From an uncultured Acidobacteriota bacterium (GTDB taxonomy: Bacteria; Acidobacteriota; UBA6911): a stretch of 64,000 nucleotides of DNA. Position 1 is the first letter of the stretch, and every line of letters begins with the position of its first letter. This document shows, one piece after another, positions 1 to 64,000 of this stretch. The stretch lies in assembly GCA_963843575.1 (NCBI GenBank), contig CAWJKZ010000014.1, forward strand, positions 160,001-224,000, written 5' to 3'. The position numbers were made by a program, and so were the translations under genes. Below the pieces are notes generated by a model, which was not told the origin of the DNA, ran no database searches, and saw only the letters and a program-made list of their open reading frames with translations.

Positions 1-380
1 GGTGCCGCCCCTGGAGAGATGCCCAGTGTGACTACCGCGATGATTCCGGACCCGATGGCGCTCTGGTTGAAACCGAACACCACGACGCGCATGCCGCCGG
101 CGACCGCCGCACCCGACACGCTCTTGCCGGCCGCATTTGCCGCCGCCCCCGGGTTGACCCTCGTGTAGGTGAGTGAGGACGGGAACGTGAGGTCGAACTG
201 GAGTGAACTGACGGGGGTGGCCCCGGGCGCGAAACTGACGGCCAAGTCCACTGAAGCACCGGGAAGTCCGGAGCCGTTGCCCACCGAAATCGTTTGCGCC
301 TCAACGGGTGGCGGAATCAGGAAGGCTGCGAGAGTGCACAGGAGAAGGACAACTAGAGTCTGACGCCGTAGGGGGATCAT
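1..380 (-). CDS. Secreted cohesin-like domain protein (runs off the window edge; not in the ORF track)
   Basis: Manual translation from ATG at 380 (GGAG 8 nt upstream) gives MIPLRRQTLVVLLLCTLAAFLIPPPVEA (signal peptide), then QTISVGNGSGLPGASVDLAVSF...SSLQFDLTFPSSLTYTRVNPG...GMRVVVFGFNQSAIGSGIIAVVTLGISPGAA. This is the beta-strand pattern of cohesin domains. The frame stays open to position 1. Confidence 0.75.
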   Translation of the reverse strand, partial: MIPLRRQTLVVLLLCTLAAFLIPPPVEAQTISVGNGSGLPGASVDLAVSFAPGATPVSSLQFDLTFPSSLTYTRVNPGAAANAAGKSVSGAAVAGGMRVVVFGFNQSAIGSGIIAVVTLGISPGAA

Positions 381-400
381 GACAGCGGCTCCACAGGGTA

Positions 401-895
401 TTATTCCGGACAGGTTCTTGTGCCGAGCACGACGTTGCCTAGGACTTGGAGATCCAGGACGTCGGTGCGGGTATCTTTGTTGATATCGCACGACCCCGGA
501 CAGGTTCGGGTCCCCAGGATGACGTTGATCAGGATCTGGAGATCGAGCACGTTCGAGATGGTGTCGCTGTTGATGTCGCATCCCGTCGAACCGGTGACGG
601 TGGCGGTGACTTCATTGGAATAGCCGCTTTCCTGCCCCCCTCCGTTCCAAGCCGTAACGCTGAAATAGTAGGTGCCGGGGGCGAGGCCGGTAACCGTGTA
701 AGTCGTCGTTGTTCCGATCGTTATCGGTGTTCCGTAGGTGCGTGAAGCGGTTCCGAAGTACACCTTGTAGCCGGCGAGATCGGGCTCTGCGTTGGCATCC
801 CAGGCGAGGGTGACATCGGCCGCGAGCAGGGGCGGCGCGGTGACGGAGACTATCAAGAGTGACAGCGCCAGTGCGGTCGTCTTTTTAAGTTGCAT
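401..895 (-). CDS. Secreted fibronectin type III + dockerin domain protein
   Basis: Signal peptide, then an FN3 domain (VTLAWDANAEPDLAGYKVYFG...YTVTGLAPGTYYFSVTAWN...ESGYSNEV), then two EF-hand-like repeats CDINSDTISNVLDLQILINVILG and CDINKDTRTDVLDLQVLGNVVLG. Confidence 0.85.
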   Translation of the reverse strand: MQLKKTTALALSLLIVSVTAPPLLAADVTLAWDANAEPDLAGYKVYFGTASRTYGTPITIGTTTTYTVTGLAPGTYYFSVTAWNGGGQESGYSNEVTATVTGSTGCDINSDTISNVLDLQILINVILGTRTCPGSCDINKDTRTDVLDLQVLGNVVLGTRTCPE

Positions 896-1015
896 GAGCT
901 TGCCATACCTCGTTCTTGGGGACTGAATGGGTAGGTTTGGGCGTGCAGGTTCGTCTTCTCATAGGCAAAGTCGGATCGATTCTGAGGGCGTATCGGCAGA
1001 GGGGCAGGCGGGAAT

Positions 1016-1031
1016 TGTGGTGTCAATCACA
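1016..1031. promoter_or_regulatory. Possible enhancer-binding-protein site TGT-N10-ACA
   Basis: TGTGGTGTCAATCACA (TGTG-N8-CACA dyad) about 120 bp upstream of the dockerin gene and just downstream of prsR. No convincing -24/-12 element was found. Confidence 0.3.
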
Positions 1032-1141
1032 CGGCGGCGGTGAGGTGAAAGTGGAGGTGGTGGCCAGAACAGGCGGGTTTTTCGGATTATGCGTTCCGGT
1101 TCCCACGGGCGGTCGGGAAACGCCTTCGGCCGTGCCCCGGG

Positions 1142-2494
1142 CTAGAGCTGGTAGCGGGACATCAGTTCGTAGAGGGTGGGACGGCTGATTCCCAGCGATC
1201 GGGCAGCCCTGGAGATGTTGCCGTTGTTGTCGCGCAGCGCCCTGGAGATCACGCCGCGCTCCACTTCCTGGCGGGCCTCCCTCAGCGACGCCGTCGACCC
1301 CGCAGGGGCGGGGGGGGCCTGCTCGAGCTCCAGGTCGGCCGGGACGATCAGCTGACCCTCTGCGAGCACGAGGGCGCGTTTGACTCGGTTCTGCAGCTCG
1401 CGTACGTTCCCCGGCCACGCGTGGCCGAGGAGCGCAGCGTGCGCGGCCCTCGAGAGCCTTTTGGGCGGCCTTTTCATCTCTCTGGAGAAGGCGGCGATCA
1501 TGTGATCCGCGAGGTGGATGATATCGTCGCCGCGCTCCCTAAGCGGTGGAAGGACGATTTTGACCACCGCGATCCGGAAATACAGATCTTCCCGGAAGGA
1601 ACCCTCTCGGACGGCGGCTTCGAGATCGCGGTGGGTCGCGGCGATGATGCGGCTGTCGACGCAGATAGGGGTGCGGCCGCCGAGACGTTCGATCACTTTT
1701 TCCTGGAGGAATCGGAGGATCTTGACCTGCATCTCGGGGGCGAGGTCGCCGATTTCGTCCAGGAAGAGCGTGCCGTGGTGTGCGTATTCCACCTTGCCGC
1801 GCCGCTGGCTGGCGGCACCGGTGAAGGAGCCCTTCTCGAAACCGAAGAGCTCGCTCTCCAGCAGGTTTTCCGGGATCGCGGAGCAGTTGATGGCCACGAA
1901 GGGGCCGTCCTTGCGCGGACCGAGCCTGTGGATCGCCTGCGCGATCAGCTCTTTACCGGTCCCGCTCTCTCCCCGGATCAGAACGGGCACGTCGGCTGCG
2001 GCCACCTTGCGGACCGACGCGAAAACGGACTTCATCACTTCGCTCGAGCCAACCATCTCGTCCAACGGCAGCGACGCGGAGAGCGCCCTATCGTCGAGGC
2101 CCTGCTGCTCGAGTTCGACCCGCTTGAGCACGCGGCGCAGCACGACCCTCAGTTCGTCCACGTCCACGGGTTTGGGGAAGATGTCGTGCGCTCCTCGAGC
2201 GACGGCCTGAAGGGCGTTCTGGCGCTCGGAGTTGCCCGACACGACGACGACCTTGACCAGCGGATTGTGAGCGATCAGCTCCTCCAGGGCGAGGAGACCC
2301 TCGGTCGCTTCGCGGGGACGGGGCGGAAGCCCGAGGTCCAGCAGTGCTATCGAGATCTCCTCTCTCTTGAACAGGTCGAGCGCCGAGGTCCGGTCCATCG
2401 CCGGGCGGACCTGGTATTCGTCGGAGAAGGCCCACTGGATCTGCTTGAGGATCTGCTCGTCGTCGTCGACGACAAGCAGTCGGGGTAACGACAT
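1142..2494 (-). CDS. prsR: PEP-CTERM-box sigma54-dependent response regulator
   Basis: Receiver domain with LDLGLPP..ATEG signature, AAA+ domain (GESGTGKE, GSFTGA, LFLDEIG, WPGNVREL), Fis HTH (GISRPTLYELM); downstream of prsK. Confidence 0.9.
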   Translation of the reverse strand: MSLPRLLVVDDDEQILKQIQWAFSDEYQVRPAMDRTSALDLFKREEISIALLDLGLPPRPREATEGLLALEELIAHNPLVKVVVVSGNSERQNALQAVARGAHDIFPKPVDVDELRVVLRRVLKRVELEQQGLDDRALSASLPLDEMVGSSEVMKSVFASVRKVAAADVPVLIRGESGTGKELIAQAIHRLGPRKDGPFVAINCSAIPENLLESELFGFEKGSFTGAASQRRGKVEYAHHGTLFLDEIGDLAPEMQVKILRFLQEKVIERLGGRTPICVDSRIIAATHRDLEAAVREGSFREDLYFRIAVVKIVLPPLRERGDDIIHLADHMIAAFSREMKRPPKRLSRAAHAALLGHAWPGNVRELQNRVKRALVLAEGQLIVPADLELEQAPPAPAGSTASLREARQEVERGVISRALRDNNGNISRAARSLGISRPTLYELMSRYQL

Positions 2495-2632
2495 CGGGAT
2501 GCCTCCGGGCAGGCCGTCACGGTTGCGAACCGCCAGCGCAGGGGTGGAACCCGGGCGCCCCCGGGTCTGGTACCGGCCCGACCTTACTTTTCGGCGTCGG
2601 CGGCGAATTCGTTGCCGGAATTCGACGGCGGA

Positions 2633-4735
2633 TCAGGGTGCGGACCGGCCGACCGAGGCAGTGGAAACGGATTCGGAGGCGCAGGGCAGGACGACGCGCA
2701 CCGACGTTCCGACTCCGCTCTTGCTTTCGACGCTGATGGTGCCGCCGTGCGCCTCGACGATCTTCCTGCACTGGAACAGCCCGATGCCGAGGCCGTCGCT
2801 CTTGGTTGTGTGGAAGGGGTGGAACAACATGTTTTCCAGGAACTCGGCACTGATGCCGCTCCCGTTGTCCTCGACGACCATTTCGGCCTTCCCGTCGGCC
2901 GCCGCCGTTACCACGCGTATCTCGCCGGTCGACGGGGTGGCCTCGCGCGCGTTGAGCAGGAGGTTCTGCAGCACCCTTGCCATCTCCTCTGCATCGACGA
3001 ACACCGGGAGCGGGGCGGCGAGTTCGAGCCGGACTGCCTGGTCGCAGCCGTTCAACGTGGTAGCAACCCCGGTGCGCACGATCTCGTTTAGGTCCTCTGC
3101 CTTGCGGTGGGCCGCCAGGTTGCCCGAGAAGGTTTTCAGGCTGTTGCAGAGACGCTTCATCTTCTCGGCCGTCTCGTGGACGGAGGCAAAGGCGTCCTTT
3201 TGAAAATCGGGATTATCTTGGTGCCGCACCGCGTTCTTGGCGATCATGGACAGGGTGGAAGCGAAGTTTTTCAGATCGTGCAGGAGAAATGTCGAGAAGC
3301 TGCGGAACGCTTCGGTTTCCTTGGCCTCCATGAGTGTGGCCAGGAGTTCGGACTTGTGCAGCTCGCCCGCGGCGTGGCCTCCGAGCACCCGCAGGAAATC
3401 CCGGGTCTCCTGTTGATAGTGCTGCCCGCTGCGGTCGGGCCCCACCGTGAGGACGCCCACGACGCGATCGCTGGAGACGAGCGGCACGAGCAGCGCGGCG
3501 TGTGTCTGCCGTATGAAGGTGCGCAGTCCATCCGCTGCGGGTTCGAGCTCCTTGGCGGCCGTCACCTCGGTGCACTCGAGCAGTGACTCCACGATGCCGT
3601 GCACAACCCTTTCCGGGGTCTCAGGTTCGGTGCCGAGAAAGGCGGCGAGAGTGAGACGGTTGGGATTGCGTTCGCGGATCCACACGCCGACGTCGATGGT
3701 TCCCAGGGCGCTTTGCGTCACCTCTGCGAGCGCGCGCGCCGTGACTTCGGGCGGATCCACGGAGCGCACCTTCTCGGCCGCTTCCATCCAGTATTGCCTG
3801 TAATCGTAGTGGCCCGCAAAAATGTTGCGCCGCAGCCAGACTCGAAGGCGATGGCGGAACGCAGGCCACAGCAGTATGCCGCCCATGGCCAGCGCCGACA
3901 GAAGGAACACGACGGCTTCGACCTGGACAGGGCTCCCGCCGAGCTGGCTCGCCCAGCGGGCCAGGACGCCCGACACGATGAGATAGACCGCGACGCCGAG
4001 AAGCGTGAACGAGCTGTAGACGAGGCTGTGCGACACCCTGACCGCCTCCCGGCTGGAGGAGGTTCGCCGCCACGAGATCAGGATCAGGGCCGCCGCCAGA
4101 AGCGAAATCAACGGGTAAACGTGCAAGGCGCCGACCGGCAGGAGCGCGAGCGCGAACGAGTAGAGGAGCACCTTCGAGGCGATATAAAGCATGCTGGCGA
4201 ACGAAACCGCCAGGCCGAGCAGGAGGAACTTGATCTCGCGGAGCGCGCGCTCCCCGGATGTCCTGAGCGTCTGCTCGATCCTGGCAAGCCCCGCCACCGA
4301 GAGGGTCAGCAGGTAGAGGGACGCGCAATACCCGCCCGGACCCAGCGCAACGAACTGGACGCTGAGTTCGGCGGCACGCTCGAGGGCCGGCGGGCGCATC
4401 AGGATCCAGGCCGCCAGCACTGGGGCGGGAGCGACAAAAACGGCTGCGCAGGCCGCTCTTTTCCAAGCGTGCCGCGGCAGGCGCGGCCGATCCAGCCGCC
4501 AGAGAAAGGCCACCGCCGCCGGGATCGCCGGCAGAAGGGCGACAAAGGCCAGCCGCGCGGCCCACTCGGCCGGCAGCCGGTCGCTCGCGATCGGGTGGAG
4601 CACAAACCCCAGTGCCGGCAAGCCGAGGAACAGGGAGAGCAGCCCGGAGGCCCGCCCGAAACGCGGCGCTGCGGCGACCAGGATGCCGACCACCACGCCG
4701 AACAGTCCGGGGAGCAGATAGAGGATTTCGTTCAT
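2633..4735 (-). CDS. prsK: XrtA/PEP-CTERM system membrane histidine kinase
   Basis: Multi-TM N-terminus, YDYRQYW motif, GAF domain, H-box FSTFLLHDLKN, NAVRHQDNPDFQKD, HATPase (DNGSG, GLGIGLFQ). Confidence 0.9.
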   Translation of the reverse strand: MNEILYLLPGLFGVVVGILVAAAPRFGRASGLLSLFLGLPALGFVLHPIASDRLPAEWAARLAFVALLPAIPAAVAFLWRLDRPRLPRHAWKRAACAAVFVAPAPVLAAWILMRPPALERAAELSVQFVALGPGGYCASLYLLTLSVAGLARIEQTLRTSGERALREIKFLLLGLAVSFASMLYIASKVLLYSFALALLPVGALHVYPLISLLAAALILISWRRTSSSREAVRVSHSLVYSSFTLLGVAVYLIVSGVLARWASQLGGSPVQVEAVVFLLSALAMGGILLWPAFRHRLRVWLRRNIFAGHYDYRQYWMEAAEKVRSVDPPEVTARALAEVTQSALGTIDVGVWIRERNPNRLTLAAFLGTEPETPERVVHGIVESLLECTEVTAAKELEPAADGLRTFIRQTHAALLVPLVSSDRVVGVLTVGPDRSGQHYQQETRDFLRVLGGHAAGELHKSELLATLMEAKETEAFRSFSTFLLHDLKNFASTLSMIAKNAVRHQDNPDFQKDAFASVHETAEKMKRLCNSLKTFSGNLAAHRKAEDLNEIVRTGVATTLNGCDQAVRLELAAPLPVFVDAEEMARVLQNLLLNAREATPSTGEIRVVTAAADGKAEMVVEDNGSGISAEFLENMLFHPFHTTKSDGLGIGLFQCRKIVEAHGGTISVESKSGVGTSVRVVLPCASESVSTASVGRSAP

Positions 4736-4931
4736 ATTTCAGTGTGGAATGTGGCGACGACGTCCGCTAGTCTAGCACGGACAAGCCGAGTTGCGGACGG
4801 GAGCATGCCGGGCATTGTGCCGGCAGCGCTGCACCCCTCTGCCGGCAACGGCCGGATTGGGTGAGGCGCCGGCGCCCATCCCGGCGGCCGGCTGACCCCG
4901 GACGCCAGGTCCGCCGCTGGAGAGACGTCTG

Positions 4932-5906
4932 ATGCCGCAGAACTTTGCACTGATAGGGACCGCGGGATACATCGCGCCGCGTCACATGGGAGCGATTCGA
5001 GCTACCGGCAACCGCCTGGTGGCCGCGGCCGATCCTCACGACTCCGTCGGGATACTGGACCAGTATGACTTCGGCGTCCGTTTTTTTACCGAGATCGAGC
5101 GGTTTGACCGGCACCTCGAAAAACTGCGCCGCGGCCACGAAGAAGGGCGCGTCCATTACGTGTCGATCTGTTCCCCGAACTACCTCCACGACGCGCACTG
5201 CCGGCTGGCCCTGCGGGTGGGCGCCCACGCCATCTGTGAGAAACCGCTCGTCATTAATCCGTGGAACCTCGACCCGCTGCGGGAACTCGAGTCCGAAACG
5301 GGGAAACGCATCCACACGGTCCTGCAGCTGCGCAACCACCCGAGGGTGTTGCGGCTGAGAGACGATCTGGCACGCTCGGCCGCGCAACCCCCTCACGAGG
5401 TGGTCCTGACCTACATCACCGCGCGCGGCAGCTGGTATCACACCTCGTGGAAGGGTTCCGAGGAAAAATCCGGCGGCGTGGCGATGAACATCGGCGTCCA
5501 TTTTTTCGACATGCTGCTTTGGCTGTTTGGAGCGGTGGGGGAAACACGCGTCTATTACGCCGACAAACGACGCCTGTGCGGTTTTCTCGAGCTCGAGCGC
5601 GCCCGCGTGCGCTGGTTCCTCTCCGTCGATCCCTCCGACCTGCCGTATGACGCGCAACCCGGCAAGCGCAGTACCTTCCGCTCGATCACGGTCGATGGAC
5701 AGGATATCGATTTCACCGAAGGATTCACGGACCTGCACACGAAGGTATACGAGGAAATCCTGGCCGGCAGGGGGTATGGCGTCGAGGACGCGCGCCCCTC
5801 CATAGACTTGGTGCACCAGATCCGCCATGCTCCGGTCGCCCGGCAGGACGGCATGCTCCACCCACTCTTCGCCGGGCGTTCGGCCCGGTACGCACAGGGG
5901 GCGTAG
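4932..5906 (+). CDS. wbpB: UDP-GlcNAcA 3-dehydrogenase (Gfo/Idh/MocA family)
   Basis: NFALIGTAGYIAPRH, ICSPNYLHDAH, CEKPLV, SWKG..KSGG..NIGVHFFD, GFTDLHT. Confidence 0.9.
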   Translation: MPQNFALIGTAGYIAPRHMGAIRATGNRLVAAADPHDSVGILDQYDFGVRFFTEIERFDRHLEKLRRGHEEGRVHYVSICSPNYLHDAHCRLALRVGAHAICEKPLVINPWNLDPLRELESETGKRIHTVLQLRNHPRVLRLRDDLARSAAQPPHEVVLTYITARGSWYHTSWKGSEEKSGGVAMNIGVHFFDMLLWLFGAVGETRVYYADKRRLCGFLELERARVRWFLSVDPSDLPYDAQPGKRSTFRSITVDGQDIDFTEGFTDLHTKVYEEILAGRGYGVEDARPSIDLVHQIRHAPVARQDGMLHPLFAGRSARYAQGA

Positions 5907-6530
5907 ATGGCCGATTCGAACGTGTTCATCCATCCGACGGCCTGCGTCGACCAGCCCTGCGTCATAGGGGACGGAACAAAGGTCTGGCACTTCTGTCACG
6001 TCATGGCGGGCGCGGTGATCGGGGAACGCTGCATCCTGGGCCAGAACGTTTTCGTCGCCAACGGCGTGACGATCGGCAACAACGTCAAAATCCAGAACAA
6101 CGTGTCTCTCTACACCGGCGTCGACCTGGAGGACGATGTGTTCTGCGGCCCCTCCTGCGTTTTCACAAACGTCATCAACCCGCGTTCCCAAATCGTGCGA
6201 CACGAGCAGTACTTGCACACGCTTGTGCGCCGCGGCGCGACCATAGGCGCCAACGCCACGATCGTCTGCGGCGCTACCGTGGGTCGCTATGCATTCGTGG
6301 CTGCCGGCGCACTGGTCCGCCACAGCGTGCCGGACTACGCCCTGGTGGCCGGAGTGCCAGCCGTCCGCAAGGGCTGGATGAGCCGCCACGGTCACCGCCT
6401 GTCGCGGCTCGATGCCGACGGAAACCTCGTCTGTGCGGAAAGTGGCTGGCGCTACCGCTCGATCGACGCCGATACGCTGCGCTGCCTTGATTGGCCCGAA
6501 GATCAACCGCTGGCCGCCGCGAACCGCTAG
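5907..6530 (+). CDS. wbpD: UDP-GlcNAc3NA N-acetyltransferase (hexapeptide repeat)
   Basis: IGDGTKVWHFCHV, KIQNNVSLY, CGPSCVFTNVINPRS, GATIGANATIVCG. Confidence 0.9.
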   Translation: MADSNVFIHPTACVDQPCVIGDGTKVWHFCHVMAGAVIGERCILGQNVFVANGVTIGNNVKIQNNVSLYTGVDLEDDVFCGPSCVFTNVINPRSQIVRHEQYLHTLVRRGATIGANATIVCGATVGRYAFVAAGALVRHSVPDYALVAGVPAVRKGWMSRHGHRLSRLDADGNLVCAESGWRYRSIDADTLRCLDWPEDQPLAAANR

Positions 6531-6593
6531 CGGCAGAAGAACCGCCGGCGCCTTAAGGGCGGTGCCGGACCGCTCTCGCAGGGTATAGCAACC

Positions 6594-7808
6594 ATGACAA
6601 CAAGCTCCATGCCGTTCACGGATCTGCAGGCCCAGTATCGATTAATCCAGGGCGATGTCGAACGGAGAATCCAGGCCGTACTGAACCACGGACAATACAT
6701 CCTGGGGCCCGAGGTGGCGGAACTGGAACGCCTGCTGGCCGAATACGTCGGGTCGAAACATGCCATCGCCTGCTCGTCGGGCACCGACGCCCTCCTGGTG
6801 GCGCTGATGGCCCTCGGGGTGCGTCCGGGCGATGTCGTCCTGACGACTCCGTTCACGTTTTTCGCCACCGCCGAAGTGATCGCCCTCCTGAACGCGGTGC
6901 CGGTTTTCGTAGACGTGCTGCCGAACACGTTCAACATCGACCCGAGCGCGCTGGCGCGCTCCCTCGAGGCAGTCCGGACCAAAAACCCGCGTCTCCACGC
7001 GCTGCCCCGGAGCGTCGACCTGGGCGCACGAAGGGTGCGCGGCGTCATCGCCGTGGACTTGTTCGGGCTTGTCGCCGACTACGAGGCGCTCTCGCCCTTG
7101 TGCCGGGACGCGGGCATCTTCCTCGTCGAAGACGCGGCGCAGTCGTTCGGCGCCCAGACCGCCGGTGGCAGGGCTTGTAGGTTCGGCGATGTCGCAGCGA
7201 CGAGCTTCTTCCCGGCCAAGCCGCTCGGTTGCTACGGTGACGGCGGAATGGTGTTCACCGAACGCGAAGACGTCGCCGGACTCCTCCGGTCGCTGGTCGT
7301 GCACGGAAAGGGCACCGACAAGTACGACAACCTCAGGATCGGGCTGAACGGCAGGCTGGACACGCTGCAGGCGGCGATCCTCCTCGCAAAGTTTTCGGTC
7401 TTCCCCCAGGAGTGCGACCGCCGCCGCGCGATCGCGGCCGAATACGGCCGCCTGATCGAGGGATGCTGCGGCCACGAGGTGCTCGTGCCTCGAGAGCCGG
7501 ACGGATCCCGATCCATCTGGGCACAGTACACGGTCCGGTTGCGGAATCGTTCCAATGGGGAGGTGCAAAAGCACCTGCAGCGGAAGGGAATCCCGACCGC
7601 AATCTACTACCCGCGCCCGCTCCATCTGCAAAGCGCCTTTCGGTATCTCGGGTACAGGGAGGGGGACTTTCCGGTTTCCGAGGAATTGAGCCGCGAAGTG
7701 CTCAGCCTCCCCTTCAGCCCGTATCTCCAACCCGCGCAGCTGGAACAGGTCGTTGGAGCGCTGGGAGACGCCCTGGCGGCCTCTCCGCCGCAGACCGCTC
7801 CGGCCTAA
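6594..7808 (+). CDS. wbpE: DegT/DnrJ/EryC1/StrS aminotransferase
   Basis: SSGTDAL, EDAAQSFG, SFFPAKPLGCYGDGG, NGRLDTLQAA; lies in the wbpB-wbpD cluster. Confidence 0.85.
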   Translation: MTTSSMPFTDLQAQYRLIQGDVERRIQAVLNHGQYILGPEVAELERLLAEYVGSKHAIACSSGTDALLVALMALGVRPGDVVLTTPFTFFATAEVIALLNAVPVFVDVLPNTFNIDPSALARSLEAVRTKNPRLHALPRSVDLGARRVRGVIAVDLFGLVADYEALSPLCRDAGIFLVEDAAQSFGAQTAGGRACRFGDVAATSFFPAKPLGCYGDGGMVFTEREDVAGLLRSLVVHGKGTDKYDNLRIGLNGRLDTLQAAILLAKFSVFPQECDRRRAIAAEYGRLIEGCCGHEVLVPREPDGSRSIWAQYTVRLRNRSNGEVQKHLQRKGIPTAIYYPRPLHLQSAFRYLGYREGDFPVSEELSREVLSLPFSPYLQPAQLEQVVGALGDALAASPPQTAPA

Positions 7809-7837
7809 CCACCCTCAACGGGGAGGTCCGCAGCGAA

Positions 7838-9031
7838 ATGCACAAAATCCTGGCGGTCGTCGGAGCCCGTCCCCAGTTTGTGAAGGCAGCCGCGGTGTCC
7901 CGCGCCTTCGCCCGGCACAACTCTTCCCGCGGAGGCGATGAACTCCTGCAGCACCTCATCGTGCATACCGGCCAGCACTATGACGACAACCTTTCCCAGG
8001 TCTTCTTCGACGAACTCGAGATCCCCCCGCCCGCCTGCAACTTGGGTATCGGCTCGCAATCGCACGGAGCCCAGACCGGTGCGATGCTGAAGGAAATCGA
8101 GGCGCTGCTCTCGTCCCAGAAGCCCCGGGTGGTCCTCACCTACGGGGACACCAACTCGACCCTCGCCGCCACGTTGGCCGCCGTCAAGCTGCACATCCCG
8201 GCGGCCCACGTGGAGGCGGGGCTGAGGAGCTTCAACCGCGACATGCCGGAGGAAATCAATCGCGTCGTGGCCGACGAGCTCTCAAGCCTGCTCTTCTGCC
8301 CCACGCCGGCCGCAGTCGCCAACCTGAAGGCGGAGGGGATACCTCCGCGCCGTCAGGTGCCCGCGGGCCCGCTCGGCCTTCAGGGCCAGCAGGTTTTTCT
8401 CGTCGGCGACGTGATGTACGACGCGCTCCTGTTCTATCGTTCACTCTCGGAACGTCGATCCACGATCCTCGGCGCGCTCGGTCTCGAACCGGCCCGGTAC
8501 TGTCTCGCGACGCTGCACCGGGCGGAGAACACCGACGATCCCACCCGGCTTTACACCATCTTGCACACGCTCGGCACCATCGCAGCTACGAGACTCCCCG
8601 TGGTGCTTCCCCTGCACCCGCGCACCCGGAAATTCCTGCACGGGCTCAGCCTCCAACCCGGAGCCCAGGCCTTCGAGGCGATCCGGTTCATCGACCCGGT
8701 GGGCTACCTCGACATGATCCAGCTCGAAAATGCCGCCCGCGTGATCTTGACTGACTCGGGGGGTGTGCAGAAAGAGTCTCACCTGCTCGGCGTGCCCTGC
8801 ATCACCCTGCGGGAAGAGACCGAATGGGTTGAGAGCGTCGAGACCGGATGGAACACCCTTGCCGGTGCGAACCACGAGAGGATCATGGCGGCCTTTAACG
8901 CCGCTACCGCCTGGCGCGGGGAGGGCGTGCCGTTCCCCACGGGCGCCACCGGTGCGGCGACGGTCGCGGGATTGTACGGCGACGGGAAAGCTGCATCGAA
9001 AATCGTTTCCATCATCTCCGAATGTATCTAA
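7838..9031 (+). CDS. wbpI: Non-hydrolysing UDP-GlcNAc / UDP-GlcNAc3NAcA 2-epimerase (WecB/WbpI family)
   Basis: VVGARPQFVK, HTGQHYD, YGDTNSTLA, HVEAGLRS, TDSGGVQKE. ATG at 7838 follows GGGAGG. Confidence 0.8.
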   Translation: MHKILAVVGARPQFVKAAAVSRAFARHNSSRGGDELLQHLIVHTGQHYDDNLSQVFFDELEIPPPACNLGIGSQSHGAQTGAMLKEIEALLSSQKPRVVLTYGDTNSTLAATLAAVKLHIPAAHVEAGLRSFNRDMPEEINRVVADELSSLLFCPTPAAVANLKAEGIPPRRQVPAGPLGLQGQQVFLVGDVMYDALLFYRSLSERRSTILGALGLEPARYCLATLHRAENTDDPTRLYTILHTLGTIAATRLPVVLPLHPRTRKFLHGLSLQPGAQAFEAIRFIDPVGYLDMIQLENAARVILTDSGGVQKESHLLGVPCITLREETEWVESVETGWNTLAGANHERIMAAFNAATAWRGEGVPFPTGATGAATVAGLYGDGKAASKIVSIISECI

Positions 9032-9228
9032 TCGGCGGAAGAAAACGTGCGGTGAAGCCGGGGGTGACGGGGCGGGCCCAGATCAAGTACGGGTACGGCA
9101 ATTCCGTGCGCGACGCCGTCGAGAAACTCCAGTACGCCCTCTCTTACATCAAGCACATGCCGGCGTTTCTCGACTTCCTGGTCGCCTTCGAAATCATCAA
9201 GACCGTGCTGTTCCGCCGGGGGTCCTGA
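9022..9228 (+). pseudogene. C-terminal remnant of a polyprenyl-phosphate sugar transferase (WcaJ/exosortase-associated type)
   Basis: VKPGVTGRAQIKYGYG..DAVEKLQYALSYIKHM..FLDFLV..IKTVLFRRG matches the family end (KPGITGWAQ...EKLQYDLYYIK), with W>R and D>A changes. The N-terminal part is absent. Confidence 0.75.
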
Positions 9229-9265
9229 CGGGTCACCCCGCTTTCGGAGGCGACACCGGGAACCG

Positions 9266-11338
9266 CTAGGGTTTGAACTGCCGCATCAGGGCGCGGGCAC
9301 CGTCGGAAGTCGCGCTCAGGACCGCCTCCGTCAGGGCGGCCGTCGGGTTGGCGGATCCGCGGCTCTTTGCCTGGCCGCTGCCCGTGGCCGCAACCGCGCC
9401 GTCGGACATCCTCACAAGTTCGAAGGTCACCTCGGCCCGTCCGGCGGTAAAGGTGTTGCCATAGGCGTTCTGGGACTCGAGCGAGCCGTGTGCCGTTCCC
9501 ATGATCACGTAGCCTATGCCGCTGCGACGGATTTCGGCGAAATCGCGGCGATCGAGCGCGGAACGGACGTTGGCAGTCACCATGCCGGACGAAACCACCT
9601 GCAACCCGTTTTCGCGGACGATGTCGGCGACCCTTGCCTGGGCTGCGCCCAGGGGCAGGCGTTCGCCGGCCTGATCGGAGTCCAGGAAAATGAGGACCCC
9701 TTCCGGTGCGGTCGGCTCGGCTTGCACGGGGGTGCCTGCGCCTTTTGCCGCTGCCAATGTTCTGGGGTTGGCGGCAGATGGCCGCAGCTGAACCGCCGCG
9801 GCAGGTTCACCGGGCCGGCTGCGGGGAGCCGCCGGCAGTCTTGCGCCGAGCGCCTGGCCCGGAGCTTGCTGGGGTGAAACCCTGCCGGGAGCCGCGGGCG
9901 AGTTCGGCAGCGCCGCGGGGACTCCTCTCGCCCCTGACGGCGCAGGCTCTGCCGTCGCCTGCGGGGGCTGAGCAGTCGTGGCCGCCGGCGTCAAGGTGGC
10001 CGCCGGTTCGGCGGGAGGGGAGCCGGCTTCCGCGGGTTGCCCGGTCGGGGCAGCTATCCCCTGTGTGGTGGGCTCGGACGGGAAGGCCGTCCCGGCCGCG
10101 GCCTGCATCGGTTCAGAAGCGGCGGCGGGTTCGGCGACCGATGCGGTTTCGGGGGCCTTGTGCATGCGGTTCAGGACGAGATACGCTCCGAGTGCCCCGA
10201 TGAGCACCACCGCGAGGATAGCCCCGATGAATACGAGTCCCTTTCGGGCCGGCGCCGGCGTGCCCTGTGCGGCCAGCTGGCGCCGAAACTCCGTCGGTAT
10301 CGGCGGCGTCGCCGTAAAGGCCTGGGTTGCGGCTGGCACAGGAGTCGCGACCGCAGCGGGCGGAGAAGCCGGGCCCGGAGGACTCAACGGCGCGATGGCC
10401 GGAGCGGTCTGGCGATCCAGCACCGTCGCTTTTTCGGGGGTGGGTAGAATCTGTGCGCCCGCGGGCGCCGCCAGCCACTGGGCCAGCACTTTTCGGGTGT
10501 AGAGCTGACCGCGGCCGGCGGCTCGTTCCTGCTCCTCGAAAGCATCCATGGCGGCCAGGACTTCGTCCGCCGTTTGATACCGTTCCGCCGCGTCCTTGGA
10601 CAGGCAACGGAGGACAATCTGCTCGAGGGCCAACGGGATGTTGGGAAGGAGCTGCGTTGGCGGTATCGGGGGAGTCTGGACGTGGTGAATCATGATCTGG
10701 AAATCACTCTCGTCCTTGAATGGCACCCGGCCGGTCAGCAGTTCGAACAGAATGACCCCGAAAGAGTACAGATCCGAACGAGCGTCGACCGTCTCTCCTC
10801 GCACCTGCTCGGGGGACATGTAGAAGACAGTACCGACCAACGCGCCGGTCGCGGTGAGGCTTTTGGCCCCGTGGACCTTGGCGATGCCGAAGTCCATCAC
10901 CTTCGCAAGCCCGTCGGGGGTCAGCATGATGTTGGAGGGCTTAAGATCGCGATGCACGATGCCCCTGCGGTGGGCGGCGGAGAGGCCGTCGAGGACCTGC
11001 TTCGCGATGCCGACCACGACGTGGGGGGCCAGCGCCCCGGTGGAGCGCACCAAGTCCGCAATGGTTCTCCCATCCACGTATTCCATGACCATGTAGTAGG
11101 AGTTACCGATGGGTTCGAACTTGAAAAGGGAGACGATGTTGGGGTGGTTCAAGCTGGCCTGGACCTTGGCTTCCGCTTCGAACCGCTCGAGTTCCTTTCC
11201 CCCGGTGAGAGAGGGATTGAGGACCTTGATCGCCACCTTGCGTCCCAGCGTCGTGTCCTCGGCCTCGTAGACGGTGCCCATGCCGCCCTGGCCGAGCTTC
11301 CCAGTGATCCTGTGATTACCGATCGTCTCGCCGATCAT
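9266..11338 (-). CDS. Membrane Hanks-type Ser/Thr protein kinase with Pro/Ala linker and extracytoplasmic alpha/beta domain
   Basis: GQGGMG, VAIK, HRDLKPSN, DFG, SPE motifs; TM GLVFIGAILAVVLIGALGAYLVL. Start MIGETIG at 11338 follows GAGGGGG. Confidence 0.9.
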   Translation of the reverse strand: MIGETIGNHRITGKLGQGGMGTVYEAEDTTLGRKVAIKVLNPSLTGGKELERFEAEAKVQASLNHPNIVSLFKFEPIGNSYYMVMEYVDGRTIADLVRSTGALAPHVVVGIAKQVLDGLSAAHRRGIVHRDLKPSNIMLTPDGLAKVMDFGIAKVHGAKSLTATGALVGTVFYMSPEQVRGETVDARSDLYSFGVILFELLTGRVPFKDESDFQIMIHHVQTPPIPPTQLLPNIPLALEQIVLRCLSKDAAERYQTADEVLAAMDAFEEQERAAGRGQLYTRKVLAQWLAAPAGAQILPTPEKATVLDRQTAPAIAPLSPPGPASPPAAVATPVPAATQAFTATPPIPTEFRRQLAAQGTPAPARKGLVFIGAILAVVLIGALGAYLVLNRMHKAPETASVAEPAAASEPMQAAAGTAFPSEPTTQGIAAPTGQPAEAGSPPAEPAATLTPAATTAQPPQATAEPAPSGARGVPAALPNSPAAPGRVSPQQAPGQALGARLPAAPRSRPGEPAAAVQLRPSAANPRTLAAAKGAGTPVQAEPTAPEGVLIFLDSDQAGERLPLGAAQARVADIVRENGLQVVSSGMVTANVRSALDRRDFAEIRRSGIGYVIMGTAHGSLESQNAYGNTFTAGRAEVTFELVRMSDGAVAATGSGQAKSRGSANPTAALTEAVLSATSDGARALMRQFKP

Positions 11339-11500
11339 CGTCTCGCCCCCTCGATGTGTGTGGTATCGGCTGCAGTTTAGCAGAACCGTATGCAAAATGC
11401 TGTTCACCTGCGCGCCTTCGCGGCCATTCCGCGTTGCTGGTTACCGTCGGTAATCCCTGGGACACACAAGGAGCGATGCCGGTCCGGGTGGTGCGAGCAG

Positions 11501-12823
11501 TTAGAAGCTGTATTCGATTCCGATCAGGGGGGTGGCCCGGTCGCGCAGCCCCGCATCGTTGAGTTTGAAAAGAAGGTTGAAGTTGACGAGAAGCTTGCCG
11601 CCGATGTTTGTTTTTATGCCCGCGGCGCCGCTGAACTGGTTGAACGACCCGCGCACGAAAGCAAGATCAGGAAAACTTACGGTCCCGTTCGGCACGGCCT
11701 GCGTGAAGGTGCGCGCCACGACCCGCGGCGAATCAAAACTCCTTTGCCCGAGCACGTCGAGGGCGAGGGTTAGGCGTTCCGAGATGCCCACGTCGGCCCC
11801 CGCGACCCAGAGGAACAGGTTGGGCAGGTCCCCCTTTCGCCCGGTCGCCACATCTCCGGCCAGCACGCTCTTGCCGTTCCACTGATAGGAGCAATTGAAG
11901 TGGGGAGCAATGTGGCCGGCGAGCACCGAGAGAGCGGCAAACGGCTTCACCCCTGGCGCGCCCGAGCCGAGAAGATCCTCCGCATCGCCCGTGGGCGCCC
12001 GTGCGTCGACGCCGAGGGCGAGTCCGACCGGGCCGCGTTTCAGGGCGGTTGCCTTGGCCCGCACGATCACGTCACCCATCCCACTCGCACTGCCGGAGGC
12101 GAAAAACTGGCGCTGCGTACCGTATTGCCCCGGTGCTGCGGGATCCCTGAAGAAATGGATTCGCGGATCTTCGGCCGTCCCGAAGCGCTGAATGACGGCG
12201 TTGGACACCACACTGAGGCTGCTCCGGACGACGGGCACCGCTACCGAGATATCGAGGCGGTCGAGTACTCCGTAGGTGAGAAAGGCCGTGGTCTGGCCCA
12301 CGCTGGCGTTGATCGTGTTCTGGGTCGTGACCACGTCGACGCGGCCGCCCCCGAGTTGGTAGTCGTCGTGCCGGAAAACCGCCGGTATGCGGGACAATTC
12401 GAATCCCTCGATGGAGTCGAACGAGAAGTGCTGATAGTTCAGGCCAAATGAAATCCGTCCCTTGCCGATGGTCTCGGCGCGTTCGGCCAGGATGGGTCCG
12501 AAACTCTGGGTCGAACGCTTGAACGTGCCGGTCGACGTGTCGAAAACGTAGGTGAATCCCGAGGCCGGGGAGGGGAGCGGCAGAGACGTCAACTGCCCCA
12601 CCATGGCGACGTTGAATTGAAGGAATTCGGACTGAAATCCGCTGTTGAAGTGGCCCGAGTGGGTGGAGCCGTCGGGCAAAACCGCCTCGCTGTCCACCAC
12701 GAGCCCGTTGGGGCCGTACATGTCGCGGAAGAGGCGCGACAGTTTGGCCGTCCTCTGGGCGTAGGCGGGCGGATAGCCCGCCAGCAGGAACAAGACGAGC
12801 GTCAACAGCAGCCTCTGCGACAT
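11501..12823 (-). CDS. Putative outer-membrane beta-barrel protein (transporter-like)
   Basis: Signal peptide, alternating amphipathic strands, ERAETIGKGRISFGLNY and SGMGDVIVRAK motifs, C-terminal IGIEYSF Bam signal. Confidence 0.7.
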   Translation of the reverse strand: MSQRLLLTLVLFLLAGYPPAYAQRTAKLSRLFRDMYGPNGLVVDSEAVLPDGSTHSGHFNSGFQSEFLQFNVAMVGQLTSLPLPSPASGFTYVFDTSTGTFKRSTQSFGPILAERAETIGKGRISFGLNYQHFSFDSIEGFELSRIPAVFRHDDYQLGGGRVDVVTTQNTINASVGQTTAFLTYGVLDRLDISVAVPVVRSSLSVVSNAVIQRFGTAEDPRIHFFRDPAAPGQYGTQRQFFASGSASGMGDVIVRAKATALKRGPVGLALGVDARAPTGDAEDLLGSGAPGVKPFAALSVLAGHIAPHFNCSYQWNGKSVLAGDVATGRKGDLPNLFLWVAGADVGISERLTLALDVLGQRSFDSPRVVARTFTQAVPNGTVSFPDLAFVRGSFNQFSGAAGIKTNIGGKLLVNFNLLFKLNDAGLRDRATPLIGIEYSF

Positions 12824-12866
12824 GAACTGCCTCCGTGGTCAATGGTTGCGCCGCTTCCGTTCCTGC

Positions 12867-15226
12867 TCAGCGCAACGGATCAAAGCGTATTTTGTCCAGC
12901 AGCCAGGTGCCTGCGCCCTTGTGCATCGTGATAAAGGCCCGGTTGGCGGTTTCGAGTTTCTGACCGTCGAGCGTTTGGATCACATACACACGCCGTGCGG
13001 ACACGGTTGCGGAATCGCCCGAAATCCTGATGTCGGGTTCGACGAGCTGCACGCGGATCTCTCGGGCGTTCATGAACTCACTGCGCAGCGCTTCTTCCTG
13101 CTTGCCGCTCAATGTCGGCCATACGGTCTTCAGGGCAGCCATGTCTCTGGCCTGCAAGGCCGCGGCGTACTGCTGCAGCGAGGAGGATATGGCTTCGTGC
13201 TCCGACGTGGCGGACACAGGGGCCGGGGCGACCTCGGGGACAGCGGCGGGAGGTTTCGGCGCGTTCGCGAGGGCGGCGGAGACGGCCCGCTGCATCGACG
13301 CCGCGGCGGCGCCGAACTGGTCCTTCGCGGTGGTGTAGTCCTGGCGCTCGAAGGCAGCCTGGGCCTGCATCCCCAGGTTGAGCGCTTCCTGGAACTTCTG
13401 GGGTGCGCGCGCCGCCGCGTCGGCGTTTACCGCGCCCTGGCGCGCCTGGTCGAACGAGCGGCGGCCGAGCTCCGCCTCGGTGCGCAGCACGGCCGTCTGC
13501 CTGTCCTGTTCGGCTTGCCGCGCCCGTGCCTCGTTGCGGGCGTCTGCCTCCAGGGATGCACTCGTGTACAGGCCGCTCGTTTCGTACAGCTTAGCGGCCG
13601 CCTGCTCGAATTCGCGCCTCTCATAAAGACCGCGGGCTTCGAGCTCGGTCTTCTGCGCCGCCTCGTAAGATTTTACGGCCAGCTGGGGAGCCCCGGCTGC
13701 CTCTGCCCGCGACCTTGACTGAACCATCTGACGGAGCGCGTCCCCGGCAGCTTTCGCGGATGTTTCCTGATCGGGCGGCCTTGACGGTGCGTCGCCCGCT
13801 CGGGGACGGGATGACGTCCGGCCCCGGGCCACGGGCCGCGGCCTGGCTGGTCGTCGTACCGGGGTGTCGCGGTGAGGGCTGTGCGCCCGTCGATTCGGAA
13901 TCGGCAAAGGACGAGCGGGGCTGTACTTCTCCCGGCGCAGGGGCGGTGATCCCTCCGCTCCCGGGCTCCGGTTCCGGCCGCGGGGTGCCGGGGGGAGTCC
14001 GTGACGCACGGCGGTAGCGTTCGGGTGAACGGCTGTGGGAGAGGCGGCCGGCGACGGCAGGCTTGATCCCTGACCGCCCTGACTTTCCGCGGGCCCCCGG
14101 CGCAGCCACCAGATCGAGGACAGGGAAAGGACCAAGATCAGCGAGGCCCCTGCATACAGGATGGCCCTGCGCGGCGTGAGGGCCCTGGGACCCGTTCCCG
14201 ACACCTGGGCGTGGGAAGGCGATTCCGGCGCCTTGGAGCGCTCCAGCACGGGGGTGGGGGTAGTCGGCATCGTCCAGGCGGAATTGGCCCCATGCGTTTG
14301 CCCGGCGGGTGGTTCCTCCACCGGCTGTGGTTGGGGGATGGTCGGGGCTTCGAGCCAGGTGCCGTTCAACGACCACCCCGAGACCGCCGGACGCTCGCTC
14401 CCGCCGGCCCGGCCGCGGGAAGCGACGCGGCGACGCTCTCGAGGTCGCTCAGGAGTTCGTCGACGGTCTGGTAACGGTCTTGCACCTCCTTGGCCAGCGC
14501 GCGCATGACGATCGCGGCCAGACGGGGATCGATCGAGGCATCAAGTCGTTCCGGCGACTCAGGATCGGCTTGGAGTATTTTCATGATGGTCGCCGGAATC
14601 GAGTTCTCGTCGAAGGGACGGCGCAGCGTCAGCAGCTCGTAGGACAGGGCACCCACCGAAAATATGTCCCCCCGGTGATCGACGCGCTCGCCCCGCACCT
14701 GCTCCGGAGACATGTAGTTGGGTGTCCCGATCGGTGCGCCCGTGCGGGTGATGTCGCCGGCAACCAGGCGGGCCAGCCCGAAATCGAGGATCTTCACCTC
14801 CCCGGAGTTGGCCAGAAAGACATTGGCGGGTTTGATGTCCCGGTGTACGACCTGACGGCTGTGCGCGTGGCTCAGCCCCCGGCAGATGGCCTGCATGATT
14901 CGGAGCTTGCTGCCGAGCGACAAGGGTACCCGTTGCGTGATTTTCGCCTTGAGATCAGCGCCTTCCAGGTATTCCATCGCGAGGTAGGCTACGCCGTTGT
15001 CCTCGCCGATGTCGTAGATTGTGATGATGTTCGGATGGGACAAGCGCGCGGCCGAACGCCCCTCGCGAAAGAAGCGGGCCCTCAGTTCGGGTTCGGAGTC
15101 GAGGTGAGCGCTTATAGTCTTGAGAGCGACAACTCGTTCGAGCAGGGGATCCCGTGCCTTGTGGACGACTCCCATGCCACCCTGTCCCAGTTTCCCGAGG
15201 ATCAGGTATTTCCCTACCTTGTCCAA
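12867..15226 (-). CDS. Membrane Ser/Thr protein kinase with periplasmic helical and NTF2/SnoaL-like domains (apparent frameshifts near 14400, 14015, 13800)
   Basis: Kinase motifs (GQGGMG, VALK, HRDIKPAN, DFG, SPE) in ORF 14366-15295 with probable TTG start at 15226. TM AILYAGASLILVLSLSSIWWL and C-terminal QQYAAALQARDMAALKTVWP...DIRISGDSATV...GTWLLDKI lie in ORF 12867-14369. Confidence 0.75.
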
Positions 15227-15384
15227 GCGACCGCCCCGTTGCAGGCTTTCCGCGCCGCCACAGCCGGGACTTCGGAGCGAAACACCCCGAGGCACTCGTC
15301 GGACGCTGCTGCGAGTTTCGGTCTGATCTGCTGTTCGTGTCCCGAGCCGGGGTTTGGACCCGCCGACGCACTCAAGTGAGATCC

Positions 15385-15413
15385 ATTAAAGCACAAGCTC
15401 ATAAGGCGCTCAA
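15385..15413 (-). promoter_or_regulatory. sigma70-like promoter for the kinase/barrel unit
   Basis: TTGAGC-N17-TTTAAT with TGn extension on the minus strand. Confidence 0.45.
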
Positions 15414-15431
15414 TAGTCAATACTAGTGTTC

Positions 15432-15445
15432 TTGCGCTGGATCAA
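15432..15445 (+). promoter_or_regulatory. FNR/Crp-family-like box
   Basis: TTGCG-CTGG-ATCAA versus consensus TTGAT-N4-ATCAA (8/10). It lies upstream of TGATATTGT (15462-15470) and TATAAT (15481-15486), ahead of the hemerythrin gene. Confidence 0.45.
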
Positions 15446-15555
15446 AGATGTACATCGACAGTGATATTGTCTTTCGATATTATAATGGCAAGACGCCAGC
15501 TGACGGCGAACCGCGAACACCGAACGCCGGCATCCCGGACGGAGGAGCCAACCGC

Positions 15556-16161
15556 ATGGCGGACCCCATAGGTATCCTGACAGGCGAGCACCGCATCATC
15601 GAGGACGTCCTTGGGGCGCTTGAGAACTTCATCGAGCACCTCGGCTCCCCGGGGGCGCAGGAACGGAGCGATGTCGCCGCCTTTGCCCGGTTCTTCCACG
15701 AATTCGTGGATCGGTGTCACCACGGGAAAGAGGAAAACTACCTCTTCGTGCGAATGAGTGCGTACGGTTTTTCCAGGGAGAACGGTCCGGTGTCGGCCAT
15801 GCTCTCGGAGAAGGACGAGGGGCGCGACCACCTCCTCGCGCTTGCGGCTATCGGCGCGGGCGAGGGGCCCTTGAGCGGGAGGGAGCAGTCCGACGTGCGC
15901 GGGCACGGGCTCGGGTATATCCTGCGGATCCGTCCACATGTGATGCGGGAGGAGGACATCCTCTTCCCGATGGTGGTGCACGCCCTGCCCAGGTTCGTTC
16001 TCGACGAACTCGGACGCGATTTCGAGACCTTCGACCGCTCTACGCTCCCGCCCGGGTTTCACGAAGAGCTGCGTCGTCTCTCGACGAGCCTGGTCGCCCG
16101 CTATTCCTCCAGACGCGGGGATTCCAGAGCCGAAAAGGACGCGACGCGGGCTCGGTTTTAG
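15556..16161 (+). CDS. Hemerythrin/HHE cation-binding domain protein
   Basis: EHRII, DRCHHGKEENYLF, GPVSAML, HVMREEDILFP; GGAGGAG RBS before ATG 15556. Confidence 0.85.
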   Translation: MADPIGILTGEHRIIEDVLGALENFIEHLGSPGAQERSDVAAFARFFHEFVDRCHHGKEENYLFVRMSAYGFSRENGPVSAMLSEKDEGRDHLLALAAIGAGEGPLSGREQSDVRGHGLGYILRIRPHVMREEDILFPMVVHALPRFVLDELGRDFETFDRSTLPPGFHEELRRLSTSLVARYSSRRGDSRAEKDATRARF

Positions 16162-16313
16162 GCACCCGTCGGGAAGGGCCGCCAGGGGCTAGTTTTTTTG
16201 TTTCGCGGATTGCCGTTCATGGTATATTCCGCGCAAAGCCTCACGTATTGCGCCTGTTACAGGCGTGTTCCGATGGGGCTGAGGATCAACAGGTTCCAAG
16301 GAGAAGGATAAGA

Positions 16314-18266
16314 ATGCACAGACCGATCAAGTACGTGGAGAAGGCTTTGACCGTCACGGCTGGCATGGCGTTCGACACGATCCAGTTCTTCAACAAGCAC
16401 CGGCCGAATCCGTCATTCACGCCGAAATGGTCTGACAAGCCATTGCAGAAGTCCTGGCAGAAGACAAAGCCCCCACTTGGTTGGCCCCGCACCACGGACT
16501 CTCTGTGCCCGAGGTGCGTCATCGAGGCACGCAAGAAGATCCTCGACGGCGAAGAGGATTATCGAATCCTCATCAACGAGAAGGTCGGCGAGATCAAGGC
16601 CTCGATCGTTGATCGCGACGGCGAGATATGGATGGTCAAAGAGTGCCCGAAGCACGGCCGCTTCGAGGACCTCATGGCGGAGGACCGGAAGTTCCTGGAA
16701 CACGTCGAAGCCATGTACCCCGGGCGCGACATTGACGCGCACAACGACCAGGCCCTGCACAACCACGGCTCGAGCACCATCAAGTTCGGCCGCGGCGCCG
16801 TCCTGACCGTGGACCTGACCAACCGCTGCAACATGATGTGCGATCCGTGTTTCATGGATGCCAACCAGGTCGGCTTCGTCCACGAGCTGAGCTGGGAAGA
16901 GATCAAGGAAATTCTCGACAACGCGATAACCATCAAGCCGCGGCGCCAGATGTCGGTTCAGTTTTCCGGCGGCGAACCCACTTTGTCCCCGCATTTCTTC
17001 GACGCCATCGCCTATTCGCGCAAGGTGGGTTTCAACAGCGTTCAGGCGGCGACCAACGGCATCGAGTTCGCCAAGGACATCGCCTTCGCCCGGCGCGCCT
17101 ACGAGGCCGGGCTGCGTTACGTCTACCTGCAGTTTGACGGTGTCGGCAACGACGCGAACGGACACCGGAAGATCGGCAACCTCTTCGATGTGAAGCTGCG
17201 CGCCATAAACAACCTGCACGAGGCGGGCGTCGATATCGTGCTGGTCACGACGCTGGTCAACGGGATCAACAACGACCAGGTCGGTCCGATCATCCAGTTC
17301 GCGATGGACAATCCCAAGAAGATCTCGTTCATCTCCTTCCAGCCGGTGTCATTCACCGGCAGGGACGAGGAGGTCACCGACGAGCGCCGGCGCCAGCAGC
17401 GCTACACGCTGTGTCACATGGCGCATGACGTCAAGGACCAGCTCGGCATCTCGGAGCCGACGCGCGACTGGTTCCCGATCTCGACCATGAGCGTCTTCTC
17501 GGATTTCGCGGATCTCGTGCACGGGCCCCAGGCCGATTGGGGGCATCTCAGCTGCGGCTGCCACCCCAACTGCGGCGTGGGCACGGGGTTCATGATCAAC
17601 AAGGAGACCAAGGAACGGGCGATGGTGCCGGAGTTCATCAACGTCCCGCACCTGATCAAGGACACCCAGAAGGTCACCGATGCCGCTCGTAGCAAGGGTT
17701 TCTCGAACTTCATGATGGCGCTCGCGCTGCTGAAGAACTACGACCCGTTCAAGTCCCCGCGCAGCCTCAAGATGTCCGACATCCTCAAGAAGTTCGACAA
17801 GACCATGGGGGCCACCGGGCGCAGTTACGGCAAAGGCCTGGAGCGCCGGAAAGATCCGTGGAACTTCCTGTTCGTGGCGGGCATGTGGTTCCAGGACCTG
17901 TTCAACTACGATTTCCGGCGCACGGAGATGTGCATCATCCCTTACGGGACGCAGGAGGGAGAAATCTCCTTCTGCGCCTACAACACGGGGGTGGGTTGGC
18001 GGAATATCATCGAGAAGATGCACATGAACGCCACCGTCGCAGCCTGGTACAAGGAGTACGGCCGGCACAAGGTCTACGCCAACGGCAAGTCCGTCGAGCT
18101 CGACTCCTACGACCACAGCCTGGTGGTGGATCCGCTGGCCGCCGCGCGGGTCAGGGAGAAGCCCGCGGGTCCGCAGACCGCTCACGAAGAGGAACTGATG
18201 ATGCGGCGGATGTACGACGAGATGGTCCTCGGCAAGAAATCGGAGGACTTGGTTCAGCTCAAGTAG
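16314..18266 (+). CDS. Radical SAM protein homologous to tetraether lipid synthase (Tes/GDGT-MAS)
   Basis: N-terminal TDSLCPRC...KECPKHG; DLTNRCNMMCDPCF (CxxxCxxC); QFSGGEPT; YLQFDG; FQPVSFTGR; CHPNCG; GMWFQDLFNYD.RR..CII.Y...G.ISFCAYN. AAGGAGAAGGA RBS. Confidence 0.8.
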   Translation: MHRPIKYVEKALTVTAGMAFDTIQFFNKHRPNPSFTPKWSDKPLQKSWQKTKPPLGWPRTTDSLCPRCVIEARKKILDGEEDYRILINEKVGEIKASIVDRDGEIWMVKECPKHGRFEDLMAEDRKFLEHVEAMYPGRDIDAHNDQALHNHGSSTIKFGRGAVLTVDLTNRCNMMCDPCFMDANQVGFVHELSWEEIKEILDNAITIKPRRQMSVQFSGGEPTLSPHFFDAIAYSRKVGFNSVQAATNGIEFAKDIAFARRAYEAGLRYVYLQFDGVGNDANGHRKIGNLFDVKLRAINNLHEAGVDIVLVTTLVNGINNDQVGPIIQFAMDNPKKISFISFQPVSFTGRDEEVTDERRRQQRYTLCHMAHDVKDQLGISEPTRDWFPISTMSVFSDFADLVHGPQADWGHLSCGCHPNCGVGTGFMINKETKERAMVPEFINVPHLIKDTQKVTDAARSKGFSNFMMALALLKNYDPFKSPRSLKMSDILKKFDKTMGATGRSYGKGLERRKDPWNFLFVAGMWFQDLFNYDFRRTEMCIIPYGTQEGEISFCAYNTGVGWRNIIEKMHMNATVAAWYKEYGRHKVYANGKSVELDSYDHSLVVDPLAAARVREKPAGPQTAHEEELMMRRMYDEMVLGKKSEDLVQLK

Positions 18267-18290
18267 CTGCCTTCACATTCCGATAGCAAG

Positions 18291-18326
18291 AACAGCGACG
18301 GGCGTGCGCGCTCGTCGCTGTTTTTT
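18291..18326 (+). terminator. Rho-independent terminator
   Basis: Stem AACAGCGACGGGCG, loop TGCG, stem CGCTCGTCGCTGTT running into a T tract, between convergent genes. Confidence 0.85.
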
Positions 18327-18345
18327 ATTAGGGGCGGGGCGACGC

Positions 18346-19692
18346 TCAGCCGCCCGCGCCCGGCAGGCCGCCGGGTCGATGCAGCGAGCGGACGTCACGG
18401 CCGAGGGTTCTCGCACCCCTGAACAGCACGGCCGACAGGAGCAGGGCGAGGATCGGGGAGAAGAGCATGACCTGGTGGAGCCCGACGGCCCGAAAACGGT
18501 CCGGGACCGGGCCGCCGGCGGCGAGGGCACCGGCCGCCGCCGCGGCGCGGAGCGCGAGTCGGTCGCTAGCCCAGCCAGCCAGCACGGGTCCGAGTGAAGC
18601 GCCCAGCACGTACATGGCCAGCAGGTAGATGGCCATCGCGGTGCCCCTGAGGGAGGGTTCGATCACGTCGTGGATCGTGGAGTAGACGGTTCCGTAGTAC
18701 GCGTACATCAGCATCAGGGCCGTGCCCTGAAACAGCATGAACGCCGCAATATTTCCCGGAGACTGAAGCGCCGCCAGGAGGGCGGCCGGCGCGCTGGCCA
18801 GGAGGGCTGCCGCCGGAACGATCATGCGGCCGTCCGGCCTGCGCCGGGCGAGGGCGTCGCCCGCCAGACCTCCGGCCAGCATACCGGCGCCGCCTAGGGC
18901 GCCGACGATGATACCCGACACGAACCCCGCGGTTTGTAGGCCGGCACCGTGGTAACGGATCAGGTAGGCGGGCAGGAACAGGGTTACCGCGTACAGGTTG
19001 AAGTTGTGGACGGCGCCCGAGACTATGATCCAGCGCATCGTCGGTATGCTCAACACGAGCCTCGCGGGGGAGCCGGGCCTCCTGACCGATCCCAGGTCCG
19101 GATCCGCGAGGCCGCGCCGGGGTTCCGGCAGCCAGAGGCACAGGGCGGCCAGCAGGAGCCCGGGCGTCCCGGCCACCCAAAAGGCCGCGCGCCAACCGAA
19201 ATGCTGCGCCACAGCCCCGCTGACCCCATAGCTCAGGGCCAGGCCCACAGGCAGGCCCAGCATGAAAACGGACATGGCCCGGGCACGGACGCGCGGGCCG
19301 AACAGGTCGCCGATGAGCGAGGTTGCCGCCGGAGCGCAAACGGCCTCCCCCGCTCCGACGCCGAGCCTCAGGGCGAAGAGGGAGGCGAAGCTCCGGCACA
19401 GGCCCGATGCGAAGGTGAGGGCGCTCCAAACCGAGAGACCCGTCGCAAGGAGCCATCTTCGCGGCCTCGTGTCGGCCAGGCGACCCAGTGGGATGCCCGC
19501 GAAGGCGTAGATCAGGGTGAAGGCAGTGCCGAGCCAGCCCAGCTGTGTGTCGGAAAGGCGCCATTCGAGCCGCAACGGCTCCGTCACTGCGCTCAGGACC
19601 TGGCGGTCGAAGAAATTGACCGTGTTGACGGCAAACAGCAGCCCGAGGGCGGCCAGGCGCCGTTGCCCCGGAGAACCGTCTGCCGGCTTCAC
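18346..19692 (-). CDS. MFS transporter (spinster-like)
   Basis: [34 protein letters not shown]; about 12 TM. GTG start overlaps the leuD stop. Confidence 0.85.
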
Positions 19693-20285
19693 GACTGTCC
19701 GGCGCGTGCGGACTCGAACGCGGCGATGCGCTCGGAGAACTTCAGCAGATAACCGAGCTCGTCCAGACCCTCGAGCAGGCATTTCTTCGAGAACGGGTCG
19801 ATGGGAAACGCCACAACCTCCCCGTCGGGCAACGTCAGGGTCTGGGCCTGCAGGTCTACGACTGCTTCGGAGTCGGGATGCGCGGCGACGAGGCGGAAGA
19901 GTCTCTCGTGATGGACGCGGTCGACCCTGATGGGGAGGATCCCGTTCTTCAGACAGTTGTTGCCGAAAATGTCGGCGAACGAGGTGCTGATCAGAGCACG
20001 GAAGCCGAAGTCCGCGAGCGCCCAAGGGGCATGTTCGCGCGAGCTGCCGCACCCGAAGTTGTCGCCCGCCAGCAGGATGGACGCGCCGGCGCCGCTGGGC
20101 TGGTTCAGGATGAAGTCGGGGCGGGGGTTGCCGGAGGCATCGTACCGCCAGTCGTAGAACAGGATCTTGCCCAGGCCCGTCTTTTCCGTGGTCTTGAGAA
20201 ACCGGGCCGGTGTGATCTGGTCGGTGTCGACGTTCTCGCTGGGGAGGGGAACAAGACGGCTGCGCAGCTGGCGAAAGGGTTGCAT
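19689..20285 (-). CDS. leuD: 3-isopropylmalate dehydratase small subunit
   Basis: [43 protein letters not shown]. Confidence 0.95.
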
Positions 20286-20296
20286 CGGCGTATGTC

Positions 20297-21697
20297 CTAT
20301 AGAAACGCGCGGGCGTCGGCTACGGCGCCGGCGACCGCGGAGGCGGCGGCGGTGAGCGGGCTGGCCAGCAGCGTCCGGCCTCCCGGCCCCTGCCGCCCTT
20401 CAAAGTTGCGGTTGCTCGTGCTGATGCAGTACTCGCCGGGCCGCAGCTGGTCCCCGTTCATCGCGATGCACATGCTGCATCCCGGCTCGCGCCACTCGGC
20501 GCCTGCTTCCTCGAAAACACGCTGCAGGCCCTCGCGCTCGGCGGCGTCCTTGATGACCTTCGACCCGGGCACGACGAAGACACGGAGCCCCTCGCGCACC
20601 TTTCGCCCCCTGAGAATTCGTGCGGCGGCCCGCAGGTCCGCGATGCGCGAGTTCGTACAGCTCCCGATAAAAACCGTGTCGATGTGCTGTCCGAGAATCG
20701 GCTGCCCCGGTTTCAGCCCCATGTACTCAAGGGCCCTGGAAACGGCATTTCTCTCGGAGCCGTCCGCGATGCGGGCGGGATCGGGCACGCGTCCCGTGAC
20801 GGGGATCCCCATGCCCGGGTTGGTTCCGTAGGTGATCATCGGCTCGAGCGCCGCCGCGTCCAGGCGCACGGAACGGTCGAAGGCCGCGCCGTCATCGGTG
20901 CGGAGCTGGCGCCAGCGTGCGAGGGCCGCGTCCCACGCGGCGCCCTCGGGCGCAAACGGCCTTCCCGCCAGGTACTGGAACGTGGTGTCGTCCGGCGCGA
21001 TCATGCCGGCGCGAGCCCCGCCCTCGATCGACATGTTGCAGACCGTCATGCGCTCTTCCATGTCCATGGCCTGGACCGCGCTCCCGGTGTACTCGATGAC
21101 GTGGCCGGTCGCGCCCCCAACGCCGATCCGGGCGATGAGCGACAGTATGACGTCCTTGGCGCTCACGCCAAGCTGCAAGGTTCCGTCGACCCGGACCTCG
21201 AAGGTGCGCGGACGCCGCTGCAGGAGACACTGGGTGGCGAGCACATGCTCGACCTCGCTGGTGCCGATGCCAAAGGCCAGGGCCCCGAATGCCCCGTGCG
21301 TCGAGGTGTGGCTGTCGCCGCAGACGATCGTCTTGCCCGGCTGCGTCACGCCGAGCTCGGGCCCGATTACGTGCACGATCCCCATGCGGGCATCGCCCAT
21401 CCCGTAGAGGCGGATCCCGAATTCCGCGCAGTTGGCCTCGAGCTGCCGCACCAGCCGTTCGGCGAGCGGATCGGCGAGCGGGAGACCCTGCCCCCGTGTC
21501 GGTATGATGTGGTCCATCGTGGCCACGGTGCGTACCGGGACCCGCACCTTCATGCGGCGCTCCCTGAGGCCCTGGAACGCTTGAGGCGATGTCACCTCGT
21601 GCACCAGGTGCAGGTCGACGTAGAGCACCGCAGGACAGTCCGGTTCGGCGGCGATCACATGAGAGTCCCAGATTTTCTCGAACAGTGTTTTCGTCAT
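20297..21697 (-). CDS. leuC: 3-isopropylmalate dehydratase large subunit
   Basis: [54 protein letters not shown]. Confidence 0.95.
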
Positions 21698-21753
21698 AGC
21701 TCGGAATCCATCGGATGCAGGAAAAAAAAGTCATTTTGCCATCATGGCAGGCG

Positions 21754-23943
21754 CTACTCAAAGCGGAATCGCAGGCCGGCGTGAAAGCGGCGGGGCATGC
21801 CGACGGTCTGGACTGGTGTGCGCCCGACGGGATAGGTTTCGTCCGAGAGGTTCTCGCAGGCGGCAAAGAGCTGCGTGCGGCGGGTCAGTGACTTGCCTGC
21901 GGAAAGATCGACAACCCCGTAGCCGCCCAGGACGAGGCGGTTCTGGTCGTCGTCGTACTGCCTGGACGTGAGGCGGAGCGCCGCGCTGACGAAATAGCCC
22001 CGCCTCGCGAATTCGAGTTGCAGTACGGCCTGGTGTGTCGGGACCTGAGGCACGCGCAACCCGACAAGTTCGGAGACTGCCGGCGCCGAACGCACCGTGG
22101 CGTCCGACAGGAAATACCCGGCCGACACCAGCCAATCCGCCCCGAGCCGAACGGCGGCGTCGAGCTCCAGCCCCCGGCTCCTCGTCGCGCCGAGGTTCTG
22201 TCGCTGCCGGGTGATCAGGGCCGGGGTGGAGGAGAGAGTGACGTTGGCGATGTTCCCCTTGATCTGCGACGTGAAGAGGGTTCCGCGCAGCACGAGGGGG
22301 GCCGCCGGGGACCAGTCCACCCCGATTTCACTCGAGACCGCGGTTTCGGGAAGCAGGCCCGGGTTGGCTGCCGTGACGATGTTGCCGACCCGGAAGGATC
22401 GATAGAGTTCGTTGAGGGTGGGGGCCCGGAACGATCGGGAAACGGACGAGCGCACGGCCAGACCGCTGCCCAGCTGCAGGCGCGCCCCAACCTTCGGGCT
22501 CCACTCGGCGCCCCGCCAGATGCCGCCGTTGCGCCAGGCGTCGCGGCGCGCGCCCGCCACGATCTGCAGCCGGTCGCTGGCGCGGAAGAGCTCCTGCAGA
22601 TAGACCCCGACCCGATCCTGACGCCCCCCGGCCTCGGTTTGTGCGCCGGGCCGGCCGGCGGCATAAGGGACTTCCCGGCTGGCGCCCCTTACGGCGGAGT
22701 AGTCCGAACCCGCCAGCAGGAGGTGGCGCGGCCCGAGCGCGCGCCGCCACAGCGCCTGCGCTCCGGCGCCGCGCGCGGGCACGTGCTGCAGGCGGGTGAG
22801 CGTTTCCGACGTCCGGTCGAGGGCCACCGCAGAGAAGGCCGCGTCGAAACTCTCGTCCTGAAAGAATCCCAGCAGCGCCCACTCGTTCTTCGCCTGAGTG
22901 ACGAAGGCCGCGCCGGCGGAGGCGGCGCTCATCTGGGTGTCGTTGACCTGCAGCGGCGTCCCGTTGCCCCGCCTTTCCGTGAAGTGCGCGAGGCTCGCGA
23001 AGATCCGGCCGCCGTTTCGGAGCCGGAAGTCCCACGTTGCTTCGTATGCCTGGTGGCGGCTGCGGGCCTCGATGTCGACCGGGCCTCGCTCCGCCGGCGC
23101 GACCTGGTTGTATCCGTCGGTACGGAAAAGATCGGCGGCGAGCGACACGCCCTGGCGCCCGAGCCTGTGGGAGCCGTAGACGGCATAGTCTACGGTGCCG
23201 AATCCGCCGTAGTACCCCTCCGCCATTAGGGTGGAGGAGCGCGGCCGCTTCCGGAAAACCTGGATGACTCCGCCAAGCGCGTCGGTGCCGTAGAGTTCGG
23301 ACGCGCCGCCGCGCACGATTTCGATGCGGTCGACCGACAGCCGCGGAATGCGCCCCCAGTACACCCAGCCGCCGAAAGGGTCGTTCAGCGGCACGCCGTC
23401 GGCGAGCACCAGCGTTCGGCTCGCCCCGCTCGGGCCTGCGCCCCGGAGCGATACCCCCTGCGCGGTCGGGTGTGCGACCAGGCTTCCCGATCGCCTGAAA
23501 AGCGAAAATCCCGGAATCTTCCGGAGCTGGTCGTCCAGCGTGATCGCCGCGTTCCGCTCCAGGTCCTGGCTGGATACGGAGATCACGGCCTGGGTCGACT
23601 GAGACAGCGGAGTCTCGGCGCCTTCGGCCGTCACCGTAACGGAATCCGATGTCGCATGGCGCAGCAGCTGCACCAGCACCTCGGACTGGCCGGGCGGGAC
23701 CAGGTTTTGCGAGAATACGGCGAAGCCGGGCGCCAGGACCTGCAGGCGCACCGGGAAGCCCGACACCCCGACTGCGCACCTGCCGTCCGCGCCCGTGCGG
23801 ACCTGCATGGTGCGGCCTGCGGCATCCTCGGCGCTGACCAGAGCATAGGGAACAGGTGTGTCGCGCCCTTCGATCACCCGGATGAAGAGTTCCGCGCCCT
23901 GGGCCAGGATCGCCACGAGGAGCACGGAAATGAAAGGCATCAT
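21754..23943 (-). CDS. TonB-dependent receptor with N-terminal carboxypeptidase-regulatory-like domain
   Basis: Signal peptide, SVTVTA TonB-box-like segment, plug (LRGAGPSGASRTLVLADGVPLNDPFGGWV, IEIVRGGASELYG), FRAPTLNELY, C-terminal GLRFRFE. Confidence 0.9.
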   Translation of the reverse strand: MMPFISVLLVAILAQGAELFIRVIEGRDTPVPYALVSAEDAAGRTMQVRTGADGRCAVGVSGFPVRLQVLAPGFAVFSQNLVPPGQSEVLVQLLRHATSDSVTVTAEGAETPLSQSTQAVISVSSQDLERNAAITLDDQLRKIPGFSLFRRSGSLVAHPTAQGVSLRGAGPSGASRTLVLADGVPLNDPFGGWVYWGRIPRLSVDRIEIVRGGASELYGTDALGGVIQVFRKRPRSSTLMAEGYYGGFGTVDYAVYGSHRLGRQGVSLAADLFRTDGYNQVAPAERGPVDIEARSRHQAYEATWDFRLRNGGRIFASLAHFTERRGNGTPLQVNDTQMSAASAGAAFVTQAKNEWALLGFFQDESFDAAFSAVALDRTSETLTRLQHVPARGAGAQALWRRALGPRHLLLAGSDYSAVRGASREVPYAAGRPGAQTEAGGRQDRVGVYLQELFRASDRLQIVAGARRDAWRNGGIWRGAEWSPKVGARLQLGSGLAVRSSVSRSFRAPTLNELYRSFRVGNIVTAANPGLLPETAVSSEIGVDWSPAAPLVLRGTLFTSQIKGNIANVTLSSTPALITRQRQNLGATRSRGLELDAAVRLGADWLVSAGYFLSDATVRSAPAVSELVGLRVPQVPTHQAVLQLEFARRGYFVSAALRLTSRQYDDDQNRLVLGGYGVVDLSAGKSLTRRTQLFAACENLSDETYPVGRTPVQTVGMPRRFHAGLRFRFE

Positions 23944-24121
23944 CGAAAATCACCTCGCCGCTTAGTTGCGGGAAAGCCGGACTGCACGGCGGTGCGGGCT
24001 TCAGCCCGGAACGCATGGATGCGCCCGTGAGCGAAAACCGGAACCCGTGTTATACTTCAAATTTTACGTTCGGTCAGGCCCCGAATTGGCCTTTGTTCCC
24101 AACCTTTGAGGATAATACCCG

Positions 24122-24727
24122 TTGCCAGCCAAAAGGAGAATTCCCCCGAAAACCTGCAAGCTGATCGACGAGGCGTTGAGCGCCATCATCGACCAGTGGT
24201 ATCTGAGCGTCAGTGACTACTACGTCACGGCCGAAAAGAAAGCGGAGAATCCCGCGCTCGAGCTCCCCGAAGAGCTCAAGCGTTTTCACGACGAGAACCG
24301 GCACCGCATCAAGTTCAACAAGGGTGACCTGGATTTCACCTACGGGTTGAGCCTGGAATCGACTCCGGACCGGACGGAGCTCGAAGTGAGTGTGAACAAC
24401 AAAGTCCCGAACTTCAACTACGGGGAGCTGGTACGGCGCCTCACCGCCTATTACGCGCAGGCCAGCGCCAAGCCCATCGAGGGTGTCAAGAAGCTCAAAC
24501 GGGTGCGGAACTGCGATGTCTTCACCTTGCCTGAGGACTTGAATTCCTGCATCGCCGTGGAACAGCGGGAGGGCAAGGCCGAAATCGTGCGCTTGACCTT
24601 CGGCGTGCACGAACAGTATCTGGACGAGATGATCGCGGACCCGCCCGGTTTCATGGATGCCATTCACCAGTACTGCGTCGCACCGCTGCGGCGCATCTAC
24701 GCCGACATTTACCGGATCCGCAAATAG
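24122..24727 (+). CDS. Hypothetical cytoplasmic protein
   Basis: 201-aa ORF with GC3-biased codons and GAGG RBS before TTG; extended -10 TGTTATACT at 24048-24056. No recognised motif. Confidence 0.7.
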   Translation: MPAKRRIPPKTCKLIDEALSAIIDQWYLSVSDYYVTAEKKAENPALELPEELKRFHDENRHRIKFNKGDLDFTYGLSLESTPDRTELEVSVNNKVPNFNYGELVRRLTAYYAQASAKPIEGVKKLKRVRNCDVFTLPEDLNSCIAVEQREGKAEIVRLTFGVHEQYLDEMIADPPGFMDAIHQYCVAPLRRIYADIYRIRK

Positions 24728-25007
24728 GATCATGGGCGGCCGGCCGCCGGCCCCCACCGCGATTCCGGCCAGTCCGGTGCCGGGAGTGCGCGACGCTGGT
24801 CTTTCAAGCACGGGCGCTCGCCGCGCTCAGGGCGGCATGCCGAACATCCCAGTCCGCCCGAGCGGTCACCACCCGCGGACGCCGTGGCCATGCGTGCACG
24901 GGCCGGTTACGGAGGGGGTGACTCTTCGGACCGGCATTCGGCGCAGTGGTAAACTCGAACCGGGCCATTGTCATTATCCAGTGCGTCAGATCTCTCGGGA
25001 GGACACA

Positions 25008-25969
25008 ATGCGCGCAATCACGATTCTGACCGGATGCTGCGTTCTGCTGCTCGTCTGCTGTTCGATCTCGGCCGATGCGTCGGAGGTCACGCTCCGTAAG
25101 GGCGACGGGCGAATCGACGTGTCGATCGACGGGAAGCCGTTCACGACCTACTACTACGCCGCCAGCCAGGCCAAGCCGTACTTCTATCCCCTGCGGGCCG
25201 CCGACGGCCTGGTGGTAACCCGGCATTTCCCGATGGACCCGGCGTTCGCCGGCGAGGAAAAGGACCGCGACCACCCGCACCAGCGCTCCTGCTGGTTTAC
25301 CTTCGGCGACGTCGACGGGGTGGACTACTGGGGCGAAACCTCCAAGATGCAGGGAAAGATCGTCCAGCGCAGCCTGGACAAGGTACAGGGCGGGGCGCCA
25401 AGGGAGTGATCGCCTCGACAATGGACTGGATCGACAACACCGGCCGGAAGGTGCTCGTGCAGAAACAACAGGTGACCCTGCACGGCGATGCGTCGCGGCG
25501 GTATCTGGACTTCACGGTGACGCTGACGCCCGTCGATCGGGAGGTGACCTTCCGCGACACCAAGGAAGGCATGTTCGGCGTGCGGCTCGCCACCCCGCTA
25601 AAGGAAGACATCGGCGGGTTGATCTCCAACTCGACCGGGGCGACCCGGGAGAAGAACTGCTGGGGCAAGAAGGCCGAATGGGTGGATTACTCCGGCGCCC
25701 TGACCGGCACCAAGGTCGGGGTCACGATAATGGACCATCCGAAAAACCTGCGCCACCCCACGACCTGGCACGTGCGCGCCTACGGGCTGTTTGCCGCGAA
25801 TCCTTTTGGCCTGAAAGATTTTACCGGAGACAAGTCCCAGGACGGCAGCTACCGGCTGGCCCCCGGCAAGGAGCTCACCTTTCGTTACCGGATCCTGATT
25901 CACCCCGGCGACGCGGCCCAGGCGGGTCTCGCGAAGGAATATGCGGAGTATGTTCGCGAGGTGAAATAG
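25008..25969 (+). CDS. Secreted DUF6807 (so-called PmoA-family) protein, frameshift near 25400
   Basis: Signal peptide, KPYFYPL, DHPHQRSCWF, DTKEGMFGVR, WGKKAEWVDYSG, DHPKN.RHPTTWHVRAYGLFAANPFG across two frames. Confidence 0.75.
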
Positions 25970-25970
25970 C

Positions 25971-27566
25971 ATGCAGGTCCCGCTGACCCCGCTCCGTTTC
26001 AAGCGACGGGCGCTGGCACTGCACGGCGGCCGGCTCGGGGTTGTCTGCGGCGCCTTCCGCTATTCGTACCGCGAGTTCTTCGACCGGTGCGACCGGCTCT
26101 CCAGGGCGCTCGAGGGTCTCGGCGTGCGCCGGGGGGACCGGGTCGCGTTCCTGGCCTACAACTGTCACAGGCTGCTCGAGGCCTACTACGGCGTGGTCCA
26201 GATGGGCGCGATCCTGGTGCCGCTCAACGTCCGGCTCACGGGCGCCGACTTCGTGGCCATACTGGGCGACGCCGGGGCCCGGGTGCTTTTTTTTGACAGC
26301 GACTTCACCGACACCGTCGGGGGCATCCGGGCGGACCTGACCTCGATCGAGCAGCTGATCCCCCTGGACCTCCCCACGAGCGCAGGGTGGGATTCGAAGA
26401 AATCCTACGACGACCTCCTCGTGGATGCCGGGCCGGGGGCCTTTGATGCGGCCGAGCCCGCGGAAGAGGACGTCGCCGAGATCTTTTACACCAGCGGCAC
26501 GACGGGCAGCCCCAAGGGTGTAATGCTGACCCACCGGAATCTCTACCTGCACGCGCTGACGACCATCATCGGTCTCGGCCTCCAGGACACCGACGTTCAG
26601 CTGCACACGATCCCGCTGTTCCACGTCAACGGTTGGGGCTCCCCGCAGAGCCTGACGTGCGTCGGCGGGACGCACGTGATGCTGCGGCGGTTCGACCCGG
26701 CCGAAGTCCTACGCCTCCTCGAGTCCGAGGGGGTGACCCGGATGTCGCTCGTGCCCAGCATGGCGGGTGCCCTGCTGAGTCATCCGGATCTGGTGCGGCG
26801 CAAACACCCGCGGCTGCGCATGGTGAACCTGGGGGGCGCCGCGGCCTCAACCACCTTGGTCCGTCGCATGGAGGAGGCGTTCGGGTGCCCCTGTTTCTCC
26901 GGGTACGGCCTCACCGAGACTTCGCCCATCCTGACCCTCTCGTCGATCAGGGGCGTGCTCGCGGGGGCGTCCGCGGAAGAGAGGGTGCGCCGCGAGGCCA
27001 TGACGGGCTGGGCGCAGATCGGTGTGGAGGTCCGGGTGGTCGACGCGGAGGGCCGCGACGTGCCCCCGGACGGCAAGCAGGTCGGCGAGATCGCCGTGCG
27101 CGGCGACGGCGTCATGAAAGGGTACTGGCGCCAGCCGGAGGAAACTGCGCGCGTGCTCCGCGACGGCTGGTTCTACACCGGGGACCTGGCGACCATCGAT
27201 GCGGAAGGGTACGTCCTGATCGTGGACCGCAAGAAGGACATCATCATCAGCGGCGGCGAAAACATCTCGTCGCTGGAGATCGAGAAATGCCTGTACGGGC
27301 ACCCGGCGGTGTTCGAGTGCGCAGTCCTGGCCGTGCCGGACGAAAAATGGGGCGAGGTTCCGAAGGCTCTCGTCGTCCGCGCCCCGGGAGAAGCCGCCAC
27401 CGCCGAGCAGCTGCTCGAACACTGCCGCCGCAACCTGGCCCCCTTCAAGTGCCCCCACTCGGTCGAATTCGTCGAGAGCCTCCCCAAGGGAGGCACCGGC
27501 AAGATCCTCAAGAGGGCCCTGCGCGAAAAATACTGGGCCGGCCAAACCGGACGCGTGCGCGGCTGA
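25971..27566 (+). CDS. Long-chain acyl-CoA synthetase (AMP-binding)
   Basis: YTSGTTGSPKG, LFHVNGWG, YGLTET, TGDLA, DRKKDIIISGGENISS, PKGGTGKILK. Confidence 0.9.
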   Translation: MQVPLTPLRFKRRALALHGGRLGVVCGAFRYSYREFFDRCDRLSRALEGLGVRRGDRVAFLAYNCHRLLEAYYGVVQMGAILVPLNVRLTGADFVAILGDAGARVLFFDSDFTDTVGGIRADLTSIEQLIPLDLPTSAGWDSKKSYDDLLVDAGPGAFDAAEPAEEDVAEIFYTSGTTGSPKGVMLTHRNLYLHALTTIIGLGLQDTDVQLHTIPLFHVNGWGSPQSLTCVGGTHVMLRRFDPAEVLRLLESEGVTRMSLVPSMAGALLSHPDLVRRKHPRLRMVNLGGAAASTTLVRRMEEAFGCPCFSGYGLTETSPILTLSSIRGVLAGASAEERVRREAMTGWAQIGVEVRVVDAEGRDVPPDGKQVGEIAVRGDGVMKGYWRQPEETARVLRDGWFYTGDLATIDAEGYVLIVDRKKDIIISGGENISSLEIEKCLYGHPAVFECAVLAVPDEKWGEVPKALVVRAPGEAATAEQLLEHCRRNLAPFKCPHSVEFVESLPKGGTGKILKRALREKYWAGQTGRVRG

Positions 27567-27651
27567 GGCGCTCCCACCGCTCGCGTTCAGCATTTACTAA
27601 GGCAAAATACCCTATAAGCCTTAATAAGTTAGTCAATACTGCACAATTCCC

Positions 27652-27680
27652 TTGACAGTGAGGCGCATGCCCCCTACATT
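27652..27680 (+). promoter_or_regulatory. sigma70 promoter of glnB (predicted leaderless)
   Basis: TTGACA-N17-TACATT, then 6 nt to the ATG at 27687; no Shine-Dalgarno. Confidence 0.7.
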
Positions 27681-27686
27681 GTCGCG

Positions 27687-28025
27687 ATGAAAATGATCCA
27701 CGCGATTATCCGCCCGCACCGGCTGCAGGACGTGAAGGAGGCGCTGGCGGACGCAGGTGTCGTCGGCATGACGGTCACCGACGTCCGCGGCGCCGGCCGG
27801 CAGAAAGGCCAGGTCGAGCGCTACCGCGGTTCCGAGTACAGCATCGACCTGCTCGCCAAGGTCAAGGTCGAAGTAGCCGTGCTCGACGACCAGTGCGAGG
27901 AGGTCATCCAGGCCATCCGGAAGTCCGCCTACACGGGTGAAATCGGCGACGGCAAGATTTTCATCATGCCGCTCGAGGACTCCGTGCGGGTGCGCACGGG
28001 CGAGCGCGGCGAGGATTCCCTCTAG
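27687..28025 (+). CDS. glnB: Nitrogen regulatory protein P-II
   Basis: AIIRP..L.DVKEAL, GRQKG.VERYRGSEY, TGEIGDGKIF, RVRTGERG. Confidence 0.95.
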   Translation: MKMIHAIIRPHRLQDVKEALADAGVVGMTVTDVRGAGRQKGQVERYRGSEYSIDLLAKVKVEVAVLDDQCEEVIQAIRKSAYTGEIGDGKIFIMPLEDSVRVRTGERGEDSL

Positions 28026-28061
28026 CATTTCCCCAGGATACGAACCAAGGAGGAGGAGCGG

Positions 28062-28388
28062 ATGGGACTCAGGGCTCGCACAAGAACAACTTCACATTTT
28101 GCTGACGGCTCCCGAGCCGCGCGAACCCTTAGCCCGAGCGACGTCGTCAAGCTGGACAAGAACCTTTACGACCTGCCGCCCGAGGCGAAGGCGCGGGTGA
28201 AATCGACCCCGTCGTCGCTGCCCGAAGCACTCGAGGCCCTGCAGAACGACCACGAGTTTCTTCTCAAAGAAGACGTGTTCACGCAGGACGTGATAGACAC
28301 CTCGGTCCACTGCAAGACCGCACACGAGGTCAACCCCGTCCGGCTGCGCCCCCATCCGTACGAGTACTTCCTGTACTACGATATCTAA
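28062..28388 (+). pseudogene. glnA: Internally deleted glutamine synthetase (GSI) remnant
   Basis: DKNLYDLPPE...PSSLPEALEAL.NDHEFLLK.DVFT.DVID...EV..VRLRPHPYEYFLYYDI is the GlnA C-terminus. Located between glnB and glnD; the catalytic core is absent. Confidence 0.85.
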
Positions 28389-28443
28389 ACCGCACTCGGA
28401 AGGGTGGCGCGGCCGGCCGCGCCCCACCCCCAGGGCCGCATCG

Positions 28444-31020
28444 ATGCAAAACGAAGTCGGGCGCCTCCGGCGCAAATTCCGCGAGGGACGAGAGGGGCTC
28501 TTCACGCTCGCCGCCCGCCTGGCGCCCTGCCGGGAGTTGCTGGACCGCCACACGGCGCTCGTCGACGGCATCGTGCGCGAAATCTACGACGCCTCCTGCG
28601 CCTTCGCCGACGCCAGGACGGGCAGGACCGGGCGCTCCGGGCTGGCCATCGTCGCGACCGGCGGTTACGGCCGGTGCGAACTGAACCCTTACTCGGATAT
28701 CGATATCGCCTTCGTCCCCTCGGAAGAGGAGGATCCGTGGGTCGAGGCCGCCGTCCACATGGCCTTTCGCCTGCTCATGGACGTCTTCCTGTCGTTCCGG
28801 GAGGTGCACGTCGGCTACGCCTACCGGCCGGTCGGCGAGGGCTCGACGTGGGATCTGCCGACGAGGACCGCGCTGCTGGACGCGCGCTTCCTCTGCGGCG
28901 AGCCGCTCCTTGCCCAGGCGCTGAAGTGCCAGGTCCGGGAGGTGCTATCGTCGCTCGACCTCCTGTTGGAGACGCGTTCCCTGGGGGAGCGGTCGCGCGC
29001 GCACACGGTGCCCCCGACCTATTCGGTCGAGCCGAACCTGAAGGAGGGGAGGGGATCTCTGCGGGACCTGCATCGCGGCCGCTGGCTCTTCATGCTCCTT
29101 CTCGGTGTCGACCAAGACCAGCTCCCCGCGGCGCTCGAGCGGCACGAGATCCTGACCGGAGATGAGTTCGCGGCGGTGGAGGAGGCGGCGGCGTGGTTTT
29201 GGCGCGCGCGCAACTGGGTCCACCTCGTGGCGGGGAAGCGCTCCGACCTGATCATGAACAACCTGCAGGACCGCATCGCCCGCGAGCTGGGCGCCGCCTC
29301 CGCCCAGGCCTGGCTTGCCCAGCACTACGCGCGGGCCGAGACGCTGGCGCATTTCCGCGACGCCGCCGTGCGTAGCACCCTGCGCGGCCCGTTGCCGCTG
29401 GGGGGCCTCCAGCTGGAAAACGGCGCGTTTCACCTGCACGGCGCGGGAGGCACACGGGACTACGCTTCCGCCGTGCGCCTCTTCCACCTGGCGCAACGCC
29501 ACCGGATCCCAGTCGCCCTGGACGACGCGGCCGAGCTGGCGCACCGGCGGCTGGACTCGGGCCGGGCCGCGCCCGCCGCGGGCGAAGAGTGCTGGGCCTT
29601 TCTCGACGTGCTGCGCGAGGAGCGCGGCGTAGCCGCAACCCTGCGCACTCTCGCCAGCTTCGACCTGCTCGATCGTTTTGTCGACGGGTACTCGAACCTC
29701 ATGCGCTACGTGCCGCCGGATCCGGCGCACCGCTACACGGTAGGCGAGCATTCCTTCAGGATCGTGGAGGAACTGGAGTCGCTCCGCAGCGGCTCGGCGA
29801 CCGATGCGACCTCCCAGCGCTTCGCCGACCTCGTGGCGCAGTGTTCCCACTTCGACGTCCTGTGCCTGGCGGCGCTGCTGCACGATTCCGGCAAGATGCT
29901 GCAGGCCGCGGATCACAGCGAAGCCGGCCTGGCGCTGACACGCGCGGTCGCGAGGCGGCTGGGACTCGCGCCGGAAAAGTCCGATCTGCTGGAGCTTCTG
30001 GTGCGTCACCACCTTCTGCTGGTGCGCACGGGACGACTGGAGGACCTCAAGTCCCCCGGCGTCATCCAGGCGGTCGCGGAGAAGTTCCCCAATGTCGACG
30101 CCTTGCGACACCTCTACGTGTTCACGTATGCCGACACGAAGTCGGTGGGCGAGAAGAACTGGACGTCGATGGATTACCGGGACCTGGAAGACCTCTACCG
30201 CAAGGTGCAGGACGTTCTGGGCGGCCGCGCGGTCGAGAAGGGGGGCGAGGCGGCGCTCGAGGACCGGCGCGGCCAGGTGCGCCGGAAGCTCGCGGCCTCC
30301 GGCAAGGACGCCGACGAGCAAGCCGTGCGGCGGCACTGCGACGCGATGCCGGCCAGCTACATCCTGAACACCCCGCTGGACGAGATAGCGCTGCACCTGC
30401 AGCTGCTGACCCGGCTCGAGTCCGAGCGCGCCGTCCTGGACATTTACAACCGGCCGGGGGACGATTACTCCGAACTGACGATCTGCACCCACGACGATCC
30501 CCGGCCCGGAATGCTCGCCAAGATCACGGGGGTCCTCTACGGGTGCGACGTCGACATACACAAGGCCCAGGTCTTCACGATGGAGCGCGACCACCCCGTG
30601 GTGCTCGACACCCTCTGGATCCGCTCCAACGGACGGCAGGTCTCGGAATCGCGCGCCGCCCGCATCCGCTCGGCCCTGAAGGACGTGCTGACCCAAGTTC
30701 GGTCGCTGGAGCAATTCCTGTCCGGCGCCGGGAAACGGCCACCGGAAGGCATCCCCCTCGACAGCGTGCAGTTGCACAACGAACATTCCGAGGAGCACAC
30801 CGTCGTGCACGTCGTCGCCCGGGACCTGCAGGGCCTGCTGTACCTGATGACGCGTGCGCTGTCACGCTGCGGCCTGCACATACACTCCGCGAAGGTCGCG
30901 ACGTGGAACGCGCGGGCGGAGAACAACTTCTACGTTACCACCCTCGCGGGCGGCCAGATTCCCCAGCGAGACCTGCCGGAGTGGGAGAAAACGCTCACGC
31001 GCGCTTTTCTCGGATCGTGA
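28444..31020 (+). CDS. glnD: [Protein-PII] uridylyltransferase/uridylyl-removing enzyme
   Basis: ATGGYGRCELNPYSDID, EPNLKEGRGSLRDLH, HRYTVGEH, LLHDSGK (HD domain), two ACT domains. Confidence 0.9.
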   Translation: MQNEVGRLRRKFREGREGLFTLAARLAPCRELLDRHTALVDGIVREIYDASCAFADARTGRTGRSGLAIVATGGYGRCELNPYSDIDIAFVPSEEEDPWVEAAVHMAFRLLMDVFLSFREVHVGYAYRPVGEGSTWDLPTRTALLDARFLCGEPLLAQALKCQVREVLSSLDLLLETRSLGERSRAHTVPPTYSVEPNLKEGRGSLRDLHRGRWLFMLLLGVDQDQLPAALERHEILTGDEFAAVEEAAAWFWRARNWVHLVAGKRSDLIMNNLQDRIARELGAASAQAWLAQHYARAETLAHFRDAAVRSTLRGPLPLGGLQLENGAFHLHGAGGTRDYASAVRLFHLAQRHRIPVALDDAAELAHRRLDSGRAAPAAGEECWAFLDVLREERGVAATLRTLASFDLLDRFVDGYSNLMRYVPPDPAHRYTVGEHSFRIVEELESLRSGSATDATSQRFADLVAQCSHFDVLCLAALLHDSGKMLQAADHSEAGLALTRAVARRLGLAPEKSDLLELLVRHHLLLVRTGRLEDLKSPGVIQAVAEKFPNVDALRHLYVFTYADTKSVGEKNWTSMDYRDLEDLYRKVQDVLGGRAVEKGGEAALEDRRGQVRRKLAASGKDADEQAVRRHCDAMPASYILNTPLDEIALHLQLLTRLESERAVLDIYNRPGDDYSELTICTHDDPRPGMLAKITGVLYGCDVDIHKAQVFTMERDHPVVLDTLWIRSNGRQVSESRAARIRSALKDVLTQVRSLEQFLSGAGKRPPEGIPLDSVQLHNEHSEEHTVVHVVARDLQGLLYLMTRALSRCGLHIHSAKVATWNARAENNFYVTTLAGGQIPQRDLPEWEKTLTRAFLGS

Positions 31021-31086
31021 GGTCGTGGCGCAAGCTGTTCGACCGATACTTCTCGTCCTGACGGCGGGGTGCAGTCGCTTTGCCGA

Positions 31087-31703
31087 TCAGGGTTTGTCCG
31101 GCTTTTCCTGCGAGTCCAGGAGGAGCTCGAACGGTCCGACATCCCGCCCGGTGCCCCTGTTGGTCAACCCGGGGATAGTCAGCTTGGCGCCGACAAAGAA
31201 ATCCTGAGTCGGGGTCGGCGTGAAGAAAAAAATCAAGCCCTGGACCGTCCCGCCAGGTTCGACCTGGCCGCTGTGCAATTCCCTCGCCGGTCAGGGTGTC
31301 CAGCAGCGAGGTTTGTCCCCCTTTCCCGTCGCCCTTCCCGCGACTTCGGCTTGGGCGTCCTGCTGAACCCATTCCCGCCGGTGACGTCCTCGACCACGAT
31401 GGCCGCAGGGGTCGTGTACAGGCTCTGCCCGGAACGGGTGGACAACATCACTTTCCGGGTGCTGATCGAGATGTAGTCGGATGTGTCGTTGCGAATGGCG
31501 ACGAAAACGGGGAAGTAGCCGCGTTTGAGGAGATCCCGCAGTCAAACGCCGAGGCGGATTTTTCGGCGCGTCCGTAAGGTTCGGCCGCTACCGTCACGCC
31601 CCCAACCGTCGCCCGCGCGGCGTAGGATTCCACCGGCGGGGCCTGGCCGCCCACGATGCCCCCTGCCCCCCAAGGTCAGAAGCAGCAAGGACTGTTTCGA
31701 CAT
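31087..31703 (-). CDS. Hypothetical exported protein (several apparent frameshifts)
   Basis: Coherent pieces across frames: MSKQSLLLLTL, ESYAARATVGGVTVAAEPY, RGYFPVFVAIRNDTSDYISI, GQVEPGGTVQGLIFF...LTIPGL. Extended -10 TGCTATTAT lies 6 nt before the ATG. Confidence 0.55.
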
Positions 31704-31783
31704 GGTTTTATAATAGCACAGGTAGGCGCAACCCGCACAGTCCCAGCGGGTAAAGCAGTGGTGAAGACCAGCGTGACGCGCTG

Positions 31784-31813
31784 GTTGACAATCATTCGCT
31801 CACATTCTATATA
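31784..31813 (+). promoter_or_regulatory. dnaK sigma70 promoter overlapped by a degenerate HAIR-like site
   Basis: TTGACA-N17-TATATA; GTTGACA-N7-GCTCACA resembles CTTGAGT-N7-ACTCAAG; hspR is in the same operon. Confidence 0.5.
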
Positions 31814-31900
31814 GATAGGGCACTAAATGTGAATGGCAGGGCGCGTAGGCCGACTGCGGATAGTTTTGAGGAAAGCGAAATCGGAGGAGGAACAGACCAG

Positions 31901-33851
<1,951 letters not shown>

Positions 33852-33858
33852 GGCCGCA

Positions 33859-33884
33859 GGCGGACCCGGTCTCCCGGGTCCGCC
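33859..33884. other. GC-rich hairpin after dnaK (no U tract)
   Basis: GGCGGACCCGG-TCTC-CCGGGTCCGCC, a perfect 11-bp stem. Confidence 0.6.
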
Positions 33885-33936
33885 CGTTGCGCGGTAATTC
33901 CAGGCGCCCGGGGGGCGCGGCAGCGGGAGCGCTGGC

Positions 33937-34362
33937 ATGGCGAATCCAAGACAACGGAGCGGCACCCCGCGGGAGTGGGAGAGCCTGTACTCGCTCATGA
34001 TCCGCGACGAGTCTCCGGTCCAGGGCGCGTCGCTCGTGCCGCCGGTGGACATCTACGAGACGGGGGACTCGTTCACGTTGACGGCCGAACTCCCGGGCGT
34101 CGAAAGAAAAGACATCCGCATAGAGGTATCCGGGGCCGAACTGACCATCCGCGGCGAACGCCTGCTCGATCCCGTTTGCCGCGAGGAGAGCTACTACTGC
34201 CTAGAGGGGATGCGCGGGAGGTTCTGCCGAAAATTCCACTTGCCCGTAGACGTCGATGGCGAGGGGATCACGGCAGATCTCAAGGCGGGCGTCCTCACGG
34301 TCATCCTGCCGAAGGCCTCGCTTCATGCGAGGCGCATACCCGTCGTGTCGGATCGTTCATAG
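33937..34362 (+). CDS. Hsp20/alpha-crystallin small heat shock protein
   Basis: PPVDIYET, AELPGV, LTIRGER, GRFCRKFHLP, ADLKAGVLTVILPK. Confidence 0.9.
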   Translation: MANPRQRSGTPREWESLYSLMIRDESPVQGASLVPPVDIYETGDSFTLTAELPGVERKDIRIEVSGAELTIRGERLLDPVCREESYYCLEGMRGRFCRKFHLPVDVDGEGITADLKAGVLTVILPKASLHARRIPVVSDRS

Positions 34363-34371
34363 TCTGAAACC

Positions 34372-35517
34372 ATGGCCAAGGAAGACTACTATTCGATTCT
34401 GGGTGTTTCACGCTCCGCCAAACCGGCCGAAATCAAAAAGGCCTACCGGCGGCTGGCACGCAAGAACCACCCGGACGTAAACCCGGGGGACAAGTCTGCC
34501 GAGGAACGCTTCAAGAAGATCCAGGAAGCCTACGACGTGCTGAGCGAGCCGAAGAAGCGCGCGATGTACGATCAATACGGCTTCTATTCGGAAAACTTCA
34601 AAGAGCCCCCGCCGGGAGAAGCGGGGTTCGGCCGTTCCGCCGGGGGGCCTCGCGGGGGATTCGATTTCTCGGGCATGGATTTCGGCGCGGAGCAGGGGGG
34701 TGGCAGTTTCCGGGACGTATTCGCCGATCTTTTCGGCGGCGGAGGGACGGAGCGGGGCCGCGCAGCGGGACCCCACAAGGGAAACGATCTCGAGCACTAC
34801 CTCAACATCTCGTTTTTCGAGGCGATCCGCGGTCTGTCGACTCGCCTGACGATAAACCGTCCGGAGGCTTGCAGCGCGTGCCAGGGGAGCGGCATGGAGC
34901 GCGGCAAAGCCCAGCAGGTGTGCCCGACCTGCAACGGTACCGGCCAGGAGGGACGATCGCACGGCATCATGCGTTTTTCCGGACCCTGCAGGACTTGCGG
35001 CGGCACCGGCCGGGTCGGCAGCCGGTGCCCGGTCTGCGGTGGTTCCGGGACGGTCCCGGTGCACGAGACCCTAACGGTCCGTATCCCACCCGGGGTCAAC
35101 AACGGTTTCCGAATGCGCGTCCCGCGCAAGGGTGGCGCCGGTAAGGCCGGGGGCGCTCCCGGTGATCTCTACCTGATTATCAGCGTGCGCCCGCACGAGT
35201 TCTTCCGTCGCGAGGGGAACGACATCCTGTGTACCGTTCCGATCACGGTTACCGAAGCCGCCCTCGGAACCAAGATCGAGGTGCCGACACTCGACGGCAA
35301 GACCCTGCTGCGCATCCCCCCCGGCACCCAGAGCGGCCAGAAATTCCGCCTGAGGGGCAAGGGCGCCCCGTCGCTGCGGGGCGACAATCATGGCAACCAG
35401 ATCCTAGAAGTGCGCGTTCTCGTCCCCAAGGTGGCAGACGAACGCTCGAAGGAGATACTGCGGGAGTTGGCCCGCCTGAACCCAGAGGACCCAAGGGCCG
35501 GCCTCGGCCCGTTTTAA
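34372..35517 (+). CDS. dnaJ: Molecular chaperone DnaJ
   Basis: J domain with HPD, G/F-rich region, four CxxCxGxG repeats. Confidence 0.95.
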
Positions 35518-35532
35518 CGGAGCAGGTGAAAC

Positions 35533-35901
35533 GTGAGTCCACGGAAAAAGGCCGGGTACATGATCAGCGCAGTCGCAGAGATTTATCACATCCACCCGCA
35601 GACTCTCCGCCTGTACGAGCGGCTCGGTCTGCTCAAACCCTCGCGCAGCGACGGCAACACGCGCCTGTACACCGAAGCCGACCTCGAACGCCTGGAGGTC
35701 ATCCTCGCGCTTACGCGCGACCTTGGCGTGAACCTCGCGGGAGTCGAAGTCATCTTGACCATGCGGGAAAAGATGGAGAGAATGCAGCGGCAGGTGCAGG
35801 AAATGCTGGAGTACGTGCGCGAGCACATGTCGCCGACAACGGGTTCAACCGACGCTCTCGTGAGGGTGTCCGCGGCCAAGATCGTCCGCAGCCGCCGCTA
35901 G
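35533..35901 (+). CDS. hspR: MerR-family heat-shock repressor HspR
   Basis: YMISAVAE...IHPQTLRLYERLGLLKPSRSDGNTRLY, LGVNLAGVE; follows dnaJ. Confidence 0.85.
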   Translation: MSPRKKAGYMISAVAEIYHIHPQTLRLYERLGLLKPSRSDGNTRLYTEADLERLEVILALTRDLGVNLAGVEVILTMREKMERMQRQVQEMLEYVREHMSPTTGSTDALVRVSAAKIVRSRR

Positions 35902-35906
35902 CGCGC

Positions 35907-36716
35907 ATGCCTTCTCTTCTCGTTTTTCTGTGGGGGCTTTTCGCAACGGCAGGGCCCGCTCCTCGCGAGACGCTTTCCTACTCTCAGACATACCGCATTT
36001 TCGTGAAGGGCGAGGCCGTCGGCACGGAGTCCGTCTCCGAGACGTCCGATGCGCAGGGAAACCTGGTTTCGTCCGGCCGGCACGAAGTCTTCGTTGCGGA
36101 CGGGCTCGAGAAGAAGCGGATGGCGTTCACGACGCGACTGGTGCTTGGGGCCAAAGACCTCGCGCCAGTGAGTTACTCGTGCGTGTACACGTCGGGGGAG
36201 GCCAGGGACTCCTACACCGTCACCGTCCGAAACGGCCGGCTGGAACGAGTGCTCACGCGCGGGGGACACACGAGCTCCGTGAAGGTCCCCCGGCCACCGG
36301 ACCTTGTCGTGATCGATTTCAGCGTCTACCACCATTACGACTACCTGATCCGCAGATACGATTCCAGGAAGGGCGGGCGCCAGGAGTTCCGCAACTTCAT
36401 CCCGGTGATCGGCGCCGAGGTTCCCCTGGCGCTCACGCGCCTGGAGGATTCGCAGCTCGAGGCGGCGGGCGTTTCCATTCCAGTGCGCAACTTTCGCGTC
36501 GAGTTCGTCGGAATTCTGACCGGGACGCTGTCGACTGACCGCGCGGGCCGGTTGGTGCGGCTCCTGGTGCCGCAGCAGGACCTGCAGGTCCTGCGGGAGG
36601 ATCTGGTGCCGGAGACGCCGGGCGGCGGTTCGGTTCAAGGGAGCGAGGGCTCCTCGGGCAGCGGCACCGCGGCGGCTGCCTGTGCCGCGCGCAGCCGCGA
36701 CCGGATCAGCCGGTAG
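35907..36716 (+). CDS. Hypothetical exported beta-rich protein
   Basis: Signal-like N-terminus MPSLLVFLWGLFATAG; beta-strand-rich body ending DRAGRLVRLLVPQQDLQVLRE. The 3' end overlaps the convergent gene and is uncertain. Confidence 0.6.
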   Translation: MPSLLVFLWGLFATAGPAPRETLSYSQTYRIFVKGEAVGTESVSETSDAQGNLVSSGRHEVFVADGLEKKRMAFTTRLVLGAKDLAPVSYSCVYTSGEARDSYTVTVRNGRLERVLTRGGHTSSVKVPRPPDLVVIDFSVYHHYDYLIRRYDSRKGGRQEFRNFIPVIGAEVPLALTRLEDSQLEAAGVSIPVRNFRVEFVGILTGTLSTDRAGRLVRLLVPQQDLQVLREDLVPETPGGGSVQGSEGSSGSGTAAAACAARSRDRISR

Positions 36717-37183
36717 ACGCGCTCCAGCACGTAGGTCCGCATCCGGGAATCACGAGGGAACATCGACCGCACCGCTTGATTGACCCCGACCAGCGAAGCC
36801 TCAAGTTCGGGGAACAGCCTCTCGGTAAGTGTGGGATCGTAGGGAAGCTTGACGCTGCGACAGCCGATCTCCGAAAACAGTTTAAGGTATCGGGCAGTGG
36901 GCATGTCGGGGCAGTGGATGCGCTTGTAGGACGCCTGCACCTCGTAGCCGAGCAACGTGTGGATGACGCGGGCGCTGCTTTTGCGCCCCAGCAGGTGGAT
37001 GGTCCTGGTCTTCACCGGCAGCACTTCGGTGCGGTAAATGCCGACGAGCCCGCGCCCGGGCTCGGCCTCTTCTATGGCATCGAGTATCTTGCGGAGCGGA
37101 ACTCGGGCGCGGGGCGAACCAGCCGGGGCGGGTGCGGCTTCCTGGAGTTCCCTGCGGCTCGCGGCCCCCCGCTGTCTTGGCAT
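36635..37183 (-). CDS. Hypothetical protein
   Basis: C-terminal part of ORF 36635-38230 from ATG 37183; globular segment IYRTEVLPVKTR...HTLLGYEV...RIHCPDMPTARYLKLFSEIG...LPYDPT. Confidence 0.6.
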   Translation of the reverse strand: MPRQRGAASRRELQEAAPAPAGSPRARVPLRKILDAIEEAEPGRGLVGIYRTEVLPVKTRTIHLLGRKSSARVIHTLLGYEVQASYKRIHCPDMPTARYLKLFSEIGCRSVKLPYDPTLTERLFPELEASLVGVNQAVRSMFPRDSRMRTYVLERVYRLIRSRLRAAQAAAAVPLPEEPSLP

Positions 37184-37190
37184 CGACGTG

Positions 37191-38230
37191 TTACTCGACC
37201 TGTTGGCGCCTGTGCGCTGATTGAGAAGCCGTTGCGCTTGCCGGCGCACCAGCTCGGAGATGCCGCGGTCCCGCGCGACTGCCTGCAGGTCGCGCGTCTG
37301 CAACCGCGTGACAAGCCCCTGCGAGACCATAGGAGGGGTTTTGGGGTTCCTGACCAGGTTGAGCGCTACCGGATAGCTGCGCGCCCACTCGCGGCTGCCG
37401 CCTATGGATCGTAGAATATCGTCGGACACGTTGCGCATCGCCGCGAATCCCTCGACTTCACTTTCGGTCAGCTTCGGGCTGTGCAGGACGGCATGCGAAA
37501 TCAGGCGGTTGGTGTCGCGGATCAGGACGTTCCTGGCCTCGCGGGGCCGGTCATGGCCACCTTGATCTTCTCCCGCACCGTCATTCTTGAGACGCGGTCG
37601 AGGAGCGCTCCCTCCCTGGCCTGGGGGTCGGTGGGCAGCCCTTCGAGCCACAGATCGTCGGGCGGGAGCTCCGCTTCGAGTTCCGGGGCTTCCGTGTGGC
37701 CGACGGAGGCTTGCCCCTCGGTGGTTACCGAATAGTCGAGCTTCTTGTCGCTGAAGAACTCCTGCTCGATTTCGTGGACCAGCCGCAGCACTTCGGGCGT
37801 GGAGGCGGGATTCTCTGGCGTTGCGCAGAATCCCGGGGAATTGGAGGAGCCGTACACGGTTGAAGAGGATCGCCTCGATCAGCGGACCGGGCACACGCGT
37901 GGCCATGTCCTCGACCACCGGGCCGGAAGTCGAGGGATTGAGGATCACGGCTTCGGCCAGCGCAGACCTCTGCGCTGCGCGAGAAATACTCGAGAACCGG
38001 GACCGGGCAGGCGCGCGACTTGAGCTGCTCCAGGATCTCTTCTTCGGGCCATGCCTCGAGGGTGCGGCCGGCCTGAAGCGCGACCTCTTCGTCGGCGTCC
38101 CGTGCCAGGAGTGCCAGAAGGTGGACCAGTTCCTGGGGAGGCAGCGGAGCCGTTCCGCGGGCCACTGCCAGCCGGATGTTCTTCGCCGGGCTTGTGCGAG
38201 GAAGGTCTCGAAAAATGAGCTCGGGGTCAT
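37191..38230 (-). CDS. Helical-repeat hypothetical protein (apparent frameshifts)
   Basis: AARGTAPLPPQELVHLL..., EKIKVAMTG, REARNVLIRDTNRLISHAVLHSPKLTESEVE, LVRNPKTP across frames; ATG overlaps the rodZ stop. Confidence 0.65.
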
Positions 38231-39108
38231 GGGCTTTGTGCGGACGGCTGCAGCAGGTCGGCGAGGTTTTGCTCGGTTATGAGCACTTTCACGACGTCGC
38301 CCGGCTTTCCGAGCGCTTTGGCCGGCTTCCCGTTGATGGTCAGGCGGACTCCGCCCGCGTTGCCAAGGACGACGAGGATGCTCTCGTCGGCGGAGAAGTC
38401 CCTTGTGTCACCGGGATTGAGCTGCTGGGCAAGAACCTTCCGGTTGTCGGCGGTCACGGAGGTCCAGCACGTCTGAAGCACCTCGAACCGGATCCGGAGC
38501 TTCGCCGTCGCCGTGTCGGCGGTCCCGGCGGCCGCGGGGGCGCCTGCAGCCACCGATGGACCGGGTGCCTGCGTCGCCGGTCCTCCTGTCTCGACTGGAG
38601 CCTCGCTCGCCGGGGCCGGCACGGGGGCCGGGACCGCTGGCGGAGCATCCTGGCGCGGCGCCGGCGGGACCGGGGCCGGCGGTGCTTCCACCCGTGCGGC
38701 AGGCGGTCGTGAGAAATAGGGCGAGAAGACTTCGGAGATCCAGTGCCTGCTGAAAAAAATGCCTGCGGTGGATGCGGCGAGCATCAGGACCCATGCGAAC
38801 AGCGGGTGAGATCCGCGCCTGGACGAATTTTGCGGGACAGGCACCTTGGCCCGGTAGGTCTTCTTCTCGAGCACAGGGGGCATCTCGGCGTCGTAACGCT
38901 GGAGGATTGGCTGGGGATCGAGGCCGAGATACTCGGAGTAGGCCCGCAGGAAGGCGCGGTTATACATGCCCCCAGGCAAGTCGCGATATCGGCTTTCCTC
39001 GATGTTCTGCAGATGCCGATAGCTGATGCGCGTCTCTTGGGCCACCTCGCTTAACGAGAGCTTGCGCCCTTCCCGAGCCAGCTTGAATATTGTGCCGAGG
39101 GACTCCAT
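38227..39108 (-). CDS. rodZ: RodZ-like protein (HTH, TM, DUF4115)
   Basis: LG..FKLAREGRKLSLSEVAQETRIS...LPGGMYNRAFLRAYSEYLGLD; TM; CWTSVTAD...LGNAGGVRLTING. Confidence 0.85.
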   Translation of the reverse strand: MESLGTIFKLAREGRKLSLSEVAQETRISYRHLQNIEESRYRDLPGGMYNRAFLRAYSEYLGLDPQPILQRYDAEMPPVLEKKTYRAKVPVPQNSSRRGSHPLFAWVLMLAASTAGIFFSRHWISEVFSPYFSRPPAARVEAPPAPVPPAPRQDAPPAVPAPVPAPASEAPVETGGPATQAPGPSVAAGAPAAAGTADTATAKLRIRFEVLQTCWTSVTADNRKVLAQQLNPGDTRDFSADESILVVLGNAGGVRLTINGKPAKALGKPGDVVKVLITEQNLADLLQPSAQSP

Positions 39109-39219
39109 AGGAACGGGATCTACAAAATGGGCAGCGGACTACTGTTCAGTACTTCGCCTGCCGAAAAGCCACAGCACCTGAAAAGAAATGAGCCTGCTGG
39201 ACTTTGCGGATGAATACAC

Positions 39220-39248
39220 ATTCTACTGCCTCCTGAAGGGAGTGTCAA
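39220..39248 (-). promoter_or_regulatory. sigma70 promoter of the rodZ operon
   Basis: TTGACA-N17-TAGAAT on the minus strand, about 110 nt upstream of the ATG. Confidence 0.7.
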
Positions 39249-39494
39249 TCGACGATGGTACTCGATGCGGATCCGGGCTGGCGGTTTTGCCGCAGATTGA
39301 CGCTTCCATGCCGATGTGTTAGGGTCTGGGGAGGGCGTGGACGCAGGCACACCGCCCACTCCAGGACACAGCGCCCTCGTCGATCTCCGCGTTCACTGTC
39401 CCTCCTGGCAAGCAAGAACCTGATTCTTACGGAGAATCATCTGTGATTGGCCCTTGGTCCGCGCCAAGGGGTCCGGGCGGTAAGACTGAAGCAC

Positions 39495-40128
39495 ATGATG
39501 CTCTTCTGGGTGATGCTGGAGCCCTGGTTGGCCAAGGTCGGAGCTTGGCTCCGGTATATTGCCGCCAACCTGGACGGCCCGGGCTTGCTCCTTGTGGCTT
39601 TGTTCGATTCCTCCTTTCTGTCGATACCGGAAGGGCAACGACGTCCTGATCGTCCTCCTGTCGTCCGGCAACACATGGAAGAACATGGCCTACTACGTGG
39701 GCATGACCACCGCCGGGTCCATCGCCGGCTGCCTGCTGTTGTACACGGTCGGCCGCAAGGGGGGCAGCCCGATCCTGCACAAGCGGTTCTCGGCGGACAA
39801 CATCCAAAGAGCGGAGAGGCTGTTTGAGAAGTACGGCGTCCTGACGGTGGTACTACCGAGCATCCTGCCCCCGCCCTGTCCATTCAAGATATTCGTCCTC
39901 AGCGCCGGCGTCTTCCGTCTGAGGCTTGCGGAATTCGTAGCTGCTATAGCCATAGGGCGTACCGTGCGTTATTCGATGTGGGGAGTCCTTGCGCTGCTGT
40001 ACGGCGATTCCGTCAAGGTCTACATGCAGCAGAATTTGCCCAAGATAGGCATTGCGCTATTTGGCATGCTCGCGCTGGCCCTTGCCGTTCTGCTGTGGAA
40101 TTATTTCAGTCGCACGCGCCGCGCCTGA
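39495..40128 (+). CDS. DedA/YqaA (VTT) family membrane protein, frameshift near 39635
   Basis: GLLLVALFDSSFLSIPE, AGSIAG...GRKGG, LPPPCPFKIFVLSAG, GRTVRY. Start uncertain. Confidence 0.8.
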
Positions 40129-40340
40129 CCGGCGCCCGATTTTTCGACATTCGCCGCAACAAAGAGTTCCAGGCCGGGGCGCAACCAGGGCTACCAGCCC
40201 CGTAACTCTTTGTTTTGGTGTATCTTTATAGCGCGCGCGGCTGTGGGGTGCTTATTGCGTCTGTGGCGGCGTGAACGGGGCCGGCGACTGGCCACTTGGC
40301 GAAATGATTGAAAATATTGAGGCTATTATCACTCGCCGCG

Positions 40341-40368
40341 TTGACATTGGTGAGGTGTTTGCTAGATT
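40341..40368 (+). promoter_or_regulatory. sigma70 promoter of the Lol-like cluster
   Basis: TTGACA-N16-TAGATT with TGn extension. Confidence 0.55.
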
Positions 40369-40403
40369 CACGGGCTGTTAATCACCTGAAGGGGCACTTC
40401 TTG

Positions 40404-41307
40404 GTGGAACGTTTCATTCGATTCCTGCGTAGCGCACTGCTCGGGGTGGCAGCGGCGGCGATATTGTCCGCGACGGGGTGCGGTATAAAGCGCACGGTCA
40501 CCCTGCCGACCGCTCCAAAGATCGCTCAGGCCAAGACTGCCTCTCTGGGAGAACTGCTCTCGAACCTCGAGACTTATAGCAACCGGGTTTCATCGCTGGT
40601 TTCCAATGCGATGCGGGTTACGTTCACCTCCGGCAGGGTCGAATCCGGCAAGCTGCAGGAGTACCGCAGCGCTCCCGGGTACATCCTGCTCAAGCGCCCC
40701 GATTCTATCCGCCTGAACGTGCAAAACCCTCTGACGAAGACGAGCATCGTGGAACTCGTGTCGGTGGGAGACCGGTTCAGCGTCTGGTACCCGCGCGAAA
40801 ACAAGTTCTACCTGGGGAAGAACAGCGCGAGGGAACTGGAGGTCGAGGGGGCTCCCAGTTTTTCCGCCCGGCCGAGCCACATTTTCGAAGCGGTCTTCCC
40901 GCAGAAGCTCGTCTTCAAAGAGCCGGGCTACCGTATCGCCATGGAAGAGGAGCGGGATGCGACGACCAAGTATTACGTGCTGACCGTGTTCCGTGACGCG
41001 GGGGATGCGGAAGCTCGAGCCGGTGCGAAAACTGTGGGTCGACCGTTCGGATCTCAGCGTGGCCCGCCAGTTCGTCTACGGCGAACACGGCGTTGTGGTC
41101 AGCATGATCCAGTACTCGAATCTCGTGCCCGCCGACGGCGTAGTCCTCCCGCTTTCGATACGGATCGAGCGGCCGATCGACGGATACATCCTGGACATGC
41201 AGTTTCAGTCCTGGCGAGTAAACATGGAGTTGCCGGACACCGCTTTCGTGATGAGCCCTCCCCAGGGCGCGCAGCAGGTGGTGCTCAAGGAGAAGGGAAG
41301 AGGCTGA
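40404..41307 (+). CDS. Lipoprotein with LolA/LolB-like fold (DUF4292-like), frameshift near 41010
   Basis: Lipobox ATGC; GYILLKRPDSIRL, GDRFSVWYPRENKFYLG, RKLWVDRSDL, LPLSIRIERP, VNMELPDTAF. Confidence 0.65.
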
Positions 41308-41313
41308 TCCGTC

Positions 41314-42408
41314 ATGGAAAGTCTGATCACCGCAAACATCAAATCACGCCCCACGCGAACCTTGATCAGCATCGTCGCCGTGGGAGTCGGCGTGATCCTC
41401 ATCCTCATCATCGGTGGCATCGCGACCGGCACGCTCAACGACTACGTGGGGCGGACTCTCGGGGTGGGCGCGGACTTCATCCTGCAGGCCCCCGGATCGT
41501 CGATCTTCTACGCGTTCAGCGGCGCCGGTCTGAATGCCGGCCTGGCGCAAAAACTTGCGGAGGTTCCGGGAGTGGGCGGGGTCGCGCCGGTGCTCGCGAA
41601 GTTCAGCTCGGCGGATTTCGGACTCGTTTTCGGGATAGACCTCGCCAGCTTCAACCAGTTTTCGGGCAGGTTGCGCATTGTCAAGGGGCGGGAGTCGCTG
41701 CAGGGATTCGAGGTCATCGTCGATGAGCTTTATGCCCGCACGCACAAGCTCGCGCCCGGCCAGACGATAGAAATCCTGCACAACAAATTCACCGTGAGCG
41801 GTATCTGCAGCTCCGGTGCGGTGGTCCGCGTTTTCGTGCCGCTTTCGACCCTGCAGGACCTGAACGGCACGCCGAACCGGGTCACGCTCATGTTCATCAA
41901 AGTGCAACCGGGGCAGAACGTGAACACGGTCTTCGACAGGCTGAAGGGGACCTATCCGGATCTGGCGCTGGTGCGCGCCGACGACCCGTCGCTCCTGATG
42001 GCCGACACCAGGATGCCAGGCTTTCAGGAGTTCCGCTTTACGGTCGTGCTCGTATCTATGTTGCTGAGCTTCATGGTGATCCTGCTGGCAATGTACACCA
42101 CCATCTTCGAGAGGACGCGGGAGATCGGAATATTGAAGTCTCTCGGGGCTTCCCGAGGCTTTATCCTTGGCATGATTCTCAAAGAATCTGTTATGATATC
42201 TTGTTTGGGGGTGTTGTTCGGAATCGGTGCCAGCGCTATCATCCGGAAGATGATAATCACTGCGTTTCCAACGCTTCAGGTGGCCATGGCGTTCCCTGAG
42301 GTGTTGCGCGGTTGTGCTCTTGGGTTGCTGGGTGGGGCATTGGGATCGCTCTATCCGGCATATAAGGCGGCGCGGATGGATCCCGTCAAAGCGTTATCAT
42401 ATGAGTAG
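41314..42408 (+). CDS. ABC transporter permease, FtsX/MacB/LolC-E family
   Basis: RTLISIVAVGVGV, periplasmic domain, ERTREIGILKSLGAS, YPAYKAARMDPVKALSYE. Confidence 0.9.
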   Translation: MESLITANIKSRPTRTLISIVAVGVGVILILIIGGIATGTLNDYVGRTLGVGADFILQAPGSSIFYAFSGAGLNAGLAQKLAEVPGVGGVAPVLAKFSSADFGLVFGIDLASFNQFSGRLRIVKGRESLQGFEVIVDELYARTHKLAPGQTIEILHNKFTVSGICSSGAVVRVFVPLSTLQDLNGTPNRVTLMFIKVQPGQNVNTVFDRLKGTYPDLALVRADDPSLLMADTRMPGFQEFRFTVVLVSMLLSFMVILLAMYTTIFERTREIGILKSLGASRGFILGMILKESVMISCLGVLFGIGASAIIRKMIITAFPTLQVAMAFPEVLRGCALGLLGGALGSLYPAYKAARMDPVKALSYE

Positions 42409-43147
42409 GGAAAACAGGAGTACCGCACCGGAAGCCGGCATGATCGAGACCGTGGGCTTGTCGATGGTCTATAGGTCCGGCCGGACCGAGGTTCCCGCCC
42501 TGAGGGACGTAAACCTCACGGTGAATCCGGGTGAGTTCGTGGCAATCATGGGGCCGTCCGGTTGCGGGAAGTCGACGCTGCTGCACCTGCTCGGCGGCCT
42601 GGCTCAGCCGAGCGCCGGGAAGATCCTCATCGACCAGGTCGACATCGCGGGACTCAGCGATGCCGAGCGCACAACGATCCGGCGCAAGAAGATCGGGTAC
42701 GTCTTTCAGCGCTTCAACCTCCTCCCGACGATCTCGGCGCGGGCGAACATCGAGCTGGCCAAGCGAATCCACGGCAACGGTCATCTGAGTCCCAACGGTA
42801 GCGAGGAAATCATCGAGATGCTCGGCATCCGCGACAAGATGCCGTTTCGTCCCACGGAATTGTCCGGCGGCGAGCAGCAGCGCGTGGCGATCGCCCGCGC
42901 CGTCATCAACCACCCCTCGATCATCCTCGCGGACGAGCCCACCGGAAGCCTGGATTCCCATAACTCCCGCCTGGTGCTCAGGCTTCTGCAGGACCTGAAC
43001 GAGAGGTACGGGCAGACGATCGTCATGATAACTCATGACTCCGACGCCGCATCCATGGCCAACCGGGTGGTCGAAATGAGAGACGGCCAGATCCTCAGCA
43101 AGACGCCGCACTTCTCGTACGAGCCCGAGTTCGAGGGACTGTTCTGA
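42401..43147 (+). CDS. ABC transporter ATP-binding protein, LolD/MacB type
   Basis: GPSGCGKST, FQRFNLL, LSGGEQQRVAIARA, LADEPTGSLD, ITHD. Confidence 0.9.
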   Translation: MSRENRSTAPEAGMIETVGLSMVYRSGRTEVPALRDVNLTVNPGEFVAIMGPSGCGKSTLLHLLGGLAQPSAGKILIDQVDIAGLSDAERTTIRRKKIGYVFQRFNLLPTISARANIELAKRIHGNGHLSPNGSEEIIEMLGIRDKMPFRPTELSGGEQQRVAIARAVINHPSIILADEPTGSLDSHNSRLVLRLLQDLNERYGQTIVMITHDSDAASMANRVVEMRDGQILSKTPHFSYEPEFEGLF

Positions 43148-43161
43148 CGGAGGGTGGTTCC

Positions 43162-43380
43162 ATGGGAAAGCCGCATGGCGTCGTCCGGCCCATTCTGATC
43201 TGGTCCTACGAACGGGGCACGCTGCAATACGACATCATCTGCGGCCTCATTCTCGCCTTCATCTTCTTTACCCCGCGCAGCTGCTACCTCAAAAAGGCCA
43301 GCGCCGCCAACAGCGGGTCGACGCCGTCCATCAGCGCCGTGCACCAGGTACCGGGCGGACAACAGAAGCCCGGAAACTAA
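43162..43380 (+). CDS. Small single-TM hypothetical protein
   Basis: GGAGGG RBS; WSYERGTLQYDIICGLILAFIFFTPR. Confidence 0.7.
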   Translation: MGKPHGVVRPILIWSYERGTLQYDIICGLILAFIFFTPRSCYLKKASAANSGSTPSISAVHQVPGGQQKPGN

Positions 43381-43410
43381 TCCTCTGCTGGGGCATCTTC
43401 TGCTGTGACC

Positions 43411-44106
43411 ATGAAATTCAACCGATCGCACGTCTTCGCCGTGGTGCTCGCGTCTCTCGCCCTCCTTGTCCCCGGGTATCCCCAGGCGGACGAGCTCAAC
43501 GCTGTCCTCCGGCAGATGGAGTCCACCGGCAGGACATTCCGGACATTTTCGGCGCAGTTTGCACAAAAAAAGTATACGGCGGTGCTGAAGGAGTTCGACC
43601 CTCCCGAGTCGGGGGAGTTCCTCTACTCTCGGGCGAAGGACGGTTCCGCGCTGTTGCGCCAGGAGGTCCGCAATCCCGCGCCGCGCATCCTGACCATCAA
43701 AGGCGGCATCGCTACGGTGTTCCAGCCCAGAATCAACCAGGCCCAGGTCGTCAGCCTGGGTAAGAACAAGGATAAGGCCGAGTACTTGGCCCTTGGGTTG
43801 GGGCAGTCCCCGGCGAAGCTCCAGCAGACGTTCGACATCACCTACTCAGGGACCGAGCCGGTGGGGGGGCAGCCGTGCTGGGTAATCAACCTCAAACCGA
43901 AGAGTGCTGCGGCCGCGGCCTACTTCTCGTCGATCACTCTCTGGATCAAGAAAGCCAGTGGCGTCCCGATCCAGCAAAAACTCCAGGAACCGAACGGAGA
44001 TTATCTCCTGGTGACGTTCTCCGGCGAGAAGCTGAACCGGACCGTTGCTGATGCGAAGTTCGAGCAGAAGCTGCCGTCCGGGGTAGACGTGCAGCGGATT
44101 CAGTGA
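43411..44106 (+). CDS. lolA: Outer membrane lipoprotein carrier LolA-like protein
   Basis: Signal peptide; FSAQFAQKKY, ESGEFLY, INLKPK, ITLWI...PIQQKLQEPNGD...F.G.KLN..V.D.KF..KLPSGV. Confidence 0.7.
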   Translation: MKFNRSHVFAVVLASLALLVPGYPQADELNAVLRQMESTGRTFRTFSAQFAQKKYTAVLKEFDPPESGEFLYSRAKDGSALLRQEVRNPAPRILTIKGGIATVFQPRINQAQVVSLGKNKDKAEYLALGLGQSPAKLQQTFDITYSGTEPVGGQPCWVINLKPKSAAAAAYFSSITLWIKKASGVPIQQKLQEPNGDYLLVTFSGEKLNRTVADAKFEQKLPSGVDVQRIQ

Positions 44107-44771
44107 GACGTTCCCGCGTTGGGCTCGAGCGGGACCCGGATTCGGGGCTCGCCCGTCTGTGCTTGGGATTCCACCTGGTGGCCGCTCCTGTCGGGTTTCG
44201 GCAGCTCCTTCCAGGTGTAGTAAATCCGGTTGATCACGGTCCAGTTGCCGAGGACGGCCAGCACCCAGAGCACGGCCTCCATGCGGTTTGACAGGGCGCC
44301 GATGATCAGGAGCACGATGCGTTCGGGGCGCTCCATAAAGCCGACTTTGCACGTGCTGATCAGGCATTCAGCCCGGGCGCGCGCATAGCTGGTCATGATG
44401 GCGCCCATGAAAACCACCCCTACCAGCACGACGTAGCCAAGCATCTGCTGGCGCGCGTACCACACCATCAACCCCTGCAGCAGGATGATATCCGAATAGC
44501 GGTCGATCACCGAATCATAGAAGGCGCCGAAACGGGTTGCGGAGCGGGTTACACGGGCTACTTCGCCATCCAGCATGTCGAACAAGCCCGCAAGGATAAC
44601 GATCAGCCCAGCGCGGAAAAAATTGCCGTGTCCGAAATTCCAGGCCGCCCATAGACTGATCAGTACGCCGGTGAACGTGAGTATGTTTGGGTTGACCCGA
44701 AAGCAGGTCAGGCCCTTCACGATCAGATCCAGAACAAACTTCCCCCCGCGGCCTATGGATTGGCTGATCAT
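44100..44771 (-). CDS. pgsA: CDP-alcohol phosphatidyltransferase (PIP/AIP-synthase-like subfamily)
   Basis: NPNILT, DMLDGEVAR...TRFGAFYDSVIDR, SYARARAE, GFMERPER. Confidence 0.8.
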   Translation of the reverse strand: MISQSIGRGGKFVLDLIVKGLTCFRVNPNILTFTGVLISLWAAWNFGHGNFFRAGLIVILAGLFDMLDGEVARVTRSATRFGAFYDSVIDRYSDIILLQGLMVWYARQQMLGYVVLVGVVFMGAIMTSYARARAECLISTCKVGFMERPERIVLLIIGALSNRMEAVLWVLAVLGNWTVINRIYYTWKELPKPDRSGHQVESQAQTGEPRIRVPLEPNAGTSH

Positions 44772-44777
44772 GGTGCT

Positions 44778-44806
44778 AGGCTAGACAGATAGAAATATCT
44801 TGTCAA
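44778..44806 (-). promoter_or_regulatory. sigma70 promoter of the pgsA-like gene (predicted leaderless)
   Basis: TTGACA-N17-TAGCCT, then 6 nt to ATG 44771. Confidence 0.6.
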
Positions 44807-44808
44807 GG

Positions 44809-46032
44809 TCAAAACAGCCTAAACCGGATCGTGAGATACTTCTTCGGGTCTTGGCGTAAGTCATAGATAAATTTAGTGATCTCTGCAGTCGACTCGTTCA
44901 GGTTGTTGTACAGTCCGGGATCCTTGAGCAGTTTGCCGAGCGTACCCTGACCCTTGTCGATTTCGTTGGCGAGCGCGACGATCCGGTCGACCGCCTGCCT
45001 GCTGGATTCATACAGGGCCGGGTCACGCGAAAGTTTTCCAAGGGTACCCTCGCCGCCTTCCATCCGGTTCATTATGACTTCGGCGTTGCGCAATGTGGCG
45101 TTGGCGTGGTCGTACAGTTCGGGATCCTTTATCAGCTTTCCGAGCGTGCCGGACCCGTTTTGGATCTCCTCGGCGAGGCTGTTGAATCTCTGGAGCGAGT
45201 CGGAAAGACGGTTGTAGAGTTCGGGATCCGACACCAGCTTGCCGAAGGTCCCCTCGCCGGCGCGGACTTCCTCCACGAGCGCGGTGGTGCGGGCAAAGGT
45301 CTGGTTGGCCTGCCGGAGCGTCGTCTGCAGGAGTTCGAGGGTGTCGGTCAGCCCCGTCCCGACCCGGTCGGGGTTGATTCTCTGGGCGATATTCTTGAAT
45401 TGCTCCGAGAGAACGCCGAAATTGGCGATGACGTCGTTGGCTCCCGTCATGATTTCCCTGAATCCCGTCGTGCGCACCCCCTCGATGACATAAAACTCTC
45501 CGCGTCTGGGTGGAGGCTCGTTGTAGATGCCGGGGGAAATATTGATGAACGAGTCGCCTATGAGACCGCGAGACTCGATACTGACCTCCGAATCACGACT
45601 GATGCGGTTGATGTATTGGGTGCGGATTTCCATCTGCACCTCCACGAAGCGCAGCTCGGCCTTGAGCGAACGGAGCCTGTCCTCAAGGTCGTCGATGGCC
45701 TGGCGCGCATTGGGGACCTTGGGGTCGAGCGCCTGCAGCTGTTTCTTCGTGAGGTTGATCTGCCGGAACACCGGGTCGTTACCCGCGTACACCTCGGGGG
45801 GGACGATCGTCACCTTCCTGACTTTGCCGATCTCCATGCCCGCGAGCCAGACGGGCGCCCCCGGCTTGAGGCCGCCGACATCGGGGAGATAGGTGATGGC
45901 CTTCACACTCCGGGAAAACCAGTCGATGCCCCAGCTTTGTTGCAGAATGAGGGCCGCCATGAGCAGCAGAGCGACGGTAACCAGTATCCCCACCTTCATC
46001 TCCGCCAGACTTACTTGCTTGTTGGCCGGCAT
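44809..46032 (-). CDS. mlaD: MCE/MlaD family protein with long helical tail
   Basis: TM, GGLKPGAPVWLAGMEIGKV, GLIGDSFINISPG, four GxGTxGKLxxDPxLY repeats, DPKKYL. Confidence 0.85.
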   Translation of the reverse strand: MPANKQVSLAEMKVGILVTVALLLMAALILQQSWGIDWFSRSVKAITYLPDVGGLKPGAPVWLAGMEIGKVRKVTIVPPEVYAGNDPVFRQINLTKKQLQALDPKVPNARQAIDDLEDRLRSLKAELRFVEVQMEIRTQYINRISRDSEVSIESRGLIGDSFINISPGIYNEPPPRRGEFYVIEGVRTTGFREIMTGANDVIANFGVLSEQFKNIAQRINPDRVGTGLTDTLELLQTTLRQANQTFARTTALVEEVRAGEGTFGKLVSDPELYNRLSDSLQRFNSLAEEIQNGSGTLGKLIKDPELYDHANATLRNAEVIMNRMEGGEGTLGKLSRDPALYESSRQAVDRIVALANEIDKGQGTLGKLLKDPGLYNNLNESTAEITKFIYDLRQDPKKYLTIRFRLF

Positions 46033-46102
46033 TTTGTCCTCCGCTCGGTCACGGTCTGCGCAGGCGCCCGGAGAGGACCGGGGTTGCTGCGACCGATCAC
46101 AA

Positions 46103-46894
46103 TCACGAAACGAATTCCTCGATGTAAGGCTCGCGGGAATTCATGAGATCCTGGTAGCTGCCGGAAAAACGGATCTCGCCCTCCTGCAGCATGATGAAAT
46201 GGACATTGAGCAGGCAAAGGCTGTCACCGCCGCGTTTCAGGCGGAGGCGTCCCGTTTCGTCGGGGGCGGCGTATTCGGTGGCGAGGATCCCCGCGGCATG
46301 CAGGTCGTGGGTCACAAACACGGTGGTGACTCCCTCGATGTCGCGCAGCTTGATGATCAGATCGATGATGGTCCGCTTGGTGATGGGATCCAGCCCGGCC
46401 GTAGGTTCGTCGTACAGCACGACCTTCGGGGTGCCGACGAGGGCGCGGGCGATCCCGACGCGTCGCTTCATGCCCCCGGACAACTCGGCCGGCATCTTGT
46501 CTATGGCGTCTTCCAGGCCCACAAAGCCGAGCAACCGCTGGACCGCCTGTTGGATTTCCTCCTCGCCGAGGCGGTTTTCCTCGTAGAGCCGGTAACCGAC
46601 GTTTTCCCGCACCGAGAGGGAGTCGAACAACGCCCCCTCCTGAAACACCATCCCGATGCCGCGCCGAACCTGGACGAGCTCCCGCTCGCTCAGCTGTGTG
46701 ATGTCCTGATCGTCGACCAGAATCTGGCCGGAATCCGGCCGTATGAGGCCCAGGATAAGCTTCAGGATCGTCGATTTTCCGGAGCCGCTGGCGCCGATTA
46801 TCACCTTGGTCTCGCCCCGCGAGATTGTCAGGCTGATGTTGTTCAGGACGATCTCGTCGTTGAATGACTTGGTTACGTTCCGGAACTCGATCAT
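46103..46894 (-). CDS. mlaF: Lipid ABC transporter ATP-binding protein
   Basis: GASGSGKST, VFQEGALFDSL, ELSGGMKRRV, YDEPTAGLDP. Confidence 0.9.
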   Translation of the reverse strand: MIEFRNVTKSFNDEIVLNNISLTISRGETKVIIGASGSGKSTILKLILGLIRPDSGQILVDDQDITQLSERELVQVRRGIGMVFQEGALFDSLSVRENVGYRLYEENRLGEEEIQQAVQRLLGFVGLEDAIDKMPAELSGGMKRRVGIARALVGTPKVVLYDEPTAGLDPITKRTIIDLIIKLRDIEGVTTVFVTHDLHAAGILATEYAAPDETGRLRLKRGGDSLCLLNVHFIMLQEGEIRFSGSYQDLMNSREPYIEEFVS

Positions 46895-46897
46895 GGA

Positions 46898-47713
46898 TTA
46901 TGGGTTGATGAAGGGCGAGAGATAGATGATCAGGTTGTTCAGAAAAAAGTCCGCCGTTATGACAAGTATGGAGCTGCTCACGACGGCCTGCGTGGTGGCC
47001 CGTCCTACCCCTTCGGTGCCGCCGGTCGTGCGCAGCCCGACGTAGCATCCGGTCATCGAGATGATGAAGCCGAAAACGACCGGTTTCATCAGCGTGCCGA
47101 ACACGTCGGAAAACTGCAGCGCGTTGATAACGTCCGACCAGTACTGGCTCGAGCTGATGAGCAGCTTGTAACGCGAGATGATCCATCCCCCGCACATTCC
47201 GACAGCGTTGCAGATGATCGTCAGCAGGGGCAACATAAGGACTGTGGCGATCATGCGAGGCGTCACCAGCCGCCGGGTAGGGTCGGTGCCCAGCGCACGC
47301 ATGGCGTTGATCTGCTCCGAAACGATCATGGACCCGAGTTCCGAGGCTATGCCCGAGCCTATGCGCCCGGACATCATCAGGGCCGACAACACCGGGCCCA
47401 ACTCACGCACGAGCGTGATGGAAACCAATTGCCCCGTAATGCTCACGGCGCCATATCGACGCAGCGCGCTTTCAGACTGGATCGCCAGGACGGCCCCGGT
47501 GAAAAACCCGGTGAGCACGATGATGGTGAGGGAACCCACGCCGATGCGGTCCATCTGCATCACGACTTCGCGTCCGTAAATGGGAGGGGTAAACAGGTTT
47601 GCGATGGCCCGGCTGCCGAGAACGGTGTAGGATTGAATCTCCCAGACAGCCCGGGCAATGAAGCGGAATGGCGCATTGAGCGCCCTGCTTAACGAAGTGG
47701 CCATCGTCGTCAA
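46898..47713 (-). CDS. mlaE: Lipid ABC transporter permease
   Basis: RELGPVL, GRIGSGIASELGSM, EQINAMRALG.DP...LV.PR, GGTEGVGRATT. Confidence 0.9.
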   Translation of the reverse strand: MTTMATSLSRALNAPFRFIARAVWEIQSYTVLGSRAIANLFTPPIYGREVVMQMDRIGVGSLTIIVLTGFFTGAVLAIQSESALRRYGAVSITGQLVSITLVRELGPVLSALMMSGRIGSGIASELGSMIVSEQINAMRALGTDPTRRLVTPRMIATVLMLPLLTIICNAVGMCGGWIISRYKLLISSSQYWSDVINALQFSDVFGTLMKPVVFGFIISMTGCYVGLRTTGGTEGVGRATTQAVVSSSILVITADFFLNNLIIYLSPFINP

Positions 47714-47830
47714 CCTTGCGGAAGTGTATTGGTGCGCGGATTGTCAAGTCAAGGACAAAGGCACAGTATTATACCGCTAAGCTTTTGAGATTTACGGACT
47801 TTCCGATTTTCCAAGGGAGTGGGTGCCCTG

Positions 47831-49004
47831 ATGCTCCGTTACTTCACCGCCGGCGAATCGCACGGGAAATGCCTGATCGGGATCCTCGAAGGACTGCCAT
47901 CGGGACTTCCGGTCGAGACCGCGTTCATCAATTCACAGTTGCACCGCCGCCAACTCGGTTATGGACGGGGCGGCCGCATGAAAATCGAGAAGGACGAGGT
48001 GGAGGTGCTAGCCGGGATCCGTCACGGACGAACCCTGGGGAGCCCGGTGGCCCTCCAGGTACGAAACAAGGACTGGTCCCACTGGGAGATCCCGATGTCC
48101 CCGGAGCCCGTCCCCGAAGGAGCCAACATACGGCCGCTGACCAGGCCACGCCCCGGTCACGTGGACCTTGCGGGAGCACTCAAGCACCAGACCTACGACG
48201 CGAGGGATGTGCTCGAGCGGGCCAGCGCCCGCGAAACGGCTGCGCGCGTGGCAACGGGGGCGCTCTGCCACATCTTTCTGCGCCGTTTCGGGATGGCGGT
48301 CGCAGCGCACGTACTGTCCATCGGGTCGATACGGGTCTCCGAAGCTCTACCGCGTGCTCGACGCGGACGAAATTCTGAAACTCGACCCCGAAGCGCCGCT
48401 GCGATGCGCGGACGCTGCCGCCATCCCCCGTATGATGGAAGAGATCGACAAGGCGCGCAGCTCCGGAGACACACTGGGCGGAGTCGTGGAGGTGGTCGCC
48501 GCCTCGGTTCCTCCCGGGCTGGGGTCTCACACCCAATGGGACCGCAAACTGGACGGCGCCCTTGCCCGTGCGCTCATGAGCATTCCGGCCGCCAAGGCCG
48601 TCGAGCTCGGCACGGGGATCGAAGCGGCCGCCGCTTTCGGTTCGCAGGTTCACGACGAGATCTTCTATGACCACGAATCCCGCGGATTCTACAGAAAGAC
48701 CAACCGTGCCGGGGGGATAGAAGCCGGAATCACAAACGGGTCCGACATCAGAGCCCGCGTATACATGAAGCCGATTCCGACCTTGCGGAAACCTCTGATG
48801 TCCGCCGACCTGCGCTCCAAAGAGGCGTTCGAGGCGGCATTCGAACGCAGCGACACCTGTGTGGTGCCCGCGGCCGGCGTTATCGCAGAGGCGATGATCG
48901 CTTTCGTGTTGGCCGGCGCATTTCTCGAGAAATTCGGCGGCGACTCCATCGGAGAGACCGAGGCGAATCACCGCAATTACTGCCAAATGCTGCGCGACTA
49001 CTGA
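47831..49004 (+). CDS. aroC: Chorismate synthase (frameshift near 48345)
   Basis: [63 protein letters not shown]. Confidence 0.95.
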
Positions 49005-49043
49005 GGTCCGGACATGGAAGCGGCGGCTGCGCCGGCCTGTCAC

Positions 49044-49072
49044 TGGACAAACTGAGGTATATCCAATAGAAT
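49044..49072 (+). promoter_or_regulatory. sigma70 promoter of def (leaderless or near-leaderless)
   Basis: TGGACA-N17-TAGAAT, then 8 nt to ATG 49081; no SD. Confidence 0.55.
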
Positions 49073-49080
49073 CTTCACTT

Positions 49081-49590
49081 ATGCTATTGCCGATCCTCAA
49101 ATACGGGTGCATGGAGCTCAAAACCGCCAGCCATCCCGTGGATCATTTCAACGGCGAACTGGAGAAGCTCGCCAAGAACATGATCGAAACAATGTACAGC
49201 GCCCCGGGCATCGGCCTGGCGGCAAACCAGATCGGGGTCAATATCCGGCTTTCGACCATTGACCTTTCGGTGGGAGAGGACCAGAACCAGCTGATCGTGA
49301 TCTGCAACCCGGAAGTGGTGTCGGCCGAAGGTGAACAGAAAAGCGAGGAAGGGTGCCTGAGCATTCCCGATTTCAGCGACACAATCGTGCGGCCGCGCAA
49401 GATCGTGGTGCGCGGGCAGGATATCCACGGCGAGACCTTCGAAATCGGGGGGGAAGGCCTGCTGGCGCGCTGTCTGAGTCACGAGATCGATCATCTGAAC
49501 GGGCTCCTGTTCATCGATCACCTGAGCGTCCTTAAGCGGAACCTGATTCGCAACAAAATCAAGAAACTCGCCAAGGCCGGCGAATGGTGA
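49081..49590 (+). CDS. def: Peptide deformylase
   Basis: GIGLAANQIG, EGCLSIP, HEIDHLNG. Confidence 0.95.
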   Translation: MLLPILKYGCMELKTASHPVDHFNGELEKLAKNMIETMYSAPGIGLAANQIGVNIRLSTIDLSVGEDQNQLIVICNPEVVSAEGEQKSEEGCLSIPDFSDTIVRPRKIVVRGQDIHGETFEIGGEGLLARCLSHEIDHLNGLLFIDHLSVLKRNLIRNKIKKLAKAGEW

Positions 49591-50573
49591 GCCCCATGCG
49601 TGTCGTTTTCCTGGGCACGCCGGATTTCGCAGTCCCCTCCCTGCGCGCGCTGCTCGCCGGTCCGTACCAGGTCTGCGCGGTCTTTACTCAGCCGGACCGC
49701 CCCGCCGGACGCGGCCATGCGCTGCACGCGTCCCCGGTCAAGGACGTTGCGTCCAGTGCCGGCATCGATGTGCACCAGCCGGAGAAAATCCGCGACGAGC
49801 AAGTCCGGGCCCGCATCGAGTCGCTTGCGCCGGATTTCCTGGTGGTCGTTGCCTACGGGCAGATTCTCCCGGGCTGGCTTCTGCGCGTGCCGCGTTACGG
49901 GTCGGTCAACGTCCACGCGTCGCTCCTGCCTCGTTACCGCGGGGCCGCGCCCATCGCCTGGGCGATCCTGAACGGCGACACCGTCACCGGCGTGACGACC
50001 ATGCTGATGGACGAAGGGATGGACACCGGCCCGATGCTGCTGCGCAGGGAAGTCGCCGTCGAATCCACCGTCACTACGGGCGAACTAACGGCTCAGCTCG
50101 CTGCAACGGGCGCGGAACTGCTCACCGCCACCCTCGACGGCCTTGCGGCGGGCAGAATCGGCGCGATCCCGCAGGATAACTCCCTGGCGACGCTGGCACC
50201 AAGGATCAGGAAGGAAATGGGTGCGATCGACTGGCGGCAGGATGCGCGGGCCATCCACGACAGGGTCAGGGCGCTCAACCCGTGGCCGCTCGCTTTCTCC
50301 ACCTTTCGCGGCCAGAGAATGCAGATCCTGCGCACCCTCCCCGCCGCGCTCGGCGAGGCAGGGATATCCGGACGCGTTCACGCCCCCGCTACATTCGTGG
50401 GCCTGACAGATCAGGGCATGCTCGTTTCTTGCGGAGCCGGCAGCGCCCTCGAGCTCGTAGAGGTCCAGGTCGAAAGCCGCAAGCGGGTCTTCGGGCGCCA
50501 ATTTGCCGTCGGCGCCAGGCTGCGCCCCGGGGAGCGTGTCGCCACGGCAACGGCTGAGGAAAATCGCCCGTGA
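49584..50573 (+). CDS. fmt: Methionyl-tRNA formyltransferase
   Basis: FLGTPDFA, TQPDRPAGRG, NVHASLLPRYRGAAPI, MDTGP. Confidence 0.95.
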   Translation: MVSPMRVVFLGTPDFAVPSLRALLAGPYQVCAVFTQPDRPAGRGHALHASPVKDVASSAGIDVHQPEKIRDEQVRARIESLAPDFLVVVAYGQILPGWLLRVPRYGSVNVHASLLPRYRGAAPIAWAILNGDTVTGVTTMLMDEGMDTGPMLLRREVAVESTVTTGELTAQLAATGAELLTATLDGLAAGRIGAIPQDNSLATLAPRIRKEMGAIDWRQDARAIHDRVRALNPWPLAFSTFRGQRMQILRTLPAALGEAGISGRVHAPATFVGLTDQGMLVSCGAGSALELVEVQVESRKRVFGRQFAVGARLRPGERVATATAEENRP

Positions 50574-51853
50574 TCTCGGCTGCCCGGCGGTTCGCCTGCA
50601 ATGTCCTCGCCGAAGTGGAGCTCAGAGGCGTCTACAGCGATTTTGCGCTCAATTCGCCGGGGTTGACGCAGCTGGAAGAGCGCGACCGCCACTTGGCGAC
50701 CGAATTGGTCTACGGCGTGCTGCGCTGGCAGAGCCTGATCGATTGCCTAATCGCGCGCGTGAGTTCCCGCCCGTTGGACAGCATCGACACCGGTGTCCGT
50801 ATCGCCCTCCGGATGGCGGTCTATCAGCTCTGGCGCATGGACCGCGTTCCGGCCCACGCCGCGGTGGACGAAGCGGTCCAGCTCGCGAGGAACGCAGCAG
50901 GGAAGGGCGCATCCGGATTCGCCAACGGGATCTTGAGGCAGCTCGGCCGCACAACCCCATGGAAGCAAGGCGGCTTCGAAAAGGAATTTCCCGCCTGGAT
51001 CCGCTGTTCCGTGCCGGAATGGTTGTGGAACAGATGGGAAGCGCGCTGGGGTTACGAGCGCACCCTCACGTTTGCACTCTCCCTGAACGAGACTCCGTCG
51101 CGCGCCTGCCGGACGTTTCACGCGGACCCGCCTCCCGGTCATCCGGGGGCAACGCCCTCCCCCATCGTCCCGGGTGCGTACTTCGTGACAGCTTCGTCAC
51201 CGGTCCCGGGACCTTCCGTGCACTTCCAGGACGAGGCTTCGCAGTTGGTGCCCTTCCTCTTCGGGGATGTCCGGGGCTGGAGAATCTGGGACGCGTGCGC
51301 GGCCCCAGGCGGGAAGGCGGCTATCCTGACGGTGGCGGCAGGACCGCGGGGTTGCGTGGTGTCGAGCGAACTGCGTCAACACCGCGCCCGCCGCATGGCG
51401 CAAATGCTCACGCGCTTGACTGGCGGGCACCCGGACATCGTGGTTCTGGATGCGAGGGCGACGCCTCCCTTTTCCCGGCCGTTTGACGCCGTGCTGGCAG
51501 ACGTCCCCTGTTCCGGGCTGGGGACGTTGAGGCGCAACCCGGAAATAAGGTGGCGCTTCAATCCATTGGAATTGCCGAAGATGGCGAGGGCACAGGGGGA
51601 CATCCTGCGGTCGGTTGCCGCCGCCGTGCGCCTCGGGGGTTACCTCCTCTACTCCACATGTTCCACAGAACCAGAAGAGAACGAGCAGGTTGTCGATGCG
51701 TTTCTCGCGGCCAGCCCGGGATTCGAGTTGGCGCGGCCGGGCTCTCCGGATGGCGTCGTCGCGTGGCTCGACACCCGGGGGCTGCTGCGGACCTTCCCGT
51801 CGGAGCACCGCTGGGATGGGTTCTTTGGGGCGTTAATGTTGCGGCGCAGTTAG
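50570..51853 (+). CDS. rsmB: 16S rRNA m5C967 methyltransferase
   Basis: NusB-like N-domain, QDEASQ, DACAAPGGK, DVPCSGLG, YSTCS, DGFF. Confidence 0.9.
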   Translation: MISAARRFACNVLAEVELRGVYSDFALNSPGLTQLEERDRHLATELVYGVLRWQSLIDCLIARVSSRPLDSIDTGVRIALRMAVYQLWRMDRVPAHAAVDEAVQLARNAAGKGASGFANGILRQLGRTTPWKQGGFEKEFPAWIRCSVPEWLWNRWEARWGYERTLTFALSLNETPSRACRTFHADPPPGHPGATPSPIVPGAYFVTASSPVPGPSVHFQDEASQLVPFLFGDVRGWRIWDACAAPGGKAAILTVAAGPRGCVVSSELRQHRARRMAQMLTRLTGGHPDIVVLDARATPPFSRPFDAVLADVPCSGLGTLRRNPEIRWRFNPLELPKMARAQGDILRSVAAAVRLGGYLLYSTCSTEPEENEQVVDAFLAASPGFELARPGSPDGVVAWLDTRGLLRTFPSEHRWDGFFGALMLRRS

Positions 51854-51931
51854 ACTTACAAGCTATCCGCCTTGAATCCGTATCCTCGCTGTGCTACCCT
51901 GCATCGGTTAGGCAAAGGTGGAAAACGATCA

Positions 51932-52624
51932 TTGGGACGGACTATCGAAATCGCGCCTTCGATTCTCTCCGCTGACTTCGCCAACTTGGCCCGGGAAATC
52001 GAGAGGGTAGAGGCAGGGGGAGCGGACCTTTTGCACCTCGACATCATGGACGGGCACTTCGTCCCGAACATCACCATTGGGCCGCCCGTTGTGGCATCCA
52101 TCCGCAAGGTCACCCGCCTGCCACTGGACACGCACCTGATGGTTTCCGAACCTGCCCGGTATGTGCAGGATCTGGCCCAGGCCGGCGCAAACTGGATCTC
52201 GGCGCATGTGGAAGCAGACGCTCATCTGGCCCGCACCCTGCAGTTTATCCGGAGCTGCGGGATCCGGGCGGGTGTGGCGATAAACCCCGGTAGCCCCTTG
52301 AGTTTGCTTGAAGAGGTGCTGGATCAGGTGGATTACGTGCTGATCATGAGCGTCAACCCCGGATTCGGTGGCCAGGCATTTATTCCTTCGGCTCGGCACA
52401 AAATTCGGAAACTTCGTGAGATGATTACGTCTTATGGATGTGACGCCCGGATCGAGGTCGATGGCGGCATCGGCCTCGACAATCTGGACGACGTCCTTGG
52501 TGCCGGTGCGGACATCATCGTGGCCGGTTCCGCCATTTTCACCGCGGCGGACGGGGCGACGAATGCCACCCGCAGCATGAAAGACATTGCCGACCGGCAC
52601 GCCCGGGTTCTTGAGACTACTTGA
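51932..52624 (+). CDS. rpe: Ribulose-phosphate 3-epimerase
   Basis: IAPSILSADF, HLDIMDGHFVPN, MSVNPGFGGQ, EVDGG; promoter TTGAAT-N17-TACCCT at 51872-51900. Confidence 0.95.
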   Translation: MGRTIEIAPSILSADFANLAREIERVEAGGADLLHLDIMDGHFVPNITIGPPVVASIRKVTRLPLDTHLMVSEPARYVQDLAQAGANWISAHVEADAHLARTLQFIRSCGIRAGVAINPGSPLSLLEEVLDQVDYVLIMSVNPGFGGQAFIPSARHKIRKLREMITSYGCDARIEVDGGIGLDNLDDVLGAGADIIVAGSAIFTAADGATNATRSMKDIADRHARVLETT

Positions 52625-52659
52625 CCCCGAGTTTGGTCCTCGCATTTGGAGGTGAGGTC

Positions 52660-53824
52660 ATGCGATCAGTCAAATCAATCGCGCTGCTTTTCTTTTGGGC
52701 GCTCGTCTTGGCCGGGTGTGGTCAAAAGGGTGCCAAGCTGCAGAAGAGTGTCGTCCCACCCGACCGGACCCTGTTCGAGACAGGGGACGATTACCTGAAG
52801 AAGAGCCAGTACATCAAGGCGCGACTCGCGTTTCAAACGCTGATCAACACCTACCCTGACAGCGATCTGGCCGCAGACTCCTACCTCGCCATCGGGGACT
52901 CGTTCTACAGCGAGGGGTCGACTGAAAATTACCTGCAGGCGGAAGAGCAGTACAAGAATTTCATCATTTTCTTTCCGACGAACCCCAAGGCCGCCGACGC
53001 CCAGATGAAGATCGTATCGCTCAACATGAAGATGATGCGCTCGCCGGATCGCGATCCCACCTATTCCGTGAAGGCGGAGGCGGCGATCAAGCGCTTTCTC
53101 GAGACGTTCCCCGACAGCGACTATGTCCCGATGGCGAAGCAATACCTGAAGGAAGTGCAGGAGAATCTCGCGCAGTCCGACTTCGGCGTTGGGATGTTTT
53201 ACGCTCAGAAGGGTAACCACGTCGGGCGCGAAATCGCGCTTCAAGGAAATCACCGAAAAGTACAAGGAGTTCTCGGCCATGGACGAGGCGCTGTTCCGTC
53301 TCGCCGAGTCGCTCGAAAAAACCGAGAACCCGGACGAGGCGGCGATATATTACGGCGAGCTGGCCAAGGGCTTTCCGTTCAGCGGGTATTACGATGAGGC
53401 CAAGGGCCGGCTCGAGAAACTGGGCAAGTCCGTGCCGACCGTCGACCAGCAGCTGGCGGCGAGAAACCAGGGCAACTTGAAGCAGCCGGAGCCTTTTTCG
53501 CCACTGAAACCCTTCACCAGTTTTCTGAGCGCGCTCGGGTTCATCGGCAACGAGGATCGCTACGAGCTCGCGAAGAAGACCGTCGAGGCCCAGAAGGCCG
53601 AAGCGGCAGCGGTTCAAGCCGGGCAGACGGGGGAGTCGTCAACCGCCGACGGAGTGCAGATCGAGGCGATCCTGAAGAAAGACGCCTCGGGCCAGACGCA
53701 GCAGTCGGCCGTCCTGGGCTCAGCAGGAGCTAACGGTTCGCAGCAGGCCTCCGATAAGAACGGAGACAAGAAGAAAGACGTCGGAAAAAACAGCAAGAAG
53801 AAGAACACGAAGAAACCGTCCTGA
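52660..53824 (+). CDS. bamD: Outer membrane protein assembly lipoprotein BamD (frameshift near 53220)
   Basis: Lipobox LAGC; TPR helices ARLAFQTLINTYPDS, YKNFIIFFP, PDRDPT; follows rpe. Confidence 0.85.
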
Positions 53825-53832
53825 GTGGGATT

Positions 53833-54811
53833 ATGGCAAAGAAGCTCCTGGTCGCAGACGATAGTGTCACGATTCAGAAGGTGGTTCAGCTGACGTTCGC
53901 GGGCGAAGACGTCGCGATCGAGGCTGTCTCCAGCGGCGATCAGGCGGTCGAGAAGGCGCGCGCGCTGCGGCCCGACATGATGCTCGCGGACGTCTACATG
54001 CCGGGGCTGAACGGATACGAAGTGTGCTCGAGCATCAAAGCCGACGCTGAACTCGCCGGGACCCCGGTCGTCCTGCTGGTCGGGACGTTCGAACCGTTCG
54101 ACGAGGCTGAAGCGGCGCGTGTGCGGTCGGACGGGCATCTGACGAAGCCGTTTGACACCTCGGAACTGATCCAACTCGTCCGGTCGCTGATCGACACGGG
54201 ATGCGCCGGCAAGCCCGAACGGGAGCTGCCCCGGGTCGGCCGGCGGCGCTTGTGCCCTCCAGGCGCCGGGCGCGGCGATCGGCGCCGGAGCACCCGGTCC
54301 GCACCTGGTCAGCGTCCGCGCTCGGGACTCGTTTCTGGGGGACGGTCGGATCCTCGACGTTTTCGCACCCCAGATGCTTGCGGCGGTTCTGACACCGGTT
54401 CCCCATAGCGCCCGTGGAGCGTCGCGGCCGGATCCGCCAGTCCGCGGAGCCGGCATCGGTGGCCGCGGCGACCGGGAGCCGGAGCCGACCCAGGAAGCAA
54501 AACCGCGTCTGGCGGCCGCTCCCCAGGTGATACCGTTTCCCGCAAACCGGCAGCCGGACAGCGCCGCGGAGGGGGTCGAACTTCCCGAGGAGATCGTGAA
54601 CCTGATCGTCGACCGCGTCGTGCGCCGCATGTCGCCGGATGTCATCCGCGACGTGGCGTGGGAAGTGATCCCGGAACTCGCCGAGATCATCATCCGCCAG
54701 ATAATCAACGAGAAAGGGCTGCCGCCCCAGGTCACAGCCGTGACTGCCCGCGGTGCCGCGTCACTCCGCTCGACATCCGGTCTGCTAGACTCCAACTCCG
54801 AGTTCGCATAG
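53833..54811 (+). CDS. RomR-like response regulator (receiver, Pro/Ala linker, conserved C-terminal helix; apparent frameshifts at 54200-54330)
   Basis: LLVADDSVTIQKVV...LADVYMPG.NGYEVC...VVLLVGTFEPFDE...TKPF; C-terminal VIRDVAWEVIPELAEIIIR. Confidence 0.7.
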
Positions 54812-54946
54812 AATAAAAGCTTTTGCACGGCGCATGACGCTCCCTTGGAGGTCCGCTCTGTCGGCAGGGGCCGCACGCAGGGTCCTGCGGGAATGGACTG
54901 CGGATGCGCCCCAGAGTCGTTCGTTTCGCATCCCCTCGAGGTTTGC

Positions 54947-57617
<2,671 letters not shown>

Positions 57618-57621
<4 letters not shown>

Positions 57622-58606
57622 ACGGCAAACTCGAGTTGCCCGATCTTCTGAACGACCTGGCTCGGGCCGGCGAGGCGGGACTCCCGCTCCCCCGGGACCC
57701 GGGCGCACAGCGCGATATCGAGCTGTGCCGGGAGTGGGGCTTTACCGTCGCCGCGGCCGGCGGCCGCATCGTGCTGCGCGCGGGACGAGGACGCGCTGGT
57801 CCCCGCCTGGATAGAACAGGAGAGTGTGGCCAGGGCGTGGGAGCGGCTGCGTGTCGCTGGGTTTCTCCGCCTGGGTTCCACCAACGACGAGGCGTGTAGC
57901 TTGGCGCGGGGAGGGGCCGCGGCGGGACGCCTCGTGGTTGCAGAGCAGCAGACCGCCGGGAAAGGGCGGAAGGGGAGGTACTGGAACTCTCCCGCCCGGG
58001 CTGGACTGTACTTCTCGCTGTTGATCAGACCCTCCCAGCACTTGAGGTACTGGCCCATCCTGACGCACGCGACCGCATTGGCGCTGGTGGAGACGCTGCG
58101 GCAAATCCCGGGGACAGCGGGCCGGCAGCTGGACATCGACCTCAAGTGGCCGAATGACGTGCTGCTGTCCGGACGCAAGACCGCCGGCATCCTGCTCGAA
58201 ACTGCCGTGCGACGCGCAGGGAGGCCAGGCGGCCGTGGTCGGTGTCGGCATCAATACGTCGCGTTCGGCCGTGCCGGACGAACTCGCCGAAACGGCGACG
58301 TCCGTCGAGGCCGAGGCAGGCGTCGTCGTGCCGCGGCGCCCTCTTCTCGTTCGCTTTCTCGATCAGTTTCAGACCGTGTACGCGGTGTTCGAGAAGGGGG
58401 AGCACGACGCCCTCCTCGAGCACTGGAAGGCGTGCTCCACGATGTGGAACAGAACCCCCGTCACGGTGACGGACGGCGCAGGCACACGGCTTGGCGTCAC
58501 GTGCGGCCTCACCGAGATCGGCGCGTTGCGCGTGCGTCTGGCGGGAGGGACGGAGGAAACCGTTTTGGCCGGCGACGTGAGCGTGCGGCGCGGGGCAGGG
58601 GATTGA
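57618..58606 (+). CDS. birA: Biotin--[acetyl-CoA carboxylase] ligase (apparent frameshifts near 57780 and 58215)
   Basis: GSTND, AEQQTAGKGRKGRYW, LKWPNDV, KTAGILLE, VGVGIN, AGDVSVR. Confidence 0.85.
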
Positions 58607-58608
58607 CA

Positions 58609-59586
58609 ATGTTCTTCAGGAAATCCGCCAAAGAGACTGCGGCGCAAAACCCCGGTTTTTTCGAGCGCATGAAGCAGGCCCTCGGCGCGACCAAGGATAA
58701 TCTCGTCGCCCGGATCGAGCAGGTCCTTTCGAGCAGTCCCGCGCTCGGTGAAAGCACCTTCGAGGAACTCGAGGGCGTCCTGCTCGGCGCCGACCTCGGG
58801 GTGCGCGCGACCAGTCGCATCATGGACGAAATTCGTGAGCAGCACCGCCGAAACCTGGTCAGAACGCCGGAAGACGTGCGCGCTTCCATCAGGAAGCAGC
58901 TGCTCGCCATTCTGGAAGCCAAGGCCGCCGTCGAAACTCCGCCGGCCGAGATCGCCCAGGAGGTGTGGATGGTGGTCGGGGTCAACGGCACGGGGAAGAC
59001 GACGACGGTCGGGAAACTCGCGGCACGGCTGGCGAGGGACGGGAAGAAGGTGCTGGTCTGCGCAGCCGATACGTTCCGGCCTGCGGCGATCGAGCAGCTC
59101 ACGGTGTGGGCCGAGCGCTCGGGGACCGAACTGATCAAGAGCCGGATCGGGGCCGACCCCTCCGCCGTGCTGCACGACGCGCTCGCGGCGGCCGGCGCAC
59201 GCAAGTCCGACATCGTCCTAGTCGACACGGCGGGCCGCCTGCATACCCGGAGCAACCTGATGCAGGAACTGGAGAAGATGCGCCGGGTGGCCGGCCGCAA
59301 ACTGCCGGGATCCCCGCACGAGGTTCTGCTGGTGCTCGACGCCACAACCGGGCAGAACGGGCTGTCGCAGGCCAAAGAGTTCATGAAGAGCACCGGGGTG
59401 ACCGGGCTGATCGTGACCAAGCTGGACGGGACGGCCAAAGGCGGAATCCTGTTCAGCATATGTCAGGAAATGCGCATCCCGGTGCGGTATATCGGGGTAG
59501 GGGAGTCGATCGACGATCTGCTCGAGTTCTCTCCCGAGGCTTTCGTCGATTCGCTGTTTGGCGACAACCCCAGGACGGGTGCCTGA
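58609..59586 (+). CDS. ftsY: Signal recognition particle receptor FtsY
   Basis: GVNGTGKTTT, DTFRPAA, DTAGRL, DATTGQN, TKLDGTAKGG. Confidence 0.95.
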   Translation: MFFRKSAKETAAQNPGFFERMKQALGATKDNLVARIEQVLSSSPALGESTFEELEGVLLGADLGVRATSRIMDEIREQHRRNLVRTPEDVRASIRKQLLAILEAKAAVETPPAEIAQEVWMVVGVNGTGKTTTVGKLAARLARDGKKVLVCAADTFRPAAIEQLTVWAERSGTELIKSRIGADPSAVLHDALAAAGARKSDIVLVDTAGRLHTRSNLMQELEKMRRVAGRKLPGSPHEVLLVLDATTGQNGLSQAKEFMKSTGVTGLIVTKLDGTAKGGILFSICQEMRIPVRYIGVGESIDDLLEFSPEAFVDSLFGDNPRTGA

Positions 59587-59735
59587 TCCGGGTCAAGGGC
59601 AGAAGCAGAACGCGGATTTGCCGAGTTCACACAGATCGGTCGCGGCCCGTCACCAATGCCTTTGTTTTTGACCTGCGTGGTTCCACACCCATCCGCGTCC
59701 GACAAAACGTCATCCGTACTCGTGCAATTGACCAC

Positions 59736-60410
59736 TCAGGCGACGGAGATGAGCGCGCGCGGGCTGAGCAGGATGATGCGTCGCTGATCCATCGTGATGA
59801 TTCCCTTTTTCTGGAGTCTGGCCAGCGTTCGGGTGACGGTCTCGCGCGACGTTCCCACCATCTCCGCGAGTTCCTGGTGCGTGATCTTCAGGTCGATGAT
59901 GATGCCGCGCGCATCGGCCACCCCGTGTTTGCGCGAGAGTTGCAGGATCCCGCCGCGGATGCGGGCGTCCGCCGTGCTGTAGTTGAGGGACTGGATCTGT
60001 CCCCACACGTGGCGCAGTCGCGAACAGAGCACCTGGATGATCTGCTGCACGACCTTGTCGTTGGTCATCAGGAACCGGTGAAAGTCGCCGCTGGTGATCG
60101 ATACTATCCGGCAATCTTCCATGGCCGAGACGGTGGCGGGGGACGTCTTGCCGTCAAGGAGCGCCATTTCGCCGAAAAAATCCCCTTGGCGATGAATCGC
60201 CAGAATCGTTTCCTTTCCGTTGGCAGTGGACTTGGTGACCTTCACCTTGCCGGACAGCACGATGTACATGTAGTTGCCGGCTTCCTCCTCCAGGAACACG
60301 ACCTGATTCCGCTGGTAATTGCGCACCAGGAAGATGTGCTCGATGCTCTTGAACTCGCTGTCGGACAGTGTGGCGAAAAGCGGGACACGCCGGATAAAGT
60401 CAGTTCTCAT
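59736..60410 (-). CDS. Crp/Fnr family transcriptional regulator
   Basis: cNMP-binding domain (GDFFGEMALLD), HTH ITHQELAEMVGTSRETVTR. Confidence 0.9.
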   Translation of the reverse strand: MRTDFIRRVPLFATLSDSEFKSIEHIFLVRNYQRNQVVFLEEEAGNYMYIVLSGKVKVTKSTANGKETILAIHRQGDFFGEMALLDGKTSPATVSAMEDCRIVSITSGDFHRFLMTNDKVVQQIIQVLCSRLRHVWGQIQSLNYSTADARIRGGILQLSRKHGVADARGIIIDLKITHQELAEMVGTSRETVTRTLARLQKKGIITMDQRRIILLSPRALISVA

Positions 60411-61506
60411 CGATTTTCAGCCGAATGATCTCAGTGCGCTCCGGCCGGTCCATGAAATTGTTGGGCGCGTATTCCCTCATGAAGACGCGCACCAGGGCAA
60501 ACGTCACGCCCAGCAGGAGCGATACACCGCATAGAAGCGCCGTGAAGACAAGGGACCGCACGACGGTTCCGAGGATTCCCATCGGAATGCCCCAGACGGT
60601 GCCGGTGCGGCGGTTCTTGTCGTAAATCCACTTGATCGAGTACCGATACTGCACCGATTCAAGGATCTGATCGGCAGATTCCGGGCTGAAATTACCCTCC
60701 AAAAATGCCAGGACCGGGCCGGCCCTGCGGGTGTAGACCTTTTCGCCAGGCCGGGGCGCCGCCGCCAGCGTGGCGGCGACCTGGTCGAAATACTCCTCGG
60801 AGAGCTGGCTGGTGGGGAAGCTGACCATCGTCAGCAGGCCCTGTTGACCAGGCAGTGCGTAGGACGCTTGCGCCGCCTCCATGTCCGGCTTGAAGTGCAA
60901 CTGGCCGCCTGCGATGGGCCTGCCATAGGCCCCGAACGCACGCGGCCCGAGGAAGTAACGCAGCGAGGCGGCATCATACCCTTCCGGCGAGAGGTGCGCC
61001 GTGAGAGACACGGCAGCCGGTTCGCGCTCGCCGATCCGGTTGCTTACCGAGGTTGCCACGCGTCGCGCGAGGTCTCCCCCGCCATCGCTTTTCACCCGCA
61101 CCCAGAAGTTGCCCCTGGCAAACTGCCGGTCCGCGTCGGTCGCCGAGGTCCAGTCGCCCGGAGGGCCCGCCACGGCGGGCGCCTTGCGCAACAGCGTGAG
61201 GAGGGAGTACGCGGCCTTGGCGTCCCTCATGGTCGCGACTTCGATCGATAGCGACCCACCAGGGACGGCGTAGACGCGGCGGGTATACTTTTGCAGCCCG
61301 GCTTCGTCGATCAGGTCCGCGCCTTCCACGATCCCCGCGCCGAGCGCTCGCTCGGAACTGACGTCGGACCGCACCCCCTCGAGTTCCCTGAACTCCAGAT
61401 CCGCCGGGAAGAAATCGCGCCCCACGAACTGGGTCTGCGCGGGCAGCGTGGCGGTTCCAGCCGCCAGCACCAATAATGTCCACCATATAACCGCAACTGT
61501 TCTCAT
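60400..61506 (-). CDS. Exported protein with C-terminal TM anchor (DUF6599-like)
   Basis: Signal peptide, DAKAAYSLLT, RYFLGP, YTRRAGP; C-terminal hydrophobic helix. Coupled to the amidase and Crp genes. Confidence 0.65.
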   Translation of the reverse strand: MRTVAVIWWTLLVLAAGTATLPAQTQFVGRDFFPADLEFRELEGVRSDVSSERALGAGIVEGADLIDEAGLQKYTRRVYAVPGGSLSIEVATMRDAKAAYSLLTLLRKAPAVAGPPGDWTSATDADRQFARGNFWVRVKSDGGGDLARRVATSVSNRIGEREPAAVSLTAHLSPEGYDAASLRYFLGPRAFGAYGRPIAGGQLHFKPDMEAAQASYALPGQQGLLTMVSFPTSQLSEEYFDQVAATLAAAPRPGEKVYTRRAGPVLAFLEGNFSPESADQILESVQYRYSIKWIYDKNRRTGTVWGIPMGILGTVVRSLVFTALLCGVSLLLGVTFALVRVFMREYAPNNFMDRPERTEIIRLKIDEN

Positions 61507-63693
61507 TTAGTTCGCATCCGACTGGCTCTGGGCGACGTCGCCTCCGAGCGTCTTTGTGTATCCCTCGATGCCAGAAAAAAGTGCCTTGGCCACGCGCTGC
61601 ACGCTGTCCTCTTTTCGCAGCGTCCTTTCGTCCCGAGGGTTGCTGATGAAGGCTACCTCCGCGAGAACGGACGGCATGTTGGCGCCGATGAGGACCACAA
61701 ACGGGGCGCTGCGCACCCCCCGGTTCTTGGAGGAGGGGAGCATCGGCTGGAGTCCCGCGTGGAGCCTCTTCTGGAGAATGGCTGCGAGCTCGCGCGATTC
61801 CGCCGATTTTTCGGCCTGGGCGATCTTCCGGACCAGGTCCTGCAATTCGTGCACGCTCCGCGCCGAGGCCGCATTCTCCCTGGCGGCAATCTCCCGATCC
61901 GCCGCGCTGCGGGCAAAATTGAGGAAGTAGGTTTCCACGCCGCTGGTGTTCTTGTTGCTGGCCGAGTTTGCATGAATGGACAGGAACAGGTCGGCCTTCT
62001 TCTGATTGGCGAGCGCGGTTCGCTCCTCGAGCGGCACGAACACATCCGTCTCGCGCGTGAGGATCACCTCCGCCCCGAGCTTGTCCTCCAGCAGCCTGCG
62101 CAGTTCGAGCGCTACCCCCAGCACAAGATCTTTTTCCCGCAGCCCCCCTCGGCCGATCGTGCCCGTATCATGCCCGCCATGCCCGGGATCGATCACGATT
62201 CGACCTATCTTCAAACCGAGCATGCGCGTCATTGTGCGGTTGCCCATGCTGGTCGGCGAAGCTGGCCTCGGGGCGGAGCCGGGCACCACCGGAGCGGATG
62301 GAATATCCGGCGCCCGGGCGGGAACGGCCGCCGCCGGCGCCGGCTGCGGGCGGACGGGTTCCCTGGCCGATGGCGTGTTTGCCGCTGCCCGGTCCGAGCC
62401 GGGGGAAGGCGATTTCTTCGGTTCAGGGGCCGCGGGGATTATGGGAAGCGGCGGGCTGGATATGTAGGCCGCGACAGACTCCCTCTGCCTCTGCGTTGAA
62501 ACGGGCTCCTGGGGCAGTGGGGAGACGGCTTGGGCGGGATCGGACTTCTTTGAACCGGGCTCGAGTTGGATCGTCTCAGAGGTCGGCTTTTCCGGAAAGT
62601 CCTGCTTCTGTCGGAGCGCGGGCCGCAGTCCTTCGGGGGACACCGATCTGGGCTCGGGCAGCCTGCCCGGTTGGACTGAGGACGAGGCCGCCGCCGCAAC
62701 CCGGCTGCTTTCTCCGACCGCATCCCCGGGGCGCGGTGCCCGGAGAGAGCCCGGGGACTCCTTTGAGGCCATGGAGCCGCCGATCCCGTGCACATCGATC
62801 ACAATCCGGAAAGGGTCGTGCAACTCGACGACGGAGAATTCGGTGGAGGAGGCGAAATCCAGCACGACCCGCACCACGCCGGCGCGGTTCTGCGCGATCC
62901 TGATCTGCTGGAGAAACTCGTCGCTCACGCTAAACTTTTTGTTGAACAAATCTGATGTAACTCTGGCATTAGAAATATCAAAAAAGACACGATCCGGATT
63001 GACGATGCGAGTCTTCTGGTACGAAGTCTCGCCGTCGAGGTCGATGATGACCCTGGTGTAATCCTTAGTGGACCAGTATCGGATGTTCTCGACGGCAGCC
63101 ATCGGGCCGCGGGCGGGGGGACGAGCCGGAGCGTCGGCCTCCGGTTGCGGCTTTTTGCCGGGTGCCGGGATCGGAGCTCCGGCCAGGGATGCTCCGGCGG
63201 GCGACGATTTGTACCGTGTTTTCAACCGCTCGTGAGCTTCCCGGGCGCATTCCGGGTCTTTCAGCGGCCCGGCGCAGAGCTTTCCCAACCTGAGCAGGGC
63301 ATCCGGGCAGCGCGGGCTGGCGGGGTAATCGGACAAGAGATAACGATAGAGTCTCGCAGCGCGGGTGTAGAAATCCGGCTCGGCGAGTTTTTCGGCCAGC
63401 GCCTGGAAAAGCTCGCCCGCTTCGTAGATGGCGTCGTCGCTTCCACCAAAATGCGGATCGTAGGCGTACACCTCCTGGTACGTCCGAATGCAGAAGAGGT
63501 ACGGCTCCCTCGGGGAGCCCTGAAGCGAGGCCAGTTGCTCCCTCAATGCCCGGGCTTTTTCCAGAGCCCGCTCGGCGGCTTCCCTATCCCAAGTCTTTGA
63601 AATAAAAAGACTTGACATCAAGAAAAGCACCGTCCCGACCGTGATACAGTACTTCAAGCCCGCGGTGGGGAGACCGAACCGGGGGAGAATCAT
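61507..63693 (-). CDS. N-acetylmuramoyl-L-alanine amidase with TPR and AMIN domains
   Basis: TPR-like N-terminus; AMIN domain (IRYWSTKDYTRVIIDL...PFRIVIDV); Amidase_3 (IDPGHGGHD, LREKD, SIHAN, APFVVL, PSVLAEVAFISN). Confidence 0.9.
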   Translation of the reverse strand: MILPRFGLPTAGLKYCITVGTVLFLMSSLFISKTWDREAAERALEKARALREQLASLQGSPREPYLFCIRTYQEVYAYDPHFGGSDDAIYEAGELFQALAEKLAEPDFYTRAARLYRYLLSDYPASPRCPDALLRLGKLCAGPLKDPECAREAHERLKTRYKSSPAGASLAGAPIPAPGKKPQPEADAPARPPARGPMAAVENIRYWSTKDYTRVIIDLDGETSYQKTRIVNPDRVFFDISNARVTSDLFNKKFSVSDEFLQQIRIAQNRAGVVRVVLDFASSTEFSVVELHDPFRIVIDVHGIGGSMASKESPGSLRAPRPGDAVGESSRVAAAASSSVQPGRLPEPRSVSPEGLRPALRQKQDFPEKPTSETIQLEPGSKKSDPAQAVSPLPQEPVSTQRQRESVAAYISSPPLPIIPAAPEPKKSPSPGSDRAAANTPSAREPVRPQPAPAAAVPARAPDIPSAPVVPGSAPRPASPTSMGNRTMTRMLGLKIGRIVIDPGHGGHDTGTIGRGGLREKDLVLGVALELRRLLEDKLGAEVILTRETDVFVPLEERTALANQKKADLFLSIHANSASNKNTSGVETYFLNFARSAADREIAARENAASARSVHELQDLVRKIAQAEKSAESRELAAILQKRLHAGLQPMLPSSKNRGVRSAPFVVLIGANMPSVLAEVAFISNPRDERTLRKEDSVQRVAKALFSGIEGYTKTLGGDVAQSQSDAN

Positions 63694-63700
63694 AGCAGGA

Positions 63701-63729
63701 ATTTTAGCCGCCCCGACCGCAACTGTCAA
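63701..63729 (-). promoter_or_regulatory. sigma70 promoter of the amidase (predicted leaderless)
   Basis: TTGACA-N17-TAAAAT, then 7 nt to ATG 63693. Confidence 0.65.
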
Positions 63730-63790
63730 GCATAAACCCTTGGGAAGTCATTGAAACTAGGATACTTGCAGTGGGGCGCCAAAACTGCGC

Positions 63791-64000
63791 TCAGCGAGCC
63801 TCGGCGGATGCGACCCCGGCCGTCGCCGTTTCGGGCTCCTCCCGCTGGATGGGAGGAATATTCGTCAGGTGAATAATTCCGTTCTGATCTGCGAATCGGA
63901 ACATCGACGGCCCGGCTGCCGGCTTCTCCGGCTGGAGCGACATGGTCTGTTTGCCGTACTTCTCGGTTATGGTGCGGACGTAGTCGTGTGTTTCACGGAT
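63791..64000 (-). CDS. Lytic transglycosylase (SLT) C-terminal part, truncated by the window edge
   Basis: Manual translation IRETHDYVRTI (ET..YV SLT motif)...FRFADQNGIIHLTNIP (DUF4124-like), stop at 63791. Confidence 0.65.
   Translation of the reverse strand: MRETHDYVRTITEKYGKQTMSLQPEKPAAGPSMFRFADQNGIIHLTNIPPIQREEPETATAGVASAEAR

Follow-up and report, generated by a model that had tools for sequence, protein, structure and literature searches.

Which enzyme joins the tails of membrane-spanning lipids in Acidobacteria, and is the gene described here a reasonable candidate for it? Few terrestrial palaeothermometers and pH proxies are used as widely as the branched GDGTs (brGDGTs), and to our knowledge no enzyme has yet been identified that joins the two iso-C15 chains of these lipids in the main presumed producers, the Acidobacteria. 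The window analysed here, a stretch of 64,000 nucleotides from an uncultured Acidobacteriota bacterium, contains a gene for a 650-residue radical SAM protein, which a preliminary description took to be a bacterial homologue of tetraether synthase (Tes, or GDGT-MAS) from archaea.

The gene and its expression signals

The gene is monocistronic and present in a single copy in the genome, and it is intact with a ribosome-binding site and a terminator of its own, as had been described (Table 1). A GTG-start open reading frame from position 15714 is an in-frame upstream extension that overlaps the hemerythrin gene; the orthologues begin at the residue matching 16314, and an AAGGAG (16298–16303) lies 10 nt 5′ of the ATG at this position. 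The hairpin downstream of the gene has a folding energy of -27.4 kcal/mol, as compared to -11.4 ± 2.3 kcal/mol for 200 shuffled sequences, none of which is as stable (z -6.8); it escaped a simple terminator scan because of one mismatch in the stem.

Table 1. Features of the gene and its product (window positions; aa, residues of the 650-aa protein)
Feature	Position	Strand	Basis or remark
Putative promoter-like block, TGGTATATTCCGCGC	16220..16234	+	kept in nearest related genome
Predicted 5′-leader stem-loop	16237..16280	+	-22.4 kcal/mol, z -2.8
Ribosome-binding site, AAGGAGAAGGA	16298..16308	+	read directly from sequence
CDS, 650-aa Tes-like radical SAM protein (P0001)	16314..18266	+	translation: one terminal stop
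Rubredoxin-like/zinc-ribbon domain, aa 58–122, ligands C65, C68, C111, H114	16485..16679	+	PF23545
Loop aa 142–154, place of archaeal [4Fe-4S]N motif C-x3-C-x2-C-x2-H	16737..16775	+	no cysteine
Radical SAM core, aa 168–330, C172-x3-C176-x2-C179	16815..17303	+	PF04055
C-terminal auxiliary-cluster domain, aa 414–557: C420, M524, C540, Y544, C554	17553..17984	+	alignment to GDGT-MAS
Intrinsic terminator: GC stem, 4-nt loop, T-run	18295..18326	+	folding energy vs shuffles

The promoter-like block can be read either as an extended -10 element (TGnTATATT) or as a weak sigma-54-type GG-N10-GC element, and the two readings cannot be told apart from the sequence. In G280, the nearest related genome (orthologue 82% identical), the block is unchanged while the DNA flanking it upstream has diverged; the exact 15-mer occurs once in the 6.68-Mb genome, and TGnTATAWT occurs 55 times, counting both strands. 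The leader of G280 has a predicted hairpin at the same relative place and of different sequence (-31.7 kcal/mol, z -3.7); Rfam gives no match in the leader or elsewhere in the window. A strict sigma-54 motif (TGGYAY-N5-NNGCW) lies within 250 nt upstream at three of 80 related loci (L018, L019, and L024), the window version being weaker, and at none of the 17 same-class or near genomes with a placeable start (19 were fetched), which rules out a sigma-54 promoter as a family-wide feature. Two metatranscriptome contigs, from two runs of one study, match the 5′ part of the gene over 246 nt with no differences and over 255 nt with one; they are a weak hint of transcription, as such libraries may contain DNA and the contigs give neither strand nor level.

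Homology to GDGT-MAS

By sequence, domain order, and predicted fold the 650-aa protein is a true homologue of MJ0619/Tes, and to this extent the preliminary description stands. Its best sequence match in the PDB is GDGT-MAS (MJ0619 of Methanocaldococcus jannaschii; 7TOL and 7TOM), over aa 93–559 (E 7e-62); the Tes proteins of Methanosarcina acetivorans and Sulfolobus acidocaldarius belong with it among the closest known systems. An AlphaFold model (pLDDT 89, pTM 0.90) superposes on 7TOM and 7TOL with a target-normalised TM of 0.88 (E 5e-37), the next-best fold being MoaA with a TM of 0.50, and pLDDT falls below 50 only in the loop at aa 142–154 and in the last six residues (645–650). Pfam identifies Zn_ribbon_HMPTM (E 7e-14) and Radical_SAM (E 1e-19) domains. 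All of the motifs listed previously are present in the translation: SLCPRC (63–68), KECPKHG (109–115), CNMMCDPC (172–179), CHPNCG (416–421), GMWFQD (523–528), CIIPY (540–544), and FCAYN (553–557), and because the Pfam domains are found and the alignment to GDGT-MAS extends over most of these, they are not chance occurrences.

The two proteins share the order of a rubredoxin-like domain, a radical SAM domain, and a C-terminal cluster domain, together with the C-x2-C…C-x2-H iron site, CxxxCxxC, the three cysteine and one methionine cluster ligands, a conserved tyrosine, and the FQPVSFTGR loop. They are, however, only 27–28% identical, and the window protein differs from GDGT-MAS/Tes in two additional stretches, one of about 57 aa at the N terminus that comprises a helix and the conserved segment SFTPKWSDKPL...PPLGWPR, and the other a C-terminal tail of about 80 aa; its host, moreover, is a bacterium with no sign of an archaeal lipid pathway.

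Metal-site residues

Alignment with GDGT-MAS shows which of its metal sites are retained (the numbering of PDB chain 7tol_A is that of the paper plus 20, as checked on C33/H36 and C73/C77/C80). At the rubredoxin-like site C65, C68, C111, and H114 align to C9, C12, C33, and H36 of GDGT-MAS; among 53 aligned sequences the last three of these residues never vary, and C65 is kept in at least 90%. The three cysteines of the radical SAM motif (C172, C176, and C179) are invariant in the same sequences, and the SAM contacts F106 and Q268/S271/R275 of GDGT-MAS have counterparts in F180 and Q343/S346/R350, with FQPVSFTGR identical in both proteins. The C-terminal motifs had been read as an auxiliary-cluster set, and this is borne out: C420, C540, and C554 align to the C-terminal cysteines of GDGT-MAS (7tol_A), M524 to Met439, and Y544 to Tyr459, all conserved in at least 90% of the 53 sequences. 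From this conservation we infer that the three cysteines are the ligands of the [4Fe-4S]C cluster.

The ligands of the [4Fe-4S]N cluster, which Lloyd et al. 2022 identify in GDGT-MAS as C73, C77, and C80 with a conserved histidine (CPxxCGxCxxH), are absent from the 650-aa protein. From C111 to C172 the sequence contains no further cysteine, and the stretch aligned to the N-cluster motif reads ALHNHGSSTIKF. This had gone unnoticed in the preliminary description.

A clade distinct from canonical Tes

The designation as a Tes does not hold in its canonical sense, as the protein falls below the cut-off of the Tes equivalog profile, is without the [4Fe-4S]N ligands, and lies in a separate clade. 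With NCBIfam NF045702 it scores 327.2 bits against a cut-off of 450; among 25 full-length representatives 13 reach this cut-off and 12 do not, and the latter include all seven from the side of the tree without the N-cluster motif (171–414 bits). In the phylogeny a fully supported split separates the protein from every sequence that passes the cut-off (SH-aLRT 100 with 64 rows; 100/100 with 37 rows in a careful search); the trees are unrooted and were built without P0137 and without experimentally proven Tes. A regular expression for the N-cluster motif matches none of the 33 rows on the side of the window protein (P0137 included) and 27 of the 32 on the other, where P0182 and P0249 have variant spacing and P0227, P0238, and P0270 are without the full triad.

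We refer to the clade of the 650-aa protein as type B, a bacterial sister branch of tetraether synthase whose members are overwhelmingly acidobacterial. Canonical bacterial Tes proteins, such as 'tetraether lipid synthase Tes [Terriglobia bacterium]' and those of Bryobacteraceae, Ca. Sulfopaludibacter, Gemmatimonadota, and Latescibacteria MAGs, are unlike type B in that they are about 540–550 aa long, keep CPxxCGxCxxH, reach the cut-off of the Tes profile, and cluster with the archaeal sequences; the two nonetheless belong to one family, are found partly in one phylum, and fall under one published hypothesis, that of membrane-spanning iso-diabolic/brGDGT lipids. Zeng et al. 2022 found their top bacterial matches (40–42% identical to M. 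acetivorans Tes) in Ca. Koribacter versatilis and Ca. Solibacter usitatus, and these probably belong to the canonical group.

Among 401 sampled Acidobacteriota genomes 244 have a match at E≤1e-30, of which about 190 (a hand count) are strong type-B matches at E≤4e-195, leaving 157 with no match; in the class of the window organism all 37 other genomes match, 35 of them strongly. Canonical Tes is present in 45 of the 401 genomes, the window's own genome not being among them, and eight of the 45 also carry type B, such that about 182 of the approximately 190 type-B carriers (hand count) have no canonical Tes. Type-B proteins are 64–94% identical across acidobacterial classes and their tree roughly tracks taxonomy, indicating a conserved cellular function.

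Genome context and other lipid genes

In the window the gene is surrounded by genes for a hemerythrin, a kinase, an MFS protein, and LeuCD. We clustered all open reading frames ≥90 aa that lie no more than 4 kb from the window gene or from 80 related loci collected with a 12-sequence alignment, setting aside overlapping alternative-frame reading frames, and found no conserved neighbour or operon partner. The commonest neighbour family occurs at 15 of the 80 loci and has no Pfam match; others, each at no more than ten loci, are lytic transglycosylase/SPOR, MutY-like, SurE, PCMT, QueG, VTT, a radical SAM, and UDP-glucose dehydrogenase families. The window's own neighbours recur at none of the 80 loci, and no lipid genes adjoin the type-B gene either there or in the window.

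These observations bear on the possibility that the substrate is a cofactor, a peptide, or some other metabolite, and that only the scaffold is common with Tes. The absence of adjacent lipid genes would fit this, as would the score below the Tes cut-off, the second-best NCBIfam match to TrsS (NF045646, 217.7 bits), and old database names such as '7,8-dihydro-6-hydroxymethylpterin dimethyltransferase' and 'Fe-S oxidoreductase', many of the JGI orthologues being named after the former pterin-methyltransferase annotation. The TrsS score, however, is lower than the Tes score and far under its 490-bit cut-off, the gene has no precursor-peptide or cofactor operon as a conserved neighbour, and the entire Tes-specific C-terminal domain is retained with its ligands in a fold that superposes over its full length. 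The pterin name of the MJ0619 family presumably predates the GDGT-MAS work. It was given to this family, whose N-terminal domain Pfam calls HMPTM, and MJ0619 itself has since been shown to be GDGT-MAS (Lloyd et al. 2022). We therefore regard a non-lipid substrate as distinctly unlikely.

Two candidates for Ger, one of the enzymes proposed previously as a check, are encoded elsewhere in the genome, at C25:45145–48576 and C16:113836–117345; both are Ger/PlsA-like proteins with the "BBD" architecture, which is that listed for the Ger homologue of Edaphobacter aggregans (Sahonero-Canavesi et al. 2022, Table S21). The corresponding search for ElbD gave no multi-domain candidate: the best NAD_binding_4 match in the genome is a stand-alone reductase of 418 aa. 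HGD-D (PF06050) also has no match in the genome.

GGGP synthase (PcrB) was not found in the genome, which is 88% complete, and an isoprenoid substrate is thus unlikely. Homology and fold are what would commend the idea of a true Tes orthologue making archaeal-type isoprenoid GDGTs in a bacterium, and this seems extremely improbable given the apparent lack of PcrB, the score below the equivalog cut-off, and the separate clade; according to Zeng et al. 2022, moreover, no bacterium is known to make GDGTs.

A candidate for tail-to-tail coupling

We favour the view, to which we would assign a probability of roughly 0.55, that type B is a lipid-modifying radical SAM enzyme that most likely uses the Tes mechanism for tail-to-tail coupling of iso-branched chains, giving lipids of the iso-diabolic-acid or brGDGT type. 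In this scheme the CxxxCxxC cluster would cleave SAM, and the resulting 5′-deoxyadenosyl radical would strip a lipid tail of one hydrogen at its terminal carbon; the substrate radical would then be trapped at the C-terminal [4Fe-4S] cluster, on one of its sulfides, to be attacked by the SAM-derived radical of a second tail with formation of a C(sp3)–C(sp3) bond. As tails this organism would presumably use glycerolipid chains, acyl or alkyl, of the iso-branched C15 type, and the products would be membrane-spanning lipids of the iso-diabolic-acid type; the two BBD proteins could convert ester to ether bonds, after or before coupling, to give brGDGT-type lipids. The missing N-terminal cluster implies another route of electron delivery for what would be the same chemistry.

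A Tes-like lipid enzyme could also make a different bond: it might close a single diacyl or dialkyl glycerolipid intramolecularly into a macrocycle, introduce a cross-link in mid-chain (GMGT-like), or form rings. GDGT-MAS itself is reported to yield macrocyclic archaeol as well as GDGT (Lloyd et al. 2022, and a review), and the long separation of type B with its 100/100 split, its extra residues at both ends, and its lack of the N cluster make an altered regiochemistry conceivable; the eight genomes that carry both canonical Tes and type B would also fit two distinct jobs. Nevertheless, the active-site tyrosine, the methionine, and the C-cluster ligands are unchanged in type B, and most type-B carriers have no canonical Tes. 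As Mss is also reported to be missing from Acidobacteria, a different bond would leave their abundant iso-diabolic acid without a candidate coupling enzyme, and we consider this alternative unlikely.

Mss, from Thermotoga maritima and Thermoanaerobacter ethanolicus, is the other radical SAM enzyme to be considered, and on anaerobic expression in E. coli it couples fatty-acid tails into diabolic-type diacids. Its proposed mechanism resembles that of Tes in using auxiliary-cluster radical coupling, but by its authors' account it is no more than a remote relative of Tes, and they report no homologue in the acidobacterial genomes that they screened (Sahonero-Canavesi et al. 2022). Iso-diabolic acid is reported for Acidobacteria subdivisions 1, 3, 4, and 6 (Sahonero-Canavesi et al. 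2022), and the type-B carriers with names are Blastocatellia, Vicinamibacterales, Acidobacteriaceae, and Bryobacterales, corresponding to subdivisions 4, 6, 1, and 3 respectively, a match drawn from the taxonomy assigned to MAGs and from two cultured strains. We put forward tentatively, and at slightly less than even odds, the more specific proposal that type B, rather than canonical Tes or Mss, is the enzyme that forms iso-diabolic acid (the brGDGT backbone) in these four subdivisions, and that it works with only two [4Fe-4S] clusters and the rubredoxin-like iron, such that the N cluster would be dispensable for sp3–sp3 coupling. On the same proposal, published screens at ≥30% identity to archaeal Tes would have under-counted type B, and it would be for this reason that an unrelated acidobacterial pathway was concluded.

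If type B is the coupling enzyme, it would provide a gene marker for producers of brGDGTs and iso-diabolic acid in soils and sediments, bacteria and archaea would share homologous enzymes for membrane-spanning lipids, and one of the four Tes metal centres would be unneeded for the chemistry. Many aerobes use radical SAM enzymes. The oxygen sensitivity of such enzymes has been raised as an objection, most cultured Acidobacteria being aerobes (Sahonero-Canavesi et al. 2022).

Relation to published evidence

A part in making soil-bacterial lipids that serve as palaeoclimate markers is a credible candidacy, and one already in print, bacterial Tes homologues having been proposed for membrane-spanning lipids by Zeng et al. 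2022 and Halamka et al. 2022; a 2025 report (Environ Microbiol) regards no bacterial Tes homologue as confirmed, and we found no enzymatic or genetic test of one in the accessible literature. A later paper (FEMS Microbiol Ecol 2026), citing Chen et al. 2025, notes that Tes and Ger homologues co-occur with brGDGTs in S. usitatus, and that K. versatilis has a Tes homologue alone together with iso-diabolic tetraesters; according to a citing paper, Chen et al. 2025 showed the involvement of Tes in tetraester synthesis. These correlations may apply not to type B but to the canonical bacterial Tes that Koribacter and Solibacter have.

To this published candidacy the window adds one member; the contribution made here is to delimit the clade more sharply, to chart its distribution, and to point out two cases missed by a published presence/absence table. 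In that table (Table S21 of Sahonero-Canavesi et al. 2022) a Tes accession is given for only three of 14 iso-diabolic-acid-positive strains. None is entered for Terriglobus roseus DSM 18391, which nevertheless contains a member from the side without the N-cluster motif (P0130, not in the type-B core), or for Granulicella aggregans, although a type-B orthologue (L071) occurs in M8UP14, a different strain of the species. The negative evidence in print is thus weaker than it appears.

A divergent branch of the tetraether synthase family

The 650-residue radical SAM protein of the window is a real homologue of Tes, the tetraether synthase found in archaea (GDGT-MAS, MJ0619). Its closest solved relative is the M. 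jannaschii GDGT-MAS (7TOL/7TOM; E 7e-62 over residues 93–559), the next sequence match among solved proteins being MoaA (E 1e-9), and Pfam places an HMPTM-type zinc ribbon at residues 58–122 and a radical SAM core at 168–330. An AlphaFold2 model from a 53-sequence alignment (mean pLDDT 89, pTM 0.90; pLDDT below 50 only in the loop 142–154 and the last six residues) retrieves 7TOM and 7TOL first in Foldseek (E 5e-37 and 1.5e-35, target-normalised TM 0.88, 27–28% identity), followed by MoaA at TM 0.50. The preliminary description had taken the protein for a bacterial Tes/GDGT-MAS homologue; homology, fold and most metal ligands stand, but canonical membership does not, as three tested features fail, namely the curated 450-bit cut-off of the NCBIfam Tes model, the [4Fe-4S]N ligands, and grouping with the sequences that pass the cut-off. 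Tes is the best NCBIfam model at 327 bits; the second, TrsS, gives 218 bits against a cut-off of 490.

According to Lloyd et al. 2022 and a 2026 review, GDGT-MAS has four metal centres: a rubredoxin-like iron (C9, C12, C33, H36), [4Fe-4S]N (C73, C77, C80 plus one His), the radical SAM cluster, and [4Fe-4S]C with three Cys and a labile Met439, near which lies the strictly conserved Tyr459. Aligned to the GDGT-MAS chain (PDB numbering is the paper's +20, an offset that two motifs confirm), the window's protein shares the rubredoxin-like site (C65/C68/C111/H114), the radical SAM cysteines (C172/C176/C179), F180 (Phe106), Q343/S346/R350 (Gln268/Ser271/Arg275, with the FQPVSFTGR loop identical), the conserved C-terminal cysteines C420, C540 and C554, and M524 and Y544 (Met439 and Tyr459). 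In contrast, the position of the canonical CPxxCGxCxxH motif reads ALHNHGSSTIKF, and the full translation contains no Cys between C111 and C172, so that the N-terminal auxiliary cluster cannot bind in the archaeal way. Unlike GDGT-MAS, the protein also has about 57 extra conserved N-terminal residues (a confident helix 4–27, then SFTPKWSDKPL...PPLGWPR) and about 80 at the C-terminus.

In a representative library 589 proteins match at E≤1e-30; of 25 full-length representatives, 13 pass the Tes cut-off and 12 fail. The phylogeny that had been proposed as a check splits the family in two, both in a first tree (64 rows, quick IQ-TREE search, P0137 left out for its degenerate radical SAM motif; SH-aLRT 100) and in a second (37 rows, careful search, 28 of 65 rows dropped as long-branch or redundant or, again, P0137; support 100/100); both trees are unrooted, and their rows are without experimentally proven Tes proteins. 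In the first tree the window's protein shares its side with 25 named loci, P0121, P0126 and four more divergent sequences, including P0130 from Terriglobus roseus DSM 18391. Every cut-off passer lies opposite, including proteins labelled Methanomassiliicoccales, Thermoplasmata and Thorarchaeota and bacterial ones labelled Terriglobia ('tetraether lipid synthase Tes'), Bryobacteraceae, Sulfopaludibacter, Gemmatimonadota and Latescibacteria; we label this side canonical, five of its rows scoring below the cut-off, and refer to the bacterial sister branch as type B. The N-cluster motif is absent from all 33 rows of the window's side (P0137 counted); on the other side a regular expression finds it in 27 of 32, two have variant spacing and three are without the full triad. 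Type-B and canonical sequences are 27–35% identical.

The three canonical-side exceptions are P0227 (labelled Parcubacteria), P0270 and P0238, in which the Cys triad is partly or wholly gone; P0227 and P0270 pass the Tes cut-off. The N cluster thus appears, on these unrooted trees, to have been lost more than once.

Distribution

Relatives are encoded by 593 of the 601 candidate stretches in a named collection, and the best 80 of the 593 are 64–77% identical to the window's protein. Seventy of these 80 have acidobacterial labels (Blastocatellia, Pyrinomonadaceae, Chloracidobacterium, Vicinamibacterales, Acidobacteriaceae, Terriglobales, Bryobacterales, Solibacter, Edaphobacter, Terracidiphilus, Granulicella aggregans M8UP14), six are labelled Gemmatimonadota and four are apparently mis-binned MAGs. 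The last four (L009, L069, L077, L081), labelled Clostridia, Betaproteobacteria, Bifidobacteriaceae and 'proteobacterium', have type-B genes 65–77% identical to the window's that nest inside acidobacterial clades, and are probably mis-binned or mislabelled contigs.

Among 401 Acidobacteriota genomes (the window's own included), 244 match at E≤1e-30, 54 with a best E weaker than 1e-160 and 190 at 4e-195 or better (both by hand count). The 37 further members of the window's class all match, 35 strongly. Three genomes marked as unpublished (G049, G152, G024), each with a type-B-strength match, are part of these tallies and of those for the Tes cut-off, and the counts 244, 190 and 37/37 depend on them to that extent. 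The Tes cut-off is passed in 45 of the 401, eight of which also have a type-B-strength match, including four of the other six in the window's family. Within that family, G063, G210, G220 and G290 combine a canonical Tes (469–580 bits) with a type-B-strength match, and G280, G300 and the window's genome have type B only; the last (88% complete) yielded a single Tes-like gene and no canonical Tes.

Relation to published proposals

The candidacy of bacterial Tes homologues for such lipids has been in print since 2022. Zeng et al. 2022 propose 456 bacterial Tes homologues as brGDGT makers (E. aggregans homologue 32% identity; Koribacter and Solibacter top matches 40–42%), Halamka et al. 2022 construct a Tes/PlsAR/Grs pathway for S. 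usitatus, and Ding et al. 2025 state that experiments have confirmed none of the bacterial Tes homologues. Chen et al. 2025, as reported in a 2026 citing paper, find brGDGTs of S. usitatus co-occurring with Tes and Ger, and iso-diabolic tetraesters of K. versatilis with Tes alone. In the openly accessible literature searched, bioRxiv supplements aside, we found neither a genetic or enzymatic test of an acidobacterial Tes homologue nor a description of the missing N cluster.

The proposal was doubted by Sahonero-Canavesi et al. 2022, who applied thresholds of E≤1e-50 and at least 30% identity to M. aeolicus Tes and saw Tes homologues in no more than 3 of the 14 acidobacteria that produce iso-diabolic acid, and Mss, the bacterial membrane-spanning lipid synthase, in none. 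Given the identities between type B and canonical sequences, a 30% threshold would miss many type-B proteins, and the '3 of 14' argument is without bearing on type B. In their Table S21 two producers have a blank Tes column, T. roseus DSM 18391 and Granulicella aggregans. The former encodes P0130, which lies on the no-N-cluster side, outside the type-B core; G. aggregans M8UP14, a strain other than that of Table S21, has a type-B orthologue that shares 65% identity with the window's protein.

Proposed function and other lipid genes

Tail coupling by the window's protein is plausible, and we regard Tes-like sp3-sp3 coupling of two iso-branched chain ends as the most likely reading (probability about 0.55), judging by homology, by the catalytic residues that the protein keeps and by distribution. 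In this reading the first radical would sit on the C-terminal cluster. It seems unlikely that the protein makes a different lipid bond, and slightly less likely still that it acts on a non-lipid substrate. A PcrB/GGGP synthase was not found in the window's genome (88% complete), and a true isoprenoid GDGT synthase is a very improbable identity for the protein.

In the coupling reading, ester-to-ether reduction could fall to two proteins outside the window (1139 and 1114 aa), the candidates returned by the suggested search for ger, each with two BcrAD_BadFG ATPase domains and a DUF2229 (BBD), the core of the Ger/PlsA ester-to-ether reductases. In Sahonero-Canavesi et al. 2022 this BBD core is the part that every Ger homologue of an alkyl-ether producer shares, and their Table S21 lists an Edaphobacter aggregans Ger homologue of the same architecture. 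In the 88% complete genome no HGD-D domain was found, BBD proteins included, and the search for elbD gave no ElbD-like multi-domain protein.

Gene, expression signals and neighbourhood

Features of the locus and of the genome (G000, the window's own genome)
Feature	Location	Strand	Remarks
Tes-like radical SAM gene	16314–18266	+	single stop, at end
Promoter-like block + leader hairpin	window 16220–16280; L108 (G280:C3) about 385–460		block (16220–16234) identical in both genomes
Terminator hairpin + T-run	18295–18326		GC-rich; -27.4 kcal/mol
Hemerythrin HHE-domain gene	15448–16161	+	Pfam E 5e-16; directly upstream, same strand
Ser/Thr kinase, MFS transporter, leuD, leuC		-	other neighbours
Ser/Thr kinase ORF	14366–15295	-	309 aa
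Proline-rich ORF	12867–14369	-	500 aa; weak DUF4440 C-terminus
BBD proteins	G000 C25:45145–48576; C16:113836–117345		domain matches
B12-binding ORFs	G000 C20 about 30000–41400		five consecutive, 468–618 aa

The gene is intact, as the preliminary description held, and every motif listed there (SLCPRC, KECPKHG, CNMMCDPC, CHPNCG, GMWFQD, CIIPY, FCAYN) lies within it. The ribosome-binding site it reported is AAGGAG, 10 nt 5′ of the ATG, and its terminator is a hairpin 3′ of the stop (z -6.8; none of 200 shuffles folds as well), which a simple terminator scanner missed because of one stem mismatch. An extended reading frame that begins with the GTG at 15714 was rejected; it overlaps the hemerythrin gene, and orthologues begin at the 16314 position.

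The 15-nt block TGGTATATTCCGCGC is shared with the nearest related genome (G280), the remaining upstream region having diverged, and occurs once in the window's genome. It reads as a putative extended -10 promoter or, more weakly, a sigma-54 GG-N10-GC site; rpoN is found in the genome, and a strict sigma-54 motif precedes the gene in only 3 of 80 related loci. The leader hairpins of the two genomes differ in sequence and occupy the same relative place (z -2.8 in the window, -3.7 in G280), and the leader region has no Rfam match. In the RNA libraries of one study, contigs agree with the 5′ part of the gene either fully or but for a single change, a weak hint of its transcription.

Low oxygen is reported to trigger brGDGT production, and an O2-sensing link between the hemerythrin and an oxygen-sensitive radical SAM enzyme would therefore be of interest. 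The pairing is probably incidental, since it recurs in none of 80 related loci; the kinase, MFS and leuCD neighbours are likewise common to none, and no neighbour family occurs in more than 15.

The end of the kinase ORF overlaps the start of the proline-rich ORF by 4 nt, and the two may be one frameshift-split kinase gene or two coupled genes. Elsewhere in the genome, the row of B12-binding ORFs adjoins a radical SAM match and suggests a cluster of cobalamin-dependent radical SAM enzymes, which could be methylases, including lipid methylases.
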